Positions 1 through 64,000 of a stretch of 64,000 nt of DNA are shown piece by piece. Within the stretch, counting starts at the first letter, position 1. The number at the start of each line of letters is the position of its first letter. Source of the stretch: Candidatus Moraniibacteriota bacterium (GTDB taxonomy: Bacteria > Patescibacteriota > Minisyncoccia > Moranbacterales > UBA1568). The stretch lies in the NCBI GenBank assembly GCA_030648835.1, contig JAUSGT010000002.1, forward strand, positions 200,081 to 264,080, given 5' to 3'. Both the position numbers and the translations under genes were made by a program. The notes below the pieces were generated by a model. It did no database searches. It was not told the DNA's origin and saw only the letters and a list, made by a program, of their open reading frames with translations.

Positions 1-481
1 CGATGTTGCCGAAGCGGTAAAATTGCAGTATGGGAGCGCTCTTCCGGATGAGATCGGGAAAAAAGAGGAGGTTGATTTGAGCGTGTTTGATTCGCAGGAA
101 GACGCCGTGGTTTCGCGGCGCCATATCGCGGAAATTATTGAAGCGCGTTTTGAAGAAATTCTGAATTATGTCAATTCCGAACTGAAGAGCATTGGTCGCG
201 AAGAATTGCTGCCGGGTGGTGCGATACTTTCCGGGGGCGGGGCCCTTCTTCCGGGGGCTGTCGATTTGGCGAAGCGGGTACTCCGTCTTCCCGTGCAAAT
301 CGGGTATCCAAAACCGCTTGGAGGCATTTTGGATCAAGTGGATACTCCCCAGTTTGCGACGGTTGTCGGCCTTCTTCTTTTGGCGCAATCCAACCATGTG
401 GATAAGCATACATTTTCTCCGAGCATGATGCATGGTATGATGTTGAAAGTGAAACGTTGGGCAAAACAATTCCTCCCTTAA
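1..481 (+). CDS. ftsA: Cell division protein FtsA, C-terminal part (5' end lies outside the window)
   Basis: In-frame ORF running off the window start. Actin-like C-terminal motifs (AILSGGGALLPGAVDLAKRVLRLPVQIGYP) and position just upstream of ftsZ. Confidence 0.8.
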   Translation, partial: DVAEAVKLQYGSALPDEIGKKEEVDLSVFDSQEDAVVSRRHIAEIIEARFEEILNYVNSELKSIGREELLPGGAILSGGGALLPGAVDLAKRVLRLPVQIGYPKPLGGILDQVDTPQFATVVGLLLLAQSNHVDKHTFSPSMMHGMMLKVKRWAKQFLP

Positions 482-570
482 GAGTCCGTTTGGGGGAAGA
501 GAAAACAAAGAGAGAAATACAAGATGTTGTATGTCGGAAAACTCGTGTTTTCCTCTGTTTTTTCGCTACC

Positions 571-600
571 TTGACATATTTTCTTACGTTGTGATACAGT
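571..600 (+). promoter_or_regulatory. Candidate sigma70 promoter upstream of ftsZ (TTGACA-18-TACAGT)
   Basis: Perfect -35 hexamer with a plausible -10 at 18-nt spacing in the ftsA-ftsZ intergenic region. Confidence 0.35.
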
Positions 601-707
601 AACCTTTCGAGAAACCCGCTTTCACCCATGTGAACTTTCAGAGCGGGGAAAACAAACAGAATAGTAATAGGCCAATTACTTAACCAACCTTTTAAAAGGG
701 GATACAT

Positions 708-1943
708 ATGGCGGAAATCAAACCTGACATCGAGACTTTCGCGAAGATCAAGGTGGTCGGCGTAGGTGGTTCTGGCGGCAATGGTATTACGCGCATGATT
801 GATGCCAAAATCAAAGGCGTTGAATTTGTCGCTATCAATACGGATGCTCAGGCGTTGCACAATTCCAAGGCGCAAGAAAAGATTCACATTGGGAAAAATC
901 TGACCAAAGGATTGGGTGCCGGAATGAATCCGGAAATTGGCCGTCAAGCGGCTGAAGAAAACCGTGATGAAATCCAGGAAGTGTTGAAGGGCGCCGATAT
1001 GGTGTTCGTTACCTGCGGGCTGGGCGGAGGAACCGGTTCCGGTGCGGCGCCGATTGTAGCGGAAACTGCCAAGGAACTTGGAGCGCTTACCGTGGGTGTC
1101 GTGACCAAACCATTCGCATTTGAAGGTTCTCAGCGGCGCGCTATCGCCGACGAGGCCTTGGAAAATTTGAAAGATCGTGTCGATACGCTTATCACCATTC
1201 CCAACGACAAGCTCTTGACGATCATCGACAGAAAGACGACGTTGGTGAACGCTTTCCGCATCGTCGATGATGTGCTTCGTCAGGGAGTGCAGGGTATTTC
1301 CGATCTGATTACCAAGCCGGGCATCGTGAATGTCGACTTTGCCGACGTGCGGGCGATTATGGAAGACAGCGGCAGCGCTCTCATGGGTATTGGCATCGCT
1401 TCCGGGGACAACCGCGCTATAGAGGCTGCCAAGGCTGCCATCAATAGCCCTCTTCTGGAACTTTCTATCGATGGTGCCAAAGGTGTCTTGTTCAACATCT
1501 CCGGCTCGAGCGATCTGACGATGCTCGAAATCAACGAGGCAGCCAGTATCATTACCGAAAACATTGACCCGAATGCCAAGGTTATTTTTGGCGCCGTGAC
1601 CGATGATCAGATTCGCAAAGGGGAAATACAGATTACCGTGGTAGCTACCGGGTTCGACATTGCCCGAGTCAAAGAGCCTTCTGCCGGATTGATTACCAAT
1701 AGGGCGAACGCGACTCATCCCAAATCCCGTTTTGCTTCTTCCGCTGCGGAAGAGGCTGAGAGAGAAGAAGCTTTGTTGGAGGAGACGATGAGTTTCCCAA
1801 CTCGTAAACTGGAACAGCCGGTGATGATTATCGACGAGAAAATCCAGCCGCGCGGTATCGCTCCGCGGAGCGAATCCAAAGAGCTGGTGGAAGACGAGGA
1901 TCTCGAAATCCCGGCTTTCATCCGTCGCAAGATGAAGAAATAA
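708..1943 (+). CDS. ftsZ: Cell division GTPase FtsZ
   Basis: Tubulin signature GGGTGSG and N-terminal [21 protein letters not shown]-type RBS precedes the ATG. Confidence 0.95.
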
Positions 1944-2106
1944 ACGGATTTTTCTTCAGCATATTTTTTGTTTCAAGGAATGTAAGAGGTGAAAGGAGTT
2001 TTTGCTCCTTTTTCTTTTTTCTGTCAGTTTGCTATAGTGAAGGCATCTTTGAATTTCTTGGTTTTGCTGAAAAGCCAATGAAGCTAAAAGCTAAGAAGCT
2101 ACCCAT

Positions 2107-2553
2107 ATGCATTGCCCATTTTGCAATCATCCGGAAACCAAGGTTATCGATTCTCGCGATACGCAGGAAGGACGGGCGATTCGCCGGCGCCGCGAATGTG
2201 AGAAATGTCAGGCCCGCTTCAGCACTTATGAAGAAGTGGAAATTTTTCGTTTGCAAATCGTCAAAAAGGATGGGCGCAAGGAGGAGTATGACCGCACAAA
2301 AATTGAGCATGGTTTGGAGCGGGCTTTTGTAAAGCGCCCCGGAGCGGAAGACCATATCGAAAAAATCATGGGGGAGATAGAGTATGAGTTGCACGAAAAA
2401 AGGGCGGATGAAATTTCCAGTCGGGAAATCGGCACGCTGGTTATGCGAAAATTGAAAGAAACCGATGAAGTGGCCTATATCCGCTTCGCATCCGTGTACA
2501 AATCTTTCGGCAGCGCCAAAAGCTTTCTTCGGGCGCTGGAGACTCTCGAGTAG
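2107..2553 (+). CDS. nrdR: Transcriptional repressor NrdR (zinc ribbon + ATP-cone)
   Basis: MHCPFCNH...CEKCQARF zinc ribbon followed by an ATP-cone-like region, 148 aa. Confidence 0.9.
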   Translation: MHCPFCNHPETKVIDSRDTQEGRAIRRRRECEKCQARFSTYEEVEIFRLQIVKKDGRKEEYDRTKIEHGLERAFVKRPGAEDHIEKIMGEIEYELHEKRADEISSREIGTLVMRKLKETDEVAYIRFASVYKSFGSAKSFLRALETLE

Positions 2554-2580
2554 ATTTTTTTGGTGTTTTCTTGTGTAGTT

Positions 2581-2767
2581 CCTAAATATTGTTTTTTCTT
2601 TCCCTTTTTTGTCGCCGAACATTTCTGACTCACTCTGTCGAACAGGGAGCTGTCCTGTCGAGACCCTGCCTACCGGCAGGCAGGCATCCGTCACGCTCGA
2701 CTGTTACCGACTCGTTCGTCACAAATGTGACCGTCGCCAACCGGAGAAAGAAAAAACAATATTTAGG
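2581..2767. mobile_element. MITE-like repeat family A, copy 1
   Basis: Core of about 130 bp (cgaacatttctgactcactctgtcgaac...gtcacaaatgtgacc) bracketed by a perfect 23-bp inverted repeat (cctaaatattgttttttctttcc / ggaaagaaaaaacaatatttagg). Sits immediately 3' of nrdR. Confidence 0.6.
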
Positions 2768-2788
2768 AACTACTTTCGAATGTGACAT

Positions 2789-3010
2789 ATGCAAAAAATT
2801 TCCGTGACTATCGTTCCGCGGTCGGGGAAAAATAGTGTCGAAAAAACTGGAGAACATTCGTATCGCGTACACGTGACAGCCATTGCCGCTGAAAATCAGG
2901 CGAACCAGAAATTGATCAAAGTGTTGGCAAAGTATTTTTCCGTCGCGCCCAGCCTCCTGACGATTGTTTCCGGGGCGCGGAGCCGGAAAAAAATCATAGA
3001 GACTTTGTAG
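2789..3010 (+). CDS. DUF167 (YggU-like) small protein
   Basis: 73-aa ORF whose length and composition fit the UPF0235/YggU family. It lies between two MITE-A copies. Confidence 0.55.
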   Translation: MQKISVTIVPRSGKNSVEKTGEHSYRVHVTAIAAENQANQKLIKVLAKYFSVAPSLLTIVSGARSRKKIIETL

Positions 3011-3022
3011 ATTTTCTTAAAT

Positions 3023-3244
3023 AAGGTCTTTATTACTTCTTTTCTTCTCGTGGCAGCCATCGAACATTTCTGACTCACTCTGTCGAACGGGGAGCTGTCC
3101 TGTCGAGACCCTGTCTACCGGCAGGCAGGCATCCGCCCGCCTCGACGAGCGAGAGCGAGGCCGGGTCACGCTCGACCGTTACCGACTCGCTCATCACAAA
3201 TGTTACCGCTGCCTGCCAAAGAAGAAAATAAATACATAAAGACC
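3023..3244. mobile_element. MITE-like repeat family A, copy 2
   Basis: Same core as copy 1 with an extra internal GC-rich hairpin segment, bracketed by an imperfect ~35-bp inverted repeat. Sits between the DUF167 gene and comEC. Confidence 0.6.
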
Positions 3245-3260
3245 CAAAGGGAATGGTGTT

Positions 3261-4745
3261 ATGTTGATGAAGGACCAGGTTTTTCTTTTGGCGTGCCTGG
3301 GGTATATCGGGGGAGTCTTTGCGGGCTCTTTTTTTGTTGTTCCGGGGTGGATGCTTTTTCTCGGAGCTGCTCTGTGGGGCGCGCTTTTTGTAACGTTTCC
3401 GAGAAAGAATATTTTTCTCCTTTTCTTTCCTTTTGGGCTGTTCCTTTTTGGCACTTTTTCCGTTACACAATCCCTCGAACATTTTCACGAGGAGAATATG
3501 CGGATGGGCGAAGTGTCCGGCATAGTGCGCGTTGTTAGTGATCCGGAAGAGAAAAGTTTTTATAACCAAATCATCATCCGGATGGAAACATGTGAGAGTG
3601 AAGTGTGCCCATCGGAAAAAATCCTTTGGCAAGCGCCGAAAACCGTGGCCGTTGTTTCTGGCGCACGAATGGAATTTTCCTGTGCATTAGAACTGCCGGA
3701 AAACTTTGATCCGACGTTTGATTATCGGATGTTTCTGGCTAAGGATAATGTTGGGTATGTTTGTCGCAAGGCGTCATCGTGGGTCACTTTGCCAGAAGAC
3801 GATCGAACACGTTTCGCGAGAATCTTTTTTTGGCCGAAACACGCTTTTGAAGAAGCTCTTGGCAAAAGCTTGCCCCAGCCGGAAGCGGGACTGGCTCTCG
3901 GGCTCATCGTGGGGGGTGACAATCGTTTGCCTGAAACGCTGAAAACAGCTTTCGCCCGGGTAGGACTGACTCATATCGTTGCTATCTCAGGATACAACAT
4001 CGCGCTCATCGCTCAAGGGCTTTTGATTTTCGGTATTGGTATTGGATTGTGGCGGAAGCAAGCGATTTTTCTGGCGGCTCTGGGGGTTATATTTTTTGTT
4101 TTTCTTGTGGGTGCTCCGGCTTCGGCTGTTCGCGCTGGCGTTATGGGACTCTCTGTGTTCGCCGCTTTTTTTGTCGGTCGGCTGTCGCGTGGAGTGAATA
4201 TGCTTCTTTTGGCGGCGGTATCTATGCTCTTTTTTCAGCCACTCCTTCTGCGTTATGATGTCGGTTTTCAATTATCGTTTTTGGCGACACTTGGCATCAT
4301 CGTCATGGCGCCATTTATGGATCGATTTTTATCCAAAGAATTTTTTGGCAAAGGTTTTCTCGAGATATTTTTTCTTACTTTTGCCGTGGAGCTCTTTGTG
4401 ATGCCGGTACTCATGTATCAATTTCATATTTTTTCTCCCTGGGCGCTTCTGACCAATGTCCTCTTGCTTCCGCTGGTACCGTACGCTATGGCGCTCGGGT
4501 TCGTTTCGGCTGTCGCGTTTTTTATTTTGCCGGGACTCCATATGCTACCGGCCACTCTGACGTATTTTTTCTTATGGGTTATCACGTATGTTGTGGAGCG
4601 ATTTGGTGCGTTACCGAGCGCCACGATAGAGGTGTCTCTCGGCGGGGTGGCGCTTCTCGCGTGGTATGTTCTTCTGTTTTTTGGTATCGTGATAATGAAA
4701 AAACAGCTGCGACGGAAATATGTCCAAACGAAAGATCTTTCTTAG
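3261..4745 (+). CDS. comEC: ComEC/Rec2 competence membrane channel (DUF4131 + competence domain)
   Basis: Polytopic membrane protein with GLTHIVAISGYNIALIA-type competence-domain motifs. It overlaps the next ORF by 26 nt in a different frame. Confidence 0.8.
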   Translation: MLMKDQVFLLACLGYIGGVFAGSFFVVPGWMLFLGAALWGALFVTFPRKNIFLLFFPFGLFLFGTFSVTQSLEHFHEENMRMGEVSGIVRVVSDPEEKSFYNQIIIRMETCESEVCPSEKILWQAPKTVAVVSGARMEFSCALELPENFDPTFDYRMFLAKDNVGYVCRKASSWVTLPEDDRTRFARIFFWPKHAFEEALGKSLPQPEAGLALGLIVGGDNRLPETLKTAFARVGLTHIVAISGYNIALIAQGLLIFGIGIGLWRKQAIFLAALGVIFFVFLVGAPASAVRAGVMGLSVFAAFFVGRLSRGVNMLLLAAVSMLFFQPLLLRYDVGFQLSFLATLGIIVMAPFMDRFLSKEFFGKGFLEIFFLTFAVELFVMPVLMYQFHIFSPWALLTNVLLLPLVPYAMALGFVSAVAFFILPGLHMLPATLTYFFLWVITYVVERFGALPSATIEVSLGGVALLAWYVLLFFGIVIMKKQLRRKYVQTKDLS

Positions 4746-5568
4746 TTTCTTGGTGTTGCTTCTCCTTACGGTACTGCTTGCGGTATTTATTTTTTGGTTG
4801 GAGAAATATGAAAAAACAACTACGGTGACGTTTCTCGCTGTTGGAGAAGGGGACGCCATTCTCATTTCTCAGGGACAAAATCAGATACTTATTGACGGCG
4901 GCCGTTCCGGCAAAGAACTGCTTGCCCGTATGGGACGGCATATGCCGTTTTGGGATCGGAGGGTGGAGATCGTTATCGCGACTCATCCGGACGCGGATCA
5001 TATCGGCGGATTTGTTGGTCTGCTCGGGGCGTATCGCGTAGGGCAGTTTTTGTATACCGGGGCACAGAGTAAGACGGAAACTTTCACGCTCTTGCAAAAA
5101 GCGCTGACAGAGAGCAACCTCGAACCGCAGAAAATTTTCCGAGGAAGTAGTATCAAACTTCCGCGAGGAGGAGAATTGGCTATCGAATACCCGCTCTCGG
5201 CACTTCCCAAGGATGTGGCGGAAACCAACACGGGGAGTATCGTTTCGCGCCTCACCTATGGCGTGACACAGATACTCTTTACAGGAGATTTGCCGGATGA
5301 GGAAACGGTACTGCCGGAGATACAAACAGCCGACATCCTGAAGGTGGCGCATCATGGTTCTCGGTATTCAACGAGTAGCCCCTTTCTTGATTGGCTTCAA
5401 CCGAGCGAGGCGATCATTTCCGTGGGCAAGAATACGTATGGGCATCCGAGTCCGGATGTACTGCAACGCTTGAGAGAACACGATGCTGTTATTCGTCGGA
5501 CAGATACCGAAGGAGACATTAGCTATCGTTGTACCAAAGAGCTTTCCCGCTGCGTCTATGTGTATTAG
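4720..5568 (+). CDS. ComEC C-terminal metallo-beta-lactamase-fold domain, encoded as a separate ORF
   Basis: HxHxDH-type motif (ATHPDADHIGG), plus VAHHGS. This is the typical third domain of ComEC, here in a separate frame. Confidence 0.75.
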   Translation: MSKRKIFLSFLVLLLLTVLLAVFIFWLEKYEKTTTVTFLAVGEGDAILISQGQNQILIDGGRSGKELLARMGRHMPFWDRRVEIVIATHPDADHIGGFVGLLGAYRVGQFLYTGAQSKTETFTLLQKALTESNLEPQKIFRGSSIKLPRGGELAIEYPLSALPKDVAETNTGSIVSRLTYGVTQILFTGDLPDEETVLPEIQTADILKVAHHGSRYSTSSPFLDWLQPSEAIISVGKNTYGHPSPDVLQRLREHDAVIRRTDTEGDISYRCTKELSRCVYVY

Positions 5569-5652
5569 CTTATCTGTATTTTAGACTCTGCGTGCCCTTC
5601 GATTCCGGTTCAACAACCAAAAGTAATCTTTTGTCATTATTTCACCTCTCAG

Positions 5653-5728
5653 AAGCGCTCTCGGCTGGCGAAAAAAGCAAACACTAATCGACGGCGGGAA
5701 TATTCCTTTTTTCGAACCGAGAGCGCTC
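5653..5728. repeat. Palindromic repeat family Y, copy 1
   Basis: Long imperfect palindrome centred on aatcgacggcggga. A second copy lies at 46619-46696. Confidence 0.45.
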
Positions 5729-5857
5729 CTTCAGTCATTGTGAAACAAACGCCAAAAAATTCTTTTGGTTGCTGAGTTTATTATTACAAGTCTTGCCATT
5801 TCTGTTTTTTTATGTCATGCTTGTTTTCAGCAAAGTAATTGGTTGAGGAAAATACTT

Positions 5858-6469
5858 ATGACAGCGCATTTGAAAAAAGAACATTCACTGGTAATCATCA
5901 AGCCGGATGGCGTACAACGCGCTCTTATGGGGGAGATTATTCGCCGCTATGAACGGACCGGACTGAAACTTGTCGCTTTGAAAATGGTTATTCCTACTCC
6001 TGAAATGGCAACAGCGCACTACATGGTGGGCGGAGAGGAATGGTTGGAGACAGTAGGCAAGAAAGCGGCAGCTGCGTATGAGAAGAAGGGGCAGAAGTCG
6101 CCATTTGCCACGTTTCGTGAAAATGGAGTGGCTATTCTTGAAGCTAACACGAAATATCTTTCATCCGGACCGGTAGTGGCTATGATATGGGAAGGTCACC
6201 AAACTGTCGGTATCGTGAGAAAAATAACCGGCGGGACGGAGCCGCTTTCGAGTGATGTCGGAACTATCCGAGGAGATTTGACTGTTGATTCCTATCAATT
6301 GGCCGATTCTGATCAGCGTTCAATCCGCAATTTGATTCATGCATCCGGTACGCCGGAAGAAGCAGAAAAAGAAATTCCCATCTGGTTCACAGAGAAAGAA
6401 CTGTTGAAGTATCGTTTGATAGCGGAGCAGATTCTCTACGACGTGAACTTGGACGGTATTTTGGAGTAG
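5858..6469 (+). CDS. ndk: Nucleoside diphosphate kinase (long form)
   Basis: LVIIKPDGVQRALMGEIIRRYERTGLKLVALKM NDK signature. Start set at the ATG preceded by a gaggaa RBS rather than at the longer upstream frame. Confidence 0.85.
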   Translation: MTAHLKKEHSLVIIKPDGVQRALMGEIIRRYERTGLKLVALKMVIPTPEMATAHYMVGGEEWLETVGKKAAAAYEKKGQKSPFATFRENGVAILEANTKYLSSGPVVAMIWEGHQTVGIVRKITGGTEPLSSDVGTIRGDLTVDSYQLADSDQRSIRNLIHASGTPEEAEKEIPIWFTEKELLKYRLIAEQILYDVNLDGILE

Positions 6470-6539
6470 ACTTTTTTTAGAACTTCACTTGACAAGCAGC
6501 CCCTTGACAAGGGGGGTTGCTTTTTTTATTTATTTCTCA

Positions 6540-6568
6540 TTGACAATTACGTAAAAATATGATATAAT
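6540..6568 (+). promoter_or_regulatory. Consensus sigma70 promoter TTGACA-17-TATAAT
   Basis: Exact consensus hexamers at optimal spacing in an intergenic region, followed by a strong RBS and a small ORF. Confidence 0.7.
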
Positions 6569-6619
6569 AGGATATAGTTGTTATTCGTTTCTTGTGCTTT
6601 ACCAACCGAGGAGGGCGTC

Positions 6620-6808
6620 ATGTACAGCATTTTGAATTCGCAAGATGTAGCGTCATCCGTGAAAGTTATGGAAAGAGCCACCTTTGGGAGCCTCTTTCAC
6701 CGGAGTTGTGCCTTTTTTGGAATGTGCGGAGCTTTCGGCTGTCAGAAGAGGAGCTCCGTCACCAAGAAGGCAGTAGTGTGCATCTGCCCGCTCAATCGGC
6801 GCCGGTAG
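6620..6808 (+). CDS. Small Cys-rich protein (62 aa), hypothetical
   Basis: ATG 7 nt downstream of a gaggaggg RBS and about 45 nt from the predicted TSS of the consensus promoter. An intrinsic terminator follows. Core reads CAFFGMCGAFGC...VVCICP. Confidence 0.4.
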   Translation: MYSILNSQDVASSVKVMERATFGSLFHRSCAFFGMCGAFGCQKRSSVTKKAVVCICPLNRRR

Positions 6809-6850
6809 CACCCCAAACCGAATACAATATCCCCCACGAGGGAAGAGAAA

Positions 6851-6891
6851 AGCAGGACTTTAGAAACTAAAGGTCCTGCTCTTGCTTTTTT
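6851..6891 (+). terminator. Rho-independent terminator (agcaggac...gtcctgct stem + T-run)
   Basis: 8-bp GC-containing stem followed by cttgctttttt. Confidence 0.5.
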
Positions 6892-6910
6892 ACAGCTTTT
6901 GTAGTATAAT
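6882..6910 (+). promoter_or_regulatory. Sigma70-like promoter TTGCTT-17-TATAAT
   Basis: Perfect -10 with a good -35 at 17 nt. It overlaps the preceding terminator T-run. Confidence 0.5.
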
Positions 6911-7029
6911 GTCGCAATCAGGAGTTGCGAAGCTTCTGATGTAGTGGTTCTTTAGTGTCTCACAAAGAAAAAGTGGGGCGAACTTTGATTCTTAATGGGA
7001 GAACGGAGTTGTTTAATAAAAAAGGTTGT

Positions 7030-7227
7030 ATGCATAATCCGGCATGCCAGTGCTTTGCTGGTCTTGCAAAGTGCCGCGGGGCTGTCGGAAGTGGTGAATG
7101 CAAGCCACCGGCGAAAGTGAGAGTGGATTTGGGGTTGACTCTCGCGAACGTAGATGTGGGGGATTTCACCAAGCTTCTCGAAAAGCATGGTGGTTGTATC
7201 CCTGTCCGGGGTTTCTGTTCGAGGTAA
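7030..7227 (+). CDS. Second small Cys-rich protein (65 aa), hypothetical
   Basis: ATG in frame within ORF 6955-7227. Cys pattern CQCFAGLAKCRGAVGSGEC...GGCIPVRGFC resembles the upstream small protein. The RBS is weak. Confidence 0.3.
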   Translation: MHNPACQCFAGLAKCRGAVGSGECKPPAKVRVDLGLTLANVDVGDFTKLLEKHGGCIPVRGFCSR

Positions 7228-7311
7228 AACAACAAGGAGGAATCAGTGCTGTCAGCGAACGGCACACCGAAGGCGACCAAACAACAACTGGCCGCCTTTA
7301 AAATTTTCCAT

Positions 7312-7339
7312 TTGACAGATTTTGAGGAAACTCTATACT
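7312..7339 (+). promoter_or_regulatory. Sigma70-like promoter TTGACA-16-TATACT
   Basis: Consensus -35. The predicted TSS coincides with the ATG of a 19-codon ORF (MKNIAQVLSVKGLLLLKKG), and a 12-bp stem plus T-run follows at about 7405-7475. Confidence 0.4.
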
Positions 7340-7534
7340 AATGGTATGAAAAATATCGCCCAAGTTTTGAGTGTCAAGGGTCTCCTTCTTCTCAAGAAAG
7401 GATAACTTGATGCTGGGAAAATATTTTTTAGAAAGAGAACCCGGCATCAAGACCGGGATTTTTGTTTTTTAACAACAAAAAAGTCTGTCAAATTCCAATT
7501 TTCCATCGAGTGTTTCATGGTGAAGGAGAAAGCA

Positions 7535-7699
7535 ATGACTGAGCAACAAGAGAGGGATCTGGTTTTGGGGCTGCCACCGGAGCAATTGATGGCAAATTTG
7601 CGCCTTGTCCAGGAACGTTTGGATGGTGGCGATAGTGTCAACCCGAACTGTAGTGATACGCGGGTGGAGGATACGGAGGTTTTGAAAGAACAAAAATAA
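7535..7699 (+). CDS. Small acidic hypothetical protein (54 aa)
   Basis: ATG 7 nt downstream of an aaggag RBS. No recognisable domain. Confidence 0.35.
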   Translation: MTEQQERDLVLGLPPEQLMANLRLVQERLDGGDSVNPNCSDTRVEDTEVLKEQK

Positions 7700-7870
7700 T
7701 GTTGTGCTACGTCATGACAAAGAAAGGAGCGATCTGCGGACCGTTCCTTTTCAATTCGCTAGAATTCTGATACGCTCAAGGTTGTTTCGGGCTGTAGCCC
7801 TCCTTCGTCCTACGGATTGCGGGTCGCACGCCGCCAAAGGCTCTGGCCGACGGAGCGCGGGTAAATATAT

Positions 7871-7941
7871 CGGAGTGTAGTATAGTGGTAGTACGCAAGG
7901 CTGGGGGTCTTGTAGTCCGGGTTCGATTCCCGGCACTCCGA
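7871..7941 (+). tRNA. tRNA-Pro (anticodon GGG)
   Basis: Manual cloverleaf: acceptor cggagtg/cactccg, D-arm gtat/gtac, anticodon stem caagg/tcttg with loop ctGGGgg, T-arm ccggg-ttcgatt-cccgg, discriminator A. CCA is not encoded. Confidence 0.85.
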
Positions 7942-7965
7942 CATTTAAAGTAGCGGGCATGGGGG

Positions 7966-7990
7966 CAAAAAGTGAACTGCTTCACTTTTT
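7966..7990. terminator. Perfect 11-bp hairpin (caaaaagtgaa/ttcactttttg), bidirectional terminator-like
   Basis: Inverted repeat directly downstream of the tRNA-Pro. Confidence 0.45.
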
Positions 7991-8039
7991 GCGGGTGTTT
8001 CCGTAAGACATCTCGGCTTACGGATTAAAGACACACCGG

Positions 8040-8074
8040 AGCATGTAGGCCGGGTTCGATTCCCGGCAGCCCGA
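8040..8074 (+). other. Partial duplicate of the tRNA-Pro 3' half (variable loop, T-arm, 3' acceptor strand)
   Basis: 31/35 nt identical to tRNA-Pro positions 7907-7941, including an identical 17-nt T-arm. No matching 5' half lies within 85 nt upstream. Confidence 0.5.
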
Positions 8075-8098
8075 CAGTTTTTCGTAATAAAAAAATTT

Positions 8099-8296
8099 AT
8101 GAATCTGCAGACGTATAAAAAACTGAAGCAAGAAACTGAAGAAACAGTTGTGGCTTTCGGCGAGAACTCTCTTTCGGAGCTTGTGGCGTTGGAGCGTGAG
8201 GCTGAAACGGCGGAAGGAGAATTTGTGGCGGAGCTTGAAGCGATCAAAACAGAAGAGCTTCGAAAAAAACTCAAAGGTATTCCGGCTTCCGAATAA
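8099..8296 (+). CDS. Small acidic hypothetical protein (65 aa)
   Basis: ORF only. No RBS and no recognisable motif. Confidence 0.25.
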   Translation: MNLQTYKKLKQETEETVVAFGENSLSELVALEREAETAEGEFVAELEAIKTEELRKKLKGIPASE

Positions 8297-8300
8297 ATTT

Positions 8301-9371
8301 ATGCATGAGGAACACGAAAAAATTGTTTTGCCAAACGAAGCTGCGCCGTTAGCGGAAGCTTCTCCGGATTACCCGCTGGAAAGTCACGAAGGAGGTATGC
8401 AAGGAGTACTTACTCGGCTCCAGGAACAAGGGAAAGCTCTTTTGAAAAAGATAGATCTTGATGGGAATGTTCACCTTGAAAAGCTAGGGCTTGTCGATAA
8501 TCCAGAGGCACAAAAAGCAGCAGAGAGGTATGATGCTCACAGGCGAACGATGATGGATGGAGTTCGCGAGAAGATAGTTCTTGCAGCCACACTCATGATG
8601 CTGACAATGGGGGCTGGAAAAGTGTTGGGGGCAGAGCCTGGAGATTTGGAAGAAGGATTCCAATCTACTCATGCAGAGCAGAGTGTTGTGTTGGAAGATG
8701 AAGTTATGGATACACAGACTGCCCAGCCGCCACTGTCGGAAAGTATTGAAGAAACGGTACGCATGGGGGAAGCGGGTATAGAAAAGAATATGGCAGCAAG
8801 TGTGGTAATGGAAAAGGCCGATGGAACCTTACAAAAAACTGAAACTTTTGCGAAGGAAAAACCGTTGTCTACTGACGAAAAAGAATTTCGGAAAATGAGT
8901 CAAGCAGTCTCCGATATTATGAGTGCCTGTATGGGACTACAGAAAGATAGCTGTCTGGCGACGGTTACCGGCGCGGCTATGAAACATATAGTTTTGGACA
9001 GCCTTATTCCTTTCAAACGAGGGGTGACCAGTCTCAAAGAAGCGGCTGAAGGGGAAAAAATGGAAGCTGGTGAGCGCTTCGGGAAGGTCATCAGCGGTAT
9101 TTTTGATCTCTTGACGGATGCGGTAACTTTGCAGATGGGAGGAAAGGGGGTCATTAAATTGGCCCAGCTCTACCGGGCGTATCAAGGAGTAAATACCGCT
9201 ACAGCAGCCTATACGTTTTACGTAGAGAATAAGAAAGACGTTCATGCTGCCCTGCAAATTATTTTTGGTGGTGCTTCTCAAGAACGGCAGGCGGTAGAGA
9301 ATACACTCTTTACGCTCGAAAAGGTAGGTCAGATAAGTGGAGAGAAATCTGCGCCTGTTCAGATAAACTAA
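8301..9371 (+). CDS. Hypothetical protein (356 aa)
   Basis: Long ORF starting at the internal ATG of the 8148 frame. One hydrophobic segment (ATLMMLTMGAG) and no recognisable domain. Confidence 0.5.
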   Translation: MHEEHEKIVLPNEAAPLAEASPDYPLESHEGGMQGVLTRLQEQGKALLKKIDLDGNVHLEKLGLVDNPEAQKAAERYDAHRRTMMDGVREKIVLAATLMMLTMGAGKVLGAEPGDLEEGFQSTHAEQSVVLEDEVMDTQTAQPPLSESIEETVRMGEAGIEKNMAASVVMEKADGTLQKTETFAKEKPLSTDEKEFRKMSQAVSDIMSACMGLQKDSCLATVTGAAMKHIVLDSLIPFKRGVTSLKEAAEGEKMEAGERFGKVISGIFDLLTDAVTLQMGGKGVIKLAQLYRAYQGVNTATAAYTFYVENKKDVHAALQIIFGGASQERQAVENTLFTLEKVGQISGEKSAPVQIN

Positions 9372-9394
9372 TTTTTTGTTTCACAAGCAAAAAA

Positions 9395-9410
9395 CCTCCC
9401 TGAAGGGAGG
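9395..9410. terminator. Bidirectional terminator hairpin (cctccc-tgaa-gggagg) between convergent genes
   Basis: Perfect 6-bp GC stem flanked by A-run and T-run. Confidence 0.5.
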
Positions 9411-9430
9411 CTTTGTTGATTTCTGTATCT

Positions 9431-9607
9431 TTAGCGAGTGGCTTTGGCGAGAGTGCGGATAGCACGGGTAGAGAGATTCAATTTCATACCGCCCACGTGT
9501 TTGACCTGGAGATTGATCTTGAATTTGCGCCGACTGGCGATGTTGGAATGGCTGCGGGCATTGCCTGAGGCAGTTCCGCGTCCGGTCAATTGACATACAC
9601 GACTCAT
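9431..9607 (-). CDS. rpmB: Ribosomal protein L28
   Basis: Reverse-strand translation MSRVCQLTGRGTASGNARSHSNIASRRKFKINLQVKHVGGMKLNLSTRAIRTLAKATR matches the L28 N-terminal signature MSRVCQ.TGK. 58 aa, so below the ORF-track cutoff. Confidence 0.85.
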   Translation of the reverse strand: MSRVCQLTGRGTASGNARSHSNIASRRKFKINLQVKHVGGMKLNLSTRAIRTLAKATR

Positions 9608-9673
9608 AACGTTGGTTCTTGAGATATTACTCTGAGTACGGTATCATAGTTATATATTAATGTCAAAGCTCAC

Positions 9674-10396
9674 ATGACCAACGAAATAGTACTCATCGGA
9701 TTCTATATTCTGACGCTCGTCTACTCCGTGATGATTCACGAAGTGGCGCACGGCGTGGTGGCCTTGTGGCTTGGGGATATGACGGCCAAGTATGCCGATC
9801 GTTTGAATCTCAATCCAATGAAGCACATCGACCCTTTTGGCTCGATAATTTTGCCGATGCTTCTTTTTATCAGTACGGGATTCGCTTTCGGATGGGCCAA
9901 ACCGGTTCCTTATAACCCCTACAATCTGCGCAATCAGAAATGGGGGCCGACCTGGGTAGCGTTGGCCGGACCGGGATCGAACCTGATACTGGCTTTTGTG
10001 GCAGCGCTCATCGCCAAGGTTTTGCCGCTTACTCTTCTCACCAAAATAGATATTTTAGAACGCTTTATTGGTGTCGTTGGCGGGCGAGGGGCGTTTCTGG
10101 ATCGTTTTTCTCTTTTGGCAGAGGCTATTTCAGGGTCGCTCCCGAGTATTTTTTTCGGACTATTGCTTCTGGTGATTTTTTGGAATGTGGTTCTGGCGTG
10201 TTTCAATCTTCTGCCGGTGCCACCGCTTGATGGCTCGAAGCTTCTCTACGCTTTGGTACCGCTCTCCGAGCGGACGGTGTTTTTTCTCGAACAATATGGC
10301 TTGTTTGTCCTTATCTTCGCTATTTTCTTTCTCTCCGCTCCTATCAGTATCTTCATCAACTTTGTCTTGAGCCTTTTTCTCAGGTTTTCCCTGTGA
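9674..10396 (+). CDS. Site-2 protease family (M50) zinc metalloprotease
   Basis: HEVAHG (HExxH) motif inside a TM helix. Polytopic membrane protein, 240 aa. Confidence 0.8.
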   Translation: MTNEIVLIGFYILTLVYSVMIHEVAHGVVALWLGDMTAKYADRLNLNPMKHIDPFGSIILPMLLFISTGFAFGWAKPVPYNPYNLRNQKWGPTWVALAGPGSNLILAFVAALIAKVLPLTLLTKIDILERFIGVVGGRGAFLDRFSLLAEAISGSLPSIFFGLLLLVIFWNVVLACFNLLPVPPLDGSKLLYALVPLSERTVFFLEQYGLFVLIFAIFFLSAPISIFINFVLSLFLRFSL

Positions 10397-10480
10397 AATG
10401 TCGCGTAGCGACTGACGATTTGAATATCAAATCGTATTTCACGGGGTGAACTTTGTAGAGGGAATAGGAAGAAATTGAGC

Positions 10481-10509
10481 TTGACATTCTTCATCTTTTA
10501 GTGTATTAT
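10481..10509 (+). promoter_or_regulatory. Sigma70 promoter TTGACA-17-TATTAT
   Basis: Consensus -35 at optimal spacing, upstream of the secreted-protein gene. Confidence 0.5.
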
Positions 10510-10620
10510 ACGAGGTCCTTAATATTTATGGACTGTAGTGTTGAGCTTTGACACGATACCTTGTTTTTTAACAACGTTCACAAGTTTGGTCGCTTGTGGA
10601 TATTTCAAAAGGAGTCGACC

Positions 10621-11400
10621 ATGGAAAAGTTATATGCGATTTTTACCGCCATCATTATTGGCTTTTCTCCCTATGTTTCTTTCGCCGGCGGAGGGGGCAT
10701 GGACAGCTGTAATATTCAGCTGAACACTGGTTGGAATCTGGTGGGCTCCACCGCGGGGACAGCCTCTGTTGCGTCGCTCTTCAGTGACAAGACAAAAGTG
10801 AGTACGGTGTGGAAATGGCTCACGCCAAAAAACACCTGGGCGTTTTATACCCCGGCGAATACCGATGGTGGGGTGGCCTATGCGATGGGCAAAGGCTACG
10901 AATTTCTTACCAGTATTGCTGGCGGTGAAGGTTTTTGGGTGAATGCCCTTTTGCCGGGCACAATCAACATCTGTGCAGACTTGTCTGTGCCGCCAGTTGC
11001 CCCACCGGTTGCTACCTTGGAAACAGTTATCTCTATTTCCACCGCTACGGGAATGGTGGAAATAACCCCTGTCATGGCGGGTGGCAAAGTTACCAACTTG
11101 GCCGGCAGTATTCCGGTCGAGCAAGTACTGGATACCAACAATCAGGTAATTCCGGGCTACCGTATCGCCTGGAATGACAACGGCGATTGGTATCCGGCTG
11201 GTGGGAAAGTCACTGCCTTGCAATTGCCGAAAACCAGTATTGTCGGTGGCGCCAAACCTGTTGGTGTTGGCGCGGGCATGCCGTATCTGGTACGGCCGGA
11301 CGGAACATTTGTTCCGTTCAACACGGATTCTTTCCACACCATGTTCGCGGTGAACGGAGTTCCTATCCCAATCAATGCGGATGGGCAGGTGCATTATTGA
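10621..11400 (+). CDS. Secreted hypothetical protein (signal peptide)
   Basis: ATG after an aaggag RBS. N-terminal hydrophobic signal MEKLYAIFTAIIIGFSPYVSFAGGG. No known domain. Confidence 0.6.
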   Translation: MEKLYAIFTAIIIGFSPYVSFAGGGGMDSCNIQLNTGWNLVGSTAGTASVASLFSDKTKVSTVWKWLTPKNTWAFYTPANTDGGVAYAMGKGYEFLTSIAGGEGFWVNALLPGTINICADLSVPPVAPPVATLETVISISTATGMVEITPVMAGGKVTNLAGSIPVEQVLDTNNQVIPGYRIAWNDNGDWYPAGGKVTALQLPKTSIVGGAKPVGVGAGMPYLVRPDGTFVPFNTDSFHTMFAVNGVPIPINADGQVHY

Positions 11401-11488
11401 CCGGCTTTGCAGTATGTAACAGAGGGCGTCTTGAAACTTGAGACGCCTTTTAACTTTTTTATATAATTTTTTCTCTAAAGCCTCCCTT

Positions 11489-11617
11489 GCAAGCAACCTT
11501 CTCGGGAGTCATTTGTCCGTCCAGCGACGGACTTCACTTATGAACTTTTTTTGATCCGTCAAAGTGATGGCACCGTGCTCAAAAAAACTTCAACTCTCCC
11601 GAGAATGTTCTTGCGAC
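11489..11617. mobile_element. MITE-like repeat family X, copy 1
   Basis: About 128 bp with ~22-bp terminal inverted repeats (gcaagcaaccttctcgggag...ctcccgagaatgttcttgcgac). Second copy at 49505-49631. Outer flanks form a short inverted repeat. Confidence 0.55.
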
Positions 11618-11714
11618 TGGAGGCTTGTCCTGAACAGGTAGAAATTAGTGCGGGGTTGACCACCGTCGCTCGCTTGCCACGGTCGTTCGCGAAACGACGT
11701 GGTGAGGGACGCGG

Positions 11715-11743
11715 TTGACAAGAAATAAGACTTTCGGTAGTAT
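11715..11743 (+). promoter_or_regulatory. Sigma70 promoter TTGACA-17-TAGTAT for the str operon
   Basis: Consensus -35 and near-consensus -10 about 80 nt upstream of rpsL. Confidence 0.55.
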
Positions 11744-11821
11744 GGGTTATACGAAAAGCCAGAGGCTTTTTTGTTTATCTTTTGTCTAGATTCTAAATCC
11801 CATATTCTAAATTCCATTTTT

Positions 11822-12238
11822 GTGGCAACGATCAACCAGCTTATCAAGCGTCCCCGGAAGTCTACCGCTCGGAAATCGAAATCTCCGGCGATGACGTATT
11901 CCATCAACAGCGTCAAGAATCGCAATACGTTTCATGACAGTCCGTTCAAACGTGGGGTGTGTATCAAGGTGTCGACGACCACTCCCAAGAAACCGAACTC
12001 CGCTTTGCGTAAGATCGCCCGCGTGCGGCTGACCAATGGTATGGAAGTGACAGCTTACATCCCGGGAGAGGGACACAATTTGCAGGAACACTCGATCGTC
12101 ATGATTCGTGGCGGCCGGGTGAAGGATTTGCCGGGTGTGCGGTATCACATCGTGCGTGGCATTTTCGATGCGGCCGGTGTAGCGCGCAAGCAGAGTCGCT
12201 CCAAGTACGGCGCGAAGAAGGATAAGAAGAAATCCTAA
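11822..12238 (+). CDS. rpsL: Ribosomal protein S12
   Basis: [12 protein letters not shown]...[10 protein letters not shown] signature. A GTG start is inferred, because the ORF-track start lies upstream of the conserved N-terminus. Confidence 0.9.
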
Positions 12239-12283
12239 TTTTTTTGGTTATTGATTATTGGTGATTGGTTATTGTAAATATAT

Positions 12284-12751
12284 ATGCCACGAAGAAAGCG
12301 ACAATTTGTCAGAGAATGGAAACCGGATACCTTGTATGGCAATCCGCTGGTTGGTCATTTCGTGGGGATGATTATGTGGGAAGGCAAGAAAAGCATTGCC
12401 GAGAGGATTATTTATAATGCCTTTGATATTATTCACGAACGGACCAAAAAAGGCGGACTGAATACTTTTGAACAAGCTATCAAGAACGTATCTCCTTTGC
12501 TTCAGTTGAAGAGCCGCCGCGTGGGCGGTGCCAACTATCAGGTACCGGTGCCGGTCTCAGGGGAGCGTCGCCAGGTGCTCGCCATGCGCTGGATCCGTGA
12601 TGCTTGCCGCAAACGCAAAGGCAAAGGCATGGCTGAAAAGCTGGCCGATGAACTGCTCGATGCTTCAAATAAGACCGGGTCTGCCATGAAAAAGCGCGAC
12701 GAGACGCACCGCATGGCCGAAGCCAATAAAGCCTTTGCCCACTTCGCTTAA
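12284..12751 (+). CDS. rpsG: Ribosomal protein S7
   Basis: MPRRKR...GGANYQVPVPV S7 signature. Confidence 0.95.
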   Translation: MPRRKRQFVREWKPDTLYGNPLVGHFVGMIMWEGKKSIAERIIYNAFDIIHERTKKGGLNTFEQAIKNVSPLLQLKSRRVGGANYQVPVPVSGERRQVLAMRWIRDACRKRKGKGMAEKLADELLDASNKTGSAMKKRDETHRMAEANKAFAHFA

Positions 12752-12832
12752 GAAAAATTTTTGCGAATGATGCCACGAAATAGCACGAATGAATTCGTGT
12801 GAATTGGTGGAGTATTCGTGTATATTAGGAAT

Positions 12833-14935
12833 ATGAGAAAGACGCCAATTGAAAATTATAGAAATATCGGTATCATCGCGCACATCGACGCCGGCAAGAC
12901 GACGACGACCGAGCGTATTTTGTTTTACACCGGTATTACCCACAAGATCGGCGAAGTACACGAAGGGACAGCTACCATGGACTGGATGGAGCAAGAGCAA
13001 GAGCGGGGGATTACCATCACCTCTGCTGCTACCACTTGTTTTTGGAAGGGATATCATATCAATATCATCGACACGCCGGGGCATGTGGACTTTACTGTGG
13101 AAGTGGAACGCAGTTTGCGTGTTTTGGACGGTGGAGTGGTGGTATTCGATGGCAAGGAAGGTGTCGAACCGCAATCGGAAACCGTGTGGCGCCAGGCTGA
13201 AAAGTATGGCGTGCCTCGGATGTGTTTTATCAACAAAATTGACAAAGAGGGGGCAGTCTTCGAAGATGCTCTGGCTTCTATCTGGAATCGTTTGACTCCG
13301 CACGCCGTGGCTATCCAGTATCCGCTGGGATTGCGCGGTGATTTTTATGGATTGATCGACCTTATGTTGATGAAGGCCTTTACTTTCGAGGGAGAGATGG
13401 GAGAAAAAGTAATCGAAGGAGAAATCCCGGCCGAATATCTCGACCGTGCCAAGGAGTGGCGGGAAAAAATGGTGGAAAAAATATCCGAAACGGATGACGC
13501 GTTGACGGAGAAATACTTGAATGGCGAGGAAATTTCTGTGGCTGAATTGAAAGCGGCTTTGCGCCGCGCGGTCATCGGCGTGCGCCTCCATCCCGTATTT
13601 ACCGGTACCGCTCTCAGGAACAAGGGTGTGCAGCTGATGCTTGATGCTGTCGTGGATTATTTGCCATCGCCGATCGATATTCCTCCGGTGACAGGTATTG
13701 ACCCTGAGACAGACCAGGAGCTGGTGCGTGAAACGAGAGACGATGAGAAATTTTCTGCTTTGGCGTTCAAAATTGCTACTGATCCATTCGTTGGGCAGTT
13801 GACATTTTTCCGTGTGTATTCCGGTACGGTCAAGGCCGGTTCTTATGTACTGAACTCCACCAAGAATGAAAAGGAACGCATCGGACGAATCTTGCGTATG
13901 CATGCCAATCATCGCGAAGAAATCGAGGAACTGACGGCCGGGGACATCGGCGCTTTGGTCGGGATGAAATCAACCACGACCGGTGATACGCTGTGTGATT
14001 TGGAAAGCCCGGTCATTCTCGAGAACATCGTCTTTCCGGAACCGGTCATCGATATTTCCATCGAACCGAAAACCAAAGTCGATCAGGAAAAAATGGGAGT
14101 GGCTTTGAAAAAATTATTGGAAGAAGACCCGACTTTTCGCGTTCACACCGATGAAGAAACCGGCCAGACAATCATGTCCGGTATGGGAGAACTGCACCTT
14201 GATATTCTGGTGGACCGGATGAAGCGCGAATTTAAAGTGGAAGTGAATGTCGGCCGTCCGCAAGTGGCCTATCGTGAAACGATTCGGACAACAGCGGAAT
14301 CAGAAGGCAAATACATCCGTCAGTCGGGTGGTCGGGGACAGTACGGACATTGTTGGATCCGCGTAGAACCGCAACCCGAACCGGGGCTGGGTTATGAATT
14401 CTTGAACGAAGTCAAAGGTGGAGCCATTCCGCAAGAGTTCATCAAGCCGATCGATAAGGGTATTCAAGAGGCTATGCAGACGGGAGTATTGGCCGGCTAC
14501 CCAATGGTGGATATCAAAGCCACAGTTTTTGATGGTTCGTATCATGATGTTGACTCTTCCGAAGCCGCTTTCCGCATCGCCGGTTCCATGGCGTTCAAGG
14601 AAGCCTGTCGTAAAGCCAAACCAGTGCTTCTTGAACCGATTATGAAAGTAGTGGTGATTACGCCGGAGAATTTTATGGGTGATATTGTGGGGGACCTTTC
14701 TTCCAAGCGTGGGGTGATCAAGGAAATGAACGCGCGCGGCGAAGGGGCTTCCGCCGTGAAAGAAATTCATTCCGAAGTGCCGCTCTCGACCATGTTCGGT
14801 TATGCCACCCAGATGCGCTCCATGTCTCAGGGCCGCGCCAACTACTCCATGGAATTCGGCCACTATGCCGAAGTGCCAACCAATGTTGCAACGGAAATTA
14901 TTGGTAGTCGTCAGGCGCCAGGGGAAGGGAAGTAG
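12833..14935 (+). CDS. fusA: Elongation factor G
   Basis: [16 protein letters not shown]-domain and full EF-G domain order. Start at the ATG preceded by an aggaa RBS. Confidence 0.95.
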
Positions 14936-14946
14936 GTGACGTGGAG

Positions 14947-14975
14947 TTGACAAAAATGTGGGAGATTGATAGTAT
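14947..14975 (+). promoter_or_regulatory. Candidate promoter TTGACA-17-TAGTAT in the fusA-tuf spacer
   Basis: Consensus -35. Confidence 0.4.
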
Positions 14976-15078
14976 AGCGAGTGATGCTTTTGCCCAAGCT
15001 TTTTTCGTTTTTGGTGACAAAAATCGCCTGGGGAGAAGAGACGTTTTTAATAAATATAATTTGTTTTATAACAAGGTT

Positions 15079-16269
15079 ATGGCAGAGCAATTTGATCGCA
15101 GTAAGCCGCATGTGAACGTCGGCACGATCGGCCACGTCGACCACGGCAAAACCACTTTGACCGCGGCTATTCTTCATGTGCAAAGCATGAAAGGATTGGC
15201 CAACCCGAAGGGTGTCGATGAGATTGATAAGGCTCCGGAAGAGAAGGAGCGCGGTATCACTATTTCCACATCACACTGTGAATACTCCTCAGACAAGCGT
15301 CACTATGCACACGTTGACTGTCCTGGTCACGCTGACTATATCAAGAATATGATTACCGGTGCCGCTCAGATGGACGGCGCCATTCTCGTCGTTTCCGCGA
15401 CTGATGGTCCGATGCCACAGACTCGTGAACACATTTTGTTGGCGCGCCAAGTGGGTGTACCGGCGATTGTGGTGTTTTTGAACAAGGTGGATATGGTGGA
15501 TGATGCCGAGTTGATTGAGCTGGTTGAAGCCGAAGTACGCGAACTTCTGACAAAGTATGAATTTGATGGTGAACATGCCGCTATCATCCGTGGGAGTGCC
15601 ACCAAAGCTCTCGTCTCCAAGTCTGTCGATGACGCGGATGCCAAGCCGATTCTTGATTTGATCACTGCTCTTGATGAACAGATTCCACAACCGGTGCGTG
15701 ACACCGACAAACCATTCCTCATGCCGATCGAAGATATTTTCTCGATTGAAGGCCGTGGGACAGTGGTGACCGGTCGCATTGAGCGCGGTACGGTGAATAT
15801 CAACGAAGAAGTAGAAATTGTCGGTTTGCGTGATACCGCCAAGACCGTGGTCACCGGAATCGAAATGTTCAACAAGCAACTTGACAAAGGAATGGCTGGT
15901 GACAATGCCGGTCTCCTTATTCGTGGTATCAAGAAAGAGGATGTCGAACGTGGTCAGGTGTTGGCCAAGCCGGGATCTATCACTCCGCACACTGAATTTG
16001 AAGGTGAAGTCTACATTCTTTCCAAAGAAGAAGGTGGCCGCCACACTCCGTTTTTCAAGGGATACAAACCGCAATTCTATATCCGAACGACTGATGTGAC
16101 CGGCGAAGTGATTCTTCCGGAAGGGACCGAGATGGTGATGCCAGGGGACACGGTGAAACTCAATATCAAGCTTTTGGCTCCGGTAGCTATGGAAGAAGGT
16201 ATGCGTTTCGCTATTCGTGAGGGTGGCCGCACAGTTGGTGCCGGTGTCGCGACAAAAATTTCAAAATAG
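15079..16269 (+). CDS. tuf: Elongation factor Tu
   Basis: [18 protein letters not shown] and NKVD motifs. Start at the internal ATG ([19 protein letters not shown]). Confidence 0.95.
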
Positions 16270-16358
16270 GTCTTGTTGAGGTAACTGAGTCCCGAAAAAA
16301 GAACTTCGTTCTTCTCGGGACGATTGTTCTCTTAAGAAGATAGTTGTATAATGACGCA

Positions 16359-16685
16359 ATGAAAAAGACAGAAACAACGCAGAATCTGCGGGTCAGAATT
16401 AAAATCAAGGCGTACGATCATAAGGTGATTGACCAGTCTGCCCGGAAGATTGTCGAGACAGCCGAGCGTACCGGAGCAGAGATCACCGGTCCCGTTCCGT
16501 TGCCGACAGAAATCCACAAGATGACTGTCAATCGCTCCACATTTGTGCACAAGAATTCTCGTGACCAGTATGAGATGCGGGTGCACAAGCGTTTGATCGA
16601 TATTCTGAATCCGACATCCAAGACCATCGAAAATTTGACAAATCTAGACCTCCCCGCCGGTGTGGATGTAGAGATTAAGATGTGA
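16359..16685 (+). CDS. rpsJ: Ribosomal protein S10
   Basis: [19 protein letters not shown]10 signature. Confidence 0.9.
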
Positions 16686-16849
16686 TGTAGAAGAAAAATA
16701 GAATATTCGTTCAAGTCTGGCTTCATTTGGTAGATATCAGGTGAGAAGCGCGGATACTAAGCGATCGAGAGTTTCAAAATGAGACTGGCTCGCTTAATGA
16801 GGTCCAGTTTTTTGTTTATAAAAATGGTTATTCAAGAAAAAGTACGGCG

Positions 16850-17458
16850 ATGAAATTTATCCTTGGTAAAAAACTTGGTATGACGACACTTTTTGATGAA
16901 ACGAAAGGTGCTTTGAATGTGACTCTGATTGCCTGTGAGGAAAACAAAGTGAAATTGAATAGGACATTGGAGAAGGATGGCTACTTGGCTGTCCAGCTGG
17001 AAACAAAGAAGACTGTCAACAAGACTGTTCGCAAAGAATTCCGGATTGATAAAGCCATCGCTCTTGGTACTGATCGCACAGCGCTGACCAAAGAATTGGA
17101 AAAGTATCCGATAGACGGGGCAGTTGATGTGACGTTGTTTGAGGTTGGCGAGAAAGTAAATATCGCCGGCGTGACCAAGGCCAAAGGATTTCAGGGTACG
17201 GTGAAACGCTATGGGTTTTCCGGAGGCCGAAAATCTCATGGTGGCAAGCACGATTTGCGGAAGCCGGGTTCGATAGGCGCGACATTTCCGGAACACGTAG
17301 TGAAAGGTCGGCGTATGGCCGGGCGGATGGGTGGTGCCAATATGACCGCTCTCAACCTTTCTGTCGCGTATATCAACAAGGAAGAAGGCATCATTGCGGT
17401 ACGCGGAGCGGTGCCGGGAGTGAATGGCCGCATCGTCAAGATAATGAGCGTGAAATAA
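16850..17458 (+). CDS. rplC: Ribosomal protein L3
   Basis: MKFILGKKLGMTTLFDE L3 N-terminus. Confidence 0.9.
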   Translation: MKFILGKKLGMTTLFDETKGALNVTLIACEENKVKLNRTLEKDGYLAVQLETKKTVNKTVRKEFRIDKAIALGTDRTALTKELEKYPIDGAVDVTLFEVGEKVNIAGVTKAKGFQGTVKRYGFSGGRKSHGGKHDLRKPGSIGATFPEHVVKGRRMAGRMGGANMTALNLSVAYINKEEGIIAVRGAVPGVNGRIVKIMSVK

Positions 17459-17459
17459 T

Positions 17460-18113
17460 ATGGCCAAGGTGACTGTCAAAAATATAGCCGGCAAGGATGT
17501 AAAGGAAATCAAGCTCAAGGATTTCATTTTTGACGTGCCTTCCAATGATACCTTGATCCATCAGGTGTATGTGGCTCAGGCCGGTAACGCGAGGAAGCCG
17601 ATTGCTCACACGAAAGATCGCAGTGAACGGGCCGGTTCCGGTATCAAACCGTGGCGTCAGAAGGGGACGGGACGGGCGCGTGCCGGTTCTGTCAGAAGTC
17701 CTTTGTGGCGCAAGGGTGGTGTGACTTTTGGTCCGACTAAGGATCGTAATTTCAGTAAAGATACCAATCAGAAGATGCGTCAAAAAGCTGTCATGGTGGC
17801 GCTTTCCGAGAAACTGCGCTCGGAGAAATTGATTGTTATCGATACCCTCAATTATTCCGAAAAAAAGACAAAGTTATTTGCCGAAACACTGAAAGCTCTT
17901 GGCATTACCGGGAAGAGTCTCGTATTTTCCCTCACTGGCGATGAGCGCGCTTGTACAGTGATGAGTCGCAATATCCCCAAAGTGGAAAATACTCCTACGG
18001 AAAATCTCAACGTGACGCAGCTTCTCGATCGTGAGTACCTCATTTTGACAGAGGCCGGTATCAAGAGTTTGGAAGGGCGTTTTGCGGCGTGGGATAAGAA
18101 AGAGACAAAGTAA
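17460..18113 (+). CDS. rplD: Ribosomal protein L4
   Basis: Position in the S10 operon and L4-like composition. Confidence 0.85.
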   Translation: MAKVTVKNIAGKDVKEIKLKDFIFDVPSNDTLIHQVYVAQAGNARKPIAHTKDRSERAGSGIKPWRQKGTGRARAGSVRSPLWRKGGVTFGPTKDRNFSKDTNQKMRQKAVMVALSEKLRSEKLIVIDTLNYSEKKTKLFAETLKALGITGKSLVFSLTGDERACTVMSRNIPKVENTPTENLNVTQLLDREYLILTEAGIKSLEGRFAAWDKKETK

Positions 18114-18122
18114 AGAAATTTT

Positions 18123-18512
18123 ATGGCGTTATTCGGCAACACAACTGAAGAGAAAAAGCCCGCCCAAGGCGGGTCCGCCTCGGGTGGAGAAAAGCTTCTC
18201 AACAAGCTTCCTATAAAAGAAAGTCCATTAGCGACAAGAATTCTGTCTCGCCCGCGTATTACGGAAAAATCGTATGCTCTCAATGCCCTCAATCAGTACG
18301 TGTTTGTGGTATCGAAGACCGCTACCAAGAAATCAGTCAAGCGGGCGGTAGAGGAAGCATACGCCGTACAGGTGGAAAAAGTTCGTATAGTGCGATTGCC
18401 TGCCAAACGGCGTTTGTTTGGGAAGAGTATCGGTATGAAGAGTGCCATCAAAAAAGCTATCGTTAGCGTGGCCAAGGGGCAGTCCCTGGAACTTTTTAAG
18501 GGCGGAATGTAA
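18123..18512 (+). CDS. rplW: Ribosomal protein L23, with an N-terminal extension of about 40 aa
   Basis: Core ILSRPRITEKSYAL...YVFVV L23 signature preceded by a Gly/Ser/Lys-rich extension. Confidence 0.8.
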   Translation: MALFGNTTEEKKPAQGGSASGGEKLLNKLPIKESPLATRILSRPRITEKSYALNALNQYVFVVSKTATKKSVKRAVEEAYAVQVEKVRIVRLPAKRRLFGKSIGMKSAIKKAIVSVAKGQSLELFKGGM

Positions 18513-18522
18513 GGAAAAAATT

Positions 18523-19350
18523 ATGGCTATCAAGATCTACAAAAAGAATAACGCGGGGCGCCGCAATATGTCAGTCGTCAAGCCGGAAGGTGTGACCGAT
18601 CGGCCGCCGGAGAAGTCTCTCCTCGCTCCACTTGCGAAAAAGGCCGGCCGTTCAGGCGGGAAGATTTCCGTGCGTCACCAGGGTGGTGGCGCCAAGCGTC
18701 GTTATCGTATTGTTGATTTTCGTCAGGACAAATTGAATATTCCCGGGCGTATCGCCAGTATTGAAAAGGACCCGAACCGATCGGCTTTGATCGCGCTCAT
18801 CCATTATGCGGATGGCGAAAAGCGTTATATTCTTGCCACGAATGAAATGAGACAGGGACAGCAGATTATTTCCGGAGAGAATACTCCGATTGTGAATGGA
18901 AATCGTTTGCTCTTGAAGAATATTCCTGCCGGCACGACTATTTGCAACATTGAAATGAAAGTCGGCAAGGGAGGGCAGATTGTGAGAAGCGCTGGGACGG
19001 CGGCCGTGCTTATGGCGCTCGATGGCGCGATGGCGCAGATAAAACTTTCTTCCGGAGAAGTCCGTTTGATTAGCAGGGATTGCTATGCTACGCTCGGGCA
19101 AGTGAGTAACTTCGAACATGGAGCGGAGCGAATCGGTTCTGCCGGGCGGGCTCGCCATATGAACCATCGCCCGGGAGTGCGTGGTAGCGCTATGAACCCA
19201 CATGACCATCCACATGGTGGCGGTGAAGGTCGCCAGCCGATCGGTATGCATCCGAAGACTCCGTGGGGCAAACCGGCGCTTGGCAAGAAGACCCGCAAGA
19301 GAAAGCATCAGAGTAATAAGTACATTGTCAGTCGTCGCCAGAAGAAATAA
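18523..19350 (+). CDS. rplB: Ribosomal protein L2
   Basis: GRNxxGxITxRHxGGGxKRxYR-type motif. The start ATG corresponds to MAIKIYKK. Confidence 0.9.
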   Translation: MAIKIYKKNNAGRRNMSVVKPEGVTDRPPEKSLLAPLAKKAGRSGGKISVRHQGGGAKRRYRIVDFRQDKLNIPGRIASIEKDPNRSALIALIHYADGEKRYILATNEMRQGQQIISGENTPIVNGNRLLLKNIPAGTTICNIEMKVGKGGQIVRSAGTAAVLMALDGAMAQIKLSSGEVRLISRDCYATLGQVSNFEHGAERIGSAGRARHMNHRPGVRGSAMNPHDHPHGGGEGRQPIGMHPKTPWGKPALGKKTRKRKHQSNKYIVSRRQKK

Positions 19351-19387
19351 TTGAAACAGTTTCAAAGTTAATAAGCTGATTAAAGAT

Positions 19388-19738
19388 ATGTCACGAAGTC
19401 TCAAAAAAGGTCCATACGTTGATCCCAGAGTGCTGAAAAAGCTCGAAGGGAAAAAGCTTGGCGATCGCACCGTTATCAAGACGTGGTCGCGCGCTTGCAC
19501 CATTTCTCCGGAAATGACCGGTTTTACTTTTGGCGTGCACAACGGGAAGGATTTTATTTCTGTTTTTGTGACGGAAGAAATGGTAGGACACAAATTGGGT
19601 GAATTTTCTCCGACACGCAAATTCAGTCGTCACGGAGGGAAGATGCAGAAAGAATTGGAAATCGCCGCCAAGCAACGTGAGCTTGATGCCGCCAAAGCCG
19701 CCAAGGTCGCCGTGACCGCTCCAACCGATAAAAAGTAG
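19388..19738 (+). CDS. rpsS: Ribosomal protein S19, with a C-terminal extension
   Basis: [13 protein letters not shown]19 N-terminus plus an Ala/Lys-rich tail. Confidence 0.9.
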
Positions 19739-19746
19739 ATATCTAT

Positions 19747-20286
19747 ATGAAAGTCCACGCCACTCTCACAAATCTCCGTATTGCTCCACGTAAAGTGCGT
19801 CTCGTGACGCATACGCTTATTGGTGTTGATGCGCGTGAAGCGATGCTTCAGCTTTCGAAGATGGTCAAACGATCCACACAACCGATTTCTGATCTTTTGA
19901 AGAGTGCGATGGCGAATGCGACGAATAACAACGGACTAGATGAAGCGAACTTGTACATTCTGGAAATTCGAGTAGGAGACGGTTTGCGTTTGAAACGCTG
20001 GTTGCCACGGGCATTCGGAAGGGCGACCCCGCTTCTCCGCCGTGGGTCCAATGTGACGATTATCCTTGAGGAAAAGATTGAAGGCAAGAACCGTACAACG
20101 AAGAAAGCGGCGACTGAAACTGAAATTGAAAAAACAGAGGATCAGGAAACGACCGAAACGGAAAAAGACCACAAAGTTTCTCAAGTGGTGAAGCGTATAG
20201 AAAATAAAGAAGTAGCCAGAGGGGGAGCGGGCAAAAAAATCGCTCCCAAAGTGGTGAAAAAGGTGTTTCAACGAAAATCCGTCTAA
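19747..20286 (+). CDS. rplV: Ribosomal protein L22, with a long charged C-terminal extension
   Basis: L22-like core followed by an extension of about 70 aa rich in E, K and T. Confidence 0.85.
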   Translation: MKVHATLTNLRIAPRKVRLVTHTLIGVDAREAMLQLSKMVKRSTQPISDLLKSAMANATNNNGLDEANLYILEIRVGDGLRLKRWLPRAFGRATPLLRRGSNVTIILEEKIEGKNRTTKKAATETEIEKTEDQETTETEKDHKVSQVVKRIENKEVARGGAGKKIAPKVVKKVFQRKSV

Positions 20287-20307
20287 TAGAGGAAGCAAAT
20301 TATTGTT

Positions 20308-20967
20308 ATGGGAAATAAAGTCAATCCAACTGGTATCCGTCTCGGTATTACGACCAACTGGCTCTCGCGCTGGTTCGGGAGTAAGAAAACATATCGGCAG
20401 CAACTGCGCAAGGATATAGAGATCCGTGAGCTTATTGTGAACAAATGGAAAGCGGCCGCGATCGCTTCAGTACAGATTGAGCGGAATGGAAGCGCGGTAC
20501 GTCTTATCATTCACACAGCCCGTCCTGGCGTGCTTATTGGTCGTGGTGGTACCGGTATCGAGGATATGGCTCGGGTGATCAAAAAAAGATTCTTTGCCGG
20601 AAAAAAAGTGGATCTCAAAGTGGATATACAGGAAGTGAAGAACCCGGAAACGAATGCGATGTTGGTTGGTCAACAAGTGGCCGAACAATTGGAGAAGCGG
20701 CTGCCGTTTCGGCGCGTGCTGAAAACGATGCTGGATCAGGTGGAAGGGAACAAATCGGTGCAAGGAGTGAAAATAGAAATCTGTGGTCGCTTGGGCGGTG
20801 CTGAAATGTCGCGACGCGAATGGCTGTCTCGCGGAAAAATTCCTCTCCACACGCTGCGAGCCGATATCGATTTTGCCCTTGCGGAAGCGAGAACGACCTA
20901 TGGAGTGATTGGCGTGAAAACGTGGATTTACAAAGGTGAAAAGTTCGAAGAAGCGGAAAAAGAATAA
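20308..20967 (+). CDS. rpsC: Ribosomal protein S3
   Basis: [14 protein letters not shown]-terminus and KH-domain region. Confidence 0.9.
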
Positions 20968-20978
20968 CGGAAACATGT

Positions 20979-21389
20979 ATGTTGATGCCCAGAAAAGTAA
21001 AACATCGAAAAATCCATCGCGGAGGTTGGTCCGGAAGTAGCGCGACGCGTGGAGAGAAAGTCAGCTTTGGAAGCTATGGTCTGAAGGCTATGGAAGAAGG
21101 GTTGATTTCCGCTCGCCAGATCGAAGCCGCTCGTCGGGCTATGACGCGTTCCATCCAGCGCGGTGGCAAAGTGTGGATTCGTATATTCCCGGACAAGCCA
21201 ATGACCAAGAAAGGTGAACAGACGCCGATGGGTAAGGGGAAAGGGAGTGTCGATCATTTTGTCGCCAAGGTACGTGCCGGAAAAGTTCTTTTTGAACTGG
21301 ATGGCATCCCGAAGGCCGCCGCGGCTGAAGCGCTCCGTTTGGCTGCGCACAAACTGGCCGTAACGACAAAATTTGTAGTAAGACAATAG
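20979..21389 (+). CDS. rplP: Ribosomal protein L16
   Basis: [12 protein letters not shown]16 N-terminus. Confidence 0.9.
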
Positions 21390-21450
21390 GAAGAGTTTAT
21401 AAAGTAGAAAATTCATAAAGTTAAGAAGGTAAAAAGTTTGAAAAATTATA

Positions 21451-21666
21451 GTGATAGAAGATATGAAAGCAAGAGAATGGCGAGAAAAATCAAACGGTGA
21501 GCGCGAGAAAGCGCTTCTCGAACAGAGAGATAAGGCCCGCAAGCTGCGGTTTGATTTGGCGACGCGCGAGACCAAAACACATAGTGAATACAGAAAGACC
21601 AAGAAAGATATCGCTCGGCTGATGACACTCGAACAGGAGGCTTCCGTGACTATTGACGCAGTCTAA
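21451..21666 (+). CDS. rpmC: Ribosomal protein L29
   Basis: MKAREWREKS...L29-like helical protein. The true start is probably the ATG at 21463. Confidence 0.8.
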   Translation: MIEDMKAREWREKSNGEREKALLEQRDKARKLRFDLATRETKTHSEYRKTKKDIARLMTLEQEASVTIDAV

Positions 21667-21668
21667 AC

Positions 21669-21944
21669 ATGACATTAAGCAAGCATAGTATGAAAACGAC
21701 AACCGACAAAGTAAATAAAGCACCGAAGTGGAAGGGTGTGGTAGTCAGTAACAAGATGGCCAAAACCATTGTTGTGGCTGTGAGCACTCTGAAGACGCAT
21801 CCGAAATATCTGAAACAGTATCGTTCGACCAAGAGGTACAAGGTGCACGTCGAGGAAGGCACGTATGTTGTGGGTGATACCGTCACCTTTCAGGAGTGCC
21901 GTCCCATTAGTCGCGATAAACGGCACAAGATTGTCACCACATAA
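21669..21944 (+). CDS. rpsQ: Ribosomal protein S17
   Basis: KGVVVSNKMAKTIVVAV...RYKVHVEEG S17 motifs. Confidence 0.85.
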   Translation: MTLSKHSMKTTTDKVNKAPKWKGVVVSNKMAKTIVVAVSTLKTHPKYLKQYRSTKRYKVHVEEGTYVVGDTVTFQECRPISRDKRHKIVTT

Positions 21945-21959
21945 GAGAGAACAAGATTT

Positions 21960-22331
21960 ATGATCCAAGCAGAATCCATGCTCGTAGTAGCTGATAACAG
22001 TGGCGCAAAAACCATCAAGTGTTTCAAGGTGCTCGGTGGTACACGCCGCCGGTATGCCGGACTCGGGGATATAGTTGTCGCTTCCGTAAAGTCCGCTCTG
22101 CCACGGGGTATTGTCAAGAAAGGTGAGATAGTGAAAGTTGTGATTGTCCGTCAGCGCAAGGCGTATCGCCGCAAAGATAACTCCTACATTCGTTTTGACG
22201 AAAACGCTGCCGTGATTCTCGATGCCAATAATGTTGATCCCAAGGGTACGCGTATTTTTGGTCCGGTTGCGCGTGAACTGCGTGAAAGGGGATTTGCCAA
22301 AATTGTTTCGCTCGCTCCGGAAGTTTTGTAA
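21960..22331 (+). CDS. rplN: Ribosomal protein L14
   Basis: [18 protein letters not shown]14 signature. Confidence 0.95.
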
Positions 22332-22340
22332 AGTATACAT

Positions 22341-22646
22341 ATGAAAATTAAGAAAGGTGATCAGGTGGAAATCATTGCAGGCAAAGACTCCGGGAAACGC
22401 GGAGAAGTGTTACACGTTTTTCCAAGGTTGGAAAAAGTAGTGGTAAAAGGGGCCAACAGCATGAAGCGCCATGTTCGCCCCAAGCGGGATGGAGAAAAAG
22501 GACAACGGATTGAGAAAGAGGCTCCAATCCATGTTTCCAATGTTATGCTCGTTTGCCCTCATACGAATACAGTGACTCGGATCGGTTACAAGATTGAGGG
22601 CGGAGAAAAAGTACGGATAAGCAAGAAGAGCGGTAAAGTTATCTAA
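22341..22646 (+). CDS. rplX: Ribosomal protein L24
   Basis: [24 protein letters not shown] motif. Confidence 0.9.
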
Positions 22647-22649
22647 CCT

Positions 22650-23216
22650 ATGAAAATGTCATCGAAGAAACAAATCTATAGCGAGAAAGTCGTTCCGGCT
22701 CTCATGAAGGAACTTGGCATCAAAAATGTGCTGGCTATTCCGCGTGTCGGAAAAGTTGTCGTGAATGTTGGTACGGGCAAGATTTTGAAGGATACGAAGC
22801 GAGTAGACGATGTCATCGCATCTCTTGAGGCAATCACCGGGCAAAAAGTGCTTCAGACCAAGGCGCGCAAGGCGATTGCCGGTTTCAAAACACGAGAGGG
22901 TTTGGAGGTAGGTGCTCGCGTGACACTGCATGGTAAGCGGATGTGGGATTTTCTCGATCGTTTGTTCAATGTGGCGCTGCCTCGCGTACGTGATTTCCAA
23001 GGGATTCCAAAGAGTTCCATTGATCAGAGTGGCAATTGCAACATCGGCATCAAGGAGCACGTGGTTTTCCCGGAAATTGTTCCGGAGAGAGTGCAGAATA
23101 TTTTCAGTTTCCAGGTGAACATTGTCACGACCGCGAAGAACAAGAAGGAAGGTGAAGCGTTGTTCCGTCTCCTTGGTCTGCCCATTTCACAGGATGAATT
23201 TAAACAGGAAAAATAA
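22650..23216 (+). CDS. rplE: Ribosomal protein L5
   Basis: Operon position and L5-like motifs. Confidence 0.9.
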
Positions 23217-23233
23217 CCCATTCTCTTACCTAT

Positions 23234-23419
23234 ATGGCAAAAACATCAACTGCGGCGCGCGCACTCAAAACCCCGAAATTTTCGACCCGTATTGTCAGAC
23301 GGTGTTGGAAGTGCGGTCGGAAACGTGGGTATTTGCGTAGATTCGACCTCTGTCGTATCTGTTTCCGTGAACTTGCCAACAAGGGTGAGATTCCGGGAGT
23401 GAAAAAAGCCTCCTGGTAG
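23234..23419 (+). CDS. rpsN: Ribosomal protein S14, type Z (zinc-binding)
   Basis: [23 protein letters not shown] CxxC...CxxC motif, 61 aa. Confidence 0.9.
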
Positions 23420-23534
23420 TCGAAAAAAGCTCCATGAGCTTCTTCACTTCACTAGCTTGTTAGGAATAACGGCTGATGAGATGAGGAAATTAAGGAGACC
23501 GAAAGTTAACGAAGCTAAAAGCTAGATAAAGAAT

Positions 23535-23939
23535 ATGTTAGATCCAATTGCAGACATGTTGACCAGAATTCGCAACGCGCAGGCCGCTGGCCACACCACG
23601 GTGACTATGCACGCTTCGAAACTCAAATGTACTATTGCCGAGATTCTTCTTCGCGAAGGATTTGTCGCGCGTATGGAAAAACAGATTGATGGTATCCGTG
23701 AAACGTTGTGCATTTGGCTCAAATATACTGTTGTATCACAAACAGAAAGGGCTCCGGCTATTCAAGAGATGACGCGGATCAGCAAGCAGGGGTGTCGTGT
23801 TTATGTGAAAAAAAGTGAAATCAAGAAAGTGAAAAATGGGTACGGTATCGCGATTGTCTCCACCTCAGAGGGGGTGATGACCGGCAAGGAAGCCTATCGC
23901 CGAGGTTTGGGAGGAGAATATATCTGTCGCGTGTGGTAA
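23535..23939 (+). CDS. rpsH: Ribosomal protein S8
   Basis: MLDPIADMLTRIRNA S8 N-terminus. Confidence 0.95.
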   Translation: MLDPIADMLTRIRNAQAAGHTTVTMHASKLKCTIAEILLREGFVARMEKQIDGIRETLCIWLKYTVVSQTERAPAIQEMTRISKQGCRVYVKKSEIKKVKNGYGIAIVSTSEGVMTGKEAYRRGLGGEYICRVW

Positions 23940-23958
23940 AAAATGAACGTCAAGAATT

Positions 23959-24495
23959 ATGAGTAGAATCGGAAAAAAACCAGTCAGTATCCCAGCCGGA
24001 GTAGAAGTGAAACTCTCAGGGAGCGTGATCGCCGTCAAGGGTTCCAAGGGGACACTCCAGTTTTCGCATCGTCGTGAAGTGAAAGTAGCCGTGGAAGAAA
24101 ACACGGTTTTGGTGACGAAAGTGGGAGAGACCAAGAAAGCTCAGGCTATTTGGGGGACAACGACGAAGCTGATTGCCAATATGATCGCCGGAGTGACAAC
24201 TGGTTTTCAGAAACAATTGGAATTGAACGGCGTCGGTTTCCGAATGGCGGTTGCCGGAAAGAAACTGAATATGGCGCTCGGTTTTTCTCACCCGGTAGAA
24301 AAGGTCATTCCGGAGGAGTTGGAAGCAAAAGTGGAAAACAACATCTTGACTATTTCCGGTATTGACAAACAAAAAGTGGGGGAATTCGCCGCGGTTGTGA
24401 GAAAATTGAAACGGGTCGAACCGTACAAGGGGAAAGGGTTCCGCTATGTGGGCGAGATTGTGCGTCGCAAAGAGGGCAAGAAAGCCGCTGCCTAA
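23959..24495 (+). CDS. rplF: Ribosomal protein L6
   Basis: MSRIGKKPVSIPAGVEV L6 N-terminus. Confidence 0.95.
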   Translation: MSRIGKKPVSIPAGVEVKLSGSVIAVKGSKGTLQFSHRREVKVAVEENTVLVTKVGETKKAQAIWGTTTKLIANMIAGVTTGFQKQLELNGVGFRMAVAGKKLNMALGFSHPVEKVIPEELEAKVENNILTISGIDKQKVGEFAAVVRKLKRVEPYKGKGFRYVGEIVRRKEGKKAAA

Positions 24496-24507
24496 TAAAA
24501 TATTTTT

Positions 24508-24870
24508 TTGAGTATGTTAAAGCGAGAAATGAAAAAAGTGAAGCGGTTCGAGCGGAAGCGTCGGATTCGCGCCAAAATTATCGGTACGGCAACAGTCCCG
24601 CGTCTGGCAATATTTCGTAGTTTGAGAAATATTTCGGTGCAGGCTATTGATGATAAAGCAGGTAAAACATTGGCGCAAGCGAATTTAGCCGAACTTGGCA
24701 AGAAGGCAAAAAATACGGTTGTTGGGGCAGCTCTTGTGGGGACAACAATTGCCGAGCGTCTAGTGAAACTAAAAGTGGAGAAAGTAGTTTTTGATCGCGC
24801 TGGATATACATATCATGGCAAGGTAAAAGCGCTTGCCGAAGCGGTACGGCAGAGCGGTCTTCTTTCTTAA
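24508..24870 (+). CDS. rplR: Ribosomal protein L18
   Basis: Operon position. PRLAIFRSLRNI...and the L18 C-terminus. Confidence 0.85.
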   Translation: MSMLKREMKKVKRFERKRRIRAKIIGTATVPRLAIFRSLRNISVQAIDDKAGKTLAQANLAELGKKAKNTVVGAALVGTTIAERLVKLKVEKVVFDRAGYTYHGKVKALAEAVRQSGLLS

Positions 24871-24901
24871 GTTACGTTAATCAGCCAGTATTCAAGCATT
24901 T

Positions 24902-25426
24902 ATGGCAAAACCAGGAAAAAGAATGGGTAGACGGGAGAAACCGGAGTACGAACAGAAGCTTCTCAATTTGGCGCGTGTCACACGCGTGGTGAAGGGGGGC
25001 AGACGTTTTCGTTTTCGCGCCACTCTCGTGATCGGTAACCGCAAAGGCAAAGTGGGAGTAGGCGTTGCCAAGGGCTCCGATGTGTCTGACGCTATCCAGA
25101 AAGCTTTTAATGATGCCAAAAAAAATCTTGTCACCATCCAATTGGCCGGTTCGACTATTTCTCATGACATTTCAGCAAAGCTTGGCAGCGCGCGAGTTCT
25201 CCTCAAGCCGGCTTCGGAAGGGCGGGGGATTATTGCCGGCGGAGCGGTGCGCAGCGTGGTTCATCTCTTGGGAGTGAAAGATATTGTTTCCAAATCTTTG
25301 GGGGCTTCCAACCCGCTCAATGTCGCTCGGGTTACCGTGAAGGCGCTTCTCAAATTGAAGGCACCACGGGAAAAAATAACCAATAACCAAGAACCAATAA
25401 TCAAAGAAGAATCAAAAAAATCTTAA
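24902..25426 (+). CDS. rpsE: Ribosomal protein S5
   Basis: RVTRVVKGGRRFRFRATLVIGN S5 signature. Confidence 0.9.
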   Translation: MAKPGKRMGRREKPEYEQKLLNLARVTRVVKGGRRFRFRATLVIGNRKGKVGVGVAKGSDVSDAIQKAFNDAKKNLVTIQLAGSTISHDISAKLGSARVLLKPASEGRGIIAGGAVRSVVHLLGVKDIVSKSLGASNPLNVARVTVKALLKLKAPREKITNNQEPIIKEESKKS

Positions 25427-25452
25427 GTTATAGGTTATAAGTTACGTATATT

Positions 25453-25878
25453 ATGCAAATTCATCAACTCTCTGTCGCAAAAAAGAAAGAACGCAAGCGT
25501 ATCGGGCGCGGTGGCAAACGTGGCACAACGGCTGGTCGGGGTAGCAACGGCCAAAAATCCCGTTCCGGGGCTTCTGTAGACCCGCTTTTTGAAGGTGGAC
25601 GCTCGACATTTCTGGAACGTTTGAAAAAGGTGCGCGGGTTCAAATCCATTCACGCGAAAAAATGTCTCGTAAATCTGACCGAACTGGACGCGGCGTATAC
25701 AAGTGGCGAAACAATCACTGTCGCTTCACTTATTGAGAAAAAAATAGTCGCGAAAACAGCCCTGCGGCGCGGTATCAAGATTGTAGCGACCGGAGTGCTC
25801 AAGAAAAAGCTTATTTTGGGAGACGGTATTGACGCATCGGAGAAAGCCGGCATTCTCTTTCAGACAATCTCCAAATAA
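25453..25878 (+). CDS. rplO: Ribosomal protein L15 (no rpmD/L30 gene precedes it)
   Basis: KRIGRGGKRGTTAGRGSNGQKSRSG L15 glycine-rich N-terminus. Confidence 0.9.
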   Translation: MQIHQLSVAKKKERKRIGRGGKRGTTAGRGSNGQKSRSGASVDPLFEGGRSTFLERLKKVRGFKSIHAKKCLVNLTELDAAYTSGETITVASLIEKKIVAKTALRRGIKIVATGVLKKKLILGDGIDASEKAGILFQTISK

Positions 25879-25963
25879 GACTGGCTCTTTCTTTCGGCGG
25901 TTGCTTCTCGGGCGCGTAACAAGGTATACTAGTCCGTGTTAAGGAAACTGATTTTTTTCTGCT

Positions 25964-27235
25964 ATGCGCGAAACTTTTCTGAATATTTTCCGGATAACGG
26001 AGCTCCGTAATAAAATTCTTTTTATCCTGGGGCTGCTCGTTGTCTACCGTATTGCCGCCAATATTCCGCTTCCGGGAGTGGATGTTTTGGCTTTGAAGCG
26101 GCTTTTTGAGGATAACGCTTTTCTGGGGCTTCTCAACGTTTTTTCCGGCGGTGGGCTTTCCAATATTTCCATTGTTCTTCTCGGTGTTGCGCCGTATATT
26201 ACGGCTTCGATTATTATGCAACTTATGACGACAATCGTTCCGAGTTTGGAACGACTCTATAAGGAAGAAGGTGAAATTGGTCGGCAAAAATTCAATATGT
26301 GGACGCGTTGGATCACCGTGCCCCTCGCTGCTTTGCAGTCTTTTAGTATGCTTTCTCTCCTCCGTTCCCAACAGATCTTGGGTGATATTACACCGTTCAA
26401 TATGGCGGTGATCATCGTCAGCGCCACGGCCGGAACAGTATTTCTCATGTGGCTTGGCGAACTGATTACAGAGAAAGGCCTCGGTAATGGAGTCTCTATG
26501 ATCATTTTTGCCGGTATCGTATCGAGTTTGCCGACCGATGCCTCGCGTTTTGTAGCCACATGGGAACCATCTCAGGTTTTTACATATATTCTTTTTGCTT
26601 TGGTGGCTGCCGTGACTATCGCCGGAGTAATTTTTGTCAATGAAGGACAGCGGACAGTTCCGGTGGCTTATGCCAAACGCGTACGGGGGGCTCAGGTATA
26701 CGGTGGGTCGGCTACTCACTTGCCGCTTAGGGTCAATCAGGCAGGCGTCATCCCGATCATTTTTGCGGTGTCGCTTATTCTGATTCCGACCATGGTAGCC
26801 AACTTTCTTGCCCAAAGCAGTAATGCAAAAGTAGCGAGCATCGCTCTTTCCGCAAGCGCCTGGTTGCAGGATCAATGGGTATACGGGCTCCTCTATTTTG
26901 CTCTGGTGGTGGTGTTCACCTATTTCTACACAGCCGTTGTTTTCGACCCGGTCAAGATAGCAGAAAATCTTCAGAAGCAAGGAGGCTATATCCCCGGTAT
27001 TCGTCCGGGCAATACCACGGCGGAATATCTCTATCATATTATCAACCGTATCACGTTGGCGGGGGCGTTTTTCTTGGGAGGCATCGCCGTATTGCCGTTT
27101 GTTGTGCAAGGAGTGACCGGTATTCAGTCGTTTTCCATCGGAGGTATAAGCATTCTCATCGTCGTTTCCGTGGTGTTGGAGACGATCAAACATGTGCAGA
27201 GTCAGCTGACGATGCGCAGTTACGAAAGTTTTTAA
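25964..27235 (+). CDS. secY: Preprotein translocase SecY
   Basis: 10-TM protein in the canonical position after rplO, with SecY-like motifs. Confidence 0.95.
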   Translation: MRETFLNIFRITELRNKILFILGLLVVYRIAANIPLPGVDVLALKRLFEDNAFLGLLNVFSGGGLSNISIVLLGVAPYITASIIMQLMTTIVPSLERLYKEEGEIGRQKFNMWTRWITVPLAALQSFSMLSLLRSQQILGDITPFNMAVIIVSATAGTVFLMWLGELITEKGLGNGVSMIIFAGIVSSLPTDASRFVATWEPSQVFTYILFALVAAVTIAGVIFVNEGQRTVPVAYAKRVRGAQVYGGSATHLPLRVNQAGVIPIIFAVSLILIPTMVANFLAQSSNAKVASIALSASAWLQDQWVYGLLYFALVVVFTYFYTAVVFDPVKIAENLQKQGGYIPGIRPGNTTAEYLYHIINRITLAGAFFLGGIAVLPFVVQGVTGIQSFSIGGISILIVVSVVLETIKHVQSQLTMRSYESF

Positions 27236-27262
27236 CGCAAGCTAAAAAATAAAAACTTCAAC

Positions 27263-27928
27263 GTGATGATGACACCAAAGAATTATATTTTACTGGGACC
27301 TCCGGGCAGCGGCAAGAGTACTCAGGCAGAGCTTTTGAGAGAAGTGCTGAATCTCCGGCATATCGATATTGGTTCGGAACTTCGAGCGGTCGCGGAAGAG
27401 GATACGCCGTTTGGACGCGCGCTCAATGATATTATTCATCGTCAGCATATGTTGGCTTCGGATGATATTATGAAGACTGTTTTTGAGCAGGCCATTCGGC
27501 GCGTTCCTGAAACGCAGGGTATATTGCTTGATGGCGCGCCGCGGCGCAGTTCCCAAATCGATGAGGTCCTGCAGGTGTTTCAGTCGGTAAATCGCTCCGT
27601 CAGTAAGGTTATTTTTATTGATCTTCCCGAGGCAGAATCTATCAGTCGTATTTCCAAACGTTATCTGTGTTTTGGTTGTCGGCGGCCGTATATTCTTGGC
27701 AAGGATCTTTTGACTGCCGATGTCGCCTGTAGCGTCTGTGGAGGAAAAATCGGTCAGCGCAAAGATGATACGACCGAGGGGGTGCGCAAGCGTTTCCAGA
27801 TTTTTCAATCCGAAACGTTGCCGGTTATAGAATATTTTGAAAAAGAAGGTCTGCTGTTACGTATTGACGGTAAGCGGGAAGCTCCGGCAATCTTTCAAGA
27901 TATCCGAGAGAAAATCAATATGGCGTAA
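27263..27928 (+). CDS. adk: Adenylate kinase (zinc-lid type)
   Basis: GPPGSGKSTQ P-loop. Lid carries CFGC...CSVCGG cysteines. Confidence 0.9.
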   Translation: MMMTPKNYILLGPPGSGKSTQAELLREVLNLRHIDIGSELRAVAEEDTPFGRALNDIIHRQHMLASDDIMKTVFEQAIRRVPETQGILLDGAPRRSSQIDEVLQVFQSVNRSVSKVIFIDLPEAESISRISKRYLCFGCRRPYILGKDLLTADVACSVCGGKIGQRKDDTTEGVRKRFQIFQSETLPVIEYFEKEGLLLRIDGKREAPAIFQDIREKINMA

Positions 27929-27933
27929 GCTTT

Positions 27934-28707
27934 ATGATTGTGACTCTCACTAAAACAGAGGAGGAGATAGCGCGGCTCAAGGAGTCGGGGAAACGTTTGG
28001 CCCACGTGCTCGAAAAAGTGACGGCAATGGTTGCTCCGGGACTGTCAACCAAGGATATTGATGTTTTGAGTGAGCGGCTTATCCGCGAATCCGGCGGCAT
28101 CCCTATTTTCAAAGGGTATGGCGGCGGTTCAGGCCGGCCGTTTCCGGCGACACTCTGCACATCGCTCAATGAGGAAGTAGTGCACGGTATTCCCAACGCA
28201 GAAAGAAAAATACGGACCGGAGATTTGCTGAAATTGGATATTGGTATGCGGTTTGAAGGAATGGTGACCGATATGGCGCGGACCGTCCGAGTGGGGGAGG
28301 TAACTCCAGATGTGGAAAAACTCGCGGCTGTGACGGAAGAGAGTCTCAAACGCGGTATTGTGGAGCTTCGTCCGGGAGCGCGTATCTCGGCGTATGCCAG
28401 GGCTGTGCAGAGTTATGTTGAAGAAAACGGTTTTTCGGTCGTGCGTGATTTGGTCGGCCATGGTGTCGGCCACGAACTTCATGAAGAGCCTCAGATCCCC
28501 AATTACGTTTCTCGGGAAATGGATGACTTCGTCGTAAAGAAAGGGATGACACTGGCCCTCGAACCGATGGTTAATATGGGAACCTTTGCCGTAAAGATTG
28601 CCCGCGATGGCTGGACTTTTGTGACAGTCGATGGGAAGTGGAGCGCTCACTGCGAGGATACCGTCGTGATCACGGAAAACGGAGCGGAAGTCGTAACGCG
28701 TGTTTAG
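27934..28707 (+). CDS. map: Methionine aminopeptidase type I
   Basis: Pita-bread fold motifs (VHGIPN, DIGMRFEG, HGVGHELHE). Confidence 0.9.
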   Translation: MIVTLTKTEEEIARLKESGKRLAHVLEKVTAMVAPGLSTKDIDVLSERLIRESGGIPIFKGYGGGSGRPFPATLCTSLNEEVVHGIPNAERKIRTGDLLKLDIGMRFEGMVTDMARTVRVGEVTPDVEKLAAVTEESLKRGIVELRPGARISAYARAVQSYVEENGFSVVRDLVGHGVGHELHEEPQIPNYVSREMDDFVVKKGMTLALEPMVNMGTFAVKIARDGWTFVTVDGKWSAHCEDTVVITENGAEVVTRV

Positions 28708-28798
28708 TATCGGGTATCTGGTATTACGTATCATGTATAAAGCAGAATATGGATACGTGATACAAAATACATGATACATTATACGAAATCCGTCTAAG

Positions 28799-29245
28799 AT
28801 GGAAAAATTTTTCTGTAAAAAATCTATTATGGACGAAGATAAATCAAAAAATTTCCTAGGCATTGACTGGGGTTCGGTGAAAGTCGGGATAGCGCTCGGG
28901 CACGCTGAAACAAGGCTAGCGCTCGCTTATGCGACTTTGGAAAATAATAAAGAACTACTGCTTCGTCTGGGTGAAATAATTGCCGCGGAGCATATCGGTA
29001 CGGTGGTGATCGGTATTCCATCGTATATCAACCGTGAAGAAGTGGAATATGAAGGGGAGAAACTCGGGCGCCTGCTAGAGCAACGCTTTTTGGTCTCAGT
29101 GGAGTATCAAAACGAAATGTTTACGACGAAGATGGCTCAGGCCAATCTGATCGAGCGTGGGGAAAAAGGCGTATCTTCGCATGATGACGAAGAAGCCGCA
29201 CGGATTATTCTCCAGGAATGGCTGGAGAGGAAAGACATCCGATAG
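28799..29245 (+). CDS. ruvX: RuvX/YqgF-family Holliday junction resolvase-like nuclease
   Basis: GIDWGSVKVGIALG RNase H-like N-terminus, about 140 aa. Confidence 0.7.
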   Translation: MEKFFCKKSIMDEDKSKNFLGIDWGSVKVGIALGHAETRLALAYATLENNKELLLRLGEIIAAEHIGTVVIGIPSYINREEVEYEGEKLGRLLEQRFLVSVEYQNEMFTTKMAQANLIERGEKGVSSHDDEEAARIILQEWLERKDIR

Positions 29246-29352
29246 TGGAGGTGTTTTTTGTTGTCAAGCGACGCGGGCGGGGTGTGGAACTTCCTTTTTT
29301 GTGTTAGAATACAGGCATAATATATGAGGGTACTTTTGTCCCGATTTTTTCT

Positions 29353-30126
29353 ATGGAACAGCCTTTTTTATCGGTGGTTATCCCTGCGTATAAGGAAGGG
29401 GATCGTATTGGACGCAATTTACTGGAAATAGATCAGTATCTCAAGGGAAAGAATTATACGTATGAGATTGTCGTTGTTGTGGACGGCTCTCCGGACAATA
29501 CCGCAGAAGTGGCTCGCAATTATGCCCTGCAGGTTCCGCATGTGCGTGTCATCGACAATAAGGAAAATTATGGCAAGGGGTACGTCGTGCGCCAAGGACT
29601 GCTGGAGGCCAAAGGAAGATGGCGTCTGTTTCTTGATGCCGACGGGTCTACTTCCATCACGCATTTGGATTCGTTTTCCACTCAATTTGAAGCCGGATAC
29701 GACGTGATTATTGGTTCGCGTAAGATCGAGGGCGCTTTTATTCAGGTTCATCAGCCGAAGTATCGCGAAATTATGGGAGAGGGAGGGAACTGGCTCATTC
29801 GCATCGTTTTGGGATTATGGAGTTATCCGGACACACAATGCGGCTTCAAGATCCTTTCTGATACCGCTGCCAAAGAAATAGCCAGTCGCATGGTGGTAGA
29901 TCGCTTTGGTTTTGATTTTGAGCTTATTATTCTTGCCATCAAACTTGGTTTCAAGGTGAAACAGATGCCGGTGCGCTGGATGAATGAAGAAGGATCGACC
30001 GTGAAACTGACGGGATCGAACGGATTTATTCAAGTGCTTATCGATTTGTTCAAAACAAAGTGGCGCTTTTTTACCGGAGCGTACCATATTGGCGAATACA
30101 CGAAAAAGAAAGCCATCATCGTTTAA
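29353..30126 (+). CDS. Family 2 glycosyltransferase (DPM1-like)
   Basis: LSVVIPAYKE...VVVDGSPDNT...DADGS GT-A fold motifs. Confidence 0.8.
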   Translation: MEQPFLSVVIPAYKEGDRIGRNLLEIDQYLKGKNYTYEIVVVVDGSPDNTAEVARNYALQVPHVRVIDNKENYGKGYVVRQGLLEAKGRWRLFLDADGSTSITHLDSFSTQFEAGYDVIIGSRKIEGAFIQVHQPKYREIMGEGGNWLIRIVLGLWSYPDTQCGFKILSDTAAKEIASRMVVDRFGFDFELIILAIKLGFKVKQMPVRWMNEEGSTVKLTGSNGFIQVLIDLFKTKWRFFTGAYHIGEYTKKKAIIV

Positions 30127-30173
30127 AATAAAAGGCCGAAAGAAAAAGAGGACAAAAACAAATTTTAAAACAC

Positions 30174-31202
30174 ATGTCACAAAAAGAAGTCAAAAAAAGT
30201 AAATCGGCGCCGTATGAATCGGAACTGCGTCAGGATATCGTCACCGGCGACTGGGTGGTAATCGCGACCGGGCGAGCCAAACGTCCGCAGGAATTTGCTG
30301 AAGGCAAGCGCGTTATCACGGATGATGCCGTTGACCCTTTTGAGAATCCGGAGGAAAGTGGTCAAGAGAAAGACGTACTTATCTATAACCGCGAGGATGG
30401 GGAGTGGAGTTTGCGCGTGTTCCCCAATAAATACCCGGCATTTTCGCGTGGTCGGGCAGCCCGAGAACTTTCCGAGGGACCGTATTTTGCTATGACCGGT
30501 GTGGGGTATCATGAGATAGTGGTGACGCGCGATCCCAAACTCTCCCTTGCTCTTCTGGATGTTTGGCAAGGAGCCGAAGTGTTTGATGCGTATCAGGATC
30601 GATATCTTTCTCTGATGAACAAAAAAAGCGTCAATTATATCCAAATATTCCATAATCACGGCAAAGAAGCCGGTGCGTCCATCGCGCATCCGCACTCGCA
30701 GCTGATGGCGGTGCCGGTTGTTTCGCCGTATATCGCTCTCGAACTTAAAGGAGCGGAAGAATATTTCCTTAGCCACAAGCGCAAGGTTTATAGCGTGATG
30801 ACGGAATATGAAAGCCAAGCAAAAAAACGGGTCATTTTCGAAAACGAACATTTTATCGCTTTTTGTCCTTTTGCTTCGCGGGTGGCTTTTGAAATCTGGG
30901 TAGTCGGAAAACGGGAGAACCCTTACTTCGAACGTATTACCGATGATGAAAAATTTTCCTTGGCGGAAATAACGCAGAAGGCGCTCTATGCAATCTATCG
31001 GGGTCTCGGTGATCCACCCTATAATTTTTATATCCATACCTCTCCCTGCGATGGGAAAGATTATCCGCATTATCAGTGGCATATCGAGATTTTGCCACAT
31101 ACGGCGACTTGGGCCGGTTTTGAGCTTTCCACCGGTATAGAAATTTCAACCATTCAACCGGAAGTGGCGGGAGAGTACTTGCGCGAACAACTGAGTAAGT
31201 AA
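30174..31202 (+). CDS. galT: Galactose-1-phosphate uridylyltransferase (HIT superfamily)
   Basis: HNHGKEAGASIAHPHSQLMA HIT-like motif and length of about 340 aa. Confidence 0.75.
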   Translation: MSQKEVKKSKSAPYESELRQDIVTGDWVVIATGRAKRPQEFAEGKRVITDDAVDPFENPEESGQEKDVLIYNREDGEWSLRVFPNKYPAFSRGRAARELSEGPYFAMTGVGYHEIVVTRDPKLSLALLDVWQGAEVFDAYQDRYLSLMNKKSVNYIQIFHNHGKEAGASIAHPHSQLMAVPVVSPYIALELKGAEEYFLSHKRKVYSVMTEYESQAKKRVIFENEHFIAFCPFASRVAFEIWVVGKRENPYFERITDDEKFSLAEITQKALYAIYRGLGDPPYNFYIHTSPCDGKDYPHYQWHIEILPHTATWAGFELSTGIEISTIQPEVAGEYLREQLSK

Positions 31203-31220
31203 CCGGGAGCAATCAATTGT

Positions 31221-32000
31221 ATGCGGAAATTCTATGTTGTTGGAAATCTGAAGATGAATATACTTTCACGTGAGGAAGTGACGCAGTATCTTTCGGTGCT
31301 CAAACGTGAAGCAGAAAACAAACACTATCAGCATGTGACCTTGGTCGTGTGCCCGCCGTTTCTCTATCTTTCCCAATTTGATGACTTGCCTCAGGGCATA
31401 GCAAAAGGTGCTCAGAATCTTTTTTCGGAGAAAAGCGGCGCATACACGGGAGAAATTTCGCCTGTGATGCTCAAGAACGACAATGTGGAGTATGTTATTT
31501 TGGGCCACAGCGAGCGCCGGCGTTATGGAGGCGAGACAAATGAGATGATCCGCGGAAAAATTCTTGCGGCCATCAAACATCATATGACACCAATCGTCTG
31601 TATCGGAGAGACGGAGAAAGAACGTCGCGCGGAAGAAACGGACAGGGCACTCGAGTTGCAGATAAAGACGCTTTTTTCCGGTTTTTCGAAATCGCAGGCA
31701 GAGCGGGTTATTGTCGCTTATGAACCACTCTGGGCTGTCGGAACCGATGTTGTGCCGACTACGGGCGAAATTCTCCAGGTGCGGGTGCTTCTCAGAAAAT
31801 TATTTACCGAAATGTTTGACGCGGAGACAGCAGGGCGGATAGTTATTCTCTACGGTGGTTCGGTCAAGAGTTCTTTCTTGGGAGCGGTTTCTTGGGAGGC
31901 CGAGATGGATGGAGTGTTGGTCGGACGGGAAAGTCTTTTCCCTTATGAACTGGTGAAGATGATGGGTCTTTTTGAAGAAGCAGCGGGAAAAGAATTATAG
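31221..32000 (+). CDS. tpiA: Triosephosphate isomerase
   Basis: GNLKMN, ILGHSERR, AYEPLWAVGT, YGGSV motifs. Confidence 0.9.
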   Translation: MRKFYVVGNLKMNILSREEVTQYLSVLKREAENKHYQHVTLVVCPPFLYLSQFDDLPQGIAKGAQNLFSEKSGAYTGEISPVMLKNDNVEYVILGHSERRRYGGETNEMIRGKILAAIKHHMTPIVCIGETEKERRAEETDRALELQIKTLFSGFSKSQAERVIVAYEPLWAVGTDVVPTTGEILQVRVLLRKLFTEMFDAETAGRIVILYGGSVKSSFLGAVSWEAEMDGVLVGRESLFPYELVKMMGLFEEAAGKEL

Positions 32001-32097
32001 TCCGTAGTATGTATTGGGTATTACGTAGTATGAAAAAGAAAAATCCAATACGTAACAAATTTAATACTCAATATCAAATACTTAATACCTCCTCACT

Positions 32098-32955
32098 ATG
32101 CTCGTAGATGTCAAAACGATGTTGGAAAAAGCGCGGCTGGGCAAATATGCCGTGGGTGCTTTCAACACCGTCAATTTGGAAACGACGCGAGCGATTATTG
32201 AGGCAGCCAAAGAACTGGCTGCGCCGGTTATTGTCCAAGTGACGGAGAAGACTCTTGATTATGCCGGCGGTCGGGCAATTTTTAATCTGATCAAGAATAT
32301 CGCGGAATTTTACGCGGCGGATATCCCGGTCGGGATTCATCTCGATCATGGTAAGAGCTTTGAGGCGGTGGAACGGGCGGTGGATATCGGTTTTACATCG
32401 GTTATGTATGACGGATCGCGCAAAGAATACGTCGACAATATAATGACAACCAAGAAAATTGTCGACATCGCTCACGCTCGCGGCATCGTAGTACAGGCGG
32501 AACTCGGTAATGTTCCTTACCTCGGCGAGATGCAGATGGAGAATATCCAGTGGGAAAAGTATATGACTGATCCGGATCAGGCACTGCAGTTTGTCAAAGA
32601 GACGGGGGCGGACACTCTGGCGGTGGCTATCGGGAATGCTCATGGTTTTTTCCAGGAACGCAGCGAGCCGGACTATGAGCGGTTGGAGATGATCGCAAAG
32701 CGTGTGGCTATTCCCTTGGTATTGCATGGGGCTTCTGATTGGAACAATGGTCGGGTACAAGAGGTCATCGCGCGTGGCATCAGTTGTTTCAATATTGATA
32801 CGGCGCTCAGATTGGCGTTTATCGGTGGTCTTCGTGAAGCTCTGCACGCCGAAGAGGAAACAGATTTGCGCAAGGTGCTGACCAAGGCCAAGGAGTATAC
32901 CAAAGGGGCAATCAAAGAAAAGATTATCTCTTTCGGGAGTGCGGGGAAAGCATAG
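32098..32955 (+). CDS. fba: Class II fructose-bisphosphate aldolase
   Basis: YAVGAFN...HLDHG class II aldolase motifs. Confidence 0.85.
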   Translation: MLVDVKTMLEKARLGKYAVGAFNTVNLETTRAIIEAAKELAAPVIVQVTEKTLDYAGGRAIFNLIKNIAEFYAADIPVGIHLDHGKSFEAVERAVDIGFTSVMYDGSRKEYVDNIMTTKKIVDIAHARGIVVQAELGNVPYLGEMQMENIQWEKYMTDPDQALQFVKETGADTLAVAIGNAHGFFQERSEPDYERLEMIAKRVAIPLVLHGASDWNNGRVQEVIARGISCFNIDTALRLAFIGGLREALHAEEETDLRKVLTKAKEYTKGAIKEKIISFGSAGKA

Positions 32956-32992
32956 GGGGAGAATCAAGAATTATGAATTAAGCATAAAAAAT

Positions 32993-33997
32993 ATGTCAAA
33001 AAAACGAGTAGCCATTAATGGCTTTGGGCGTATCGGTCGGGCGGCATTCAAGATTGCTCTTGAAAAAAAAGATATTGAAGTGGTTGCCATCAATGATTTG
33101 ACGAGTGTCGGCACGCTTGCTCACCTTTTGAAGTACGATAGCGCGTATGGACATTATCGGAAATCGGTAACCGCGAGTGGTGGAAAACTGACGGTTGAAG
33201 GAAAGGCGTTTCCTGTGTATGCCGAGCCGGATCCGCGAAAACTCCCCTGGAAAGAACTCAGAGTAGATGTCGTGCTCGAGTGTACGGGCCGTTTTACCGG
33301 GAAGGATGGCGCGTATGGGCATATTGAAGCCGGAGCGAAAAAGGTGATTCTTTCGGCGCCGGTGAAAGAGGATGATGATTCGGTGCCGACTTTTCTTATA
33401 GGTGTCAACGAAGGGGAGTACAAAGATGAGGAGATTATTTCCAATGCGTCCTGCACGACCAATTCGTTGGCGCCGGTTGCTCAGGTACTCGACGATGTTT
33501 TCGGTATACAGAAGGCGCTTATGACGACGATTCACTCCTATACCGGGGACCAGAATATTCAGGATGGCCCGCACAAGGATTTGAGACGCGCTCGGGCAGC
33601 CGCGCAAAATATCGTGCCGACGACGACGGGAGCCGCTTTGGCGGTGACCGAAGTGATCCCGAAACTTACGGGACTCTTCGATGGTATTGCTGTCCGTGTC
33701 CCGACGATTGTCGTATCGCTCTCGGATTGCACCTTCCTTCTGAAACGCAAAACGACAAAAGAAGAAATCAATCAGGCTTTGAAAAATGCTGCTCTCGATG
33801 TGCGCTATGCGTCGGTGCTTTCCGTTACGGAAGAGCCGCTCGTGTCGTCGGATTTTATCGGCAATCCCTACTCGAGTATCGTCGATCTCTCTCTGACAAA
33901 AGTAGTGGACGGCGATCTCGTTAAGGTGGTTGCATGGTATGACAATGAGTGGGGATATTCGAATCGTTTGGTAGAAATGGTAGAGTTGGTTGGATAA
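32993..33997 (+). CDS. gap: Glyceraldehyde-3-phosphate dehydrogenase
   Basis: INGFGRIGR NAD-binding motif and SCTTN catalytic Cys region. Start at the internal ATG (MSKKRVAING). Confidence 0.95.
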   Translation: MSKKRVAINGFGRIGRAAFKIALEKKDIEVVAINDLTSVGTLAHLLKYDSAYGHYRKSVTASGGKLTVEGKAFPVYAEPDPRKLPWKELRVDVVLECTGRFTGKDGAYGHIEAGAKKVILSAPVKEDDDSVPTFLIGVNEGEYKDEEIISNASCTTNSLAPVAQVLDDVFGIQKALMTTIHSYTGDQNIQDGPHKDLRRARAAAQNIVPTTTGAALAVTEVIPKLTGLFDGIAVRVPTIVVSLSDCTFLLKRKTTKEEINQALKNAALDVRYASVLSVTEEPLVSSDFIGNPYSSIVDLSLTKVVDGDLVKVVAWYDNEWGYSNRLVEMVELVG

Positions 33998-34014
33998 AAA
34001 TGTGAAAGAGAAAT

Positions 34015-35112
34015 ATGGCAAAAACCGTACAGGGACAAAATACTTCGGGAGAAAACAAAAGGCGGTTGCAAGAAATCGCTGAGACGCGATTTGGCGTGCT
34101 TTCAGACGATGAAATTCTTCGTTTTTTGGCTCAGCGCAAGCAACTTTCCGATCTGGAGCGGGAATACGAAAAAGTGCAAAAAGAAGAGGAATTTCGTTTG
34201 GAGCAGGAAAGAAGAAAAGAGGAAAGTTTGAAGGCGACGGAAAAAAAGAAAATTGCTATTCTCGAAAAAATTAAGGAACTCAATAAATCTATTTCCGGAG
34301 AAGTGTCGGATGATGACCTTCTCATTCTCGTTTCACACCGAAGAGAATTGGAAAAAGAATTGGAAGAATTGGGAGGTGGGGCTACTCCGCAAAAAGAAAA
34401 AGTCTCACCAAGACCTGTTTCTCCTTCGCGCGTGGGAGAAAATACTCTCCCCGAAAAGGAATCCCCGAAGACAGCGGTGCCAAACGCCCGGAAAGAAGCC
34501 GCCCCAGGAGACGGAGAGAAAAGAGCTTCAACCGAAGGCTCTTTGCAGAAACTTGCGGGCCACGTCGAAGAAGGATACGGGAGTGAAAAGATACTGAGCA
34601 ATGGGACCCAAGAGGACAGCCAGTTTCATCGTTACCTCGATCAGTTGAAAAACAACGTCGGATCTTTGGGGACACTTCTTCAGGATATGCCACTCGACGC
34701 CAAAAAAAATAAAGCATTTATGTTGAAGGTGGCGGAAATAGATCCTGCTTACGCTATGCACTTCGCGGACAAGGATGCACTCAAAAAGGACGAGAGTTTC
34801 AATATTCAGGTGGTTTCTTTGAAAAACCAACGCAATTCCGGAAACGCCTTGGCTGAGATGCTCCCGGAAGCAAGAACGTCAAAGGTTCTTCTGGCGGCCG
34901 TGAAACAGGACTATCGCAATGTCAGATTTATTCAGCCGAATATGGCGGATTATGAGGAAATGATAAACATAGCGAAGACAGGAGCATTGGAGAAAGTGAG
35001 GAGTCTCAAAGAGGCCGTGGATATGAGGCTGCTTATTCCGAAACTGCTGGGACAGGATAAGCAGTTTATGCTTCAGGTAAAAGAAATGACGGATCCAAAG
35101 AAAGAAGAATAG
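34015..35112 (+). CDS. Hypothetical charged coiled-coil protein (365 aa)
   Basis: E/K-rich. No recognisable catalytic motif. Confidence 0.5.
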   Translation: MAKTVQGQNTSGENKRRLQEIAETRFGVLSDDEILRFLAQRKQLSDLEREYEKVQKEEEFRLEQERRKEESLKATEKKKIAILEKIKELNKSISGEVSDDDLLILVSHRRELEKELEELGGGATPQKEKVSPRPVSPSRVGENTLPEKESPKTAVPNARKEAAPGDGEKRASTEGSLQKLAGHVEEGYGSEKILSNGTQEDSQFHRYLDQLKNNVGSLGTLLQDMPLDAKKNKAFMLKVAEIDPAYAMHFADKDALKKDESFNIQVVSLKNQRNSGNALAEMLPEARTSKVLLAAVKQDYRNVRFIQPNMADYEEMINIAKTGALEKVRSLKEAVDMRLLIPKLLGQDKQFMLQVKEMTDPKKEE

Positions 35113-35138
35113 ATTTTCAAACAAATTATGAGGAAGGT

Positions 35139-36734
35139 ATGTATGATATTTTGATAAAAAATGGGACTATCATCGATGGCAGCGGCCGGCCGATGTACCG
35201 TGCGGATATCGCGATCAGAGGGGATTCGATCGTCACAATAGATGATTTGACCGAAGCCAAGGCGGAGCGCGTGATTGACGCGACGGGACAGTATGTTGCT
35301 CCGGGTTTTATTGATGTCAACAACCATTCCGATACGTATTGGCAACTGCTTGCTCACCCGGAACTGGAGAGTCTTCTCTATCAGGGGGTGACGACAATTA
35401 TCGGCGGTAATTCGGGATCATCCTTGGCGCCGCTCTCTGACGCGAAGATCATTCGTTCCATCCAAAAATGGACGGATGTGGAAAAAATCAATTTTAATTG
35501 GCTTTCCATGAAGGACTTTTTGCGGGAGATCGATCGTCGTCGCCCCGCCGTCAATTTTGCCACTTTCGTTGGTCATGGGACGATTCGGCGTGGCGCGATG
35601 AAGGATAAAACACGCGTCATCACACCGGAGGAAATTCAAGTCATGCAAAGAATGTTGGAAACCGCTCTGGGAGAAGGCGCTATTGGGTTGTCTACCGGGC
35701 TTTTGTATACGCACGCGCGTGGTGCTGGGGCAAGAGAACTTTTAGCGCTTGTCAGAACTGCTGTTTCTCAGGGGGGGATATATGCCACGTATGTGCGTGA
35801 TGAAGGACAGGGTCTCGTGAAATCGGTTGAAGAAGCGATTACCGTCGCTCGTGATGCCGGGGCGTCGCTTCATATTTCACACCTCAAGGCGGTGGGGGAG
35901 AATAACTGGCATCTTATGGATGAGGCCTTCAATCTTATCGAAACAGCGGCGCTTTCCGGTCTTGATGTGAGTTTTGATGTCTACCCGTACACGACGACGG
36001 GGTCGGTACTCTATACACTGCTTCCGGAATGGGTGACACAAGAAGGGCGCAAGATGATGCTCGCGCGTTTGAAGGATCCGAGTGTCCGGAGCACTATAGA
36101 AAGAGATATGCGTCAGAAAGAGATTGATTATTCACAAATTCTTGTCTCTTCGTCGGCTTTAAGCAAGATGTTGTCACGCCGCAAGATTTCCGAAATCGCG
36201 GCTTCACAAGGGAAATCCCCGGAAGAAACCATACTTGATTTTCTTATAGCCAGCAATGGTCAGGCAATTGTTTCTTTGGAAGCTCTTTCGGAAAAGAATG
36301 TTTTGAAAGCCATTCAACATCCGTTTTCCATTATTTCGAGCAACGGTGCCGGGTACGATGTCGCGCATGCGAAAACCGGAGAATTGGTGCACCCTCGCAA
36401 TTTTGGAACATTCCCCAAGGTGTTTTCCGAATATGTGCGCAAACAAAAAGCGCTTTCCTGGGAAGAGGCGGTGCATAAGATGAGTGGCAAACCGGCCGTA
36501 AAGTTTCAACTTGAAAAAAGAGGTTTCTTGCAGGAGGAGTATTTCGCTGATATAGTGGTGTTTCAGCCGGAAACCATCACTGATCGGGCTACCATGGAGG
36601 ACCCGTATCAGTACGCGACGGGGATATCCTCCGTTATCATCAATGGTTTTCTGGTGATGGAAGAGGGGAAACTCCTCCCTGGGAAACGACATGGGGTAGT
36701 TCTTCAGAGGAAGAGAGGTTGGTTTGGACGGTAG
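35139..36734 (+). CDS. N-acyl-D-amino-acid deacylase-like amidohydrolase
   Basis: APGFIDVNNHSD metal-binding motif in an amidohydrolase fold, 531 aa. Confidence 0.75.
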   Translation: MYDILIKNGTIIDGSGRPMYRADIAIRGDSIVTIDDLTEAKAERVIDATGQYVAPGFIDVNNHSDTYWQLLAHPELESLLYQGVTTIIGGNSGSSLAPLSDAKIIRSIQKWTDVEKINFNWLSMKDFLREIDRRRPAVNFATFVGHGTIRRGAMKDKTRVITPEEIQVMQRMLETALGEGAIGLSTGLLYTHARGAGARELLALVRTAVSQGGIYATYVRDEGQGLVKSVEEAITVARDAGASLHISHLKAVGENNWHLMDEAFNLIETAALSGLDVSFDVYPYTTTGSVLYTLLPEWVTQEGRKMMLARLKDPSVRSTIERDMRQKEIDYSQILVSSSALSKMLSRRKISEIAASQGKSPEETILDFLIASNGQAIVSLEALSEKNVLKAIQHPFSIISSNGAGYDVAHAKTGELVHPRNFGTFPKVFSEYVRKQKALSWEEAVHKMSGKPAVKFQLEKRGFLQEEYFADIVVFQPETITDRATMEDPYQYATGISSVIINGFLVMEEGKLLPGKRHGVVLQRKRGWFGR

Positions 36735-36828
36735 TGTTTGGAAACTTCAAAATACAAATTTCAAATTTTAAAATTAGAGACTGAATAAAAACAGTCTGTT
36801 TATGTATCCATCATAAATTTTTTCTGGT

Positions 36829-38232
36829 ATGCTGCAAGAATCATTTTTCAAAGATAAGCGGATTACCGTGTTTGGCCTTGGCCTCAATACGGGGGGTGTG
36901 GGGACGGTCAAATTTCTTGTGGAGCGAGGTGTCCGCGAGGTTATCGTGACTGATATCAAGTCGCGCGAAGAGCTTGAGCCGTCGCTTCAAAAACTGGCGA
37001 AATACAAGAACGTGACGTACGTGCTTGGTCAACATCGGCCGGAGAATTTCACGCACGTTGATATGGTAATCAAAAATCCCGTCATCCCTTGGACGAATGA
37101 ATATGTGAAGTTGGCAGAAAAGCATGGCGTACCGGTAGAGATGGATTCAAGTATCTTTTTTGCGTTGTGTCGGGTACCGATAATCGGTGTGACAGGAGCC
37201 AAAGGGAAGACGACGACGGCGACTTTGATTGCGCATATATTGGAAAAAGCCGGCAAATCCGTTACCCGCGTCGGCATTGGACAGGCAGGCGTTCTCGGAA
37301 CGTTGGGGGATATTACACCGGAAAGCGTTGTCGTGTTCGAGCTTTCTTCATGGCGGCTTTCGGCGCTTGGTCGTCTCAAAAAAAGTCCGCACGTAGCTGT
37401 TTTGACAAATATCTATCCGGACCACCTCAATTATTACAAGACAATGGCCGCGTACATTGCCGACAAAAAAAATATCTTTTTGTTTCAGAAACAGAAAGAT
37501 ATTTTGGTAGCCAGTTTCGATGATGTGGAAATACGCACCATGGCGCAAGATGCCAAAGGAATACTGCTCTGGTTTTCCAAAGGACTGGAGGTCGATGGCG
37601 ATGGCGCATGGGTGAAAGACGAAAAAATATATATACGCAGACAAGGGAGCGTACAGGAGTTGCTTCCGCTCGAACACGTCCCTTTCAAGGGTGAACACAA
37701 TATGGGGAATATTGTGGCGGCGGTTGTTGCAACTCTGGCTTACGGAATATCTCCGAAACAAATTGCCAGCGGGATAAGGAGTTTTGTCGGATTACCGCAT
37801 CGTTTGGAGTATATAGGAGAGAAAAAGGGTGTTGGGTATTACAACGATACGGCGGCGACAATACCGGAAGCAACCATTGCCGCCCTGCGTTCTTTTACGG
37901 AGCCGGTTATTCTTATTGCCGGAGGGAGCGATAAACGCCTGGATTTCGGCACGTTGGCCAAAGAAATTCTTAAACGTTCCAAGGGGCTGATTCTTTTCAA
38001 GGGTGATGCGACGGAAAAACTTTTGCAAGCGCTGAAAGAAGCGCTGCCCGCAGGGGAAAAGGAACGTTCTTTTGAGGTAGTGGAAAGCATGGCTAAGGCA
38101 GTGGAATTGGCAACTCGCGGTGCGGAACCGGGCGATATCGTTCTTCTTTCCCCCGGCGCGACAAGCTTTGGAATTTTTAAAAATGAATTTGATCGTGGAG
38201 AACAATTTCGCAAAAGCGTCAGTGAACTATAA
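36829..38232 (+). CDS. murD: UDP-N-acetylmuramoylalanine--D-glutamate ligase
   Basis: ITVFGLGLNTGG Rossmann N-terminus and GVTGAKGKTTT Mur-ligase P-loop. Confidence 0.9.
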   Translation: MLQESFFKDKRITVFGLGLNTGGVGTVKFLVERGVREVIVTDIKSREELEPSLQKLAKYKNVTYVLGQHRPENFTHVDMVIKNPVIPWTNEYVKLAEKHGVPVEMDSSIFFALCRVPIIGVTGAKGKTTTATLIAHILEKAGKSVTRVGIGQAGVLGTLGDITPESVVVFELSSWRLSALGRLKKSPHVAVLTNIYPDHLNYYKTMAAYIADKKNIFLFQKQKDILVASFDDVEIRTMAQDAKGILLWFSKGLEVDGDGAWVKDEKIYIRRQGSVQELLPLEHVPFKGEHNMGNIVAAVVATLAYGISPKQIASGIRSFVGLPHRLEYIGEKKGVGYYNDTAATIPEATIAALRSFTEPVILIAGGSDKRLDFGTLAKEILKRSKGLILFKGDATEKLLQALKEALPAGEKERSFEVVESMAKAVELATRGAEPGDIVLLSPGATSFGIFKNEFDRGEQFRKSVSEL

Positions 38233-38349
38233 CTTGTAGTTGTTACTTTTTCCTTTGTTTCAAACGAATCTTAGCTCCCGGTAATATATTGGTTATTGAT
38301 ACGTCCTTTCAGTAGGGGTTTTGAAGAATCTTTTTAAAATGCAATAGTT

Positions 38350-39585
38350 ATGAACAATCCTCTCGAATCTGCTCGTCAGCAGCTGGCCAATATACAAACC
38401 ATACTAAAAATTGATCCGAATATCTTCGAACGTCTGCTGTACCCCGATCGGATGATCGAGGTGGCGGTACCGGTCAAGATGGATGACGGTACGACAAAAA
38501 TATTTATTGGGTACCGCTGCCAGCATAATAACGCGCGTGGACCGTACAAGGGCGGGATCCGTTTCCATCCTGGCGTGACGCGCGAAGAAGTCATGGCTCT
38601 TTCGATGTGGATGACGTGGAAAACAGCTGTCGTGGATATTCCCCTTGGTGGCGGCAAGGGTGGCGTGATAGTGGATGTCAAACAACTTTCACAGAGAGAA
38701 TTGGAAGCCCTTTCTCGCAGTTACATGCAGGCAATTTTTCCTCTCGTGGGGAAAAATCAAGACGTGCCGGCGCCGGATGTTTCGACGGATGCCCGCATCA
38801 TGGGCTACATGCTTGATGAATATGAGAGTCTTTTGGGTGAGCGTGCTCCCGGGGTGATTACCGGAAAACCGTTGTCCATCGGTGGGTCGCTCGGTCGTGG
38901 CTACGCGACAGCGCAAGGAGCCTTCTATATATTGGAGCGGGCGGCCGAAAAACTGCATCTCGGTAAAGAAGCGAGCGTGTTGATTCAAGGGTTCGGCAAC
39001 GGCGGCGGACATTTGGCACGGATGCTTCATAAAGCCGGCTATAAGGTTGTCGCCATAGCTGATTCGAAAACGACAGTATATCGGAGCGAGGGACTCGATG
39101 TGGTAGAAGTGGATGAACACAAGCGCATGACCGGTGACTTGAAAACTTGTGAAGGATGTGAGAAGCTGCCAATCGATGCGGTACTCTCTCTTCCGGCGGA
39201 CATCCTTGTGCCTGCGGCGCTCGAGAATGCGATTCACGCGGGGAATGCGGATACCGTACAGGCGAAACTCATTGTGGAAATTGCCAACGGACCTACGACA
39301 CCGGAAGCGGAAGAGATGCTTCTCAAGAAGGGGATTACGGTGGTACCGGATATTTTGGCCAATGCCGGGGGAGTAGCTGTTTCGTATTTTGAGCAGGTGC
39401 AGAACGCGATGAACTACTCCTGGACGGAAGCGGAGGTCAATGTCAAACTGAAAGAGAAGATGGAAACGGCCTTTGAGGCAGTATGGGGTGAAAAAGAGCG
39501 TTATACTACATCTGTGCGTATGGGCGCGTACGCGCTCGCTGTGAGACGGGTGGCGCAGGCGATGCAGGATCGCGGGAGGATGTAA
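38350..39585 (+). CDS. gdhA: Glutamate dehydrogenase
   Basis: GGGKGG and GFGNGG(G)H nucleotide-binding motifs. Confidence 0.9.
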   Translation: MNNPLESARQQLANIQTILKIDPNIFERLLYPDRMIEVAVPVKMDDGTTKIFIGYRCQHNNARGPYKGGIRFHPGVTREEVMALSMWMTWKTAVVDIPLGGGKGGVIVDVKQLSQRELEALSRSYMQAIFPLVGKNQDVPAPDVSTDARIMGYMLDEYESLLGERAPGVITGKPLSIGGSLGRGYATAQGAFYILERAAEKLHLGKEASVLIQGFGNGGGHLARMLHKAGYKVVAIADSKTTVYRSEGLDVVEVDEHKRMTGDLKTCEGCEKLPIDAVLSLPADILVPAALENAIHAGNADTVQAKLIVEIANGPTTPEAEEMLLKKGITVVPDILANAGGVAVSYFEQVQNAMNYSWTEAEVNVKLKEKMETAFEAVWGEKERYTTSVRMGAYALAVRRVAQAMQDRGRM

Positions 39586-39591
39586 TTTTCA

Positions 39592-39762
39592 TTTACAAAA
39601 CTTTCTTTTTTCATTCATCGTATTTCCCGAACACTTCTGACTCACTCTGTCGAACAGGGAGCTGTCCTGTCGAGACCATCCGTCACGCTCGACTGTTACC
39701 GACTCGCTCGTCACAAATGTTACCGATAAATACGAGGTGAAGAAAAAAGGAGTCTTTGTAAA
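39592..39762. mobile_element. MITE-like repeat family A, copy 3 (lacks the central hairpin segment)
   Basis: Core cgaacacttctgactcactctgtcgaacagggagctgtcctgtcgagacc...gtcacaaatgttaccg bracketed by an imperfect ~38-bp inverted repeat. Sits immediately 3' of gdhA. Confidence 0.6.
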
Positions 39763-39790
39763 AAGAGGTAACTGTTTTAATTTCAAAATT

Positions 39791-40705
39791 ATGTACGATG
39801 TGATAATTATTGGTGGAGGACCGGGAGGAGTGGCAGCCGGAGTGTACGTAGCGCGCAAGCAATTGAAAACGCTGTTTATCACGGAGCATTTTCAAAGTCA
39901 ATCGGCGGTGTCGGCGAGTATTGAGAACTGGATCGGCACTCTCTCGATCACAGGGTGGGAGTTTGCGGGGATGCTCGAAAAGCATTTGCGGGCGCAGGAG
40001 GGGATTGAAATTGTTACGGAAGTGCGGGCGACCGCTGTTTTGGGAAAAGATGGTCATTACGTAGTGAAGACAACTGACAACAAAGAATACGAGACAAAAA
40101 CGATCATTATCGCGGCTGGTGGCCGACATCGTCATCTCGATATCCCCGGCGAAGAGAAGTTCAAGGGCAAGGGAGTTGTCTATTGTTCGACGTGTGATGC
40201 GCCGTTCTTTCGCGGTAAGTCAGTGGCTGTGGTGGGTGGCGGCAATGCGGGGTTGGAAGCTGTGGAGGACTTGTTACCGTACGCATCCGCAATCACGCTT
40301 TTGGTGCGCTCTGGTGTTCTCAAGGGTGATCCGGTGACGCAAGAAAAAGTTTTGGCGTCGGAAAAAGTAAAAGTGATGTACAATGTTTTGCCACAAGCGG
40401 TGTTGGGTGAGACAAATGTGGTCGGGCTGACATATAAAGACGCAAAGACCGGTGAAGAAAAAACATTACCGCTCGACGGTGTGTTTGTGGAAATTGGGAT
40501 GGTACCCAACACTGAATTCGTGAAAGATTTGCTCGACCTCAATCCGCGCGGAGAAATTATTCTTGACCATCGGACCAAGGCAACGTCCAAGCCGGGAATT
40601 TTCGCGACCGGTGACGCCACCGACGCCCCATATAAACAGAACAATATTTCCGCTGGTGATGGAGTAGTCGCCGCCTTGTCCGTGTATGATTACTTGCGCA
40701 GATAG
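39791..40705 (+). CDS. trxB: Thioredoxin reductase
   Basis: YDVIIIGGGPGG FAD motif and CSTCDAPFF redox CxxC. Start at the internal ATG. Confidence 0.9.
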   Translation: MYDVIIIGGGPGGVAAGVYVARKQLKTLFITEHFQSQSAVSASIENWIGTLSITGWEFAGMLEKHLRAQEGIEIVTEVRATAVLGKDGHYVVKTTDNKEYETKTIIIAAGGRHRHLDIPGEEKFKGKGVVYCSTCDAPFFRGKSVAVVGGGNAGLEAVEDLLPYASAITLLVRSGVLKGDPVTQEKVLASEKVKVMYNVLPQAVLGETNVVGLTYKDAKTGEEKTLPLDGVFVEIGMVPNTEFVKDLLDLNPRGEIILDHRTKATSKPGIFATGDATDAPYKQNNISAGDGVVAALSVYDYLRR

Positions 40706-40757
40706 AAGAGCTAACGCAATTAGCCGGATAGATTATAGAAGAGGCTGTTTTCTGAAA

Positions 40758-40782
40758 AAATGCTTTGTTTGAAGCATTTTTT
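40758..40782 (+). terminator. Rho-independent terminator after trxB (aaatgctt...aagcattt + T-run)
   Basis: 8-bp stem followed by ttttt. Confidence 0.5.
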
Positions 40783-40793
40783 ATGATTTGCTC

Positions 40794-40822
40794 TGGACAA
40801 AATTAACAAAAAGGTGTATACT
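40794..40822 (+). promoter_or_regulatory. Sigma70 promoter TGGACA-17-TATACT upstream of the DGR target gene
   Basis: Good hexamers at 17-nt spacing. A 5' UTR of about 150 nt follows, with a perfect 15-bp inverted repeat (ttttgccatagcgaa/ttcgctatggcaaaa). Confidence 0.5.
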
Positions 40823-40979
40823 AAGCGGTTCATTAAAAATTCATACTTTTGCCATAGCGAAGAGACTTTTCACATTTTTGGAAGCAAGGCTTCCAAAAAG
40901 AGGTGTTGTGGAAATTTTTTCGCTATGGCAAACTCGAAGACTCGAGAGCCCGCTGGCGTGTATCTGAAAGGAACAGACC

Positions 40980-41798
40980 ATGAATACTCATGGAACAGAC
41001 CGCTCGGTACCGACTATGCAACAGGTGAAGCAGCTGGGGATTTTACTTGGATTCATCCTGGAAATTGTGACCAGGATCGTTACACGCTATTTCTTCGCCT
41101 TGAACTCTGACGAAGCGAAGGCTACGCTCCAGAACAAAGGAGCCCTTTCCAAGAAAATCAAGGTTGCGCTTGCGCCGGTGTTTATGATGGCAGTCGATGA
41201 ATATGCTGCCCAACGAACGTATTGGGAAGGCATCTATCTCACTCACTACGGCATGGCTGCGGATTTCGGCGAAGTAACGGTGCCGGAGAAACCGACAGTC
41301 GGCAAGTGGCGCCTCATTTTCATTCTGAAGGGATTGACGATGAATCACGCGGCGGCCATGTACCGAAAAATTCTTGCGGCCATCGATCCACCGTGGCAAC
41401 TGGTACAGTATATCGATGATTTGGACGCGCAGATTCCTTACAACATTCGTACTTCGGCAGAATCCTATGCTCTTTGGGTACGGGATGGGCAAGAGGCTGA
41501 CGAGGAATTTCGTGCTCAAACGACCAGCCAAGCCGATCCGAATCAATTGATTGGTGTCACGCCGCTCGAGCGTCTCGTTCATGGAGCAGCCCATTTTGTT
41601 GAAACCAAACAACACCTCGACGAGAAAGGGATTACTATCTGTTCAGGTTCGCGCAATGCGGATGGCTGCGTGCCTTGCGTGTGCTCGTATCCGGACAGTC
41701 GCGAGGTGTGCGTGTTTTGGTACAATCTGGGCTATTCGTTTTCCGCTGGCGGTGTCCGTCGAACAGTAGCGCTGCCGCAGGCGGCGCAGACAGCTTAA
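40980..41798 (+). CDS. DGR target protein (variable C-terminal ligand-binding region)
   Basis: 272-aa ORF whose last ~40 codons are the VR (SRNADGCVPCVCSYPDSREVCVFWYNLGYSFSAGGVRR). N-terminal hydrophobic segment. Confidence 0.75.
   Translation: MNTHGTDRSVPTMQQVKQLGILLGFILEIVTRIVTRYFFALNSDEAKATLQNKGALSKKIKVALAPVFMMAVDEYAAQRTYWEGIYLTHYGMAADFGEVTVPEKPTVGKWRLIFILKGLTMNHAAAMYRKILAAIDPPWQLVQYIDDLDAQIPYNIRTSAESYALWVRDGQEADEEFRAQTTSQADPNQLIGVTPLERLVHGAAHFVETKQHLDEKGITICSGSRNADGCVPCVCSYPDSREVCVFWYNLGYSFSAGGVRRTVALPQAAQTA
41645..41766 (+). repeat. DGR variable repeat (VR)
   Basis: 122 bp that differs from the TR at 16 positions, all where the TR has A and the VR has T or G. Confidence 0.8.
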
Positions 41799-42106
41799 CC
41801 TCGATTCTCAACTCTTTTTCTCTTTTTTCCCCGCTGTGCGCGTGCGCGCAGCGGGCTTTTGTTTTTGTCTTTTTCCATCCTTTTCTCGAAAGCTTTGAGA
41901 AGTTGTTGTATACTACAGAAGGTTGTTAAGCCAGTCTTGCTTGGGCAAGATGATGGTTTGCCAAGAACTGAAACTGCCTGTGAGTATTTACGCATAGATT
42001 TTTCATGGTAGGAAATGATGCGACACAGCGCTCGTGACCACGAGGAACACAGATGCTCTGGCGACAGAGGTTCGGTGATAGGGATGGATACTCACAGTAA
42101 AGATGG

Positions 42107-42228
42107 AGGTTCGCGCAATGCGGATGGCAACGTGCCTTACGTGAACTCGAATCCGGACAATCGCAAGGTGAACGTGAATTGGTACAATCTGGACAATTCG
42201 AATTCCGCTGGCGGTGTCCGTCGAGAAG
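42107..42228 (+). repeat. DGR template repeat (TR)
   Basis: Non-coding cognate of the VR with A at all 16 variable positions, rich in AAC/AAT codon-equivalents. The overlapping ORF 42015-42281 is probably not a gene. Confidence 0.8.
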
Positions 42229-42249
42229 TTTCAACACAAGAACATCCCG

Positions 42250-42624
42250 CTAGAGTGCGGGATTTTGTGTCAGGTATTTGATCCAACCATTCGTCATTTT
42301 GGAAGTTTCAACGAGGAGAGCAGCTACCTCGATGTATGATTTTTCAGGGATGACCTTTTGTTCATATTCTATGCGCACCAGGTGTTTCAGGATTTCCAGA
42401 GAGACGCGTACATGCTCGAGTATTTCTCGTTTCTGATATTTCTGCGTGAGCGAGGCGCGAAGGATACCGCTCATGGTTTCTAGCGTGAGATGCTCAATAA
42501 CCTGGTGGATACCGAGTTTATCTCGTTTGGGAATCTTGTGTCCAATTTGGTACAGAGTGGCATATACTTGTTTGATACTATGAACAATCGAAATATCATT
42601 ACTCCGAAGGGGGGGGGGTAACAC
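42250..42624 (-). CDS. avd: Avd-like accessory variability determinant (four-helix-bundle family)
   Basis: 124-aa helical protein between the TR and the RT. Size and placement are typical of DGR Avd, though it is divergently oriented. The N-terminal PPP is encoded by a C10 tract. Confidence 0.55.
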   Translation of the reverse strand: MLPPPLRSNDISIVHSIKQVYATLYQIGHKIPKRDKLGIHQVIEHLTLETMSGILRASLTQKYQKREILEHVRVSLEILKHLVRIEYEQKVIPEKSYIEVAALLVETSKMTNGWIKYLTQNPAL

Positions 42625-42715
42625 TAGAGGAAATTTTTTTCATGATATTATCAGTGTAGCAAATCTTCTCGCCGCTTGGAAAGAGTTTCGGAAGGGAAAA
42701 AGGAAAAAAGGTGAT

Positions 42716-43672
42716 GTGGCTTTGTTTGAATTTCAACTGGAAGACAACTTACTGCAACTGCATCAAGAGCTGGCTTCCCAGACCTACAGGCACGGTCCCT
42801 ACGAAGGTTTTTATGTTTCTGATCCCAAGTTGAGGCACATTCACAAAGCTAGTGTGCGCGATCGAATTCTGCATCAAGCGATTTTCCGTGTGCTATATCC
42901 GATTTTTGACGCGCATTTTATTTATGATTCGTATTCATCGCGCGTTTCCAAGGGTACCCACTTTGGCGTGAAGCGCCTCTTGCAAGCCTGTCGCAAAGTA
43001 AGCGAGAATTGGAAAGCTCCGGCGTACGCGCTGAAATGTGATATACGCAGGTTTTTTGATTCGATAGATCATGCAATTTTGCGCAAGCTCGTCGTAAAGA
43101 AAATTACCGACCATAAGACGCTATGGTTGATCGATATCATTTTTGCAAGCTTTGAGAAAGAAAAAGGGAAAGGACTGCCGCTCGGAAATGTCACCAGCCA
43201 GCTTTTTGCCAATATCTATCTCAATGAGCTGGATCAATTCGCGAAACATACATTGAAGGCGAGGCATTACTTCCGTTATTGCGATGATTTTATTATTGTT
43301 CACCGCAATCGGATTTTTCTTGAAGAAGCATTGGTAAAAATAAGAGCCTTTGTTTCTGAAACATTGTTTTTGGAACTGCATCCTTATAAAGTGGAAATCC
43401 GCAAAGTCAGTCAGGGAATCGATTTTCTGGGCTATGTCATTTTGCCACACCGGACAGTCGTGCGGATGGCTACCAAGAGCCGTCTACTACGAAAGTTAAA
43501 CGATGCCCGAAAAAACTTTCGGACCGGGAAGATAACAGGAGAGACGTTTGGAAGTATTATACATTCTTACCTCGGCGTACTTTTACACTCACGGAACCGG
43601 AGAATAAGAAGATGGGTATGGAAGTTACGCGAGTTGACACAAAGCGGAGATAAAAATGTAAAGTGGCGGTGA
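42716..43672 (+). CDS. DGR reverse transcriptase
   Basis: RT motifs DIRRFFDSIDH (A), LPLGNVTSQLFANIYLNELD (DGR-type motif 4/B) and RYCDDFII (YxDD). Conserved N-terminal residues continue in frame upstream to about 42647 without a canonical start codon. Confidence 0.85.
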   Translation: MALFEFQLEDNLLQLHQELASQTYRHGPYEGFYVSDPKLRHIHKASVRDRILHQAIFRVLYPIFDAHFIYDSYSSRVSKGTHFGVKRLLQACRKVSENWKAPAYALKCDIRRFFDSIDHAILRKLVVKKITDHKTLWLIDIIFASFEKEKGKGLPLGNVTSQLFANIYLNELDQFAKHTLKARHYFRYCDDFIIVHRNRIFLEEALVKIRAFVSETLFLELHPYKVEIRKVSQGIDFLGYVILPHRTVVRMATKSRLLRKLNDARKNFRTGKITGETFGSIIHSYLGVLLHSRNRRIRRWVWKLRELTQSGDKNVKWR

Positions 43673-43682
43673 TTGACGAGAT

Positions 43683-43711
43683 GGTAAAAACGTGCTACAA
43701 TGGGTGTACAA
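43683..43711 (+). promoter_or_regulatory. Sigma70 promoter TTGACG-17-TACAAT
   Basis: Near-consensus hexamers immediately after the RT stop. Confidence 0.5.
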
Positions 43712-43717
43712 GTTTGA

Positions 43718-43971
43718 GGCGGGCCGCCACGACTGGGTCGGGCGAGCCTCGCCAAAACGGCGGGAGTTTCATGGGTGAAACGTCCGTTTTTCTTTTTCTA
43801 GGAAGGTCGGCAATGAAAATTGTTACTCTCCCTAGGGGAAATGTTCATTAAAAACAAAAACCAAAACAAAAAACAAAAACCTTTGTTTTCACCAAAAACA
43901 AGGCAAGTTCTCTTGCCTTGGCCTCTCGAAAAAGAGGCCAGATAGGCCGCTAACTCTTTAGCGGTCTTTTT
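43718..43971 (+). ncRNA. Candidate non-coding or leader transcript (GC-rich structured 5' part, CA-rich tract, terminator)
   Basis: Bounded by a promoter and a terminator hairpin (ccgctaa...tagcgg + T-run). Contains an (AAAAC)n-like tract. Only very short ORFs. Confidence 0.3.
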
Positions 43972-44011
43972 ATTGATTTAAAGCCTGTTCTCGGCTATAC
44001 TGGGCAATAAG

Positions 44012-44141
44012 CCCGGTAGTAGAACTTCGAAAGTTTTGGTATAGTAACGATATCTTCGGTATTCCTGCAATATGGGCTTTGTTGAAGCAAAAAATATAAT
44101 TCTTTTTTAAAACTTCGTTTGTTCGAAGTTTCACTACCGGG
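44012..44141. repeat. Inverted 20-mer pair R1/R2 (cccggtagtagaacttcgaa ... ttcgaagtttcactaccggg) abutting the murA start codon
   Basis: 18/20 complementary arms about 90 bp apart. The right arm ends 1 nt before the murA ATG. Confidence 0.55.
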
Positions 44142-44142
44142 T

Positions 44143-45405
44143 ATGGAAGTTTTTGAAATCGAGGGCGGAAAACGGCTCAAAGGACGGATTGCTGTTTCGG
44201 GACTGAAGAATGCCGCAACGCCCATTATTGCCGCGACGCTTCTCTCCAAAGAACCATGCGTCTTGAAAAATATCCCTCGTATCGAGGATGTTTTTCGCAT
44301 GCTGGAAATCTTAGAGAGCATGGGAGCGACAGCCAGGTGGCAGGGGCGGTCAACGGTGATGATCGATACGCGCGCGGTTGATCCAAAAAAAATAGACCAG
44401 GACAAAGTCAAGCGCTTACGTTCGTCGATTTTTCTTCTGGGAGCTTTAGCCGGTCGTTTTGAAAAATTTCATTTGCGGCAACCCGGCGGGTGTGTCATCG
44501 GCGCGCGTCCGGTAGAAACGCACATTGATGCTTTGACAAAACTGGGAGTGAAGATTGTCTCGGATGAAAAAGGGTATGCCGTCGATGCCGGAGGGAGGCA
44601 GAGTGCCAACATAGTGCTCAAAGAGTTTTCCGTGACAGCGACGGAGAATGCGATGCTTTTGGCCGCGACGCTTCCCGGAGTTACACAGATAAAAATTGCC
44701 GCTTGTGAACCGCACGTCGAAGATCTTGGACATTTTCTCGAAAAGATGGGCGCGCGGATCGAAGGACTGGGAACCCATACGCTTCGGATAACGGGCAAGA
44801 AACGACTCATCGGTGTGACACATACGATCGTTCCCGATCACAACGAGGCCGCGACATTTCTCATTCTTGGCGCGGCTACCGGAAGCGAAATCGCTGTCGT
44901 CAACGCTCGGAAAGAACACTTGGATATTGTTCTTGAGAAATTGGAGGAGTTTGGGGTTCGTTTCACGGTAAAGAAAAATGAGATTACGGTGCATCCCGCC
45001 AAAAAATTACGAGCTGTTTCAAAAGTCGACACCCGCACGTATCCCGGAGTTCCTACCGAGACGCAAGCGCTCTTCGGTATGCTCGCGACGCAGGCGGAGG
45101 GGGAGACACTCATTTTTGAAACTTTGTATGAAGGGCGTTTCAACTACATTCCCGAACTGGTGAAGATGGGAGCCAGAGCGACTATTCTCAATCCGCATCA
45201 GGTTATTGTTTCAGGGAAGACGCCACTCAAAGGGACAGTCATAAAGAGTTTTGATTTGCGCGCGGGGGCGACGCTTATTATCGCCGCGCTGGTCGCTCGG
45301 GGGAAGACGATTATCGAAGATATTTATCAGGTGGATCGCGGCTATGAACGTATCGAAGAGCGTCTGCAGAAAATTGGCGCGCGGATACGCCGGGTAGATT
45401 TGTAG
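44143..45405 (+). CDS. murA: UDP-N-acetylglucosamine 1-carboxyvinyltransferase
   Basis: MEVFEIEGGKRLKGRIAVSGLKNAATPIIAA EPSP-synthase-fold N-terminus. Start at the internal ATG. Confidence 0.9.
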   Translation: MEVFEIEGGKRLKGRIAVSGLKNAATPIIAATLLSKEPCVLKNIPRIEDVFRMLEILESMGATARWQGRSTVMIDTRAVDPKKIDQDKVKRLRSSIFLLGALAGRFEKFHLRQPGGCVIGARPVETHIDALTKLGVKIVSDEKGYAVDAGGRQSANIVLKEFSVTATENAMLLAATLPGVTQIKIAACEPHVEDLGHFLEKMGARIEGLGTHTLRITGKKRLIGVTHTIVPDHNEAATFLILGAATGSEIAVVNARKEHLDIVLEKLEEFGVRFTVKKNEITVHPAKKLRAVSKVDTRTYPGVPTETQALFGMLATQAEGETLIFETLYEGRFNYIPELVKMGARATILNPHQVIVSGKTPLKGTVIKSFDLRAGATLIIAALVARGKTIIEDIYQVDRGYERIEERLQKIGARIRRVDL

Positions 45406-45417
45406 AAAAAAGATATG

Positions 45418-45540
45418 CCCGGTAGTAGAATTTCGACCAGGCAATTTCAGGAGTGTATACACTAAGTTTAAACCAGAGGATTAAGAAGTGGCATAAGTTT
45501 CTTTGATGTATTAAATACATTGTCGAAATTTCACTACCGG
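45418..45540. repeat. Inverted 19-mer pair R3/R4 (cccggtagtagaatttcga ... tcgaaatttcactaccggg) abutting the mreB start codon
   Basis: Same architecture as R1/R2, with compensatory C:G to T:A changes in both arms. Confidence 0.55.
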
Positions 45541-45542
45541 GT

Positions 45543-46559
45543 ATGAAATCGATGTTTGTACGAAAAATCGGTATTGATCTCGGGACGACGAATACCCTGG
45601 TATTCGTGCCCGGCAAAGGAGTCGTCGTCAATGAACCTTCGGTGGTGGCGATTTCTTTGCTTGAGAACAAAGTGTTGGCTGTCGGGAACGAGGCCAAAGA
45701 AATGCTGGGGCGCACGCCGGATACGATCATCGCCAGCCAGCCACTGAGAGATGGAGCCATCGCCGATTACCGCGTGACGGAGGCGATGCTCAAATATTTC
45801 TTGAATCGCGTGAGCGGTCGGATTCGTTTTTTTCGTCCGGAAGTGGTCCTCTCTATTCCGGCCGGTGTCACTTCAACGGAGCGACGTGCTGTCATTGACG
45901 CGGCGCTCAAGGCCGGTGCCAAAGCGGCGTACGTGGTGAAGGAGCCGATTTTGGCGGCCATAGGCGCGGGTATCCCGATTCACGCGGCGCAGGGGAATAT
46001 GATCATCAATGTCGGTGGTGGCACATCGGAGATTGCTATCATTTCTCTTGGTGGTATCGTGGCGGCGCACAGCGCCCGCGTTGGCGGTAACCGGATTGAT
46101 CAGGCCATTTCCGATTACATCAAGCGCAAATACAGTTTGGCTATCGGTGATCGGACAGCAGAGGAAATCAAAATAAAAATCGGATCAGCCATCGCTCAGG
46201 TGAAGGAGGACCACGTAGAAGTGCGCGGTCGCGATCTGATGGGGGGATTGCCGAAAACCGTCCTCATTTCTTCCAACGAAGTGACGGAAGCTATTCAGGA
46301 TGAGTTACGGGAAATCATCAATGTTATCAAGACTGTCCTTCAAGAAACACCGCCGGAATTGGCGGCGGATATTATGGACAAGGGGATGGTACTTTCGGGA
46401 GGGACAGCTCGGCTCAAGCATTTGGATCAGCTTATTTCCAAAACTATCAACGTGCCGTGTTATGTGGCGGATGACCCAGCATTGTGCGTGGTGAAAGGCA
46501 CCGGCATCGTACTGGAGAATCTGGAAGTGTATAAAAGGAGCATTATGCTTGCAAAATAG
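45543..46559 (+). CDS. mreB: Rod shape-determining protein MreB
   Basis: IGIDLGTTNTLVFV actin-fold phosphate-1 motif. Confidence 0.9.
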   Translation: MKSMFVRKIGIDLGTTNTLVFVPGKGVVVNEPSVVAISLLENKVLAVGNEAKEMLGRTPDTIIASQPLRDGAIADYRVTEAMLKYFLNRVSGRIRFFRPEVVLSIPAGVTSTERRAVIDAALKAGAKAAYVVKEPILAAIGAGIPIHAAQGNMIINVGGGTSEIAIISLGGIVAAHSARVGGNRIDQAISDYIKRKYSLAIGDRTAEEIKIKIGSAIAQVKEDHVEVRGRDLMGGLPKTVLISSNEVTEAIQDELREIINVIKTVLQETPPELAADIMDKGMVLSGGTARLKHLDQLISKTINVPCYVADDPALCVVKGTGIVLENLEVYKRSIMLAK

Positions 46560-46618
46560 CTTCTTAGTTTTGAGACGGTCTATAATTTCAAAGATTTTTT
46601 GTTTCTGCTCCAGACTTG

Positions 46619-46696
46619 CCAAGGCTTTTGGTTAGCGAAAAAAATCGCCTCCAATCGACGGCGGGACACAGCTCTTTTTTCGAACCAAGAGCCTTG
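46619..46696. repeat. Palindromic repeat family Y, copy 2
   Basis: Imperfect palindrome sharing the core agcgaaaaaa...aatcgacggcggga...cttttttcgaacc with the copy at 5653-5728. Confidence 0.45.
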
Positions 46697-46796
46697 CCTC
46701 AGACAAGTGGAGCAACCAAAAAAAATCTTTGAAATTACAAGACATGGGGGTTTCTCTGATTTCCAGCCTGATTCATGATTCTTAATTCCCGATTCT

Positions 46797-47960
46797 ATGT
46801 TAATAGGTATCGATGCATCGAGAGCATTTCTCAGACGGCGGACGGGGATCGAGGAATACGCTTACCAGACCATCAAATACTTGTGCAGTGTCATTTCTGG
46901 AAAAGACACTGTTGTTTTGTATATTCGTAAAAAATTGGAAGTCGAAAATTGGAAATTGAAAATTCGCACGCCCGAAATAGACTTTGAAGTACCGAAAAAT
47001 TGGGAAGTAAGAGGCATATGGGCGCCACGCTTTTGGACACAGATTGGTCTATCGCTTGAGATGTTGTGGCGAGCGCCTGACGTGCTTTTTATTCCGGCCC
47101 ATACCGTACCTTTGGTACATCCCAAAAAAACTATCGTGACGATCCATGGTTTGGAATACGAATTTTGCAAAAAGGGGTATGCGTGGTGGGAGCGGCTCTA
47201 TATGCATTTCTCTATTCGTTACTCATGTCGGGTCGCCTCTACGGTGGTTTGTGTTTCGGAAAATACCAAACGGGATGTGATGAAACTCTATGGCGTAGCG
47301 GAAGAGAAGATCAAGGTTATTTATGAAGGGTATTCGACTTGTCATTCCGAACGAAGTGAGGAACCCCGTAACATTCAGGAAAGCGATACAAAGGACGGGA
47401 TCCCTCGGCAAGCTCGGGATGACGTCAAAAAACCATATCTTCTTTTTACTGGGAGATTGGAAACGAGAAAAAACATTGTGCGGATTATCGAGGCTTTTGA
47501 GATATTGAAAGAAAAATATTGCATTCCACATCAGTTAGTGCTCGTTGGCAAACCAGGATATGGGTATGAGCGTATCAAGTATCAAGTATCAAGTATCAAG
47601 TATAAGAGTGATGTTATCGAACTCGGCTATGTGAGCGAAGGAGAGAAATGGGAGTTGTTGAAAAACGCCGATGTATTTTTGTTTCCGACATTGTATGAAG
47701 GGTTTGGGCTGCCGGTTCTGGAGGCACAGAGTGTCGGGGTGCCGGTCGTGGTTTCCAGCATTTCATCTTTGCCAGAGGTGGCGGGTAGTGGCGCGGTATT
47801 GGTGGATCCATTGAGTGTGGAAAGCATCGCAGAGGGCATAGAGAAGGTGCTTTCGGACAAGGGGCTGCGAGATGATATAATAGAAAAAGGATTGAAGAAC
47901 GTGGGACGTTTCAGTTGGCAGAAATGCGCGGAGGAAATTGTGGAATTACTCCAGAAATGA
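46797..47960 (+). CDS. GT4-family glycosyltransferase containing a 7-bp tandem repeat
   Basis: C-terminal GT-B motifs (FLFPTLYEGFGLPVLEAQSVGVPVV). Carries (gtatcaa)x4 at 47572-47599. Confidence 0.8.
   Translation: MLIGIDASRAFLRRRTGIEEYAYQTIKYLCSVISGKDTVVLYIRKKLEVENWKLKIRTPEIDFEVPKNWEVRGIWAPRFWTQIGLSLEMLWRAPDVLFIPAHTVPLVHPKKTIVTIHGLEYEFCKKGYAWWERLYMHFSIRYSCRVASTVVCVSENTKRDVMKLYGVAEEKIKVIYEGYSTCHSERSEEPRNIQESDTKDGIPRQARDDVKKPYLLFTGRLETRKNIVRIIEAFEILKEKYCIPHQLVLVGKPGYGYERIKYQVSSIKYKSDVIELGYVSEGEKWELLKNADVFLFPTLYEGFGLPVLEAQSVGVPVVVSSISSLPEVAGSGAVLVDPLSVESIAEGIEKVLSDKGLRDDIIEKGLKNVGRFSWQKCAEEIVELLQK
47572..47606 (+). repeat. Heptanucleotide tandem repeat (gtatcaa x4 + gtataag) within the GT4 coding sequence
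   Basis: Direct reading. The unit is not a multiple of 3. Currently in frame, encoding IKYQVSSIKYK. Confidence 0.8.
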
Positions 47961-48023
47961 AGGAAACCGCAGACGTTAGTCGGCGGCTTCGAGGTTGGGC
48001 GCAGCGCGCCGGGAATGGTTGGC

Positions 48024-48224
48024 CTACGGACGGGGAGGTAACCTGTCCAGAACCTCAAAGAGGAGGAGTACTCCTGTTACGAGGCATAGAACGACGAGGG
48101 AGGTGAAGATTCCAGCGGCCATTCCGAGGTCTGCATTGCCGGTGGCCTGCCGAATGTAATCGTAAATTTGGTAACTCGATCCCAAGCTTGCTAACACGCT
48201 TACCAGTAAACGCCAAGGTTTCAT
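48024..48224 (-). CDS. Small membrane protein (66 aa), hypothetical
   Basis: ATG 5 nt downstream of a ggagg RBS on the minus strand. Two hydrophobic helices. Confidence 0.5.
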   Translation of the reverse strand: MKPWRLLVSVLASLGSSYQIYDYIRQATGNADLGMAAGIFTSLVVLCLVTGVLLLFEVLDRLPPRP

Positions 48225-48301
48225 GATTTCCTCCGTTGAGGTTGCAAAATAACCAAACAATAAACCAAATTTAGTTTACCGTCCAGTATAGCATATATTC
48301 T

Positions 48302-49480
48302 ATGAAAAGTCAAGAGACAGAAGTGAACAAAAAAAGACCTCAAAAAGTGGCTTTAGTTCACGATTTTTTGGTGGCGTACGGAGGTGCGGAGCGGGTACTT
48401 CAGGCAATGGCTGAGATGTTCCCGGAAGCACCGATTTATACGCTCCTGTATGATAAAGAGCAAATGGGCGATCATTTTCATGGTCGGGATATCCGAGTAT
48501 CGTGGCTTTCCAAGCTGCCGCAGTTTTTGAAAAAACGCTATCGTTTTTTTCTGCCGTTTTTCCCGGTGGCGGTGGAGTCGTTCGATCTTCGGGACTTCGA
48601 TCTGGTGATTTCTTCTTCGGGAGCATGGAGCAAGGGTATTGTGACGCGCCTCAATACGAAACACATCGCGTATCTGCACTCCCCGATGCGTTATGCCTGG
48701 GATTACCATGAAACATATTTGGGGGAATTGGGCGCTCGTGGAAAGTTACGTATTTTCACCCGGATGCTTATGAGTTATCTTCGGGTGTGGGATCGGCAGG
48801 CGGCGGAGCGGCCGGATGCCCTTATCTCCAACTCCCGGTTTACAGCGGCGCGGGTGAAGAAATACTATCGGCGAGAGAGTGAGGTGGTATACCCACCGGC
48901 AATGGATTTATTTAATAAGACACAGAATACCCGTTCGATAGAGGCAGAGATCCCTCGACAAGCTCGGGATGACAGTGGAAGTCGCCGTCACTTTTTGGTC
49001 GTATCGCGTCTGACTCGTTCCAAAAAAATTGACAGAGTTATTGAAGCATTCAACAAGCTGGAACTTCCGCTTCTGATTGTCGGTGATGGACCGGAGCGTG
49101 CCCGCCTCCAAGCCCAGGCAGAAAAAAATATCCGCTTCGTAGGATTCACCAGTGATGAAGAGTTGGCGAAATTGTATGTTTCCGCTCGGGCCGTTATCTT
49201 TCCTTCGGAAGAAGATTTTGGTATGGTGGCGGCGGAGGCGCTTTCTTTCGGTACGCCGGTGATCGCGTATGAATATGGCGGCATTCGGGAAATCGTGAAA
49301 CTTGGGGAAACTGGGGAATTGTTTCATGCGGAGACGCCGGAAATTATCGCTGAGGGGGTGCGGCGGTTTCTCCAGCATGAGGGGCAGTACGATGAAGTGG
49401 CGATGAAGCAATCGGTGGCGCATCTGACGAAAGAAAATTTTCAGAATGGTATAAGAAAGTTTTTGGAAATGAATGTGTAA
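48302..49480 (+). CDS. GT4-family glycosyltransferase
   Basis: GT-B C-terminal domain motifs (EDFGMVAAEALSFGTPVIA). Confidence 0.8.
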   Translation: MKSQETEVNKKRPQKVALVHDFLVAYGGAERVLQAMAEMFPEAPIYTLLYDKEQMGDHFHGRDIRVSWLSKLPQFLKKRYRFFLPFFPVAVESFDLRDFDLVISSSGAWSKGIVTRLNTKHIAYLHSPMRYAWDYHETYLGELGARGKLRIFTRMLMSYLRVWDRQAAERPDALISNSRFTAARVKKYYRRESEVVYPPAMDLFNKTQNTRSIEAEIPRQARDDSGSRRHFLVVSRLTRSKKIDRVIEAFNKLELPLLIVGDGPERARLQAQAEKNIRFVGFTSDEELAKLYVSARAVIFPSEEDFGMVAAEALSFGTPVIAYEYGGIREIVKLGETGELFHAETPEIIAEGVRRFLQHEGQYDEVAMKQSVAHLTKENFQNGIRKFLEMNV

Positions 49481-49504
49481 AAGTTATTTTTTATAGTATT
49501 GATC

Positions 49505-49631
49505 GTAAGCAACCTTTCCGGGAGCCTTTCGTTCGTCCAGCGACGAACTCTCTGTGTGAACTTTTTTCGATCCGCCGAATCGGCGGCACCATGCTCGAAA
49601 AAACTTCAACCCTCCCAGAAAGATTCTTACG
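49505..49631. mobile_element. MITE-like repeat family X, copy 2
   Basis: High similarity to 11489-11617. TIRs gtaagcaacctttccgggag / ctcccagaaagattcttacgac. Flanked by tagtatt/aatacta. Confidence 0.55.
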
Positions 49632-49669
49632 ACAATACTACCTACACTTTAGTTTTTATAATTTCTATT

Positions 49670-50569
49670 ATGCATATCATCGGTCATCATATAATCAGAG
49701 AGAGACTGGGAAAATTTGTGCGGGGGAACAAGATTTCTCAAGGCTATCTTTTTTCCGGACCGCAAAGCGTGGGGAAAAGTCTTTGCGCTTTGGAATTCGC
49801 CTCTGTATTGGTGGACGAACCGGATTTTGAACCGAGTGAAGCCAAACCGCATCCTTTTGACGTGCTCATTATTCGGCCGGAAGAAGTTACGAAGCATGGT
49901 GTCACGAAAGCGAAAAGCATCGGGGCAGAGGCGATGCGTGAGGCGTTGCAGTTTTTGGGGCGCTTTCCAGCGGAGGGGCGCTTCCGGGTTGTCATTATTG
50001 AGGATGCCCATAAGCTTACCCAAACCGCCCAGAACAGTATCCTCAAAAGTCTTGAGGAGCCGAAGTCCACTGCCGTGATAATTCTCGTGACGCATGAAGG
50101 AGGGGCTATCCTATCGACGGTCCTCTCGCGTGTCGAACGTGTTCGTTTTGATTATGTTCCTTCCGAAGAAATAAGGAGGGATATTTTGCCTGTGAAAAGT
50201 GGAGAACGCGCGCTGGCGCCATTTTTCTTTTCTTTGGGGCGACCAGGAATAATCCTTCGGGCAGAGCGTGATCCGCAAAGCTTTGAAGAAGAGCGAGGGA
50301 AACTGGAGAGGCTCTTTCGTCTTTCGGCACTCACCCTTGGAGAACGGCTTGGGTTGGCGGAAGAACTGGCAAAAAATGTTTCTGAAACACTGCGGTTGCT
50401 CGAGTGGTGGTTGCCGGGACTTCATACACAGGCTCTCAAGGGTACCGATACACGCCATACGACACGTTTCTTCTGGCTTTTGGAAGCGGTGGAAGAAACA
50501 CTGGCTCTCCTCAAGGCGACCCAGAGTAACGCGCGGTTACTCTTAGAAAAACTTTTCCTCTCAGTATAG
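49670..50569 (+). CDS. holB: DNA polymerase III delta-prime-like clamp-loader subunit
   Basis: AAA+ Walker A GPQSVGKS and arginine-finger region. Start at the internal ATG. Confidence 0.7.
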   Translation: MHIIGHHIIRERLGKFVRGNKISQGYLFSGPQSVGKSLCALEFASVLVDEPDFEPSEAKPHPFDVLIIRPEEVTKHGVTKAKSIGAEAMREALQFLGRFPAEGRFRVVIIEDAHKLTQTAQNSILKSLEEPKSTAVIILVTHEGGAILSTVLSRVERVRFDYVPSEEIRRDILPVKSGERALAPFFFSLGRPGIILRAERDPQSFEEERGKLERLFRLSALTLGERLGLAEELAKNVSETLRLLEWWLPGLHTQALKGTDTRHTTRFFWLLEAVEETLALLKATQSNARLLLEKLFLSV

Positions 50570-50633
50570 TGTTGTCAGTCGCCCGCCTTGATGAGTCGGC
50601 GAGGCAGGTAAGTGGTTAGTTGTCAGTTATTCT

Positions 50634-51605
50634 ATGTGGTTTACATCAAAACAGACGAAACAAAAACACCAGGAAAATACAGCGACGCAGTTCTTGCGTA
50701 AGGGAATGCCTGTGCAGCACAAGCACCGCACGGTGGCAAAGAAGAACTACCGCATCATCGGGGCGGGTACGTTTTTTCTTTGGATATTTTTCTTTGGAAC
50801 GCTTTTCTACACGGCCTTTTTTTCCATATTTTTTTTCATCACCCCACCACGGATTACCGGGATGAGTGAAGTTTCTGAAGAAAGACTGCGTGGATTTATC
50901 GATGGTCAGCTGTCAAAAAAATATTTTCGGATTTTTCCCCGGAATAATTTTTTCTTGGTACAGCCACGGGACTTAGAAGAGCGGCTACGCTTGGAATATC
51001 CGCTTCTGGCTTCTGTCTCCGTCACACGTATTTTTCCGAATAGCCTTTCTGTCGAGGTGGTGGAGCGCGAAAAAATAATTCTTTGGAATTCCTTGGGCGG
51101 ATCTTACCTTATCGACGAAGAAGGAGTGGCACACGATAGTGCGCAGGCGCTTCTTCCGGAGAATGCGCCGTACGTGTTTTCCATCACCGATATGAGCAAC
51201 AAGAAAGTGACTCCGGGAGAAAAAGTTTTTGATACGAGCTATGGAGTCTTTGCTATTCGGGTAAATGAGCTTTTCTTGCAGCAGTTGGGGTTGACGCTTG
51301 AGTCGCACTATACAACGGCTTCTCGTTTCGCCGATGAACTTCGTGCCAAGACGAGTGAGGGATGGGAAGTGTATTTTGGAACCACTCTTCCGATCGAATC
51401 ATCGCTCAGTGTGCTCAAGCTTCTTTTTGAGAAAGAACTCCCACAGGAGCGGCGGGCGCATTTGGCCTATATCGACTTGCGCGCGGAAAACCGAGCGTAT
51501 TATGCGTTTCGCGAAGGAGAGAATATAGAAAGTCCAAGCACTGTTTCTCTTCCAACGCCGACAGAGGAAAAGAAAATCAGCGCTCCCTCGAAGAAAAAGA
51601 AGTAA
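50634..51605 (+). CDS. FtsQ/DivIB-like membrane protein (POTRA-like)
   Basis: Single TM followed by a POTRA-like pattern (VSVTRIFPNSLSVEVVEREKIILWNSLGGSYLIDEEG). Confidence 0.5.
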   Translation: MWFTSKQTKQKHQENTATQFLRKGMPVQHKHRTVAKKNYRIIGAGTFFLWIFFFGTLFYTAFFSIFFFITPPRITGMSEVSEERLRGFIDGQLSKKYFRIFPRNNFFLVQPRDLEERLRLEYPLLASVSVTRIFPNSLSVEVVEREKIILWNSLGGSYLIDEEGVAHDSAQALLPENAPYVFSITDMSNKKVTPGEKVFDTSYGVFAIRVNELFLQQLGLTLESHYTTASRFADELRAKTSEGWEVYFGTTLPIESSLSVLKLLFEKELPQERRAHLAYIDLRAENRAYYAFREGENIESPSTVSLPTPTEEKKISAPSKKKK

Positions 51606-51717
51606 TAAGGGAAATGTATTGACATGATGGTTAAAACGGTGAATAATGAACGGATACCTTAACAATCCAGTTTTTCGATAAATATTGGAAGTCGCATAAA
51701 TCACAAGGAGGCTTATC

Positions 51718-52173
51718 TTGAATACAATGATTCGCGTTGACCGTTCTAAGGACCCCGTTTACCCGGACTTCATAAAAGGGGCAATACACCCCGAGATGGC
51801 GAAAAGTGGTCCGGAAGAATATGATTTTTCCAAGCTTCCTGGCGTTCTCTGGTTTCATGAAGACCAGATGATTAAAGGTTTCAGTCACCCGTCAGCGATT
51901 TACCAATTTCTCAAGGAACAGCAGATGTTTGAAGACTGTTTGGCGCTTAGCGATGGCATGGAAATTGCGAAGAAAGATGCCCGCATCTTCCGCTTATTGT
52001 TTCCTGGGGAAAAGCTTTTTCTCTGGAGATCCGTTGCACAGGACAAGCATAATGACTTGTGCGTTCCATATCTCATGGAACGCAAAGGTCTTATCTATGG
52101 GGATTGGCACTGGTTTGATTTCAGCATAGACAATAACTCTCCAGCGGCGCGTTTTCCTCAGGTTAGCCTCTGA
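51718..52173 (+). CDS. Hypothetical protein (151 aa)
   Basis: aaggagg RBS upstream. No recognisable motif. Confidence 0.5.
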   Translation: MNTMIRVDRSKDPVYPDFIKGAIHPEMAKSGPEEYDFSKLPGVLWFHEDQMIKGFSHPSAIYQFLKEQQMFEDCLALSDGMEIAKKDARIFRLLFPGEKLFLWRSVAQDKHNDLCVPYLMERKGLIYGDWHWFDFSIDNNSPAARFPQVSL

Positions 52174-52427
52174 CCCAGATTTTTTCGAAAACATCAAATT
52201 GATATCCCTGTGCTCTTTTCGCCCCCGTCTTTACCCAGCGTCTGGTAAAGCGGGTTTTTTATTACCAAACGAAGTGAGTGTAGTGAAAGTAGACTTTCAC
52301 TACCGAGCGCAGTGCCGGTAAAATCGGGTTGAATACCCCGCGGCTTGCCGCGGATATGAAACGAGCTTGAGCTCGTTTCAGGGTCCAGGGTAAGCCCATG
52401 GGGTAAATACCTGTTATTTTATATTCT

Positions 52428-54314
52428 TTATGGTTTTTGGATGTAGTAGACGAAGATGGAGTCGCCGGCACGAGTCACTGGAGTTATATCTTTGAGCCAG
52501 GCATAATTGCGTTCGCCGGGCTGTTTTGTTTTATAGAGGCTCTGCTGATAGAAGAAAGACGAAATGGCATACCAGCCAGCTTCCGGTTCGCGAGTGTCCC
52601 ACCAGCCGATATATTTGTCTTTGAGATAATAAGCTGGACTGGCTCCGCCGAAATAATCGATGCGGATTTTGTCGATGCGCGGGAAATTTGCGCCAAGAGG
52701 ACAGTCTGTATAGATGCTTGTTTCTTTCTCGTCTTTGCAATTGTTTTGATGTTCGACAAAATTTTGCAGGTGTTTCAGGTCCTGACCCCAGTCGTAGTTG
52801 GAGTCGGTGACATACTTATAACCATTGAGATGCCCACCGGCAGCGGCGTTGAAATAAGAAAGATAATTCGGGTAGGCGAGGATAGGAATAGCTATAATTG
52901 ACAACGTCAATCCGCCAAGAATAATTGAAAGAACCTTTTTGGTTGTTTTGTTGTTTTCGTGGCGTCTGAAGAGATCAAAAGCAGTTTTTGCTATGAGCAT
53001 ATACAGAAACGGAAGAATTGGGAAAAGATGGCGGAAGCCGATATTGAGATTCCCAGTGATACTGATATAACTATAAAAAAGAATAAAAAATACAGCGAGA
53101 TACTCAGTGATGTTATTTTGGAAAGAACGAGAAAGGAAAGAAACCCCATCGGTTGATTTTTCGCGAATAACAACTCTTCCCATGCGGTAGAGAGCGTAGA
53201 GAGAAGTAAAAGCGAGAAGAAAAAGAAAGGGCAGCGTTTCTTTGAGGAGGAAAACAACAGGGAAATACCATGGTGAGGCAAGGTTGGTTACGGTACCGAG
53301 AAAGTAATGGTCATTGCCGCTGGCGACGCGAGCAAAGACCATGAAGACACCGAGGAAATATTCACTGAGTGGCTTAAGGAAATTGCTCTCGCTTGTCTTG
53401 ATCACGAATGCGTGCGCGAACTGTGCAAGTTGGTTTTTTTGTCCGAGCGAGAAGTTGGCGGCATCGACAAGTTTTTCTGCCGGCATATTGATTGTGTTCC
53501 ACGCGTACAGCAACCAAATAAGCGCGAAACAGATGAGGACACTCCCGGCAAATTTAAGGCCGTATTTAAGGATTGTTTGAAGTGTAAAAGAAAGAGAGCT
53601 TCGTTTATCATCGGCAGTTTTTTGTTTTGTGATGGCATAGAGGATAACAAAAAGTCCAAAAACAGGAAATAGCAGGACTGCGGAAAATTTGGAGAGCTCC
53701 GCTAGCCCCAGAAAGATTCCTGCTATAAAGACGTTTTTGAAACTTGGCTTTTTCAAGAAACGGATGAAAAAATAAAACGCGAAGAAAATGAAAGCGGCGA
53801 TGCCGATGTCGGTCGTCACATAGTGGTTGTGAGCGATGATATTGGGGTCGAAAGCATACAAGGTAACCGCGAAAAGTCCTGCCAGTGTCCCCGCCAGTTC
53901 TCTGGTCCAGATGAAGATAACGAAACCGAGTATGACAGCAACCAGAGTAACAGGGATGCGTGACCAGAAAAGGATGGTATCAGCGTCATTGCAAATGACA
54001 TCCGGTCGCGTGCAATTGACGAACATATCGCCGATAGCCCACTGTTCGTTAATACCGGATTGCCACTGAGGCGTGTCGATGGGAAAAGATGGCTGCAAGA
54101 AAAGAAGTGGAAGTCCCGCGAGATCTTTGAGGAGGGGCGGGTGTTCGGGATTGAGACGCATATCACCGTAACGAACATAGCTATAAGCAGCCGGAATGTG
54201 AGCCTTTTCGTCAAAAATCATGGATTCTTGTTTGGATACCGAAAGAGACAGAACAAAATGGAAGGCAAGAATCCCGGTGACAATGAGAAACGCGTGTTTT
54301 TTTAAGAAGTTCAT
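52428..54314 (-). CDS. GT39/ArnT-like polytopic membrane glycosyltransferase
   Basis: Multi-TM N-terminal region with PMT/ArnT-like loop motifs. Confidence 0.65.
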   Translation of the reverse strand: MNFLKKHAFLIVTGILAFHFVLSLSVSKQESMIFDEKAHIPAAYSYVRYGDMRLNPEHPPLLKDLAGLPLLFLQPSFPIDTPQWQSGINEQWAIGDMFVNCTRPDVICNDADTILFWSRIPVTLVAVILGFVIFIWTRELAGTLAGLFAVTLYAFDPNIIAHNHYVTTDIGIAAFIFFAFYFFIRFLKKPSFKNVFIAGIFLGLAELSKFSAVLLFPVFGLFVILYAITKQKTADDKRSSLSFTLQTILKYGLKFAGSVLICFALIWLLYAWNTINMPAEKLVDAANFSLGQKNQLAQFAHAFVIKTSESNFLKPLSEYFLGVFMVFARVASGNDHYFLGTVTNLASPWYFPVVFLLKETLPFLFLLAFTSLYALYRMGRVVIREKSTDGVSFLSRSFQNNITEYLAVFFILFYSYISITGNLNIGFRHLFPILPFLYMLIAKTAFDLFRRHENNKTTKKVLSIILGGLTLSIIAIPILAYPNYLSYFNAAAGGHLNGYKYVTDSNYDWGQDLKHLQNFVEHQNNCKDEKETSIYTDCPLGANFPRIDKIRIDYFGGASPAYYLKDKYIGWWDTREPEAGWYAISSFFYQQSLYKTKQPGERNYAWLKDITPVTRAGDSIFVYYIQKP

Positions 54315-54322
54315 AGAGAGAA

Positions 54323-55966
54323 TTATTCTGGGAGAAGAAAATTATCTTTTAGTTTGGGGAGAACCACAACGTTGAAATCTCCTCCGGTGCGCTCCGGCCC
54401 GTTCATATCGATGTGTTCAACATACGCCTCCGGATACAGTTTCTGAATCTGCCCGGTGAGGACATCATTGTAATTGAGCATAAGAAATATTCCGGGTCGG
54501 TGAAGAACCGTATCTTTTTGCACGATTTCGAGGCGGTCAACCTTATGATAGGTGAGAAAATAGACCGGGTGAGCGAAAACAGGTAAGGTGGAGAGGTTGT
54601 TGTTGCCTTTCTCGTCAATGAGCACATACTTATATGTTTCTTTCGGTAAAGAAATGAGGTAGCGGGCCATATTGGTGTAGTTTTCGTTAAAAGAAGCGGC
54701 GGCAGATTCATTGTGAGTGAAGAAAACAAAATATTTTGTGAGATTGAAAACAGCGCTCCCCAAGAGAGCGACGATAAGGAGCGAAAAGAGGGCAACGCGG
54801 GCTCCGGTTTGCGCACGAAGGGCCTTGCGGATTATCCAAAAAGCCGGGAGAGCGGCCATGAGAAAAACCGGCGCCTGTGTGCCGATGGAGCGGAGCGCGT
54901 GTGGCAAACTCTCATTGGTGAGGAATTCGGGCATGAGCATAACAAAAAACGATCCGAGGAGAAAAAAATCCGTGATGAGACGCGTATCTCGGTCACCTCT
55001 CCGGATACGCCGACCGAGGAGGATAATCGTTTGCGATATGACAAAGAGAAAGCCAGCGAGGAAAAATGTTCCGACAAAAGGATCGAGAATCGGATAGGGA
55101 GGATAATTGTGGCGGAAATTCTGGTCACCGAAGAAGTTGTACTTTATGAGTGATAGGGAAAATGTTTTTGCCAGTGTTCCGAAGGGGTCCCCGTGATTGG
55201 CTTCCGCCGAAAAGACAGAAATATGGGATGAACGCGAAGCAAAGTCTTCCGGATGCAAAACGAAAAAATGATAGAGCATGGGCATTGCCGCGATGAGCGC
55301 TGCCAGAAAAAAGAGCGCCGCGTGTTTCCAAAAACGGCGGAGAAAATTTTCGTATGAGAGGATCAGGGCGGGAAGAAGAATGATGAGGATGAGGGGGGCG
55401 ACGCGAAAGGCGATATACGTGTGTAATCCCAACCCAAAGAGAAGTCCGGAAAAGATGAAATCGTGGAATTTTCTCGTGCGGAGCCCGCGAAAGAAAAAGT
55501 AGAACGAAAAAGAGAGGAGGAAGGTCGTCATGATGGCTCGAAAACCGATGCGGGAGAAATTGATCGCCCAATAGGAAGTGGCGAGCATAAACGCGGCAAG
55601 GATGCCCACGATACGGCGGTGGAAGAGTTCTTTTCCCAAAAGATAGATGCCAAGGACGGAAAAAGTTCCGAAAAGAATAGACCAGAGTTTCAGTCCGGTG
55701 ACAGTGTTGCCGAAGATGGCGATCGAGAATGCCTGCAGATTGATAAAGAGTCCTTCACGTCCGAAATTGGCGGGGTAGAAAAGTTTGAAGTCTTTGCTCT
55801 CGAGAGCGTGAAGGGCGTCAACACCATTGGCGGCCTCGTCGGGGTAGAGTCCGGCGGGGGCGGTTTCGATGTGGTAGATCCTGACGGTGAAGGCGAGAAT
55901 GAGGATGACAGCGAGAGCAACCCACGTCGCGATGTGGTGAGGAAGATGAGTGGAACGCTGACTCAT
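54323..55966 (-). CDS. GT39/ArnT-like polytopic membrane glycosyltransferase (second paralog)
   Basis: RIYHIETAPAGLYPDEAANG...FGREGLFINLQ ArnT/PMT signature. Start at the internal ATG (MSQRSTHL). Confidence 0.7.
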   Translation of the reverse strand: MSQRSTHLPHHIATWVALAVILILAFTVRIYHIETAPAGLYPDEAANGVDALHALESKDFKLFYPANFGREGLFINLQAFSIAIFGNTVTGLKLWSILFGTFSVLGIYLLGKELFHRRIVGILAAFMLATSYWAINFSRIGFRAIMTTFLLSFSFYFFFRGLRTRKFHDFIFSGLLFGLGLHTYIAFRVAPLILIILLPALILSYENFLRRFWKHAALFFLAALIAAMPMLYHFFVLHPEDFASRSSHISVFSAEANHGDPFGTLAKTFSLSLIKYNFFGDQNFRHNYPPYPILDPFVGTFFLAGFLFVISQTIILLGRRIRRGDRDTRLITDFFLLGSFFVMLMPEFLTNESLPHALRSIGTQAPVFLMAALPAFWIIRKALRAQTGARVALFSLLIVALLGSAVFNLTKYFVFFTHNESAAASFNENYTNMARYLISLPKETYKYVLIDEKGNNNLSTLPVFAHPVYFLTYHKVDRLEIVQKDTVLHRPGIFLMLNYNDVLTGQIQKLYPEAYVEHIDMNGPERTGGDFNVVVLPKLKDNFLLPE

Positions 55967-56063
55967 AAACAGTATTATCTTTTTGTTTTTTATGGTAGAA
56001 TTATAGCAGAAATAACGGATATTTACTACTCCAGAGTGGAAGCAAACTTCCACTATACTTGCT

Positions 56064-58160
56064 TTGTTTGGTAATAAGCAAAAAAGAAAAACTAAAATGG
56101 GTGGTTTCATGGAGTTTAGCCGCAAGTTGATGGGGAGAGCCGGAGATGAAAAATCTTCCGGTGGTTTGGCGTTGTCTGGATTGAATCCTCAGCCCGGAGA
56201 AATAATTTTTACCGATCGACACGTGACAATGCCAAAAAAAGAAGTGATTGCTGAAACTGCCGTAGCCAAGGCTGCTTTGGATTTGGTCAAGAGAGTGAAT
56301 GGAAAAAACCATACTGTAGCCCCAGCTTTCCGTTTGGGGACCGGAGAAGTTTTTGCTTCTTCGCAGGGGGAGGATGGTGTACGGAAAAATATTGCTTCGC
56401 CACCGGTTCAGCCGGCAGTGGAGAAAGTAGCGGTTTCAAAAATGGATGTCAGCGTAAAGGAAGACGCTGGCTTACAGCAGGCTACCCCGAGTGACACAGG
56501 AGAAAATATTGGTAGGGTTAAGGAAGTATCGGAAGACCTAGGGAGTCAAGGCGCTACTATGAGAGTACACACGGAAACTGGAAGTATAAGGGGTAGTAAA
56601 AAAATAACGATGGAGCATCCGTTTCAAGCGGTTGAGAAAAGCCATTTACGTAGGAGCGCCAAGCATTTGAGAGAAGGAGATTTATCTGATCAGGTGAGAG
56701 AAGGGTATCTGAAACAACTTACGAAAGTTCAGGCGAGAAAACGGACGGCTACCAAAGAGGATGTTACAAAAGCGAGATCCTTACGAAAGGGTATTTTAGG
56801 AAGTATTGAGCAAAAAAAGATCGATACCGCAGATCAGGCTCAAAGAGAAGAGGAAGAACACCGAGTAGAGCAGGAAAAACTTGCTCGCCTTGAAGCTTTT
56901 AAGAATGAGAATCCGGACTATTATCAAAAGTACGAAGGGGAGATAGCAAAACTCGAGCCGGCCTTCGCTCAAGAGTTTGAAGCCAGCAGGGAGGCTTACA
57001 AGACGTGGGAGCTTTCTTTGAAAAGAAGTGATGGTAAGCTGTTGAAATCTCAAGAGGAAAGCCCGGAGAAAGCAGAAGCGCAGGCTCGTATGGCTGCAAT
57101 GGATGTGCGTTTTCACAAAATGGCAGATCTTGTAGAGGAATTCAATAACCTTGATACGCGCCTTCCGGAAGATGGTCTCAAAGGGCTACTGCTTCTTACG
57201 GAGATGCGCGCGTTGGAAAAAGAAATGCCCAAGAATGCCCAGGAGAAAAAGAAAAAGGTTCTTGACAAACAAAAAGAGATGTATGGGAGCGAGGAACCGA
57301 ATGTGGAACTTATTGAAAAAGGGCATATTCAGGTACTTATCAAGAGAGAGTTGGAAGTGTTGAAAAGAAATTGCGAAAAAGTTCGCGAAAGAGAGCTATT
57401 CATGACAAATAATTTCCCTAACATCGGACAACTGGAAGACCACATACAGTCATTGGCAGATTTGGCTGATTCTTTCGATGATGAGACACCGATGGCGGAG
57501 GTGGAAAAAGCGCTAGAAGAGTTGAGAACACTCGAAAACATGGCTTTTAGTGAAACGCCTCCCGAAAGAGGTAAACCTTTTGGAAAAAAAGCCGGAATAA
57601 AAAGATTGCGGGATGACAAAGAAGTTGCTGGGGGTGCTAAGGGGGAGAGAAAATTTGTGAGAAATCGCGGGGATAAACGAGATCTGGCGTTGGATGAAAC
57701 AGGCGAAGGCGCGAGTCAAGAACCGATTCCGGACAAGCAAAAGAGCGATATGTTACCACAAGGAAATACAGGTGATACGGCTGATGCGGCATCTGATATT
57801 GAGACGTTCCCTATGGATGAACTACCGTCATTCGAAACGGTCGTCTCGGAGAGTGAACGGCAGGGGATTGTTGGAGAGTTACAAGGATTTATAGATGGAG
57901 GATTAGTTGATATTGTCGATTATTTGAAAGAGACAGGAAACAAAGAACTGGGAGCATTGTTAAATAGTAAAAGCCCAGAAGACATAAAGGTGATGGACGA
58001 AGTAGTTCAACCTCTTCTGGACACGATTAGCACGAGTATGCTGAATGTTGCAATCGCATGTGGGGAGAGAATAAAATCTGCAACGCCGGATATTGTAGTT
58101 TCTGCTATTCATAAAAAAGGAACCGATTTGTTAATCGAGGCACAGATGCGATACCTATGA
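56064..58160 (+). CDS. Large charged coiled-coil hypothetical protein (about 690 aa)
   Basis: Long ORF, E/K-rich, no recognisable domain. Start is uncertain (56064, 56097 or 56109). Confidence 0.55.
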   Translation: MFGNKQKRKTKMGGFMEFSRKLMGRAGDEKSSGGLALSGLNPQPGEIIFTDRHVTMPKKEVIAETAVAKAALDLVKRVNGKNHTVAPAFRLGTGEVFASSQGEDGVRKNIASPPVQPAVEKVAVSKMDVSVKEDAGLQQATPSDTGENIGRVKEVSEDLGSQGATMRVHTETGSIRGSKKITMEHPFQAVEKSHLRRSAKHLREGDLSDQVREGYLKQLTKVQARKRTATKEDVTKARSLRKGILGSIEQKKIDTADQAQREEEEHRVEQEKLARLEAFKNENPDYYQKYEGEIAKLEPAFAQEFEASREAYKTWELSLKRSDGKLLKSQEESPEKAEAQARMAAMDVRFHKMADLVEEFNNLDTRLPEDGLKGLLLLTEMRALEKEMPKNAQEKKKKVLDKQKEMYGSEEPNVELIEKGHIQVLIKRELEVLKRNCEKVRERELFMTNNFPNIGQLEDHIQSLADLADSFDDETPMAEVEKALEELRTLENMAFSETPPERGKPFGKKAGIKRLRDDKEVAGGAKGERKFVRNRGDKRDLALDETGEGASQEPIPDKQKSDMLPQGNTGDTADAASDIETFPMDELPSFETVVSESERQGIVGELQGFIDGGLVDIVDYLKETGNKELGALLNSKSPEDIKVMDEVVQPLLDTISTSMLNVAIACGERIKSATPDIVVSAIHKKGTDLLIEAQMRYL

Positions 58161-58224
58161 TAGAAAAAATATAAGGTGTATTATAGGAGAATAAAAGTAG
58201 ATACAAACTTATTTACGAACTCAT

Positions 58225-60624
58225 ATGTTGATTGAAGACGCAAAGAATCAGATCATAGCACGCTCGCTCGCGGCTGCAGAAAATGCCAGAAAATCTCGGG
58301 CGAGTGGGGCAGGAACACCGGGTTTGCCAGAACTCACACCAAACGGACAGGGAGATGTTGTAGTTGATGTCGTAAAAGTTGCAGATGGAGAGAAACCAGA
58401 TGTTGATGTGGAAAAGAATACGAGGGTACGGGAACCCAGAGCTAAAAAGCCAACGGCGGGTGCTCCAGCTCGGCCAGATTTACACAAAGAAGTGGGAGAA
58501 GTTCCGGATGCCAGGAAAGAGGCATTTCTGACGGTTTTTACGAAAAAATTTGAAGAGTTGAAAGAAAAAATATCGACAGCAGATGGCAGGACGTTGAGAG
58601 GTGTGAAACGCGGCAAAGAAGGCGACGTTTACAGGTTTTTTAATCTTGATGACTTTGCCGATTATTTCAATAACTTGAATGGGAAGAGGGAAGAAGCGGA
58701 ACGTGTGGAAGGAATTGAAAAGATAGTTGTGGCGGAAAGAGAACTGGGAGAATTATATAGGGCCCGGTGGGAGGCGCTAAAAGGAAAAGGAGCAACATCG
58801 GTAGATAGACAAGGGCGAGAAAAGAGACCTTCGATTCAAGAATCAGTGAGTGATGGTGACAAGTGGTTACAGGAGACGAAAACGTTGATACCGGAGTTGG
58901 GCAATCTGGATGCTTTGAAGAAGCTGACAGTTTTTATAGGTGAGGGCGCAAGAAGAACAAGAAGTTTTGATTTTCCCGCTGGGTTTACATATCTTTTAGG
59001 AAAAAATGTTCCAGAAAATATTCGGGAACGATTCAGAACTGAGAAGAGTGACCTTATGAAGCTCTGGCAGGTGCAGGTGGTGAAGGTTCTCTTCGATCAG
59101 CCGGGTGTCGAATCAGGCTTCGCAAACTTTTTGCAAGGCTCATTTCAAGAACTGAAAGATAAAAAATTGAGGAAAACAGATTTTATTGAAAGGTGTGTTC
59201 AGAGACTGGGCCTCAAAGAAAAGGAGCTGGAGGATTTAGCAGAGCCAAGACCCTGTAAAGCTTTACAGGATGAGCTTCACGAACTTTATAATAAAAACTT
59301 CGCGGCTATTGAAGCGGCACAGCAGGCAAAAGGGAGTGGCGGAAAACCAGAGGATAAAAAACTTACCAATGAGGAGTTGTTTGCAGAACTGGCCAACAAA
59401 TTGAAAGTGGACGGAGTCTTTAAGAAGGGCGAGGAACCGTTACTGATCATAAGAACTCTTCCTTTGGAAAATGCCCCTCCAGAGATAGGTATAGAGTATA
59501 GAGATGACAGTGGGACTTGGAAGAAAGGAAAAGTTACGCCAAAACTCGTGCAGGGATTTTTGAAACAATTGAAGACAAACTTCGGCTGGACTTTGGAGAA
59601 AATGATCGTGGTACAGCCAGCGGCGAAGAAAAAACGTTCGGGTGTTTCTAAAGGTTTGCCGATTACCCCGGATGAAGCTGCCAGGAGAGCTCTAGCTTCT
59701 AAAAAAGCTTGGGATGAACAATATGAAAGAAATATGGCAGCTCAGAAAGCAGAGGCTGAGGAAAAAAGAAAAGCAGGAGCTGTAAAGCCAGAGCTGAAGT
59801 CACCAGTGGATGAGCAAGAGAGCGTACGGGGAATGAATGAAAATAGAGAAATCAAGGAAGCGATATTGAAAGCAGGAAATTTTAGTGAATTATTTGAGAC
59901 TTTAAACGGTGTAGAAGGGATTCAAGGGGAAGAGCGATTTTTCGAGTCGGTGTATCTCATCGCCACTATCAATTCAGTCAGGGAGGGGACTCTTGAAGTT
60001 AACTCTGTAACGAGAGGGGCTAGCCTGCGCGACAAGGTAGGAGAGCTCTTGAAAATAGAGAGGAAGGCACAAGCGGCACTGAAGATATTGGGGGGTATTA
60101 TCGAGAAAAAGAAAACATGGGCGGAGAGATATTTTAAAAAAAATCCTGATACAATAACACAGGGACAATACAATCAACTGGTTTCCTTCCTTGACAGATT
60201 ATTGGATTCCACCACGAGCGCTCTTACAAAAGATCCTAAGAACAGAAAAGTAATTTACGCTCTCAAGGAGGCTCGCGAGGTCAGATTTATGCCGGAAGAA
60301 CCAGTAAAAGGGCAGCCTGTCGTTGTGCCTGAACAGTTAAAACCGCAAGAACGGACGTATGAAGAACTGGAGGCGCAATTGCAGGAAGACGGCACCGATC
60401 TTCTGATAATGGGTTCTTTGGGCAAGGCTTTCCATGCCATGAAGACAACGTCGGCTGAACTTGCCAAGAATAAAGAACAGTATTGGGAGGTTATCAAGAC
60501 TGAAATGTTGAAAAACTTCGGAAAATCCCTGAAGGGAATTCAGAAGAGGTTTGGCTGGATTGATGCGGAATTGAATGACTTTTCCGAGAAAATCATCCGC
60601 AAAGCATTTGAGAAGTATCTCTAG
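58225..60624 (+). CDS. Large charged hypothetical protein (799 aa)
   Basis: Long ORF, no recognisable domain. Confidence 0.55.
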   Translation: MLIEDAKNQIIARSLAAAENARKSRASGAGTPGLPELTPNGQGDVVVDVVKVADGEKPDVDVEKNTRVREPRAKKPTAGAPARPDLHKEVGEVPDARKEAFLTVFTKKFEELKEKISTADGRTLRGVKRGKEGDVYRFFNLDDFADYFNNLNGKREEAERVEGIEKIVVAERELGELYRARWEALKGKGATSVDRQGREKRPSIQESVSDGDKWLQETKTLIPELGNLDALKKLTVFIGEGARRTRSFDFPAGFTYLLGKNVPENIRERFRTEKSDLMKLWQVQVVKVLFDQPGVESGFANFLQGSFQELKDKKLRKTDFIERCVQRLGLKEKELEDLAEPRPCKALQDELHELYNKNFAAIEAAQQAKGSGGKPEDKKLTNEELFAELANKLKVDGVFKKGEEPLLIIRTLPLENAPPEIGIEYRDDSGTWKKGKVTPKLVQGFLKQLKTNFGWTLEKMIVVQPAAKKKRSGVSKGLPITPDEAARRALASKKAWDEQYERNMAAQKAEAEEKRKAGAVKPELKSPVDEQESVRGMNENREIKEAILKAGNFSELFETLNGVEGIQGEERFFESVYLIATINSVREGTLEVNSVTRGASLRDKVGELLKIERKAQAALKILGGIIEKKKTWAERYFKKNPDTITQGQYNQLVSFLDRLLDSTTSALTKDPKNRKVIYALKEAREVRFMPEEPVKGQPVVVPEQLKPQERTYEELEAQLQEDGTDLLIMGSLGKAFHAMKTTSAELAKNKEQYWEVIKTEMLKNFGKSLKGIQKRFGWIDAELNDFSEKIIRKAFEKYL

Positions 60625-60632
60625 TTTACCGT

Positions 60633-63600
60633 ATGGCATCCAAAGAATTCGATATACTAAAAGCGATTCAAGCAGGGGCGAAGACCGGGAGCGAAGAGCT
60701 CGAGGGCCAGCTTGGCATTGGTGGAAAAGACAAGAAAAAATATTCACCAAAATCCCGTAAGTCCGCTAGAGCCGCTGTAACGTCTGAAATTGCTCCGGGC
60801 ATTCCCGTTACCCCGGTTGTTGTGGAACCGATGTCGGCATCGGCAGATGTCATTGTACCCAAAAAACTGAGAGGGCGGCGGAGACAAGGTGGAGGAGATA
60901 AAGGAAAAAAATCAGAAAGTATAACTATTTCTTCGGCGATGCAAGCTCCGGCCTTGCCCAATGTTGTTGTGGCGCCTGATTCAGAAGCAGCAAAATTGAA
61001 CCGCGTTTCTCCCATTGATCTTTCGGAAGTGAAGAACGGAAAAGACTTTCAATTTGCTGACAAAGATGGAAGCGACTTCATTGTGAGAGCGGATAATGAA
61101 ACACCGGGCCATTACCTTCTTCTTTCCGGAGATGGAAAACGAGTTTTAGGTTCTTTTGGCGAAGGCCATATAAGGGGAATAATAGAAGATGAAAGAGTGG
61201 AAGCGGTTGTTGAGCCAGTAGCATCAGCTTCAATGGAACCAGTAGCAATGGCAGAACCAGAACTGACAGTTGAACCTGCAATGGCTACTATCCCGAAAGC
61301 AGTTATCCCGGACGCCATCACCAAGCCTTTCATATCTACTCCAGAAGTGGAAGCGTCTCTCAATGCGGGTCTAAACGCTTTGGAGAGAGGCGAAACATTG
61401 CGTTTTGTCGGGAAAACCGGAGATATTTATAGGGTGAGCAAACGAGATAGTGTTCATTATAATTTGACACAGCCTGATGGGAGGATTGATGCGGTTAATG
61501 AGATATATTTACGGGAACAAATGGAGGGGAACTGGACGCGTTTGGAAAACGAAGAACCGGAACTGCCCAAGGGAACCACTCCGGAAAATCCTTCCGTTTC
61601 TCCTACTGAGAGAGAAAAGCTTGAACAGAAAATTGCCGCCTTGAAAAAAGAGGTGGAAGATCTACGCAAAGAATATGTAAAAGCAGATTACGAAGAGACG
61701 AATGCGTGGGCGAGGGTGAGGAAGTTTTTCGGAAAAAATTTGAAAGGTCTCGGTGAGAGAGACTGGCAGGAAAAACAATATAATAAGAAAGATGGTAATT
61801 CAGATGGTGTGTACATGCAGGCATTGTATCAGAACAAACTGGTTGATTTGAAGAATGCAGAGCTGTCTTTGATCAAGGAGCGCGCAGCCGCAGGCGATGG
61901 ATGGAAAAAAGAAATGGGCGATATGATCAAATACTTCGGTGTGGATGAAGTGACGAAGTTGATAGACGCCCGCACACAGTATCGGGCGGAGAATCAGAAT
62001 TTTCCGACGAAAATACTCGACGCATTTGGGGCTTTGGGAAGAGAGTATAACAAGCTTTCCATGAAACAAAAATTGGCTATTACTGCTGTCTGTGCAGCTG
62101 GGACGATTGGGCTTACTTTATCCGGTGGCACGGCGGCCGGTGCGATGGCTGGTTTGATCATGGGCGGAAAAAGATTTTTTGCGACTGCCGGACTGACGGT
62201 CGGTACGGAGGCCCTGCTTGATAGTTCCCGGACAAGGATGCGTAGCAAAGAAATGGAAGAAGAAATGAAGACGCTCGAAAAAGAGATGTCCGAAAAAGGA
62301 TTTGCCCACCTCGAAGCTGTTATCAAGAATAAAGCGCTCTCGATCGATGATGAGCTCCAGAAGGCGAAACTGACGAAGTTGCTCCACAAGGCCGGTGCAT
62401 TGACTGTTGGTTTGGCTGTCGGTTCCGGTTGGCTGACGCAGGTAGTGATGGATCATTTTGGCGGGCATGAAGCCGTCGATTGGGTGAAAGAGCACGCTAA
62501 AAATCTTATGGGAGATTATACTGTGATCCATCCCAAAGCAGAATTTGCCGCAAAAATGCCGATAGATCTTGATTTAGATTCAGACGCGCGGGACAGCGCT
62601 ATGGCCGCGGCCAGCCAAGCTCCAGTGATGTCTGGAGGTGTTCCTGACCCAGGTCTTGAACTGGATTCAGACGCGCGGGACAGCGCTTACTTGGCAGCGG
62701 ATAAAGGATCAGCGTCGCCTGGTAGTGCTTTTATCACAGGGAACGAATCAGAGTTGGACATGCGGGACAGCGCCCAAATAGCAGCAGGCCAAGCAGAGAC
62801 AGTTCCTGGGAATCTTTCCGGTACAGGCGATGGATCAGAGTTGGACATGCGGGACAGCGCTCAAGCAGTAGTAGAACAAGCGAAGGAATCACCTAGCAGT
62901 GCTTTTATCACAGGGAACGAATCAGAATTGGATATGCGGGCTGACAATCCACTAGCAAGTGAAACGGGCAATGGATCAGAGTTGGATATGCGAGATAGCG
63001 TTCAGATTGCGGCTGCCACAGCCGCTGAAGCGAGGCCTAGCATCATCAATGAGTTTATCAATCAAGACATCACCGTGAAGAAAGGCGATTCAGTATGGAA
63101 AATTGCCGGCAGGTTGGCGAAAGAACTTGGGATAGACGAAAAAAGTCCTCAAGGCACGCGTTTCATCAATGCCTTGAAAAATCAGTATGGGGATGTCTTA
63201 CTGAAAGAGGGATCTGTCATCAATCTTGCAGATAGCGGTATAGACAAGGAATTTGTCGAAAATGCATATGCAGATGCCACTACCTTGTCACCGGAAAAGA
63301 TGGCGAGTATCGCGGCCAACGATGTGAAGCTTCGGGAATTTGCGGCGGCTCATCCGGATGTCACGCTGACGGACGGCAAAGTGGATGATATTTTACATGG
63401 GAATGGAGCGGATCCGGCGGGGAAAACAAATCTTGGGTGGGAACATGGAGATGATGAAACCATAAACTATAATGATCATACGGTGAGAGAAACACCATCG
63501 GAAGAGAATATGGACGATCTTGTTTCTGATTCATCATCTGATACTCAGGCGGAATCCAGTGGAGCAGCCGCGTCGGAAAACGAAACGGTAATTGTAACTC

Positions 63601-63992
63601 GCGATGAGGGATCGGTAAAAAGTGCTGACATAGAATATGAGCGGGATATTCGTTTGGGGAAAGCGTACGATATCAATGTATATAAGGAGTATTTTGTGCA
63701 AAATCCGGAAGCATTCGGAGCATATAAAAAACTGGGAGAAGGCTATCTGGGGTTCATTTCGCAGGGCGATGCGAGCGCGATGAGATCTTTGGGAGGCAAG
63801 ACATTCCGCGAGTTAGGGAATATTGTGAGCGATCCTTTGGGGAGATTTGTGGCGTTGGCCAGGGAAGTCTATGGGAGTAAACTCGGTCTGCCCGGTCCGA
63901 AAGAAAAAGTGTATGAATATGTGGCGCGCATGGCGATGATCGGTATGGAACATCCGGAAGGCAAACTCATTCGGATTCCGCAGTCGATATGA
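60633..63992 (+). CDS. Giant membrane-anchored hypothetical protein (1119 aa) with acidic tandem repeats and a LysM-like segment
   Basis: Central TM helices (AITAVCAAGTIGLTLSGGTAAGAMAGLIMGG), repeats of (G)SELDMRDSAQ / LDSDARDSA, and a LysM-like ITVKKGDSVWKIAGRLAKELGID. Confidence 0.6.
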   Translation: MASKEFDILKAIQAGAKTGSEELEGQLGIGGKDKKKYSPKSRKSARAAVTSEIAPGIPVTPVVVEPMSASADVIVPKKLRGRRRQGGGDKGKKSESITISSAMQAPALPNVVVAPDSEAAKLNRVSPIDLSEVKNGKDFQFADKDGSDFIVRADNETPGHYLLLSGDGKRVLGSFGEGHIRGIIEDERVEAVVEPVASASMEPVAMAEPELTVEPAMATIPKAVIPDAITKPFISTPEVEASLNAGLNALERGETLRFVGKTGDIYRVSKRDSVHYNLTQPDGRIDAVNEIYLREQMEGNWTRLENEEPELPKGTTPENPSVSPTEREKLEQKIAALKKEVEDLRKEYVKADYEETNAWARVRKFFGKNLKGLGERDWQEKQYNKKDGNSDGVYMQALYQNKLVDLKNAELSLIKERAAAGDGWKKEMGDMIKYFGVDEVTKLIDARTQYRAENQNFPTKILDAFGALGREYNKLSMKQKLAITAVCAAGTIGLTLSGGTAAGAMAGLIMGGKRFFATAGLTVGTEALLDSSRTRMRSKEMEEEMKTLEKEMSEKGFAHLEAVIKNKALSIDDELQKAKLTKLLHKAGALTVGLAVGSGWLTQVVMDHFGGHEAVDWVKEHAKNLMGDYTVIHPKAEFAAKMPIDLDLDSDARDSAMAAASQAPVMSGGVPDPGLELDSDARDSAYLAADKGSASPGSAFITGNESELDMRDSAQIAAGQAETVPGNLSGTGDGSELDMRDSAQAVVEQAKESPSSAFITGNESELDMRADNPLASETGNGSELDMRDSVQIAAATAAEARPSIINEFINQDITVKKGDSVWKIAGRLAKELGIDEKSPQGTRFINALKNQYGDVLLKEGSVINLADSGIDKEFVENAYADATTLSPEKMASIAANDVKLREFAAAHPDVTLTDGKVDDILHGNGADPAGKTNLGWEHGDDETINYNDHTVRETPSEENMDDLVSDSSSDTQAESSGAAASENETVIVTRDEGSVKSADIEYERDIRLGKAYDINVYKEYFVQNPEAFGAYKKLGEGYLGFISQGDASAMRSLGGKTFRELGNIVSDPLGRFVALAREVYGSKLGLPGPKEKVYEYVARMAMIGMEHPEGKLIRIPQSI

Positions 63993-64000
63993 AGCTCAAA

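Follow-up and report, generated by a model that had tools for sequence, protein, structure and literature searches.

Among the described systems, the REP/BIME and REPIN sequences lie closest to the repeat reported here, which we call family A. They are non-coding, extragenic and hairpin-forming, sit at gene junctions inside operons, are co-transcribed with their neighbours and occur as several genome-specific families without classical transposon-type terminal repeats, and family A resembles them in this profile. In proteobacteria, REP/REPIN sequences are mobilised by RAYT, a Y1 HUH transposase. A relative of the genome studied here (L019) has an IS200-like Y1 gene downstream of mreB, which was considered as the mobiliser and rejected because its flanking hairpins (CCGCGGCTTGCCGCGG) are unrelated to family A and the window (the whole 64-kb stretch of DNA analysed here) encodes no Y1 (IS200/RAYT) homologue. 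REP units are 20-40 nt long, carry a GTAG-type head and are conserved over their full length, whereas family A has a copy-specific outer stem and only its centre is conserved. Its copy number is also seemingly low (3 per 64 kb), and GTAG is restricted to the edge of two copies, copy A and one in another genome (L008).

A second group of comparable repeats comprises the ERIC/IRU, Correia (NEMIS), RUP and BOX elements. Like family A, these are rod-like imperfect palindromes of 100-200 nt with internal insertions or modules (modular variants are typical of ERIC/BOX-type repeats), a transcribed intergenic location and presence/absence polymorphism between related genomes. However, their terminal inverted repeats are conserved and their target duplications defined (e.g. 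TA), while the termini of family A vary and no duplication was detected. Unlike them, it also combines extensive compensatory evolution of its helices with a fixed T-tract/A-tract collar.

Structured RNAs and integron sites offer further points of comparison. In family A, as in self-cleaving ribozymes and the RNase III sites between phage T7 genes, covarying helices flank conserved segments that are unpaired or irregular, apical hairpins are optional, the site is intercistronic and the perfect outer helices have the length of RNase III substrates. Family A differs in lacking an Rfam match or a recognised catalytic-core motif, in its patchy, mobile-element-like distribution and in folding better on the strand antisense to the operon. 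Integron attC sites likewise form an imperfect palindrome right after an upstream stop codon, with a strand-specific folded form. Yet attC conserves its outer R''/R' sites (RYYYAAC/GTTRRRY) and varies in the centre, the reverse of the layout seen here; CGAACA/GTTACCG is off this consensus, and family A neighbours are syntenic housekeeping genes rather than cassettes, with no integrase seen. Analogies to attC, 6S RNA, Y RNA, retrons and bridge RNAs were set aside, as they fail on layout, on a missing partner gene or for want of an Rfam match.

The window, from an uncultivated Moranbacteria (CPR) bacterium, carries three copies of family A, all on the plus strand (Table 1), in the gene orders ftsZ-nrdR-[A]-DUF167-[B]-comEC and gdhA-[C]-trxB. 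Exact 21-mer/25-mer searches of the window (<=3 mismatches) returned 3 matches against ~0.01 expected, and neither nhmmer --max nor an unfiltered covariance model found a fourth copy there. Searches, alignment and folding thus bear out a three-copy, non-coding family whose core is conserved and whose complementary outer stems are specific to each copy, as the initial annotation had described it; coding potential was dismissed, since a 20-nt indel between copies breaks any frame and makes a conserved ORF impossible. Pfam context likewise agrees with the upstream genes it had named (nrdR, DUF167 and gdhA). From the upstream stop codon, 7-22 nt lead to the start of the hairpin and 42-62 nt to the start of the core. 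The position directly after a gene stop holds for copies A-C, but it is not a rule, as the genes on either side of the L008 member are divergently transcribed.

Table 1. Family A copies, their parts and the adjoining genes in the window
Feature	Position	Strand	Basis or remark
Copy A, whole hairpin, 199 nt, nrdR/DUF167 junction	2575-2773	+	Folding, arm complementarity
Copy A, outer stem, 5' arm, copy-specific	2575-2602	+	T-rich tract 2589-2602 inside
Copy A, outer stem, 3' arm	2746-2773	+	A-rich tract GAAAGAAAAAACAA 2746-2759 inside
Copy A, conserved core, CGAACATTTCTGAC ... CACAAATGTGACCG	2616-2733	+	Alignment
Copy A, 20-nt quasi-palindromic apical module	2665-2684	+	CCTGCCTACCGGCAGGCAGG
Copy B, whole hairpin, 222 nt, DUF167/comEC junction	3024-3245	+	
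Copy B, T-rich tract	3036-3047	+	A-rich partner tract 3221-3231
Copy B, conserved core, both apical modules included	3061-3208	+	Alignment
Copy B, 20-nt apical module	3110-3129	+	CCTGTCTACCGGCAGGCAGG, one transition relative to copy A
Copy B, 30-nt apical insert, this copy only	3135-3164	+	GCCCGCCTCGACGAGCGAGAGCGAGGCCGG
Copy C, whole hairpin, 173 nt, minimal form, gdhA/trxB junction	39592-39764	+	
Copy C, T-rich tract	39602-39616	+	TTTCTTTTTTCATTC; partner GAAGAAAAAAGGAG 39739-39752
Copy C, conserved core, 98 nt, without apical modules	39628-39725	+	Alignment
nrdR, 5' neighbour of copy A	2107-2553	+	Pfam Zn_ribbon_NrdR + ATP-cone
DUF167 (YggU) gene, flanked by copies A and B	2789-3010	+	Pfam PF02594
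comEC-like gene, 3' neighbour of copy B	3261-4745	+	Pfam Competence + DUF4131
gdhA, 5' neighbour of copy C	38350-39585	+	Pfam ELFV_dehydrog
trxB-like gene, 3' neighbour of copy C	39791-40705	+	Pfam Pyr_redox_2

Every copy is one long rod hairpin built in four layers. The outermost is a copy-specific, near-perfect stem, with all 28 of 28 bp complementary in copy A and near-perfect inverted repeats in copies B and C. Inside it lies a conserved pair of T-rich and A-rich tracts (TTTTTTCWTTC / GAAGAAAAAA), followed by a variable helix of 11-13 nt that separates the tracts from the fourth layer, a core of ~100 nt (CGAACA...TGTTACCG) that is 93-97% identical among copies and bears optional apical hairpins of 20 nt and 30 nt. 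The core itself consists of inverted pairs of tandem 20-24-nt units, which start with CGAACA on the 5' arm and end with TGTTACCG on the 3' arm; these inverted doublets, not themselves palindromic, depart from the REP/REPIN unit. The plus-strand minimum free energies are -84.2 kcal/mol for copy A (z = -9.9), -90.9 for copy B (z = -6.1) and -48.2 for copy C (z = -2.6), and copy A combines diagnostic positions of the B type with others of the C type. The initial annotation had described the flanks as copy-specific, with a shared pyrimidine tract. The outermost stems are indeed specific to each copy, but the flanks as a whole are not, because the pyrimidine tract and its purine partner recur at a constant 11-13 nt from the core, beyond the variable helix, in all six known members (the divergent L008 copy included). 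The flanks are thus part of the element.

Two clean internal indels distinguish the copies: copy C has no 20-nt hairpin, and the 30-nt insert is confined to copy B. The 20-nt module is also missing from the copy in another genome (L001), and it occurs alone as a precise indel in a relative (L018:8278-8297). This apical hairpin behaves as a separately inserted module.

Further copies exist outside the window, in three other Moranbacteria genomes (L001, L011 and, as a divergent copy, L008), and bring the known members to six. A scan of GTDB representative genomes with a core 19-mer gave one true match (L001); two metagenome matches to the same 19-mer (L002 and L003) were discarded as chance, only the seed being shared. 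Two core patterns searched in viral contigs found no match, and the unfiltered covariance model, run on ~180 kb of Moranbacteria loci, added only the divergent member at L008:14263-14436. Copy C matches the L001 copy at 93.5% identity over 155 nt although the two occupy different loci, whereas the flanking genes are 65-82% identical; a closer relative, L018, has no family A at either of these two sites. Between copy B and the divergent L011 member, which sits at the same DUF167|comEC junction, blocks of 21/21 and 29/29 nt are identical, and third codon positions of nrdR are saturated (42-50% identity). Protein look-ups of the window's DUF167 and TrxB for population variants returned no record.

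Comparison of orthologous junctions reveals a clear presence/absence polymorphism. The nrdR|DUF167 junction measures 235 nt with copy A in the window versus 0-10 nt in five relatives (L006, L008, L011, L016 and L017), and DUF167|comEC, filled in the window and L011, spans 0-3 nt in three relatives. At the empty versions of both, the genes overlap or lie 0-10 nt apart, with no palindrome. The L28|M50 junction reaches 359 nt with the divergent member in L008, against two alignable empty sites of 66 nt and 96 nt, again without a palindrome. At mreB|GT, five genomes show five states: 4 nt (L021); an unrelated 81-nt hairpin; 183 nt followed by the IS200-like Y1 transposase gene, with a differing downstream context (L019); family A (L001); and another hairpin family (the window). 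No empty palindrome was found at the orthologous junctions of relatives, which mostly hold abutting genes or unrelated hairpins. The inserted unit is therefore the whole hairpin with its outer stem, at otherwise compact junctions, and the junctions it has entered differ from genome to genome. Across three junctions, filled and empty sites revealed no consistent direct repeat that would mark a target-site duplication, the genomes being too diverged for exact boundaries.

Unrelated generic hairpins are common at gene junctions of the relatives L014, L018 and L019. One orthologous hairpin, in the window (43786-43835) and in L018 (8126-8247), shares its base and differs in its interior.

On balance, we read family A as a non-coding, non-autonomous REP/MITE-like palindromic repeat of Candidatus Moranbacteria with non-conserved termini, and we hold it slightly more probable than otherwise that it acts like the small mobile hairpins of the REP/REPIN, ERIC or Correia type. 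It is small (170-220 nt), non-coding, multi-copy and dispersed, as MITEs are, but its terminal inverted repeats are not conserved: the outermost 10-28 bp are copy-specific and conserved inverted sequence runs from the tracts inward. With unconserved ends and no target-site duplication identified, mobilisation of the classical terminal-inverted-repeat/transposase kind is not demonstrated. The ~100-nt centre is almost unchanged, while the surrounding helices vary freely yet stay paired. Under the mobile-repeat reading, the conserved centre could be the recognition site of a trans-acting protein (a transposase, recombinase or nuclease) encoded elsewhere, which would copy the element. Arm complementarity may be kept by hairpin-templated correction (template switching/fold-back synthesis or arm-to-arm conversion) or by selection for hairpin stability, and either would explain perfect copy-specific outer stems beside a conserved core. 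Cores within one genome may be homogenised by gene conversion. The element is probably co-transcribed in its operons as a long, non-terminating RNA hairpin, and in place it may be neutral or have an incidental effect, for example as an RNase III or mRNA-stability site. A Pfam scan of 10 of the ~60 window ORFs identified a DGR reverse transcriptase as the sole mobile-element gene, and no link between it and family A was found.

The same conservation and helix covariation are also the expected signature of a functional RNA. This alternative, to which the initial annotation had pointed with a structured module of variable outer stem, takes family A to be either an independent RNA (an antisense small RNA or one resembling ribozymes) or an element for processing or regulation between cistrons, with duplicated copies whose hairpin and conserved internal loops are selected as RNA. 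Covariation fits such a module. In the minus-strand alignment of five sequences, 23 of 58 pairs changed on both sides and 92.8% of cells were paired, a level reached by 0 of 500 shuffles, with slid controls at 44-51%. For the plus strand, the five sequences gave 61 pairs, 24 of them changed on both sides, and 84.3% of cells paired (0/500 shuffles). Adding the L008 member to the minus strand yielded 50 pairs, 26 changed on both sides and 93.7% paired in an alignment fitted to the model. Every helix covaries, and base pairs are kept through compensatory changes beyond the controls, although this signal would arise from whatever mechanism maintains a palindrome. The blocks of 21-29 nt that stay invariant between genomes with saturated synonymous sites, and apical hairpins that are optional and variable in length, as is typical of RNA families, also favour an RNA.

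A strand signal points in the same direction. In 6/6 copies the minus strand, which is antisense to the flanking genes, gives the more stable fold by 6.7-19.9 kcal/mol, a difference that a simple selfish-DNA model does not predict. Alifold energies are -51.3 for the minus strand and -42.9 for the plus strand, with 32 against 8 G.U cells. Moreover, GC skew on the element's plus strand is negative (-0.10 to -0.16) where that of the genome is positive (+0.10 to +0.28), and this suggests that the wobble bias runs against the expected mutational bias. The wobble asymmetry, however, rests on ~18 vs 7 positions (p ~0.04), and two G.U pairs are inherited by all copies. Other evidence weighs against an RNA. 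The element is patchy and missing at the same junctions in most close relatives, its neighbours are functionally unrelated (DUF167, comEC, trxB, a glycosyltransferase and an M50 peptidase), and unrelated hairpins fill the same junctions elsewhere, which looks like colonisation rather than function. No known RNA family was recovered: Rfam 15 (4227 models) run over the whole window at gathering score returned a single tRNA, and positions 2500-3300 at E <= 10 gave only a spurious 16-bit plastid match. Promoter and terminator scans around all copies, on both strands, found none at the elements. No copy has the GC-rich stem followed by a U-run of an intrinsic terminator, nor a hit in a consensus scan; the T-tract lies on the 5' arm, paired with the A-tract. 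Altogether, we consider a functional structured RNA unlikely, if far from negligible.

Mobility of the core alone was the model of the initial annotation, in which a ~100-nt core integrates into the apical loop of a pre-existing, locus-specific palindrome. Copy-specific outer stems are what it would lead one to expect, and the abundance of generic junction hairpins in relatives, the common base and different interior of the orthologous hairpin shared with L018, and the 20-nt module nested apically in copies A and B yet alone elsewhere all speak for it. It fails at the orthologous empty sites, which hold no palindrome, and the T/A tract pair, fixed beyond a variable helix in six members, belongs to the element. 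The outer stems are also the best-paired layer, unexpected if they were the oldest. No core-less stem was recognised in the window: the sole candidate for an 'empty' target (37469-37505) lies within a Mur-ligase coding sequence and is therefore not one. At mreB|GT, a suspected homology of the L001 outer stem with that of the window, with cores swapped, did not survive a shuffle test (left arm p = 0.40, right ~0.01). We judge this model very unlikely.

Assembly artefact, chimera or chance similarity, which the metagenome-assembled source and the ability of assemblers to create palindromes might suggest, is effectively refuted by three observations. Four assemblies, independent of one another and from different projects, contain the family (the window, JBAQEZ01, JGI 3300045995 and GCA_040960375); the initial 78 nt of copy A recur at 100% identity in an independent Logan contig (L004); and the copies are told apart by point substitutions as well as compensatory changes. 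The repeat nature of family A also shows in short-read assemblies, which break within the element in three independent samples (L004, L005 and L013).

A bolder proposal, which we regard as quite unlikely, is that family A is selfish DNA that propagates without conserved termini or, alternatively, a new CPR-specific class of structured RNA on the antisense strand. In the former case, a quasi-palindromic centre recognised by a protein would be copied to new junctions, after which hairpin-templated synthesis, through fold-back or template switching, would rebuild and lengthen its arms. The outcome would be perfect, locus-specific outer stems and nested 'onion' palindromes, of which the 20-nt palindrome seen as a precise indel may be the smallest module.

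The usual picture of CPR/Patescibacteria is one of small, compact genomes with little mobile DNA. The gene junctions of Moranbacteria are repeatedly colonised by several unrelated long-hairpin families, and at least one junction-hairpin family, family A, is conserved in sequence beyond its host genes while its stems evolve by paired changes. The searchable literature yielded no description of such repeats in CPR, and family A is a previously undescribed repeat family. If these elements are mobile, they would serve as markers for strain typing, act as breakers of genome assemblies and point to a mobilising enzyme. As RNAs, they would form a new structured RNA class in a lineage hardly any of whose non-coding RNAs have been studied experimentally. 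A conserved centre within perfect, copy-specific arms provides a concrete test system for arm-to-arm correction of short bacterial palindromes.

Family A, a non-coding hairpin repeat, has three copies in the window (A, B and C), all on the + strand. As the initial annotation proposed, they have an alignable core in common, its 21-mer and 25-mer occurring three times each against about 0.01 expected (up to 3 mismatches, 64-kb window). The gene orders are ftsZ-nrdR-[A]-DUF167-[B]-comEC and gdhA-[C]-trxB, and neither nhmmer --max nor a covariance model with filters off found a fourth copy in the 64 kb. The core is near-invariant across copies (CGAACA[T/C]TTCTGAC ... CACAAATGT[G/T]ACCG), with two internal indels: a 20-nt quasi-palindrome, CCTG[C/T]CTACCGGCAGGCAGG, that C lacks, and a 30-nt insert confined to B. 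Read directly from the sequence, it consists of tandem ~20-24-nt units in inverted arrangement: those of the 5' arm start with CGAACA (two to three occurrences), those of the 3' arm end with TGTTACCG (two occurrences).

All members compared are built in four layers: an outermost stem of 10-28 bp, unique to each copy; a T-rich tract (TTTTTTC[A/T]TTC) in the 5' arm that pairs with an A-rich tract (GAAGAAAAAA) in the 3' arm; a helix with 11-13 nt in each arm, variable in sequence from copy to copy but always complementary (e.g. GGCAG/CTGCC in B, TCGTATTT/AAATACGA in C); and the conserved core with its variable apex. Since the distance between core and T/A tracts is 11-13 nt in all members, the flanks belong to the element. 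They are thus only in part copy-specific, the outermost stem being so and the tract pair being shared. The complementary flanks of B and C are near-perfect, and each complete copy folds into a single rod (-84.2, -90.9 and -48.2 kcal/mol for A, B and C, with z = -9.9, -6.1 and -2.6). The general layout, in which the centre is conserved, the stems covary and the outer arms are peculiar to each copy, recurs in at least three other hairpin-repeat families unrelated to family A.

Coordinates of family A and of other features in the window and in related loci (L-numbers)
Feature	Sequence	Position	Strand	Remarks
Core, copy A	window	2616-2733	+	from alignment
Core, copy B	window	3061-3208	+	from alignment
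Core, copy C	window	39628-39725	+	from alignment
Outer arms, copy A	window	2575-2602 / 2746-2773	+	28/28 complementary
Family A copy	L001	2148-2292		after mreB
Family A copy, divergent	L011 (JGI 3300045995)	7398-7555		between DUF167 and comEC, copy B's junction
Family A member	L008	14263-14436		42 bits, E ~1e-9 (rough calibration); covariance model from five copies
Further hairpin repeats	window	5610-5775, 46583-46737		
Further hairpin repeats	window	11462-11626, 49478-49633		
Further hairpin repeats	L008; L001	9873-9952, 5998-6079; 6660-6735		
Second long hairpin	L011	7572-7911		directly 3' of family A copy
20-nt module	L018	8278-8297		19/20 match, opposite orientation
Y1 transposase gene	L019	2444-2950		IS200/IS605-type, Pfam Y1_Tnp
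tRNA	window	7871-7941		Rfam gathering score
Probable second tRNA	window	~8004-8079		~133 nt downstream of tRNA
DGR	window	40980-43672		complete
DGR VR	window	41645-41767		
DGR hairpin	window	41830-41855		GC-rich, just 3' of VR
DGR TR	window	42107-42229		123 nt; matches 3' end of ORF 40980-41798
DGR RT	window	42716-43672		ORF; Pfam RVT_1, E = 1.4e-21
DGR-bearing block	window	40715-43864		~3.1 kb
Candidate small RNA or leader	window; L018	43700-43990; 8050-8420		5' of EPSP-synthase gene
Large ORFs	window	56064-58160, 58225-60624, 60633-63992		no Pfam match
Tandem repeats	window	62562-63022		inside ORF 60633-63992

Four junctions are filled in some genomes and empty in others. At nrdR/DUF167 the genes overlap or lie 3-10 nt apart in L006, L008, L011, L016 and L017, against 235 nt in the window (copy A); L014 carries an unrelated 132-nt hairpin there, and in L008, which lacks DUF167, nrdR abuts comEC. 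The DUF167/comEC spacer measures 0-3 nt in L006, L016 and L017 and holds family A in the window and L011. Between mreB and a glycosyltransferase gene there are 4 nt in L021, family A in L001, an unrelated hairpin of 81 nt in L018 and a different hairpin family in the window; in L019 an IS200-like Y1 transposase gene comes 183 nt after mreB. This gene is flanked by CCGCGGCTTGCCGCGG hairpins, on a metagenome contig that carries an MreB 100% identical to the window's and a different gene order 3' of mreB. Finally, the divergent L28/M50 spacer (66 nt in the window, 96 nt in L006) is alignable with that of L008, which contains family A in ~250 extra nt, outer stem included. These compact junctions compare readily, but insertion boundaries are not resolved to the base, since even the closest relatives sampled are saturated at silent sites (nrdR third-position identity between genomes, 42-50%). 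The interim idea of a locus-specific outer stem common to L001 and the window, with swapped cores, was withdrawn after failing a shuffle test (p = 0.40 for the left arm, ~0.01 for the right).

Six members are known, with 64 kb of the source genome covered. The NrdR encoded in the window matches, at 100% identity, an NCBI protein assigned to a Candidatus Moranbacteria MAG. Among GTDB representative genomes the core 19-mer has one other occurrence, in a Moraniibacteriota MAG (L001). The copy there matches copy C at 93.5% identity over 155 nt at non-orthologous loci, while the surrounding genes reach only 65-82%. Two metagenome matches to this 19-mer were dismissed as chance, and the core patterns had no match in viral contigs. 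The L011 copy agrees with B at four diagnostic positions and retains two fully matching stretches, 21/21 and 29/29 nt; its apex and outer stem are unlike those of B, and paired substitutions have altered its 'terminal' helix (ACATTT/AAATGT to ACAGAT/ATCTGT). The L008 member retains the collar (the T/A tract pair) and the CGAAC...GTTGCCG helix, but both partners have been replaced in 9 of the 13 central pairs. In three other samples, short-read (Logan) contigs break off within the element, as contigs tend to do at repeats. The second, unrelated hairpin in the L011 spacer (arms GAAGGGTTTGTTTCT.GGAG / CTCCGCTAGAAACAAACCCTTC, within a further outer pair) means that hairpins pile up in tandem at one junction.

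Repetition, insertion polymorphism at the four junctions, structural maintenance and high between-genome identity at non-orthologous loci, without coding or known RNA signals, point to a hairpin repeat of REP/MITE-like, non-autonomous type as a coloniser of gene junctions, a reading to which we give an even chance. Apart from junctions, genomes this compact offer hardly any tolerated sites. A trans-acting protein would recognise the iterated CGAACA/TGTTACCG centre, hairpin-templated correction or selection would uphold arm complementarity, and the element would be co-transcribed as a non-terminating hairpin. Gene conversion may homogenise cores within one genome, since copy A combines B-like apical features with C-like diagnostic bases. 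Family A works like REP/REPIN, ERIC, Correia and BOX repeats. However, it lacks the conserved terminal inverted repeats that define a MITE, and neither a target duplication (at the junctions compared) nor a cognate transposase (Y1 searched across the window; 10 of about 60 ORFs scanned with Pfam) was found; it is therefore not filed under any named family. Literature searches on CPR/Patescibacteria/Moranbacteria turned up nothing relevant on MITEs, REPs or hairpins, nor on the 18-mer itself.

The main rival, in our view unlikely, is a genuinely functional structured RNA; both readings draw on the structural evidence that follows. Covariance analysis, suggested in the initial annotation, found 23 of 58 pairs changed on both sides on the minus strand with five sequences (92.8% of cells paired, against 44-51% in slid controls), 24 of 61 on the plus strand with the same number of sequences (84.3%), and 26 of 50 on the minus strand in a six-sequence alignment that includes L008 and was fitted to the model (93.7%); none of 500 shuffles reached the observed value in any alignment. 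The outer helices turn over completely whereas the cores of A, B and C are 93-97% identical, so this is not uniform neutral decay; the pattern requires core sequence constraint plus either pairing selection or templated arm-to-arm copying. Covariation alone cannot separate RNA from DNA, because any palindrome-maintaining mechanism yields the same counts. In favour of RNA, all six members fold better when read on the strand antisense to the flanking genes (a gain of 6.7-19.9 kcal/mol; alifold energy -51.3 versus -42.9 on the + strand), and that strand carries the excess of G.U cells (32 versus 8, at ~18 versus 7 positions). On the + strand the element is C-rich (GC skew -0.10 to -0.16) and the window G-rich throughout (+0.10 to +0.28). 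Leading or non-transcribed strands usually show a C-to-T bias, which would presumably put wobbles on the + strand, the opposite of what is observed. This asymmetry is the main unexplained feature, and keeps an antisense RNA or a strand-specific ssDNA intermediate alive.

No known ncRNA family matches the element: at gathering score Rfam returned one tRNA in the whole window, and at E <= 10 only a spurious 16-bit match in 2500-3300. Downstream of that tRNA lies a stretch whose T-arm region is 89% identical to it (repeat family D9), probably another tRNA gene that Rfam does not report at gathering score. On neither strand does any copy coincide with a sigma-70-like promoter or an intrinsic terminator. 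The T-run sits, paired, on the 5' arm, and a conserved ORF is ruled out by the 20-nt indel; attC sites, terminators and Rfam families are excluded on the features tested.

The initial annotation had the core dropping into the loop of a pre-existing palindrome at each site. This is improbable, and contradicted for the whole element, since no palindrome was found at the empty orthologous sites among the junctions compared; the unit inserted is the whole hairpin. That family A is an artefact is barely credible. The nesting idea survives for the 20-nt apical module, which behaves as a separate unit: it stands alone in L018 as a precise 20-nt indel relative to window ~43866 (CAAAAACCAAAAC|AAAAAACAAAAACC), in non-coding sequence otherwise >95% identical. 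The perfect form of the module, CTGCCTGCCGGCAGGCAG, occurs in 51 stretches of viral contigs of wide diversity (33-70% GC; L024-L074), against roughly 3-20 expected by our estimate of chance, sometimes several per contig and sometimes within apparent tRNA genes (by eye, not ARAGORN-checked). It is therefore a recurrent small palindrome; the 20-nt quasi-palindrome (CCTGCCTRCCGGYAGGCAGG) may be a tiny mobile palindrome, convergence or technical sequence.

The window also holds a diversity-generating retroelement (DGR), whose TR and VR differ at 18 positions, 17 of them at template adenines; the block bearing it is absent from the syntenic L018 region. The non-coding stretch at 43700-43990 (>95% identical between the window and L018, against 77-87% for neighbour genes) contains a promoter-like box, a terminator-like hairpin (GGGAGTTTCATGGGTGAAACGTCCG then a T-run) and three consecutive hairpins (AAGGCAAG/CTTGCCTT; GGCCTCT/AGAGGCC; GCCGCTAA/TTAGCGGT), with no Rfam match at gathering score. 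The large ORFs at 56064-63992, where GC and AT skew are unusually high, probably encode surface proteins; the last (>1100 aa) includes six tandem repeats, five at an 87-nt period (29 aa) and the final one at 54 nt.

Among the Moranbacteria, the 20-nt module shows that small hairpins come or go as units, the family A apex included, and hairpins widely colonise the gene junctions of this clade.

Follow-up and report, generated by a model that had tools for sequence, protein, structure and literature searches.

Our analysis did identify the stretch between ndk and a tRNA-Pro gene in the analysed window (the whole stretch of DNA of 64 kb) as an islet of two stand-alone small-protein genes, each equipped with a promoter, a Shine-Dalgarno sequence and an intrinsic terminator of its own. 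For this islet we could demonstrate the coding status of the ORFs, the signals for their transcription, their membership in families, synteny and a mosaic distribution of types. The initial annotation had described two compact expression units for small Cys-rich proteins, each under its own promoter; all elements that it described are present, and both units are promoted and terminated independently. The best explanation, which we hold with moderate confidence, is that the two products, termed pep1 (ORF1) and pep2 (ORF2), are abundant cytoplasmic metal-binding small proteins whose types are exchanged as cassettes. In an NDK comparison the closest relatives were Moranbacteria MAGs, and by this measure the source genome is a member of Candidatus Moranbacteria (Patescibacteria/CPR).

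The upstream neighbour of the islet is ndk (5858-6469). Its intrinsic terminator (6494..6527, plus strand), a 12-bp stem followed by a T-run, forms the upstream boundary of the islet and is kept in the related loci L066, L067 and L068. The tRNA-Pro gene (7871-7941) was the sole Rfam match at gathering threshold in the whole window. Genes called around the relatives were those for ComEC, MBL, NDK, MscL, L28, M50, S12, S7 and EF-G, and the order around pep2 is conserved, namely ComEC, MBL, NDK, pep2, (MscL, L28), M50 protease, S12, S7, EF-G. Wherever the context was recovered the pep2 gene follows ndk, with the exception of one locus in which it follows a transposase; transposase genes adjoin the locus in L073 and L085. 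Among about 50 of the 60 larger window ORFs, those matched by Pfam were housekeeping genes or belonged to a DGR, and several ORFs were unmatched, including three large ones at 56-64 kb. The TR/VR pair of the DGR is located at 42.1 and 41.7 kb and is without similarity to 6.5-7.3 kb, and a diversification of ORF1 or ORF2 by this system was rejected.

Unit 1 begins with promoter P1 (6540..6568, plus strand), in which TTGACA (6540-6545) and TATAAT (6563-6568) are separated by a 17-nt spacer. P1 has a TG at -15/-14 (extended -10, TGaTATAAT) and a T-rich stretch upstream, scored 12/12 in the promoter scan, and is the sole perfect TTGACA-17-TATAAT in 64 kb (expected 0.01). Its -35, its -10 and most of the spacer are invariant in five loci. 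Further TTGACA-type sites were observed upstream of ftsZ and rpsL. The Shine-Dalgarno sequence of ORF1 (GAGGAGGG, 6609..6616, plus strand) was read directly from the sequence; its AGGAGG core is kept in four out of five loci and its distance to the ATG is fixed. The unit is closed by the intrinsic terminator T1 (6851..6892, plus strand), a hairpin (6851-6880) with an 11-bp stem (-16.4 kcal/mol, z -3.1) followed by a U-run. This hairpin is near-invariant across five loci, and the U-tract includes the -35 hexamer of the second promoter, P2.

ORF1 (type A of pep1; 6620..6808, plus strand) extends from ATG 6620 to TAG 6808 and encodes 62 aa with a pI of 10.0 and five Cys (C30, C36, C41, C54, C56). 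Protein P0004 of L068 is 81% identical and of equal length, with all five Cys kept; start and Shine-Dalgarno sequence are likewise kept. Between these two genes we counted 13 synonymous and 13 non-synonymous changes, distributed over the codon positions as 4/8/14 (a third-position excess), which gives a dN/dS of 0.24 (p=0.002) at a dS of 0.40, the same as that of NDK. For pep1 of L066 and L067 the dN/dS was 0.11 (p=8e-6), and alternative frames showed stops or higher ratios. By these substitution patterns ORF1 is protein-coding. An overlapping 92-aa ORF (6592-6870) was rejected as coding. ORFs of another type, type B, are syntenic with ORF1 in L002, L066, L067 and L079. Across both types C30 and C56 are invariant and the remaining ligands depend on the type, with five Cys in type A and H-C...C-P-x-C-x-H in type B, where they include the knuckle-like motif W-I-C-P-x-C-x-H. 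A type-B HMM gave no match to pep1 of the window, and synteny, a small number of motifs in frame, and a UTR, Shine-Dalgarno sequence and terminator in common make a weak case for kinship between the two types. ORF1 represents a narrower orphan family than that of ORF2.

Promoter P2 of unit 2 (6882..6910, plus strand; TTGCTT 6882-6887, 17-nt spacer, TATAAT 6905-6910) was read from the sequence and is absent from the list of the simple promoter scan because its -35 hexamer matches the consensus at only 3/6 positions. P2 is invariant in the window, L002, L066, L067 and, up to the contig end, L068, and L072, which is without pep1, has TTGTTT-17 nt-TATAAT after the ndk terminator in the same arrangement. 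The 5′UTR of about 90 nt contains a stem-loop (6917..6940, plus strand; 10 bp, -11.8 kcal/mol, z -4.3), the stem of which is kept, with changes, in L002, L066 and L067 and may have a role in mRNA stability. Downstream of the stop codon, AAGGAGG followed by a small hairpin (GUGCUGU/ACGGCAC) forms an element (7234..7265, plus strand) conserved in the window, L066 and L067, and AAGGAG occurs also in L002 and L072; a 31-aa ORF (7246-7341) that could have used this AAGGAGG was rejected as coding, its frame not being conserved. The 3′ hairpin/terminator T2 (7269..7310, plus strand), an addition to the initial annotation, consists of a hairpin (7269-7299; -12.7 kcal/mol, z -3.3) followed by UUUAAAAUUU. 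Equivalent hairpins in L066, L002, L069 and L072 (z -3.0 to -6.4) have different stem sequences, and since pairing is kept nonetheless this points to compensatory change. On the minus strand within the units only a 9/12 promoter-like site (6931-6903) was detected, and no terminator is placed so as to end an antisense transcript across one of the two ORFs.

ORF2 (subfamily A of pep2; 7009..7227, plus strand) encodes 72 aa from TTG 7009 or 65 aa from ATG 7030. The 65-aa ORF of the initial annotation (ATG 7030-7227) does exist, but TTG 7009 is most likely the true start, because relatives conserve a Cys that is located upstream of ATG 7030; GGGAG is found 7 nt upstream of the TTG. The product has a pI of 9.2 and the N-terminal motif C7-x5-C13-x-C15-x6-C22-x8-C31-x-P33. 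Compared with L066 its dN/dS was 0.045 (p=7.6e-9), with differences of 14/11/39 by codon position (again in excess at the third), and pep2 of L002 and L069 gave 0.24 (p=2.5e-4). Shifted frames showed ratios above 1, and antisense frames were worse and contained stops. Judged by these ratios ORF2 is protein-coding. An antisense 106-aa ORF (6960-7280) was rejected as coding.

A subfamily A HMM that was made without the window sequence finds ORF2 with E=2.7e-31, and an exhaustive profile search through 1.84 billion representatives returned 12 matches, of which ten are small proteins (65-108 aa). The two large ones, the repeat proteins P0011 and P0016 (Tudor repeats, GH43), were rejected as spurious, with matches outside the Cys motif. 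By sequence comparison ORF2 belongs to an undescribed family of basic proteins of 65-85 aa with the motif C-x5/6-C-x-C-x6-C-x8-C-x-P. In the alignment of 13 members C13 is invariant, P33 nearly so, and C22 and C31 occur in 90% or more of them, with C7 and C15, as read from the alignment, in most. Conservation across the family resides in the N-terminal Cys cluster, and the C-terminal half differs between subfamilies: the tail GG-[RC]-IP-xx-GF is conserved in subfamily A, with an aromatic last residue in many members, and subfamily B is without the GG-RIP tail. Subfamilies A and B match each other at E 0.05-0.5 in 9358 ORFs as reciprocal best hits, by score a weak link. When 64 Moranbacteria/Patescibacteria ndk loci were searched with blastn, tblastn and HMM, L002 was the sole relative; small Cys-containing ORFs 3′ of ndk in L013, L032-L035 and L047 look similar by eye and were not significant. 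Neither the viral contigs searched nor a scan of JGI metagenomes with pep2 subfamily A as query yielded relatives.

The initial annotation had pointed to a Cys spacing common to the two peptides, and would have been refuted if homologs and conserved Cys had been lacking. Homologs were found, with Cys conserved within each type. The common spacing is literally present in the letters but does not reflect homology: BLASTP gave no alignment, hhalign gave a probability of 0.2%, and the GAxG and C-I-P pieces are conserved in neither family. By these comparisons ORF1 and ORF2 are not homologous to each other. Searches of the peptides against Pfam and NCBIfam at E up to 1 returned no family, Pfam on the 13 pep2 family members returned stray EGF matches for one member only, and peptides and relatives had no match in PADLOC or PHROGs. 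PDB profile searches gave chance matches only (E above 0.4), AlphaFold2 models from 4-sequence alignments (pLDDT 48 and 50) were too poor for a fold assignment, and nothing relevant was found in the literature on small Cys-rich or zinc proteins of the CPR.

Promoters, UTRs and terminators of the locus are 80-90% conserved, and the ORFs between them occur as discrete divergent types (A and B for pep1; A, B, C and D for pep2), the distribution of which is discordant with the NDK phylogeny. Identity between NDK clades I and II is about 58%, yet each of the two clades carries both type A and type B of pep2. L066 carries a clade II NDK together with a pep1 of about 88% nucleotide identity to that of L067 and a pep2 that is 72% identical to that of the window; between L066 and L067 identity is about 0.6 up to the 3′ end of ndk, where it jumps to about 0.87. 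Within clade I, nucleotide identity is 30-50% for the ORF bodies versus 77-83% for NDK. Each type is, by its substitution ratios, under purifying selection, and pep2 was found without pep1. We infer a lateral exchange of the types among lineages, probably via recombination in the conserved flanks, and pep1 would have entered the space between ndk terminator and pep2 promoter as a cassette of promoter, ORF and terminator. Small-peptide loci that are polymorphic and have conserved flanks are known from the comC and agrD pherotypes and from bacteriocin/immunity islets. The pep locus has in common with these the old discrete allelic types at one position, the discordance with the phylogeny of flanking genes and the breakpoints in conserved flanks. 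Unlike them, it is without an adjacent cognate receptor, processing or export gene, and its products are basic proteins of 60-90 aa without leaders.

Among the readings offered in the initial annotation, that of small metal-binding proteins fits best, metal binding being predicted. Both pep1 and pep2 have a pI of 9-10 and a maximum 19-residue Kyte-Doolittle mean of at most 1.1, and hydropathy revealed no signal peptide, hydrophobic N-terminus or transmembrane segment. By these values they are soluble, basic proteins, presumably highly expressed and abundant in the cytoplasm, whose Cys (and His) clusters would bind a metal (Zn as the most probable one, possibly Fe-S), and they would act by binding a nucleic acid or protein partner. 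Small prokaryotic zinc proteins include the CPxCG-type proteins of Haloferax and the C4 ribosomal proteins bL36 and bL32. Like zinc-finger and zinc-ribbon micro-proteins, pep1 and pep2 are soluble and basic, 60-80 aa long and encoded by stand-alone genes; Cys/His are their best-conserved residues, with four such ligands at conserved positions, and type B of pep1 has the knuckle-like motif. They differ in that they have no sequence or profile match to zinc proteins of Pfam, NCBIfam or the PDB, and in that the two CxxC knuckles of zinc micro-proteins are not found: pep2 is without a CxxC pair and has C-x-C and single Cys residues instead, and one CPxC occurs in type B of pep1 only. Furthermore, the pep families occur in a single Moranbacteria clade only, in divergent exchangeable types, and their metal binding is predicted.

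Such discrete types and their lateral exchange are less typical of housekeeping zinc proteins than of genes for conflict or recognition. The products might be unmodified conflict or interaction proteins, such as host effectors of a presumably episymbiotic bacterium, anti-phage/anti-defence factors or a toxin/immunity pair, diversified in an arms race. The deeply divergent types at one locus with conserved flanks, their NDK-discordant distribution, the low identity of the clade I ORF bodies relative to NDK, and the transposase genes beside the locus in L073 and L085 are all in agreement with such a role, and the lifestyle of the CPR may be as well. Against it stand the lack of matches in PADLOC and PHROG, the absence of signal peptide and transmembrane segment, and a selection that is strongly purifying within each type (0.045-0.24) rather than positive. 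The occurrence of pep2 without pep1 shows that there is no obligate pair, and no hydrophobic membrane peptide as in type I toxin-antitoxin systems was found (19-residue mean at most 1.1). We consider such conflict proteins possible, if unlikely. A more speculative proposal, which we regard as doubtful, is that the region from ndk to tRNA-Pro constitutes a cassette islet in which promoter and terminator modules serve as recombination handles for swapping highly divergent alleles of small, strongly expressed Cys-rich proteins between lineages. Such an islet would serve an ultra-small symbiont in recognition or conflict, with products that could be effectors acting on a host or competitor, signals in the manner of pherotypes or precursors modified by a distant maturase, and described families would offer no counterpart to it.

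The initial annotation had also likened the products to RiPP or bacteriocin precursors, which enzymes from other parts of the genome would modify before export. Similar to lanthipeptide, sactipeptide/ranthipeptide SCIFF and NHLP/Nif11-type precursors, the ORFs are short, Cys-rich and equipped with strong expression signals, and pep2 subfamily A shares with RiPP precursors a Gly-Gly followed by a short tail; in this reading it would have a long N-terminal leader ending in K-H-G-G and a short core such as R/C-I-P-x-x-G-F. The GG-[RC]-IP-xx-GF C-terminus, the aromatic ends of many members, and the resemblance of discrete types and lateral exchange to pherotype or bacteriocin loci would suit such precursors as well. 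However, conservation in pep2 is highest in the N-terminal Cys cluster, its variable part is not rich in Cys, and subfamily B is without the tail; precursors with a Cys-rich core are usually arranged otherwise. As the initial annotation had noted, modification enzymes are not adjacent: no radical-SAM, YcaO, Lan, ATP-grasp or C39/ABC exporter was detected with Pfam among about 50 out of 60 larger window ORFs, nor among the called genes within a few kb of the relatives, and the same scan of window ORFs gave no maturase or protease. No NCBIfam or Pfam precursor model matched the peptides, there is no Sec or double-glycine leader context, and the neighbourhood holds no exporter or immunity candidate. 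Moreover, pep2 has a stable core-genome position and nothing was found in viral contigs. A precursor function is, in our view, improbable.

For ORF1, mainly type A, one may further consider a young or decaying functionless ORF that rides on conserved regulatory DNA. The pep1 of the window has one close relative only, is missed by the type-B HMM and is without the CPxC-x-H end of type B, which was lost via substitutions including AAG to TAG. This is very unlikely, given that length, start, Shine-Dalgarno sequence and all five Cys are retained in L068 and that a dN/dS of 0.24 (p=0.002) goes along with a dS equal to that of NDK. Finally, the reading of the units as non-coding RNA genes (sRNA, 6S, RNase P, SRP or tmRNA-like) with incidental ORFs, to which the strong pairs of promoter and terminator between genes and next to a tRNA gene, a folding of the transcripts that is better than that of shuffled sequences (z -3.6 and -2.5) and UTRs more conserved than the ORF bodies might point, is effectively refuted: the Rfam scan for structured RNAs that had been suggested found no family in the region (6400-7600, E up to 10; chance-level snoRNA-type matches of at most 20 bits only), ARAGORN found no tmRNA, the codon-position and dN/dS signature is confined to the frame preceded by the Shine-Dalgarno sequence, indels inside the ORFs are multiples of three, and protein-level family members were found beyond the reach of DNA alignment.

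Genomes of the CPR/Patescibacteria are tiny and contain many unannotated small ORFs. Two such ORFs could here be recognized from sequence alone as real genes under selection with textbook sigma-70-type signals; a candidate non-coding RNA or RiPP locus was thereby struck off and the start of ORF2 corrected. The syntenic family defined by ORF2 has a five-Cys motif and is missing from every curated library. If pep1 and pep2 are abundant metal-binding factors, they would be candidates for components specific to this lineage in the reduced cell of the CPR. If, on the other hand, the mosaic of types reflects conflict or recognition, the locus may offer a compact handle on the interaction of the symbiont with its host or competitors.

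Our analysis places the window in a genome of Candidatus Moranbacteria (Patescibacteria/CPR); its close relatives were all Moranbacteria MAGs, and its NDK (5858-6469) shares 93% identity with the NDK of L002 (MAG RIFCSPLOWO2_12_FULL_48_12). Two compact expression units for Cys-rich ORFs, each with its own promoter, had been described here in the initial annotation, and the description is accurate except for where ORF2 begins and for the kinship supposed between the peptides. Both units lie on the plus strand downstream of the ndk terminator (6494-6527). Unit 1 consists of promoter P1, TTGACA(6540)-17-TATAAT(6568), whose -10 is extended by a TG, the Shine-Dalgarno sequence GAGGAGGG (6609-6616), the 62-aa ORF1 (ATG 6620 to TAG 6808) and terminator T1, a hairpin (6851-6880) followed by a U-run. 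The -35 hexamer of P2, TTGCTT(6882)-17-TATAAT(6910), is located inside the T1 U-tract. The unit-2 transcript carries a stem-loop at its 5′ end (6917-6940) and a 5′UTR of ~90 nt; ORF2 stops at TAA (7225-7227) and is followed by a 3′ hairpin (7269-7299). The 64 kb contain a single perfect TTGACA-N16-18-TATAAT, namely P1 (expected: 0.01), and ftsZ and rpsL are also preceded by TTGACA-type sites, so this promoter type is in use in this genome and the original observation is confirmed. Directly 3′ of the ORF2 stop, an AAGGAGG is kept in the window (7234-7265, plus strand), L066 (1940-1975), L067 (2378-2412) and L072 (866-880), followed in three genomes by a small hairpin; the frame of its possible client, a 31-aa ORF (7246-7341), is not conserved.

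Substitution patterns indicate that ORF1 and ORF2 are real protein genes. Database relatives were P0004 from L068 for ORF1 (62 aa, 81% identity, all five Cys kept) and P0001 from L066 for ORF2 (76% identity). Nei-Gojobori dN/dS between window and L068 was 0.24 for ORF1 (13 synonymous and 13 non-synonymous differences, p=0.002; dS 0.40) and 0.025 for NDK (dS 0.405). ORF2 gave 0.045 between window and L066 (codon-position differences 14/11/39, p=7.6e-9), while the type B versions of the two genes described below gave 0.11 for ORF1 (L066 vs L067, p=8e-6) and 0.24 for ORF2 (L002 vs L069, p=2.5e-4). Shifted frames showed ratios above 1; the wobble-matched antisense frame had a higher ratio and a stop in L066 for ORF2, and for ORF1 a similar ratio but stops in both genomes. 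Gaps within ORF1 in the window-L002 DNA alignment measured 33, 3 and 3 nt. The unit transcripts fold somewhat better than shuffled sequences (z -3.6 and -2.5). The check for a known structured RNA proposed in the initial annotation yielded no Rfam family in 6400-7600, whether scored against the gathering cutoff or with E relaxed to 10, and no tmRNA with ARAGORN, which together with the coding-type substitutions effectively rules out a non-coding RNA.

When 1.84 billion representatives were searched exhaustively with a profile of ORF2 and related sequences, 12 matched, ten of them small proteins of 65-108 aa. The alignment of this family (pep2) shows a common N-terminal C-x5/6-C-x-C-x6-C-x8-C-x-P, with C13 invariant and C22, C31 and P33 nearly so. 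Subfamily A (window, L066, P0008, P0012-14) continues with ...VRVDLGL...F.KLLKKHGG(R/C)IP..GF, subfamily B (L002, P0006, P0007, P0009, P0010, P0015) differs in the C-terminal half, and two more variants, C and D, come from L067 and L079. With window and L066 left out of its alignment, a subfamily-A HMM detected window ORF2 at E=2.7e-31; A-B cross-detection was weak (E 0.05-0.5 among 9358 ORFs), though with reciprocal best hits. Translation from ATG 7030, the start assumed initially, would miss the first conserved Cys, so the true start is most likely TTG 7009, which has GGGAG 7 nt upstream and gives a 72-aa ORF2.

The ORF1 family (pep1) is narrower, with type A in window and L068 and type B in L002, L066, L067 and L079. 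Type B carries ...EKAGWWSL.NWHC..PMRRVL...WICPxCQHRKYPPLMK. Both types have position, UTR, Shine-Dalgarno sequence, ATG and terminator in common, as well as a handful of motifs in the same frame (E[KR]A, SL, C, M, ICP); because the type-B HMM did not detect type A, the relationship between them is only a probable one. ORF1 and ORF2 themselves are unrelated to each other, and the Cys spacing from which a likeness had been proposed is conserved in neither family.

In every placed family member except L085, where it follows a transposase, pep2 is found directly 3′ of ndk, in the order ComEC, MBL, NDK, pep2, (MscL, L28), M50 protease, S12, S7, EF-G. In L073 and L080-L083 pep2 directly follows ndk with no pep1 between, and L072, also without pep1, has pep2 under its own promoter (TTGTTT-17-TATAAT) straight after the ndk terminator; pep1 would thus seem to be a cassette that entered between ndk terminator and pep2 promoter. 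Transposase genes of the rve IS type beside the locus in L073 (902-1726) and L085 (83-961) fit a recombination-prone spot. Other small ORFs with 4-6 Cys and a Shine-Dalgarno sequence occupy the same position in the Moranbacteria L013, L031/L023, L032, L033/L034 (e.g. MTDSKCLYENGCQSCIAMCAVGKCPRMQG...), L035 and L047, with no significant similarity to pep1 or pep2.

P1, T1, P2 and the unit-2 3′ end are 80-90% identical in pairwise DNA alignments, compared to only 30-50% for the ORF bodies in pairs with NDK 77-83% identical. NDK sequences form clade I (window, L068, L002, L067) and clade II (L066, L080, L073, L083), with ~58% identity between clades, and pep2 types A and B are present in both. 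L066 has a clade II NDK and an MBL 76% identical to that of the window, yet shows ~88% identity to L067 in pep1 DNA and 72% identity to the window in pep2; a jump in its identity to L067 falls at the ndk 3′ end. Selection within each type is purifying, which with the mosaic distribution argues that the types are old, functional alternatives that were laterally exchanged. Exchange probably occurred via the conserved flanks, by a recombination mechanism that we infer.

A third unit follows directly (window 7312-7472, plus strand; L002 5658-5815; L079 642-800; 87-90% conserved), with a TTGACA-16-TATACT promoter and a 19-aa ORF, MKNIAQVLSVKGLLLLKKG (7346-7405), whose four consecutive Leu codons show synonymous differences only in the three genomes. 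Its stop codon abuts a 12-bp helix (7406-7417/7440-7451) competing with a 5-bp terminator hairpin (7440-7457) and U-run. This looks like a putative leader-peptide transcription attenuator, which one would not expect in a CPR bacterium that lacks Leu biosynthesis. Downstream are a variable small ORF (7517/7535-7699), tRNA-Pro(GGG) (7871-7942) and, directly after it, a 407-aa ORF. This ORF and others of 698, 799 and 1119 aa (8148-9371 and 56064-63992, plus strand) are among several ORFs with no Pfam match. Neighbours with a match are housekeeping genes (FtsZ, ComEC, NDK, M50, S12, S7, EF-G, EF-Tu, L3, L4, adenylate kinase, MAP, TIM, GAPDH, Mur ligase, MreB and others), besides a complete diversity-generating retroelement (40980-43672) that is unrelated to the small ORFs. 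It comprises bAvd (42250-42624, minus strand), a reverse transcriptase (42716-43672, plus strand), a template repeat (42107-42224) and a variable repeat (41645-41762) located 3′-terminally in ORF 40980-41798; the 118-nt repeats differ by 16 mismatches, all at template A positions.

Proteins of the pep1 and pep2 families are without exception basic (pI 9-10) and lack signal peptides and transmembrane segments; their best-conserved residues are Cys, plus His in pep1 type B. AlphaFold models were unreliable, and neither protein matched curated families, including the RiPP precursor and small zinc-binding families suggested for searching, or solved structures, defence models or phage families. In the best-supported reading, both would be abundant cytoplasmic small proteins that bind a metal (Zn, perhaps Fe-S) as well as a nucleic acid or protein partner. 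A role in conflict or recognition, suggested by the mosaic of types, is kept as the most interesting alternative. Among the initial proposals, that of RiPP-like precursors appears unlikely: its sole positive hint is the GG-RIPxxGF tail of pep2 subfamily A, and none of the defining features we could assess is present, including modification enzymes, whose reported absence nearby agrees with our Pfam scans of about 50 of the 60 larger window ORFs (no radical-SAM, YcaO, Lan or C39/ABC genes). ORF1 and ORF2, or pep1 and pep2, are two orphan genes of a CPR bacterium that encode small proteins; their L002 versions are already deposited as 'hypothetical protein', and the pattern of cassette exchange adds moderate interest.

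Follow-up and report, generated by a model that had tools for sequence, protein, structure and literature searches.

A candidate slipped-strand switch at the overlapping starts of avd and the reverse transcriptase gene in a diversity-generating retroelement of Patescibacteria

The locus described here raises the question of how a diversity-generating retroelement (DGR) that possesses all of its parts could be expressed when a run of ten guanines, as assembled, puts the gene for its reverse transcriptase (RT) out of frame with the start codon. The element is chromosomal and its host is a Candidatus Moranbacteria MAG; the stretch of DNA that we analysed (hereafter the window) has a length of 64 kb. 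A first-pass annotation had placed a complete DGR in it, and all four components were found, at positions 40794-43672. The parts list is therefore full, but the word complete has to be qualified by the frame of the RT gene. Taken as a whole, the locus is likely to be a chromosomal DGR of the Patescibacteria clade, with the layout target-VR/TR/(avd)/RT, which carries a candidate slipped-strand switch at the G run.

Components and layout of the element

The target gene (40980-41798, forward strand) encodes 272 amino acids, with four helices in its N-terminal part and, after them, a C-type-lectin/FGE-like domain containing the variable repeat (VR; 41645-41762, forward strand). As the annotation had it, this ORF ends in the VR, which encodes residues 222-261, near the C-terminus. 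A repeat search paired 41645-41767 with 42107-42229 (123 nt, 85% identity, offset 462) across a gap of 339-340 nt, in agreement with the near-identical repeat described 340 bp downstream; within this pair, the 118-nt core of the template repeat (TR; 42107-42224, forward strand) corresponds to the VR. The core contains 16 mismatches, all of them with A in the TR and T, G or C in the VR; since 29 of the 118 TR nucleotides are adenines, the chance of A-only mismatches is (29/118)^16 = 1.8e-10. In the target frame, all 16 mismatches fall on the first or second codon position, as do 27 of the 29 TR adenines, and the mismatch columns of the VR are hypervariable across the target protein family. A VR inside the coding sequence of a target, mostly at the C-terminus of a C-type-lectin or Ig fold, and TR adenines at codon positions 1-2 are among the marks of a DGR, and the target gene shows them. 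No further VR-like copy was found in the 64-kb window. It was reasonable to describe the TR as non-coding, but an 88-aa ORF (42015-42281) covers it and was called as a gene in one assembly; this ORF is only an in-frame shadow of VR-like sequence. The GC-rich 3' end of the repeats (GCTGGCGGTGTCCGTCGA) is identical in VR and TR, the sequences diverging beyond it, and the motif GAAGTTTCA at the 3' edge of the TR (42225-42233, forward strand) directly follows the TR in 56 of 61 related loci.

Variation among relatives is directed to the same positions. The TRs of loci L001 and L002 show 0 differences in 117 positions and their VRs 18 in 117, all at A-sites, the remainder of the locus differing by ~8%. 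The only six N's of contig L014 all fall in the VR, opposite TR adenines, and one related population contained two VR haplotypes differing at A-sites. The two assemblies of the window itself derive from one sample (SRR13727527) and have identical sequences. Misincorporation opposite TR adenines is the established mechanism of DGRs. From the A-only pattern we infer that RT and Avd would copy the TR RNA into cDNA in this manner, and that the cDNA would then replace the VR, rewriting up to 29 positions, almost all of them codon positions 1-2, in the C-terminal C-type-lectin-like domain of the target.

The proposal that the target is an envelope or secreted protein found no support: it has neither a signal peptide nor a Pfam domain, and its N-terminal hydrophobic helix is only borderline (Kyte-Doolittle maximum 1.67). 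Membrane domains that can be recognised are, as a rule, missing from the targets of CPR DGRs (Roux et al. 2021, PMC8144416). Neither the Pfam FGE-sulfatase and DUF1566 families nor Foldseek gave a match to the target, none was found for its N-terminal four-helix part, and its identity to the DGR variable proteins TvpA (2Y3C), Mtd (1YU0) and TaqVP (5VF4) is only ~10%.

The gene for the accessory variability determinant (avd; 42250-42643, reverse strand) reads, as assembled, from a GTG at 42624 to 42250 and encodes 124 aa. Its product scores above the cut-off of Pfam PF22296 bAvd (42.5 bits, cut-off 40) and below that of NCBIfam NF033474 DivGenRetAVD (53.7 bits, cut-off 80). The PF22296 match bears out the Avd-sized gene that had been recognised here, but a detail of the layout had been missed, namely that avd lies on the opposite strand. 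The order in the window is target-VR, TR, avd on the reverse strand and then RT, and TR-(avd)-RT with an inverted avd is the known 'B3' layout (Wu et al. 2018, PMC5758913). Of 65 related loci, gathered with a 21-sequence alignment, 61 share this layout and have A-biased VR/TR pairs. That DGRs are plentiful in Patescibacteria with exactly this gene layout is already known, and the DGR as such adds little new.

The RT gene (42580-43672, forward strand; conserved body 42638-43672) matches PF00078 with 77 bits. It carries the DGR-specific motifs that had been read in it, LGNVTSQLFANIYL at 43181-43222 and YCDD at 43277-43288, and its LGNVTSQ fits the DGR motif [LIV]GxxxSQ. In a PDB search the best solved relative was the BPP-1 bRT (8ub7; 156 bits, E 1e-44), against 79 bits for the group II GsI-IIC and 66 bits for a retron-type RT, which places the enzyme closer to DGR RTs than to group II or retron RTs. 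We regard it as nearly certain that the region is a DGR.

Several candidate transcription signals accompany these genes. A consensus scan found a promoter-like site upstream of the target gene (TGGACA-17-TATACT, 40794-40822, forward strand; 10/12 matches, a pattern only), and an intrinsic-terminator-like hairpin with a T run follows this gene (41830-41865, forward strand; an 11-bp stem with 9 GC pairs, then CTTTTGTTTT). A GC-rich 8-bp hairpin located 6 nt past the VR (41769-41787, forward strand) was identified by folding as a candidate target-recognition hairpin; its role is uncertain because a VR-proximal hairpin is not conserved in relatives (median z of VR+1..+50 = -0.29). The scan gave another promoter-like site, TCGAAA-17-TATACT with TG in front (41886-41914, forward strand), which might tentatively be assigned to the TR RNA; a TGnTAnnnT element lies 166-266 nt upstream of the TR in 19 of 61 loci vs 2 of 61 control segments. 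The TR RNA most likely has its own promoter, and would end at a hairpin located between the TR and the convergent avd (42244-42263, both strands) that is terminator-like either way. Folding of a hairpin at this site gave z < -2 for 48 of 51 unique loci (median z -3.6), with stems whose sequence varies from locus to locus. A terminator-like hairpin with a T run after RT (43771-43797, forward strand) is common to L014-type relatives, and is the exception within a GC-rich structured stretch past RT (43707-43800) that is not conserved in relatives. Rfam, applied to the locus and to the whole window, returned no family except one tRNA.

The G/C run at the divergent gene starts

The G10/C10 homopolymer (42609-42618), a candidate slipped-strand switch, lies where the divergent avd and RT genes overlap with their 5' coding ends. 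It is the sole G/C run of at least 8, or A/T run of at least 9, in the 64-kb window, and both assemblies of the window have G10. As assembled, the first ATG/GTG/TTG in the RT frame is the GTG at 42716. The conserved RT N-terminal NLLAAWKEFRKGKRKK (42662-42709) is located upstream of this codon, and therefore the RT has no usable start. The frame is otherwise intact, with 344 codons and all motifs. The ATG at 42580 joins it only with G9 or G12, the lengths at which, according to the frame analysis, Avd starts at the ATG at 42643 (130-131 aa). Both genes are thus in frame with ATGs at G9 or G12; at G10 Avd is readable from its GTG and RT has no start, and at G8 or G11 neither gene is readable. 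The predicted N-terminal peptides would be MNNRNIITPKGGGNTR... for RT and MKKISSSVTPPLR... or MLPPPLR... for Avd; full-length Avd homologues begin M(x)PPP... or M...TPP....

The homopolymer or simple sequence repeat (SSR) is a property of the whole clade, not of the window alone. Of 83 related loci, 79 have a G run of at least 6 at the same site, which lies 8-46 nt before the conserved N-terminus of the RT. Its length is 9 in 29 loci, 10 in 29, 11 in 9, 12 in 2 and 14 in 1, so that 70 of the 83 have G9-G14 at the site; only 2 other G/C runs of at least 8 were found in the 496 kb of these loci. In L041 and L002 the G run is replaced by (GA)n at the same site, and in L094-097 by (GGGAC)n with at least 12 units and with scaffold gaps; none of the units (G, GA, GGGAC) has a length divisible by 3. 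A non-triplet repeat in the 5' coding region or promoter, of ~7 or more units in the case of G/C, is a mark of contingency loci, and the G10 run is of this kind.

Both reading frames are maintained through the repeat. Between the run and the RT N-terminus the RT frame has stops in 0 of 79 loci and the +2 frame in 68 of 79, and in all 72 of 72 cases the Avd frame reads through the run. From the run up to the conserved core, 64 of 79 RT genes and 70 of 72 Avd genes lack any canonical start. GGG appears in the N-terminal extension of 61 out of 120 database RT homologues; more distant DGR RTs (< ~45% identity) have ordinary short N-termini without it. The upstream ATG shares the frame of 20 of 79 RT genes and of 12 of 72 Avd genes, the latter being below the chance level of 1/3 (p = 0.002).

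The length of the run also varies between copies of the same locus. Over 2.1 kb, ten assemblies of one related locus are alike except for the length of the run and for VR A-sites. The lengths, which in short-read assemblies may err by one, were C9 in two, C10 in two, C11 in five and C12 in one, and a single sequencing run gave C10 with one assembler and C11 with another. At a second related locus, five assemblies had C8, C8, C9, C10 and C11, and only 2 further columns varied over 1.6 kb. Other homopolymers in the variable loci (A6, T6-T8) were invariant. The L104-L113 locus belongs to the groundwater series PRJNA292723, and its in-frame lengths are C9 and C12. Stable relatives also exist, with G7 in six assemblies and C9 in three. 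Length polymorphism among otherwise identical or near-identical sequences, another mark of contingency loci, was thus seen in relatives only. Together, we hold it very probable that the run is a real, conserved and length-unstable feature of this DGR clade. No description of a homopolymer or SSR at the avd/RT 5' ends was found in the literature searched, which included Wu et al. 2018 and Roux et al. 2021.

A phase-variable switch and its alternatives

Judging from the sequence, a slipped-strand switch acting on the DGR machinery appears to be the best reading. The first codons of the divergent avd and RT genes would overlap across the G/C homopolymer, and changes in its length would shift both genes into or out of frame with their start codons. 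The run would then be a hypermutable simple-sequence-repeat switch, subject to slipped-strand phase variation, with the mutator on in a minority of cells. We lean, by a small degree, towards a heritable ON/OFF switch over a site of slippage at the level of the RNA or the ribosome. To the broader proposal, that the whole Patescibacteria DGR clade is gated by a hypermutable repeat (poly-G, GA or GGGAC) in the overlapping first codons of avd and RT, we give an even chance. The below-average activity of CPR clade 2 DGRs (Roux et al. 2021, PMC8144416) counts for the switch, and the lack of enrichment of in-frame run lengths counts against it: the in-frame deficit fits a 'mostly OFF' state and fits equally an obligatory RNA or ribosome slippage.

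Two lines of reasoning were abandoned. The co-switching of both genes, seen in 44 of 46 loci, was dropped as evidence because it is geometric, each distal ATG lying antisense to a His codon in the frame of the other gene. The idea that a dual-coding constraint (Gly3 in RT, Pro3 in Avd) keeps the homopolymer perfect was rejected because lengths of 9, 10, 11 and 12 occur, most alleles are out of frame and other repeats substitute for the run.

The strongest competitor, in our view unlikely, holds that the run is a programmed recoding site at which slippage of RNA polymerase or of the ribosome yields a steady low amount of in-frame RT and Avd at any DNA length. The run is as long as the RNA-DNA hybrid, which would suit the polymerase, and a ribosome could slip with tRNA-Gly on GGG and tRNA-Pro on CCC; CCC-C is a +1-prone site for tRNA-Pro, ribosomes stall at PPP, and IS transposases and dnaX are examples of expression limited by slippage. 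Recoding would also agree with the rarity of in-frame DNA alleles (for Avd, 12/72, p = 0.002), with run lengths that cluster at 9 or more, and with one base too many as the commonest state (33 RT and 35 Avd genes), a class in which the ATG frame stops 0-4 codons past the run in 30 of 33 loci. However, one-too-many and one-too-few classes both exist (33 vs 17), so that a frameshift in one fixed direction would not serve. Only in 6 of the 33 loci is the run followed immediately by a stop, and an RF2-like +1 frameshift, which would fit just these, was discarded as a general explanation. Furthermore, the (GA)n and (GGGAC)n repeats at the site are not classical slippage sites for polymerase or ribosome, and the length polymorphism is seen in the DNA itself.

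It is improbable that the run serves as non-coding nucleic acid, whether as a promoter or 5'-UTR spacer, by mimicking a Shine-Dalgarno sequence or by forming a G-rich structure, and that both genes start downstream of it by unconventional initiation. Such a role would not call for two frames that are stop-free through and past the run (0/79, 0/72) beside a neighbouring frame with stops in 68/79, nor does it find an ATG, GTG or TTG from the run to the conserved core in 64/79 RT and 70/72 Avd genes; in addition, many database ORFs read the run as GGG or PPP. These observations stand against several that favour the idea: all repeat variants are purine- or G-rich on the RT-sense strand, (GGGAC)n matches the G-quadruplex consensus, a sigma-70-like match at 42572-42599 would put the transcription start right at the run, and some RT homologues start with M directly before the FH motif. 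The Shine-Dalgarno form was rejected, as the avd strand is poly-C, which cannot serve that gene as a Shine-Dalgarno, and most loci have no start at a suitable distance.

No more probable than a non-coding run is a decaying, inactive DGR whose RT start was lost by frameshift, the length differences elsewhere being assembly errors. The RT frame is otherwise intact over 344 codons with every motif, TR and VR are intact with differences at A-sites only, and decay does not explain a run placed exactly here in 79 of 83 loci with RT identities of 51-85%. Four lengths in ten assemblies among which otherwise only the VR differs are far above normal consensus error, and T8 and other homopolymers are invariant. 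This has to be weighed against an RT that, as assembled, has no start upstream of its conserved N-terminus, against two assemblers that gave two lengths from one read set, and against a relative (L098-L103) in which the run is G7, the gene calls for avd are split or weak and the only call of the RT begins at an internal start. Many inactivated DGRs exist in databases (Wu et al., PMC5758913).

Finally, that the region is no DGR at all, and that a group II intron or retron-type RT lies beside a chance repeat, has next to no likelihood: the top match of the RT in NCBIfam, which lacks a DGR-RT model, is a group II intron RT/maturase model (146 bits, below its cut-off of 300), and several sources label homologues 'retron-type RT', but this identity is refuted for practical purposes by the A-only mismatches, a pattern repeated in 61 loci, and by bRT as the best solved relative, 2-fold in bits, to which are added the [LIV]GxxxSQ motif, an RT that by its length would be too small for the maturase/endonuclease parts of intron-encoded RTs, and the failure of Rfam to find a group II intron or retron RNA in the locus or the whole window.

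If the slipped-strand switch is true, one slippage event would switch a targeted-mutagenesis machine, and a stochastic switch over a programmed mutator would amount to a two-tier bet-hedging. It would account for the many CPR DGR genes that look frameshifted or truncated in databases and for the lower apparent activity of the clade. About half of the database RT and Avd homologues are called from internal starts or look broken because of the run at the gene starts, and homologues with the run may be mis-scored as pseudogenes. The switch would also offer a concrete and easily testable answer on the regulation of cellular DGRs, in their largest clade; the in-frame fraction of run lengths would be a read-level marker that could be correlated with VR turnover in groundwater time series.

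Comparison with known systems

The DGRs of CPR/Patescibacteria, reportedly also treated by Paul et al. (2017), are the first to be compared. The 'B3' DGRs of these bacteria (Wu et al. 2018, PMC5758913; clade 2 of Roux et al. 2021, PMC8144416) match the window in order and strands, in host phylum, in chromosomal site and in having a target without recognisable domain or membrane segment; the core cassette of the window differs from them in nothing.

The BPP-1 DGR (mtd-VR, avd, TR, brt) is similar in the adenine-specific transfer from TR to VR, in the homology of its bRT, in the Avd helper, in the position of the VR at the C-terminus of a protein with a C-type-lectin fold and in the GC-rich 3' end shared by VR and TR. 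In contrast to BPP-1, the avd of the window is inverted and lies between TR and RT, and a terminator-like hairpin stands ~20 nt past the TR; there is therefore no obvious counterpart of the long TR-to-brt spacer RNA. Likewise, the VR-proximal hairpin of Bordetella BPP-1 is not conserved among relatives of the window, the element is chromosomal rather than carried by a phage, and its target is not a tail fibre. To our knowledge, BPP-1 has no homopolymer at its gene starts.

Poly-G/C contingency loci of Neisseria, Campylobacter and Helicobacter (PMC8355987, PMC5084427) share with the present run its nature (8-12 G/C in the first codons of a gene), a length that is polymorphic between otherwise identical sequences, ON/OFF states that depend on frame, and out-of-frame products that end soon past the run. 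They differ in that here one run, as predicted from ORF logic, would serve two divergent overlapping genes. The switched function would be a mutagenesis machine where theirs is a surface antigen or a restriction-modification enzyme, the bacteria concerned are environmental Patescibacteria, and reversible switching is here a prediction from sequence.

A further likeness is found in the slippage-limited enzymes of mobile elements, in which an enzyme that could damage the genome is produced only once the frame has changed on a slippery run. IS3-family frameshifting, IS transcriptional realignment and dnaX rely on A/T-rich heptamers or A runs, with a fixed direction of shift. In the DGRs studied here, by contrast, the shift that is needed varies by locus, and the DNA itself varies.

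The retroelement, its proteins and its relatives

The first-pass annotation had placed a complete diversity-generating retroelement (DGR), with a target gene ending in a variable repeat (VR), a template repeat (TR), avd and a reverse transcriptase (RT), within 40794-43672. This claim was borne out, as all parts were located and the two repeats differ in an A-only manner. The plus-strand target ORF (40980-41798, 272 aa) indeed carries the VR at its 3' end, a repeat of 118 nt (41645-41762, +), whose second copy lies 462 nt downstream (42107-42224, +); avd is found on the minus strand (42250-42624) and the plus-strand RT ORF ends at 43672. The two copies differ at 16 of 118 nt, and at 16/16 of these sites an A of the downstream copy corresponds to T, G or C in the upstream one, a pattern with a chance of about 2e-10 given the 29 A in the 118 nt of the TR. 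Because A-only differences are the defining signature of DGRs, the downstream copy is the TR and the upstream copy the VR, and the locus is a DGR. All 16 VR changes fall at codon position 1 or 2 of the target ORF, positions that hold 27 of the 29 TR adenines. No further VR-like copy was found in the 64-kb window.

The RT showed the DGR-type motifs previously noted, LGNVTSQLFANIYL and YCDD, and of all solved structures the RT of the Bordetella phage BPP-1 DGR matched it best (8ub7, E 1e-44, 156 bits), with group II intron RTs reaching at most 79 bits and retron-type RTs at most 66 bits. In NCBIfam, which lacks a DGR-RT model, the top match was a group II model with a score far under the cut-off. 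The gene formerly described as Avd-sized gained in definition: its 124-aa ORF, located on the minus strand, passes Pfam bAvd (42.5 bits, cut-off 40) and also matches the NCBI Avd equivalog, with a score under the cut-off of that model.

The proposal that the target is an envelope or secreted protein found no support, as we detected no signal peptide and only a borderline hydrophobic helix, with charged residues within it, at residues 16-39. According to Roux et al. (PMC8144416), membrane domains and other known domains are typically absent from the targets of CPR DGRs. No sequence match to the target was found in Pfam, NCBIfam or PDB, nor any Pfam domain among its 88 homologues, all of which originate from Patescibacteria MAGs or metagenomes; in the family alignment hypervariable VR columns alternate with invariant ones (CSGSRxxDGxVPxVxWxPxxRxVxVxWYxLDxSxxxGGVRR). 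In the public annotation the target begins at Met13 (260 aa); since the first 12 residues, MNTHGTDRSVPT (40980-41015), are conserved across homologues, a start at 40980 (272 aa) seems more likely. For four target homologues (L004, L006, L008 and L012) TR, avd and RT were not found nearby, the contig ending shortly past the gene in L004 and L012 and several kb of flanking DNA being present in L006 and L008; these homologues could represent remote or orphan targets, or else paralogues that are not diversified.

Twelve genome loci and 80 metagenome loci were compared. All those with enough DNA share the same layout, that is, target-VR, a TR 340-480 nt downstream, a reverse-strand avd and the RT, and an A-biased VR/TR pair was present in 61 of the 65 with sufficient upstream DNA. 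In the six closest loci 104/104 VR/TR differences fall at TR adenines. Two relatives, L001 and L002, are ~92% identical overall, with 0/117 differences in the TR and 18 differing sites in the VR, each opposite a TR adenine. A 3,950-nt JGI contig (L014, 1317-1341; L098 is on the same contig) contains only six N's, all in the VR opposite TR adenines, which look like the assembler's trace of within-sample VR polymorphism.

The DGR lies between housekeeping-type ORFs (36829-40705 and 44119-46559), which, on reading their translations, we take to be MurD-, glutamate dehydrogenase- and thioredoxin reductase-like upstream, and MurA- and MreB-like downstream; the MurA-like ORF has Pfam EPSP_synthase in one public call. 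GC content is alike in the DGR region and the rest of the window (0.466 vs 0.477), no phage or mobile-element genes adjoin the DGR, and the DGRs of its relatives occupy other genomic contexts. The interval between RT and murA (43673-43800, +) contains a promoter-like TTGACG-17-TACAAT with TG, followed by a ~95-nt GC-rich, well-folded stretch (z -2.9) with a terminator at its end; this stretch had no Rfam match, and the terminator is the only part common to the relatives.

A simple repeat across the starts of avd and RT

The first ATG, GTG or TTG in the RT frame is GTG 42716, downstream of the conserved N-terminal NLLAAWKEFRKGKRKK. Upstream of it the frame remains open across ten G's at 42609-42618, the sole G/C run of at least 8 in the whole window, located within the open frames of both avd and RT. 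A G run of at least 6 was present in 79/83 loci, 8-46 nt upstream of the conserved RT N-terminus and to 51% RT identity, its length being 9 (29 loci), 10 (29), 11 (9), 12 (2), 14 (1), 7 (6), 8 (1) or 6 (2); only two other G/C runs of 8 occur in 496 kb of related loci. Loci devoid of the run harbor other simple repeats at the same place, namely (GA)n in L041 and, in the P0113 loci (L094-L097, about 1400-1470), (GGGAC)n of at least 12 units, with gaps in three of four scaffolds; L002 (7600-7650) has (GA)n plus G9. None of the units (G, GA, GGGAC) has a length divisible by three. Read in the RT frame, the substitute repeats give ...DGTGRDGTGR... or ...RERE..., both found in database RT N-termini. 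As the N-termini of DGR RTs under ~45% identity are short and of the ordinary kind (MKTYKNLY...), lacking GGG, the run is a feature of this CPR subclade.

Translation of both avd and RT appears to pass through the run. In the stretch from the run to the RT N-terminus, stops were found in 0/79 loci in the RT frame and in 68/79 in the +2 frame, the Avd frame was open across the run in 72/72, and 64/79 RT genes and 70/72 Avd genes had no canonical start from the run to the conserved core. In the protein database, GGG is present in the N-terminal extension of 61/120 close RT homologues (e.g. MNNRNISVGGGRGSSIFHE), full-length Avd homologues start M(x)PPP... or M...TPP..., and about half of both families were called from internal starts.

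The two genes overlap head-to-head across the run, and the distal ATG of either one lies antisense to an in-frame His codon in the other, so that one run-length class frames both. The same class was in frame for both in 44/46 loci, a count that we rejected as independent evidence since it is a geometric consequence of this overlap. According to the frame analysis, a window with G9 or G12 would allow RT to be read from ATG 42580 (or ATG 42490) and Avd from ATG 42643; with G10, as assembled, Avd would be read from GTG 42624 and RT would have no start; with G8 or G11 neither would be readable.

Instability of the repeat and its possible role

In the relatives, the evidence points to a run that is unstable at the DNA level. 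Ten assemblies of one locus from several groundwater samples (L104-L113) are identical over 2.1 kb save for the run and the VR sites, and carry C9 (two), C10 (two), C11 (five) or C12 (one), avd and RT both being in frame at C9 and C12. Their variable VR positions lie opposite TR adenines and form two haplotypes, each with several run lengths; two assemblers applied to a single sequencing run returned different lengths, C10 and C11. A second locus (L117-L121) showed C8, C8, C9, C10 and C11, with two further variable columns in 1.6 kb, and the other homopolymers of both loci (A6, T6-T8) were invariant. Pairs of close, non-identical relatives differed as well (9 vs 12, 12 vs 11 and 11 vs 10). Two loci were stable, one at G7 (six assemblies) and the other at C9 (three), and the window's own population is represented by one sample with two identical assemblies.

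The best reading of these data is that the run acts by slipped-strand phase variation of avd and RT; it would be a contingency repeat through which only a few cells have the mutator on and most have it off. An upstream ATG is in frame in 20/79 RT genes and 12/72 Avd genes, so in-frame lengths are not enriched, and the Avd value is below the one-third expected by chance (p = 0.002); a surplus of one base is the most frequent state (33 RT, 35 Avd), followed by a deficit of one base (17 RT, 19 Avd). This lack of enrichment complicates the phase-variation reading, yet it fits a costly machine resting OFF, in agreement with the lower-than-average activity of CPR clade 2 (PMC8144416). Expression by RNA-polymerase or ribosome slippage on the run would fit the same lack of enrichment equally well. 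An RF2-like mechanism probably does not apply in general, as only 6/33 loci have a stop directly after the run. The open frames and the missing downstream starts make a purely non-coding role unlikely. The sole tRNA of the window is a tRNA-Pro(GGG) (7871-7942, +), the isoacceptor for CCC; its presence is probably a coincidence, and would be relevant if ribosomes slip on the avd poly-C.

We found no link of DGRs to homopolymers, enzyme-gene slippage or phase variation in the literature covered, a set outside of which falls Paul et al. 2017, the key CPR paper, and a conserved, length-unstable repeat across the avd and RT starts appears to be undescribed.

The template repeat unit and comparison with known elements

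The TR seems to be a small transcription unit of its own (41886-42270). A promoter-like site upstream of it (41886-41914) was identified by pattern match, with weak support from the relatives. Directly 3' of the TR is a conserved motif, (A)GAAGTTTC, and ~10-20 nt beyond it a hairpin with z < -2 in 48/51 unique loci (median z -3.6), whose stem sequence varies between loci; in the window this terminator-like hairpin (42244-42263), followed by TTTTGTGT, overlaps the end of the convergent avd. We infer that the TR RNA is a short transcript of its own and that RT is transcribed separately. In a subgroup of loci (L062, L064, L065, L068 and L072) the conserved AGAAGTTTC motif after the TR is absent and the 3' flank of the TR differs, with the poly-G run still present; therefore, motif and run are separable. 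An 88-aa ORF over the TR (42015-42281, +), annotated as a gene in one public assembly, is an in-frame shadow of VR-like sequence without other support.

In the window DGR, nothing obvious corresponds to the long spacer RNA that runs from TR to RT in the Bordetella element. The B3 architecture, TR-(avd)-RT, accounts for 90% of CPR DGRs (Wu et al., PMC5758913), which Roux et al. (PMC8144416) assign to their clade 2, and the window shows the same arrangement. Taken as a DGR, the element therefore adds an unremarkable member to a clade already known, and what appears to be new is the repeat at the avd and RT starts.
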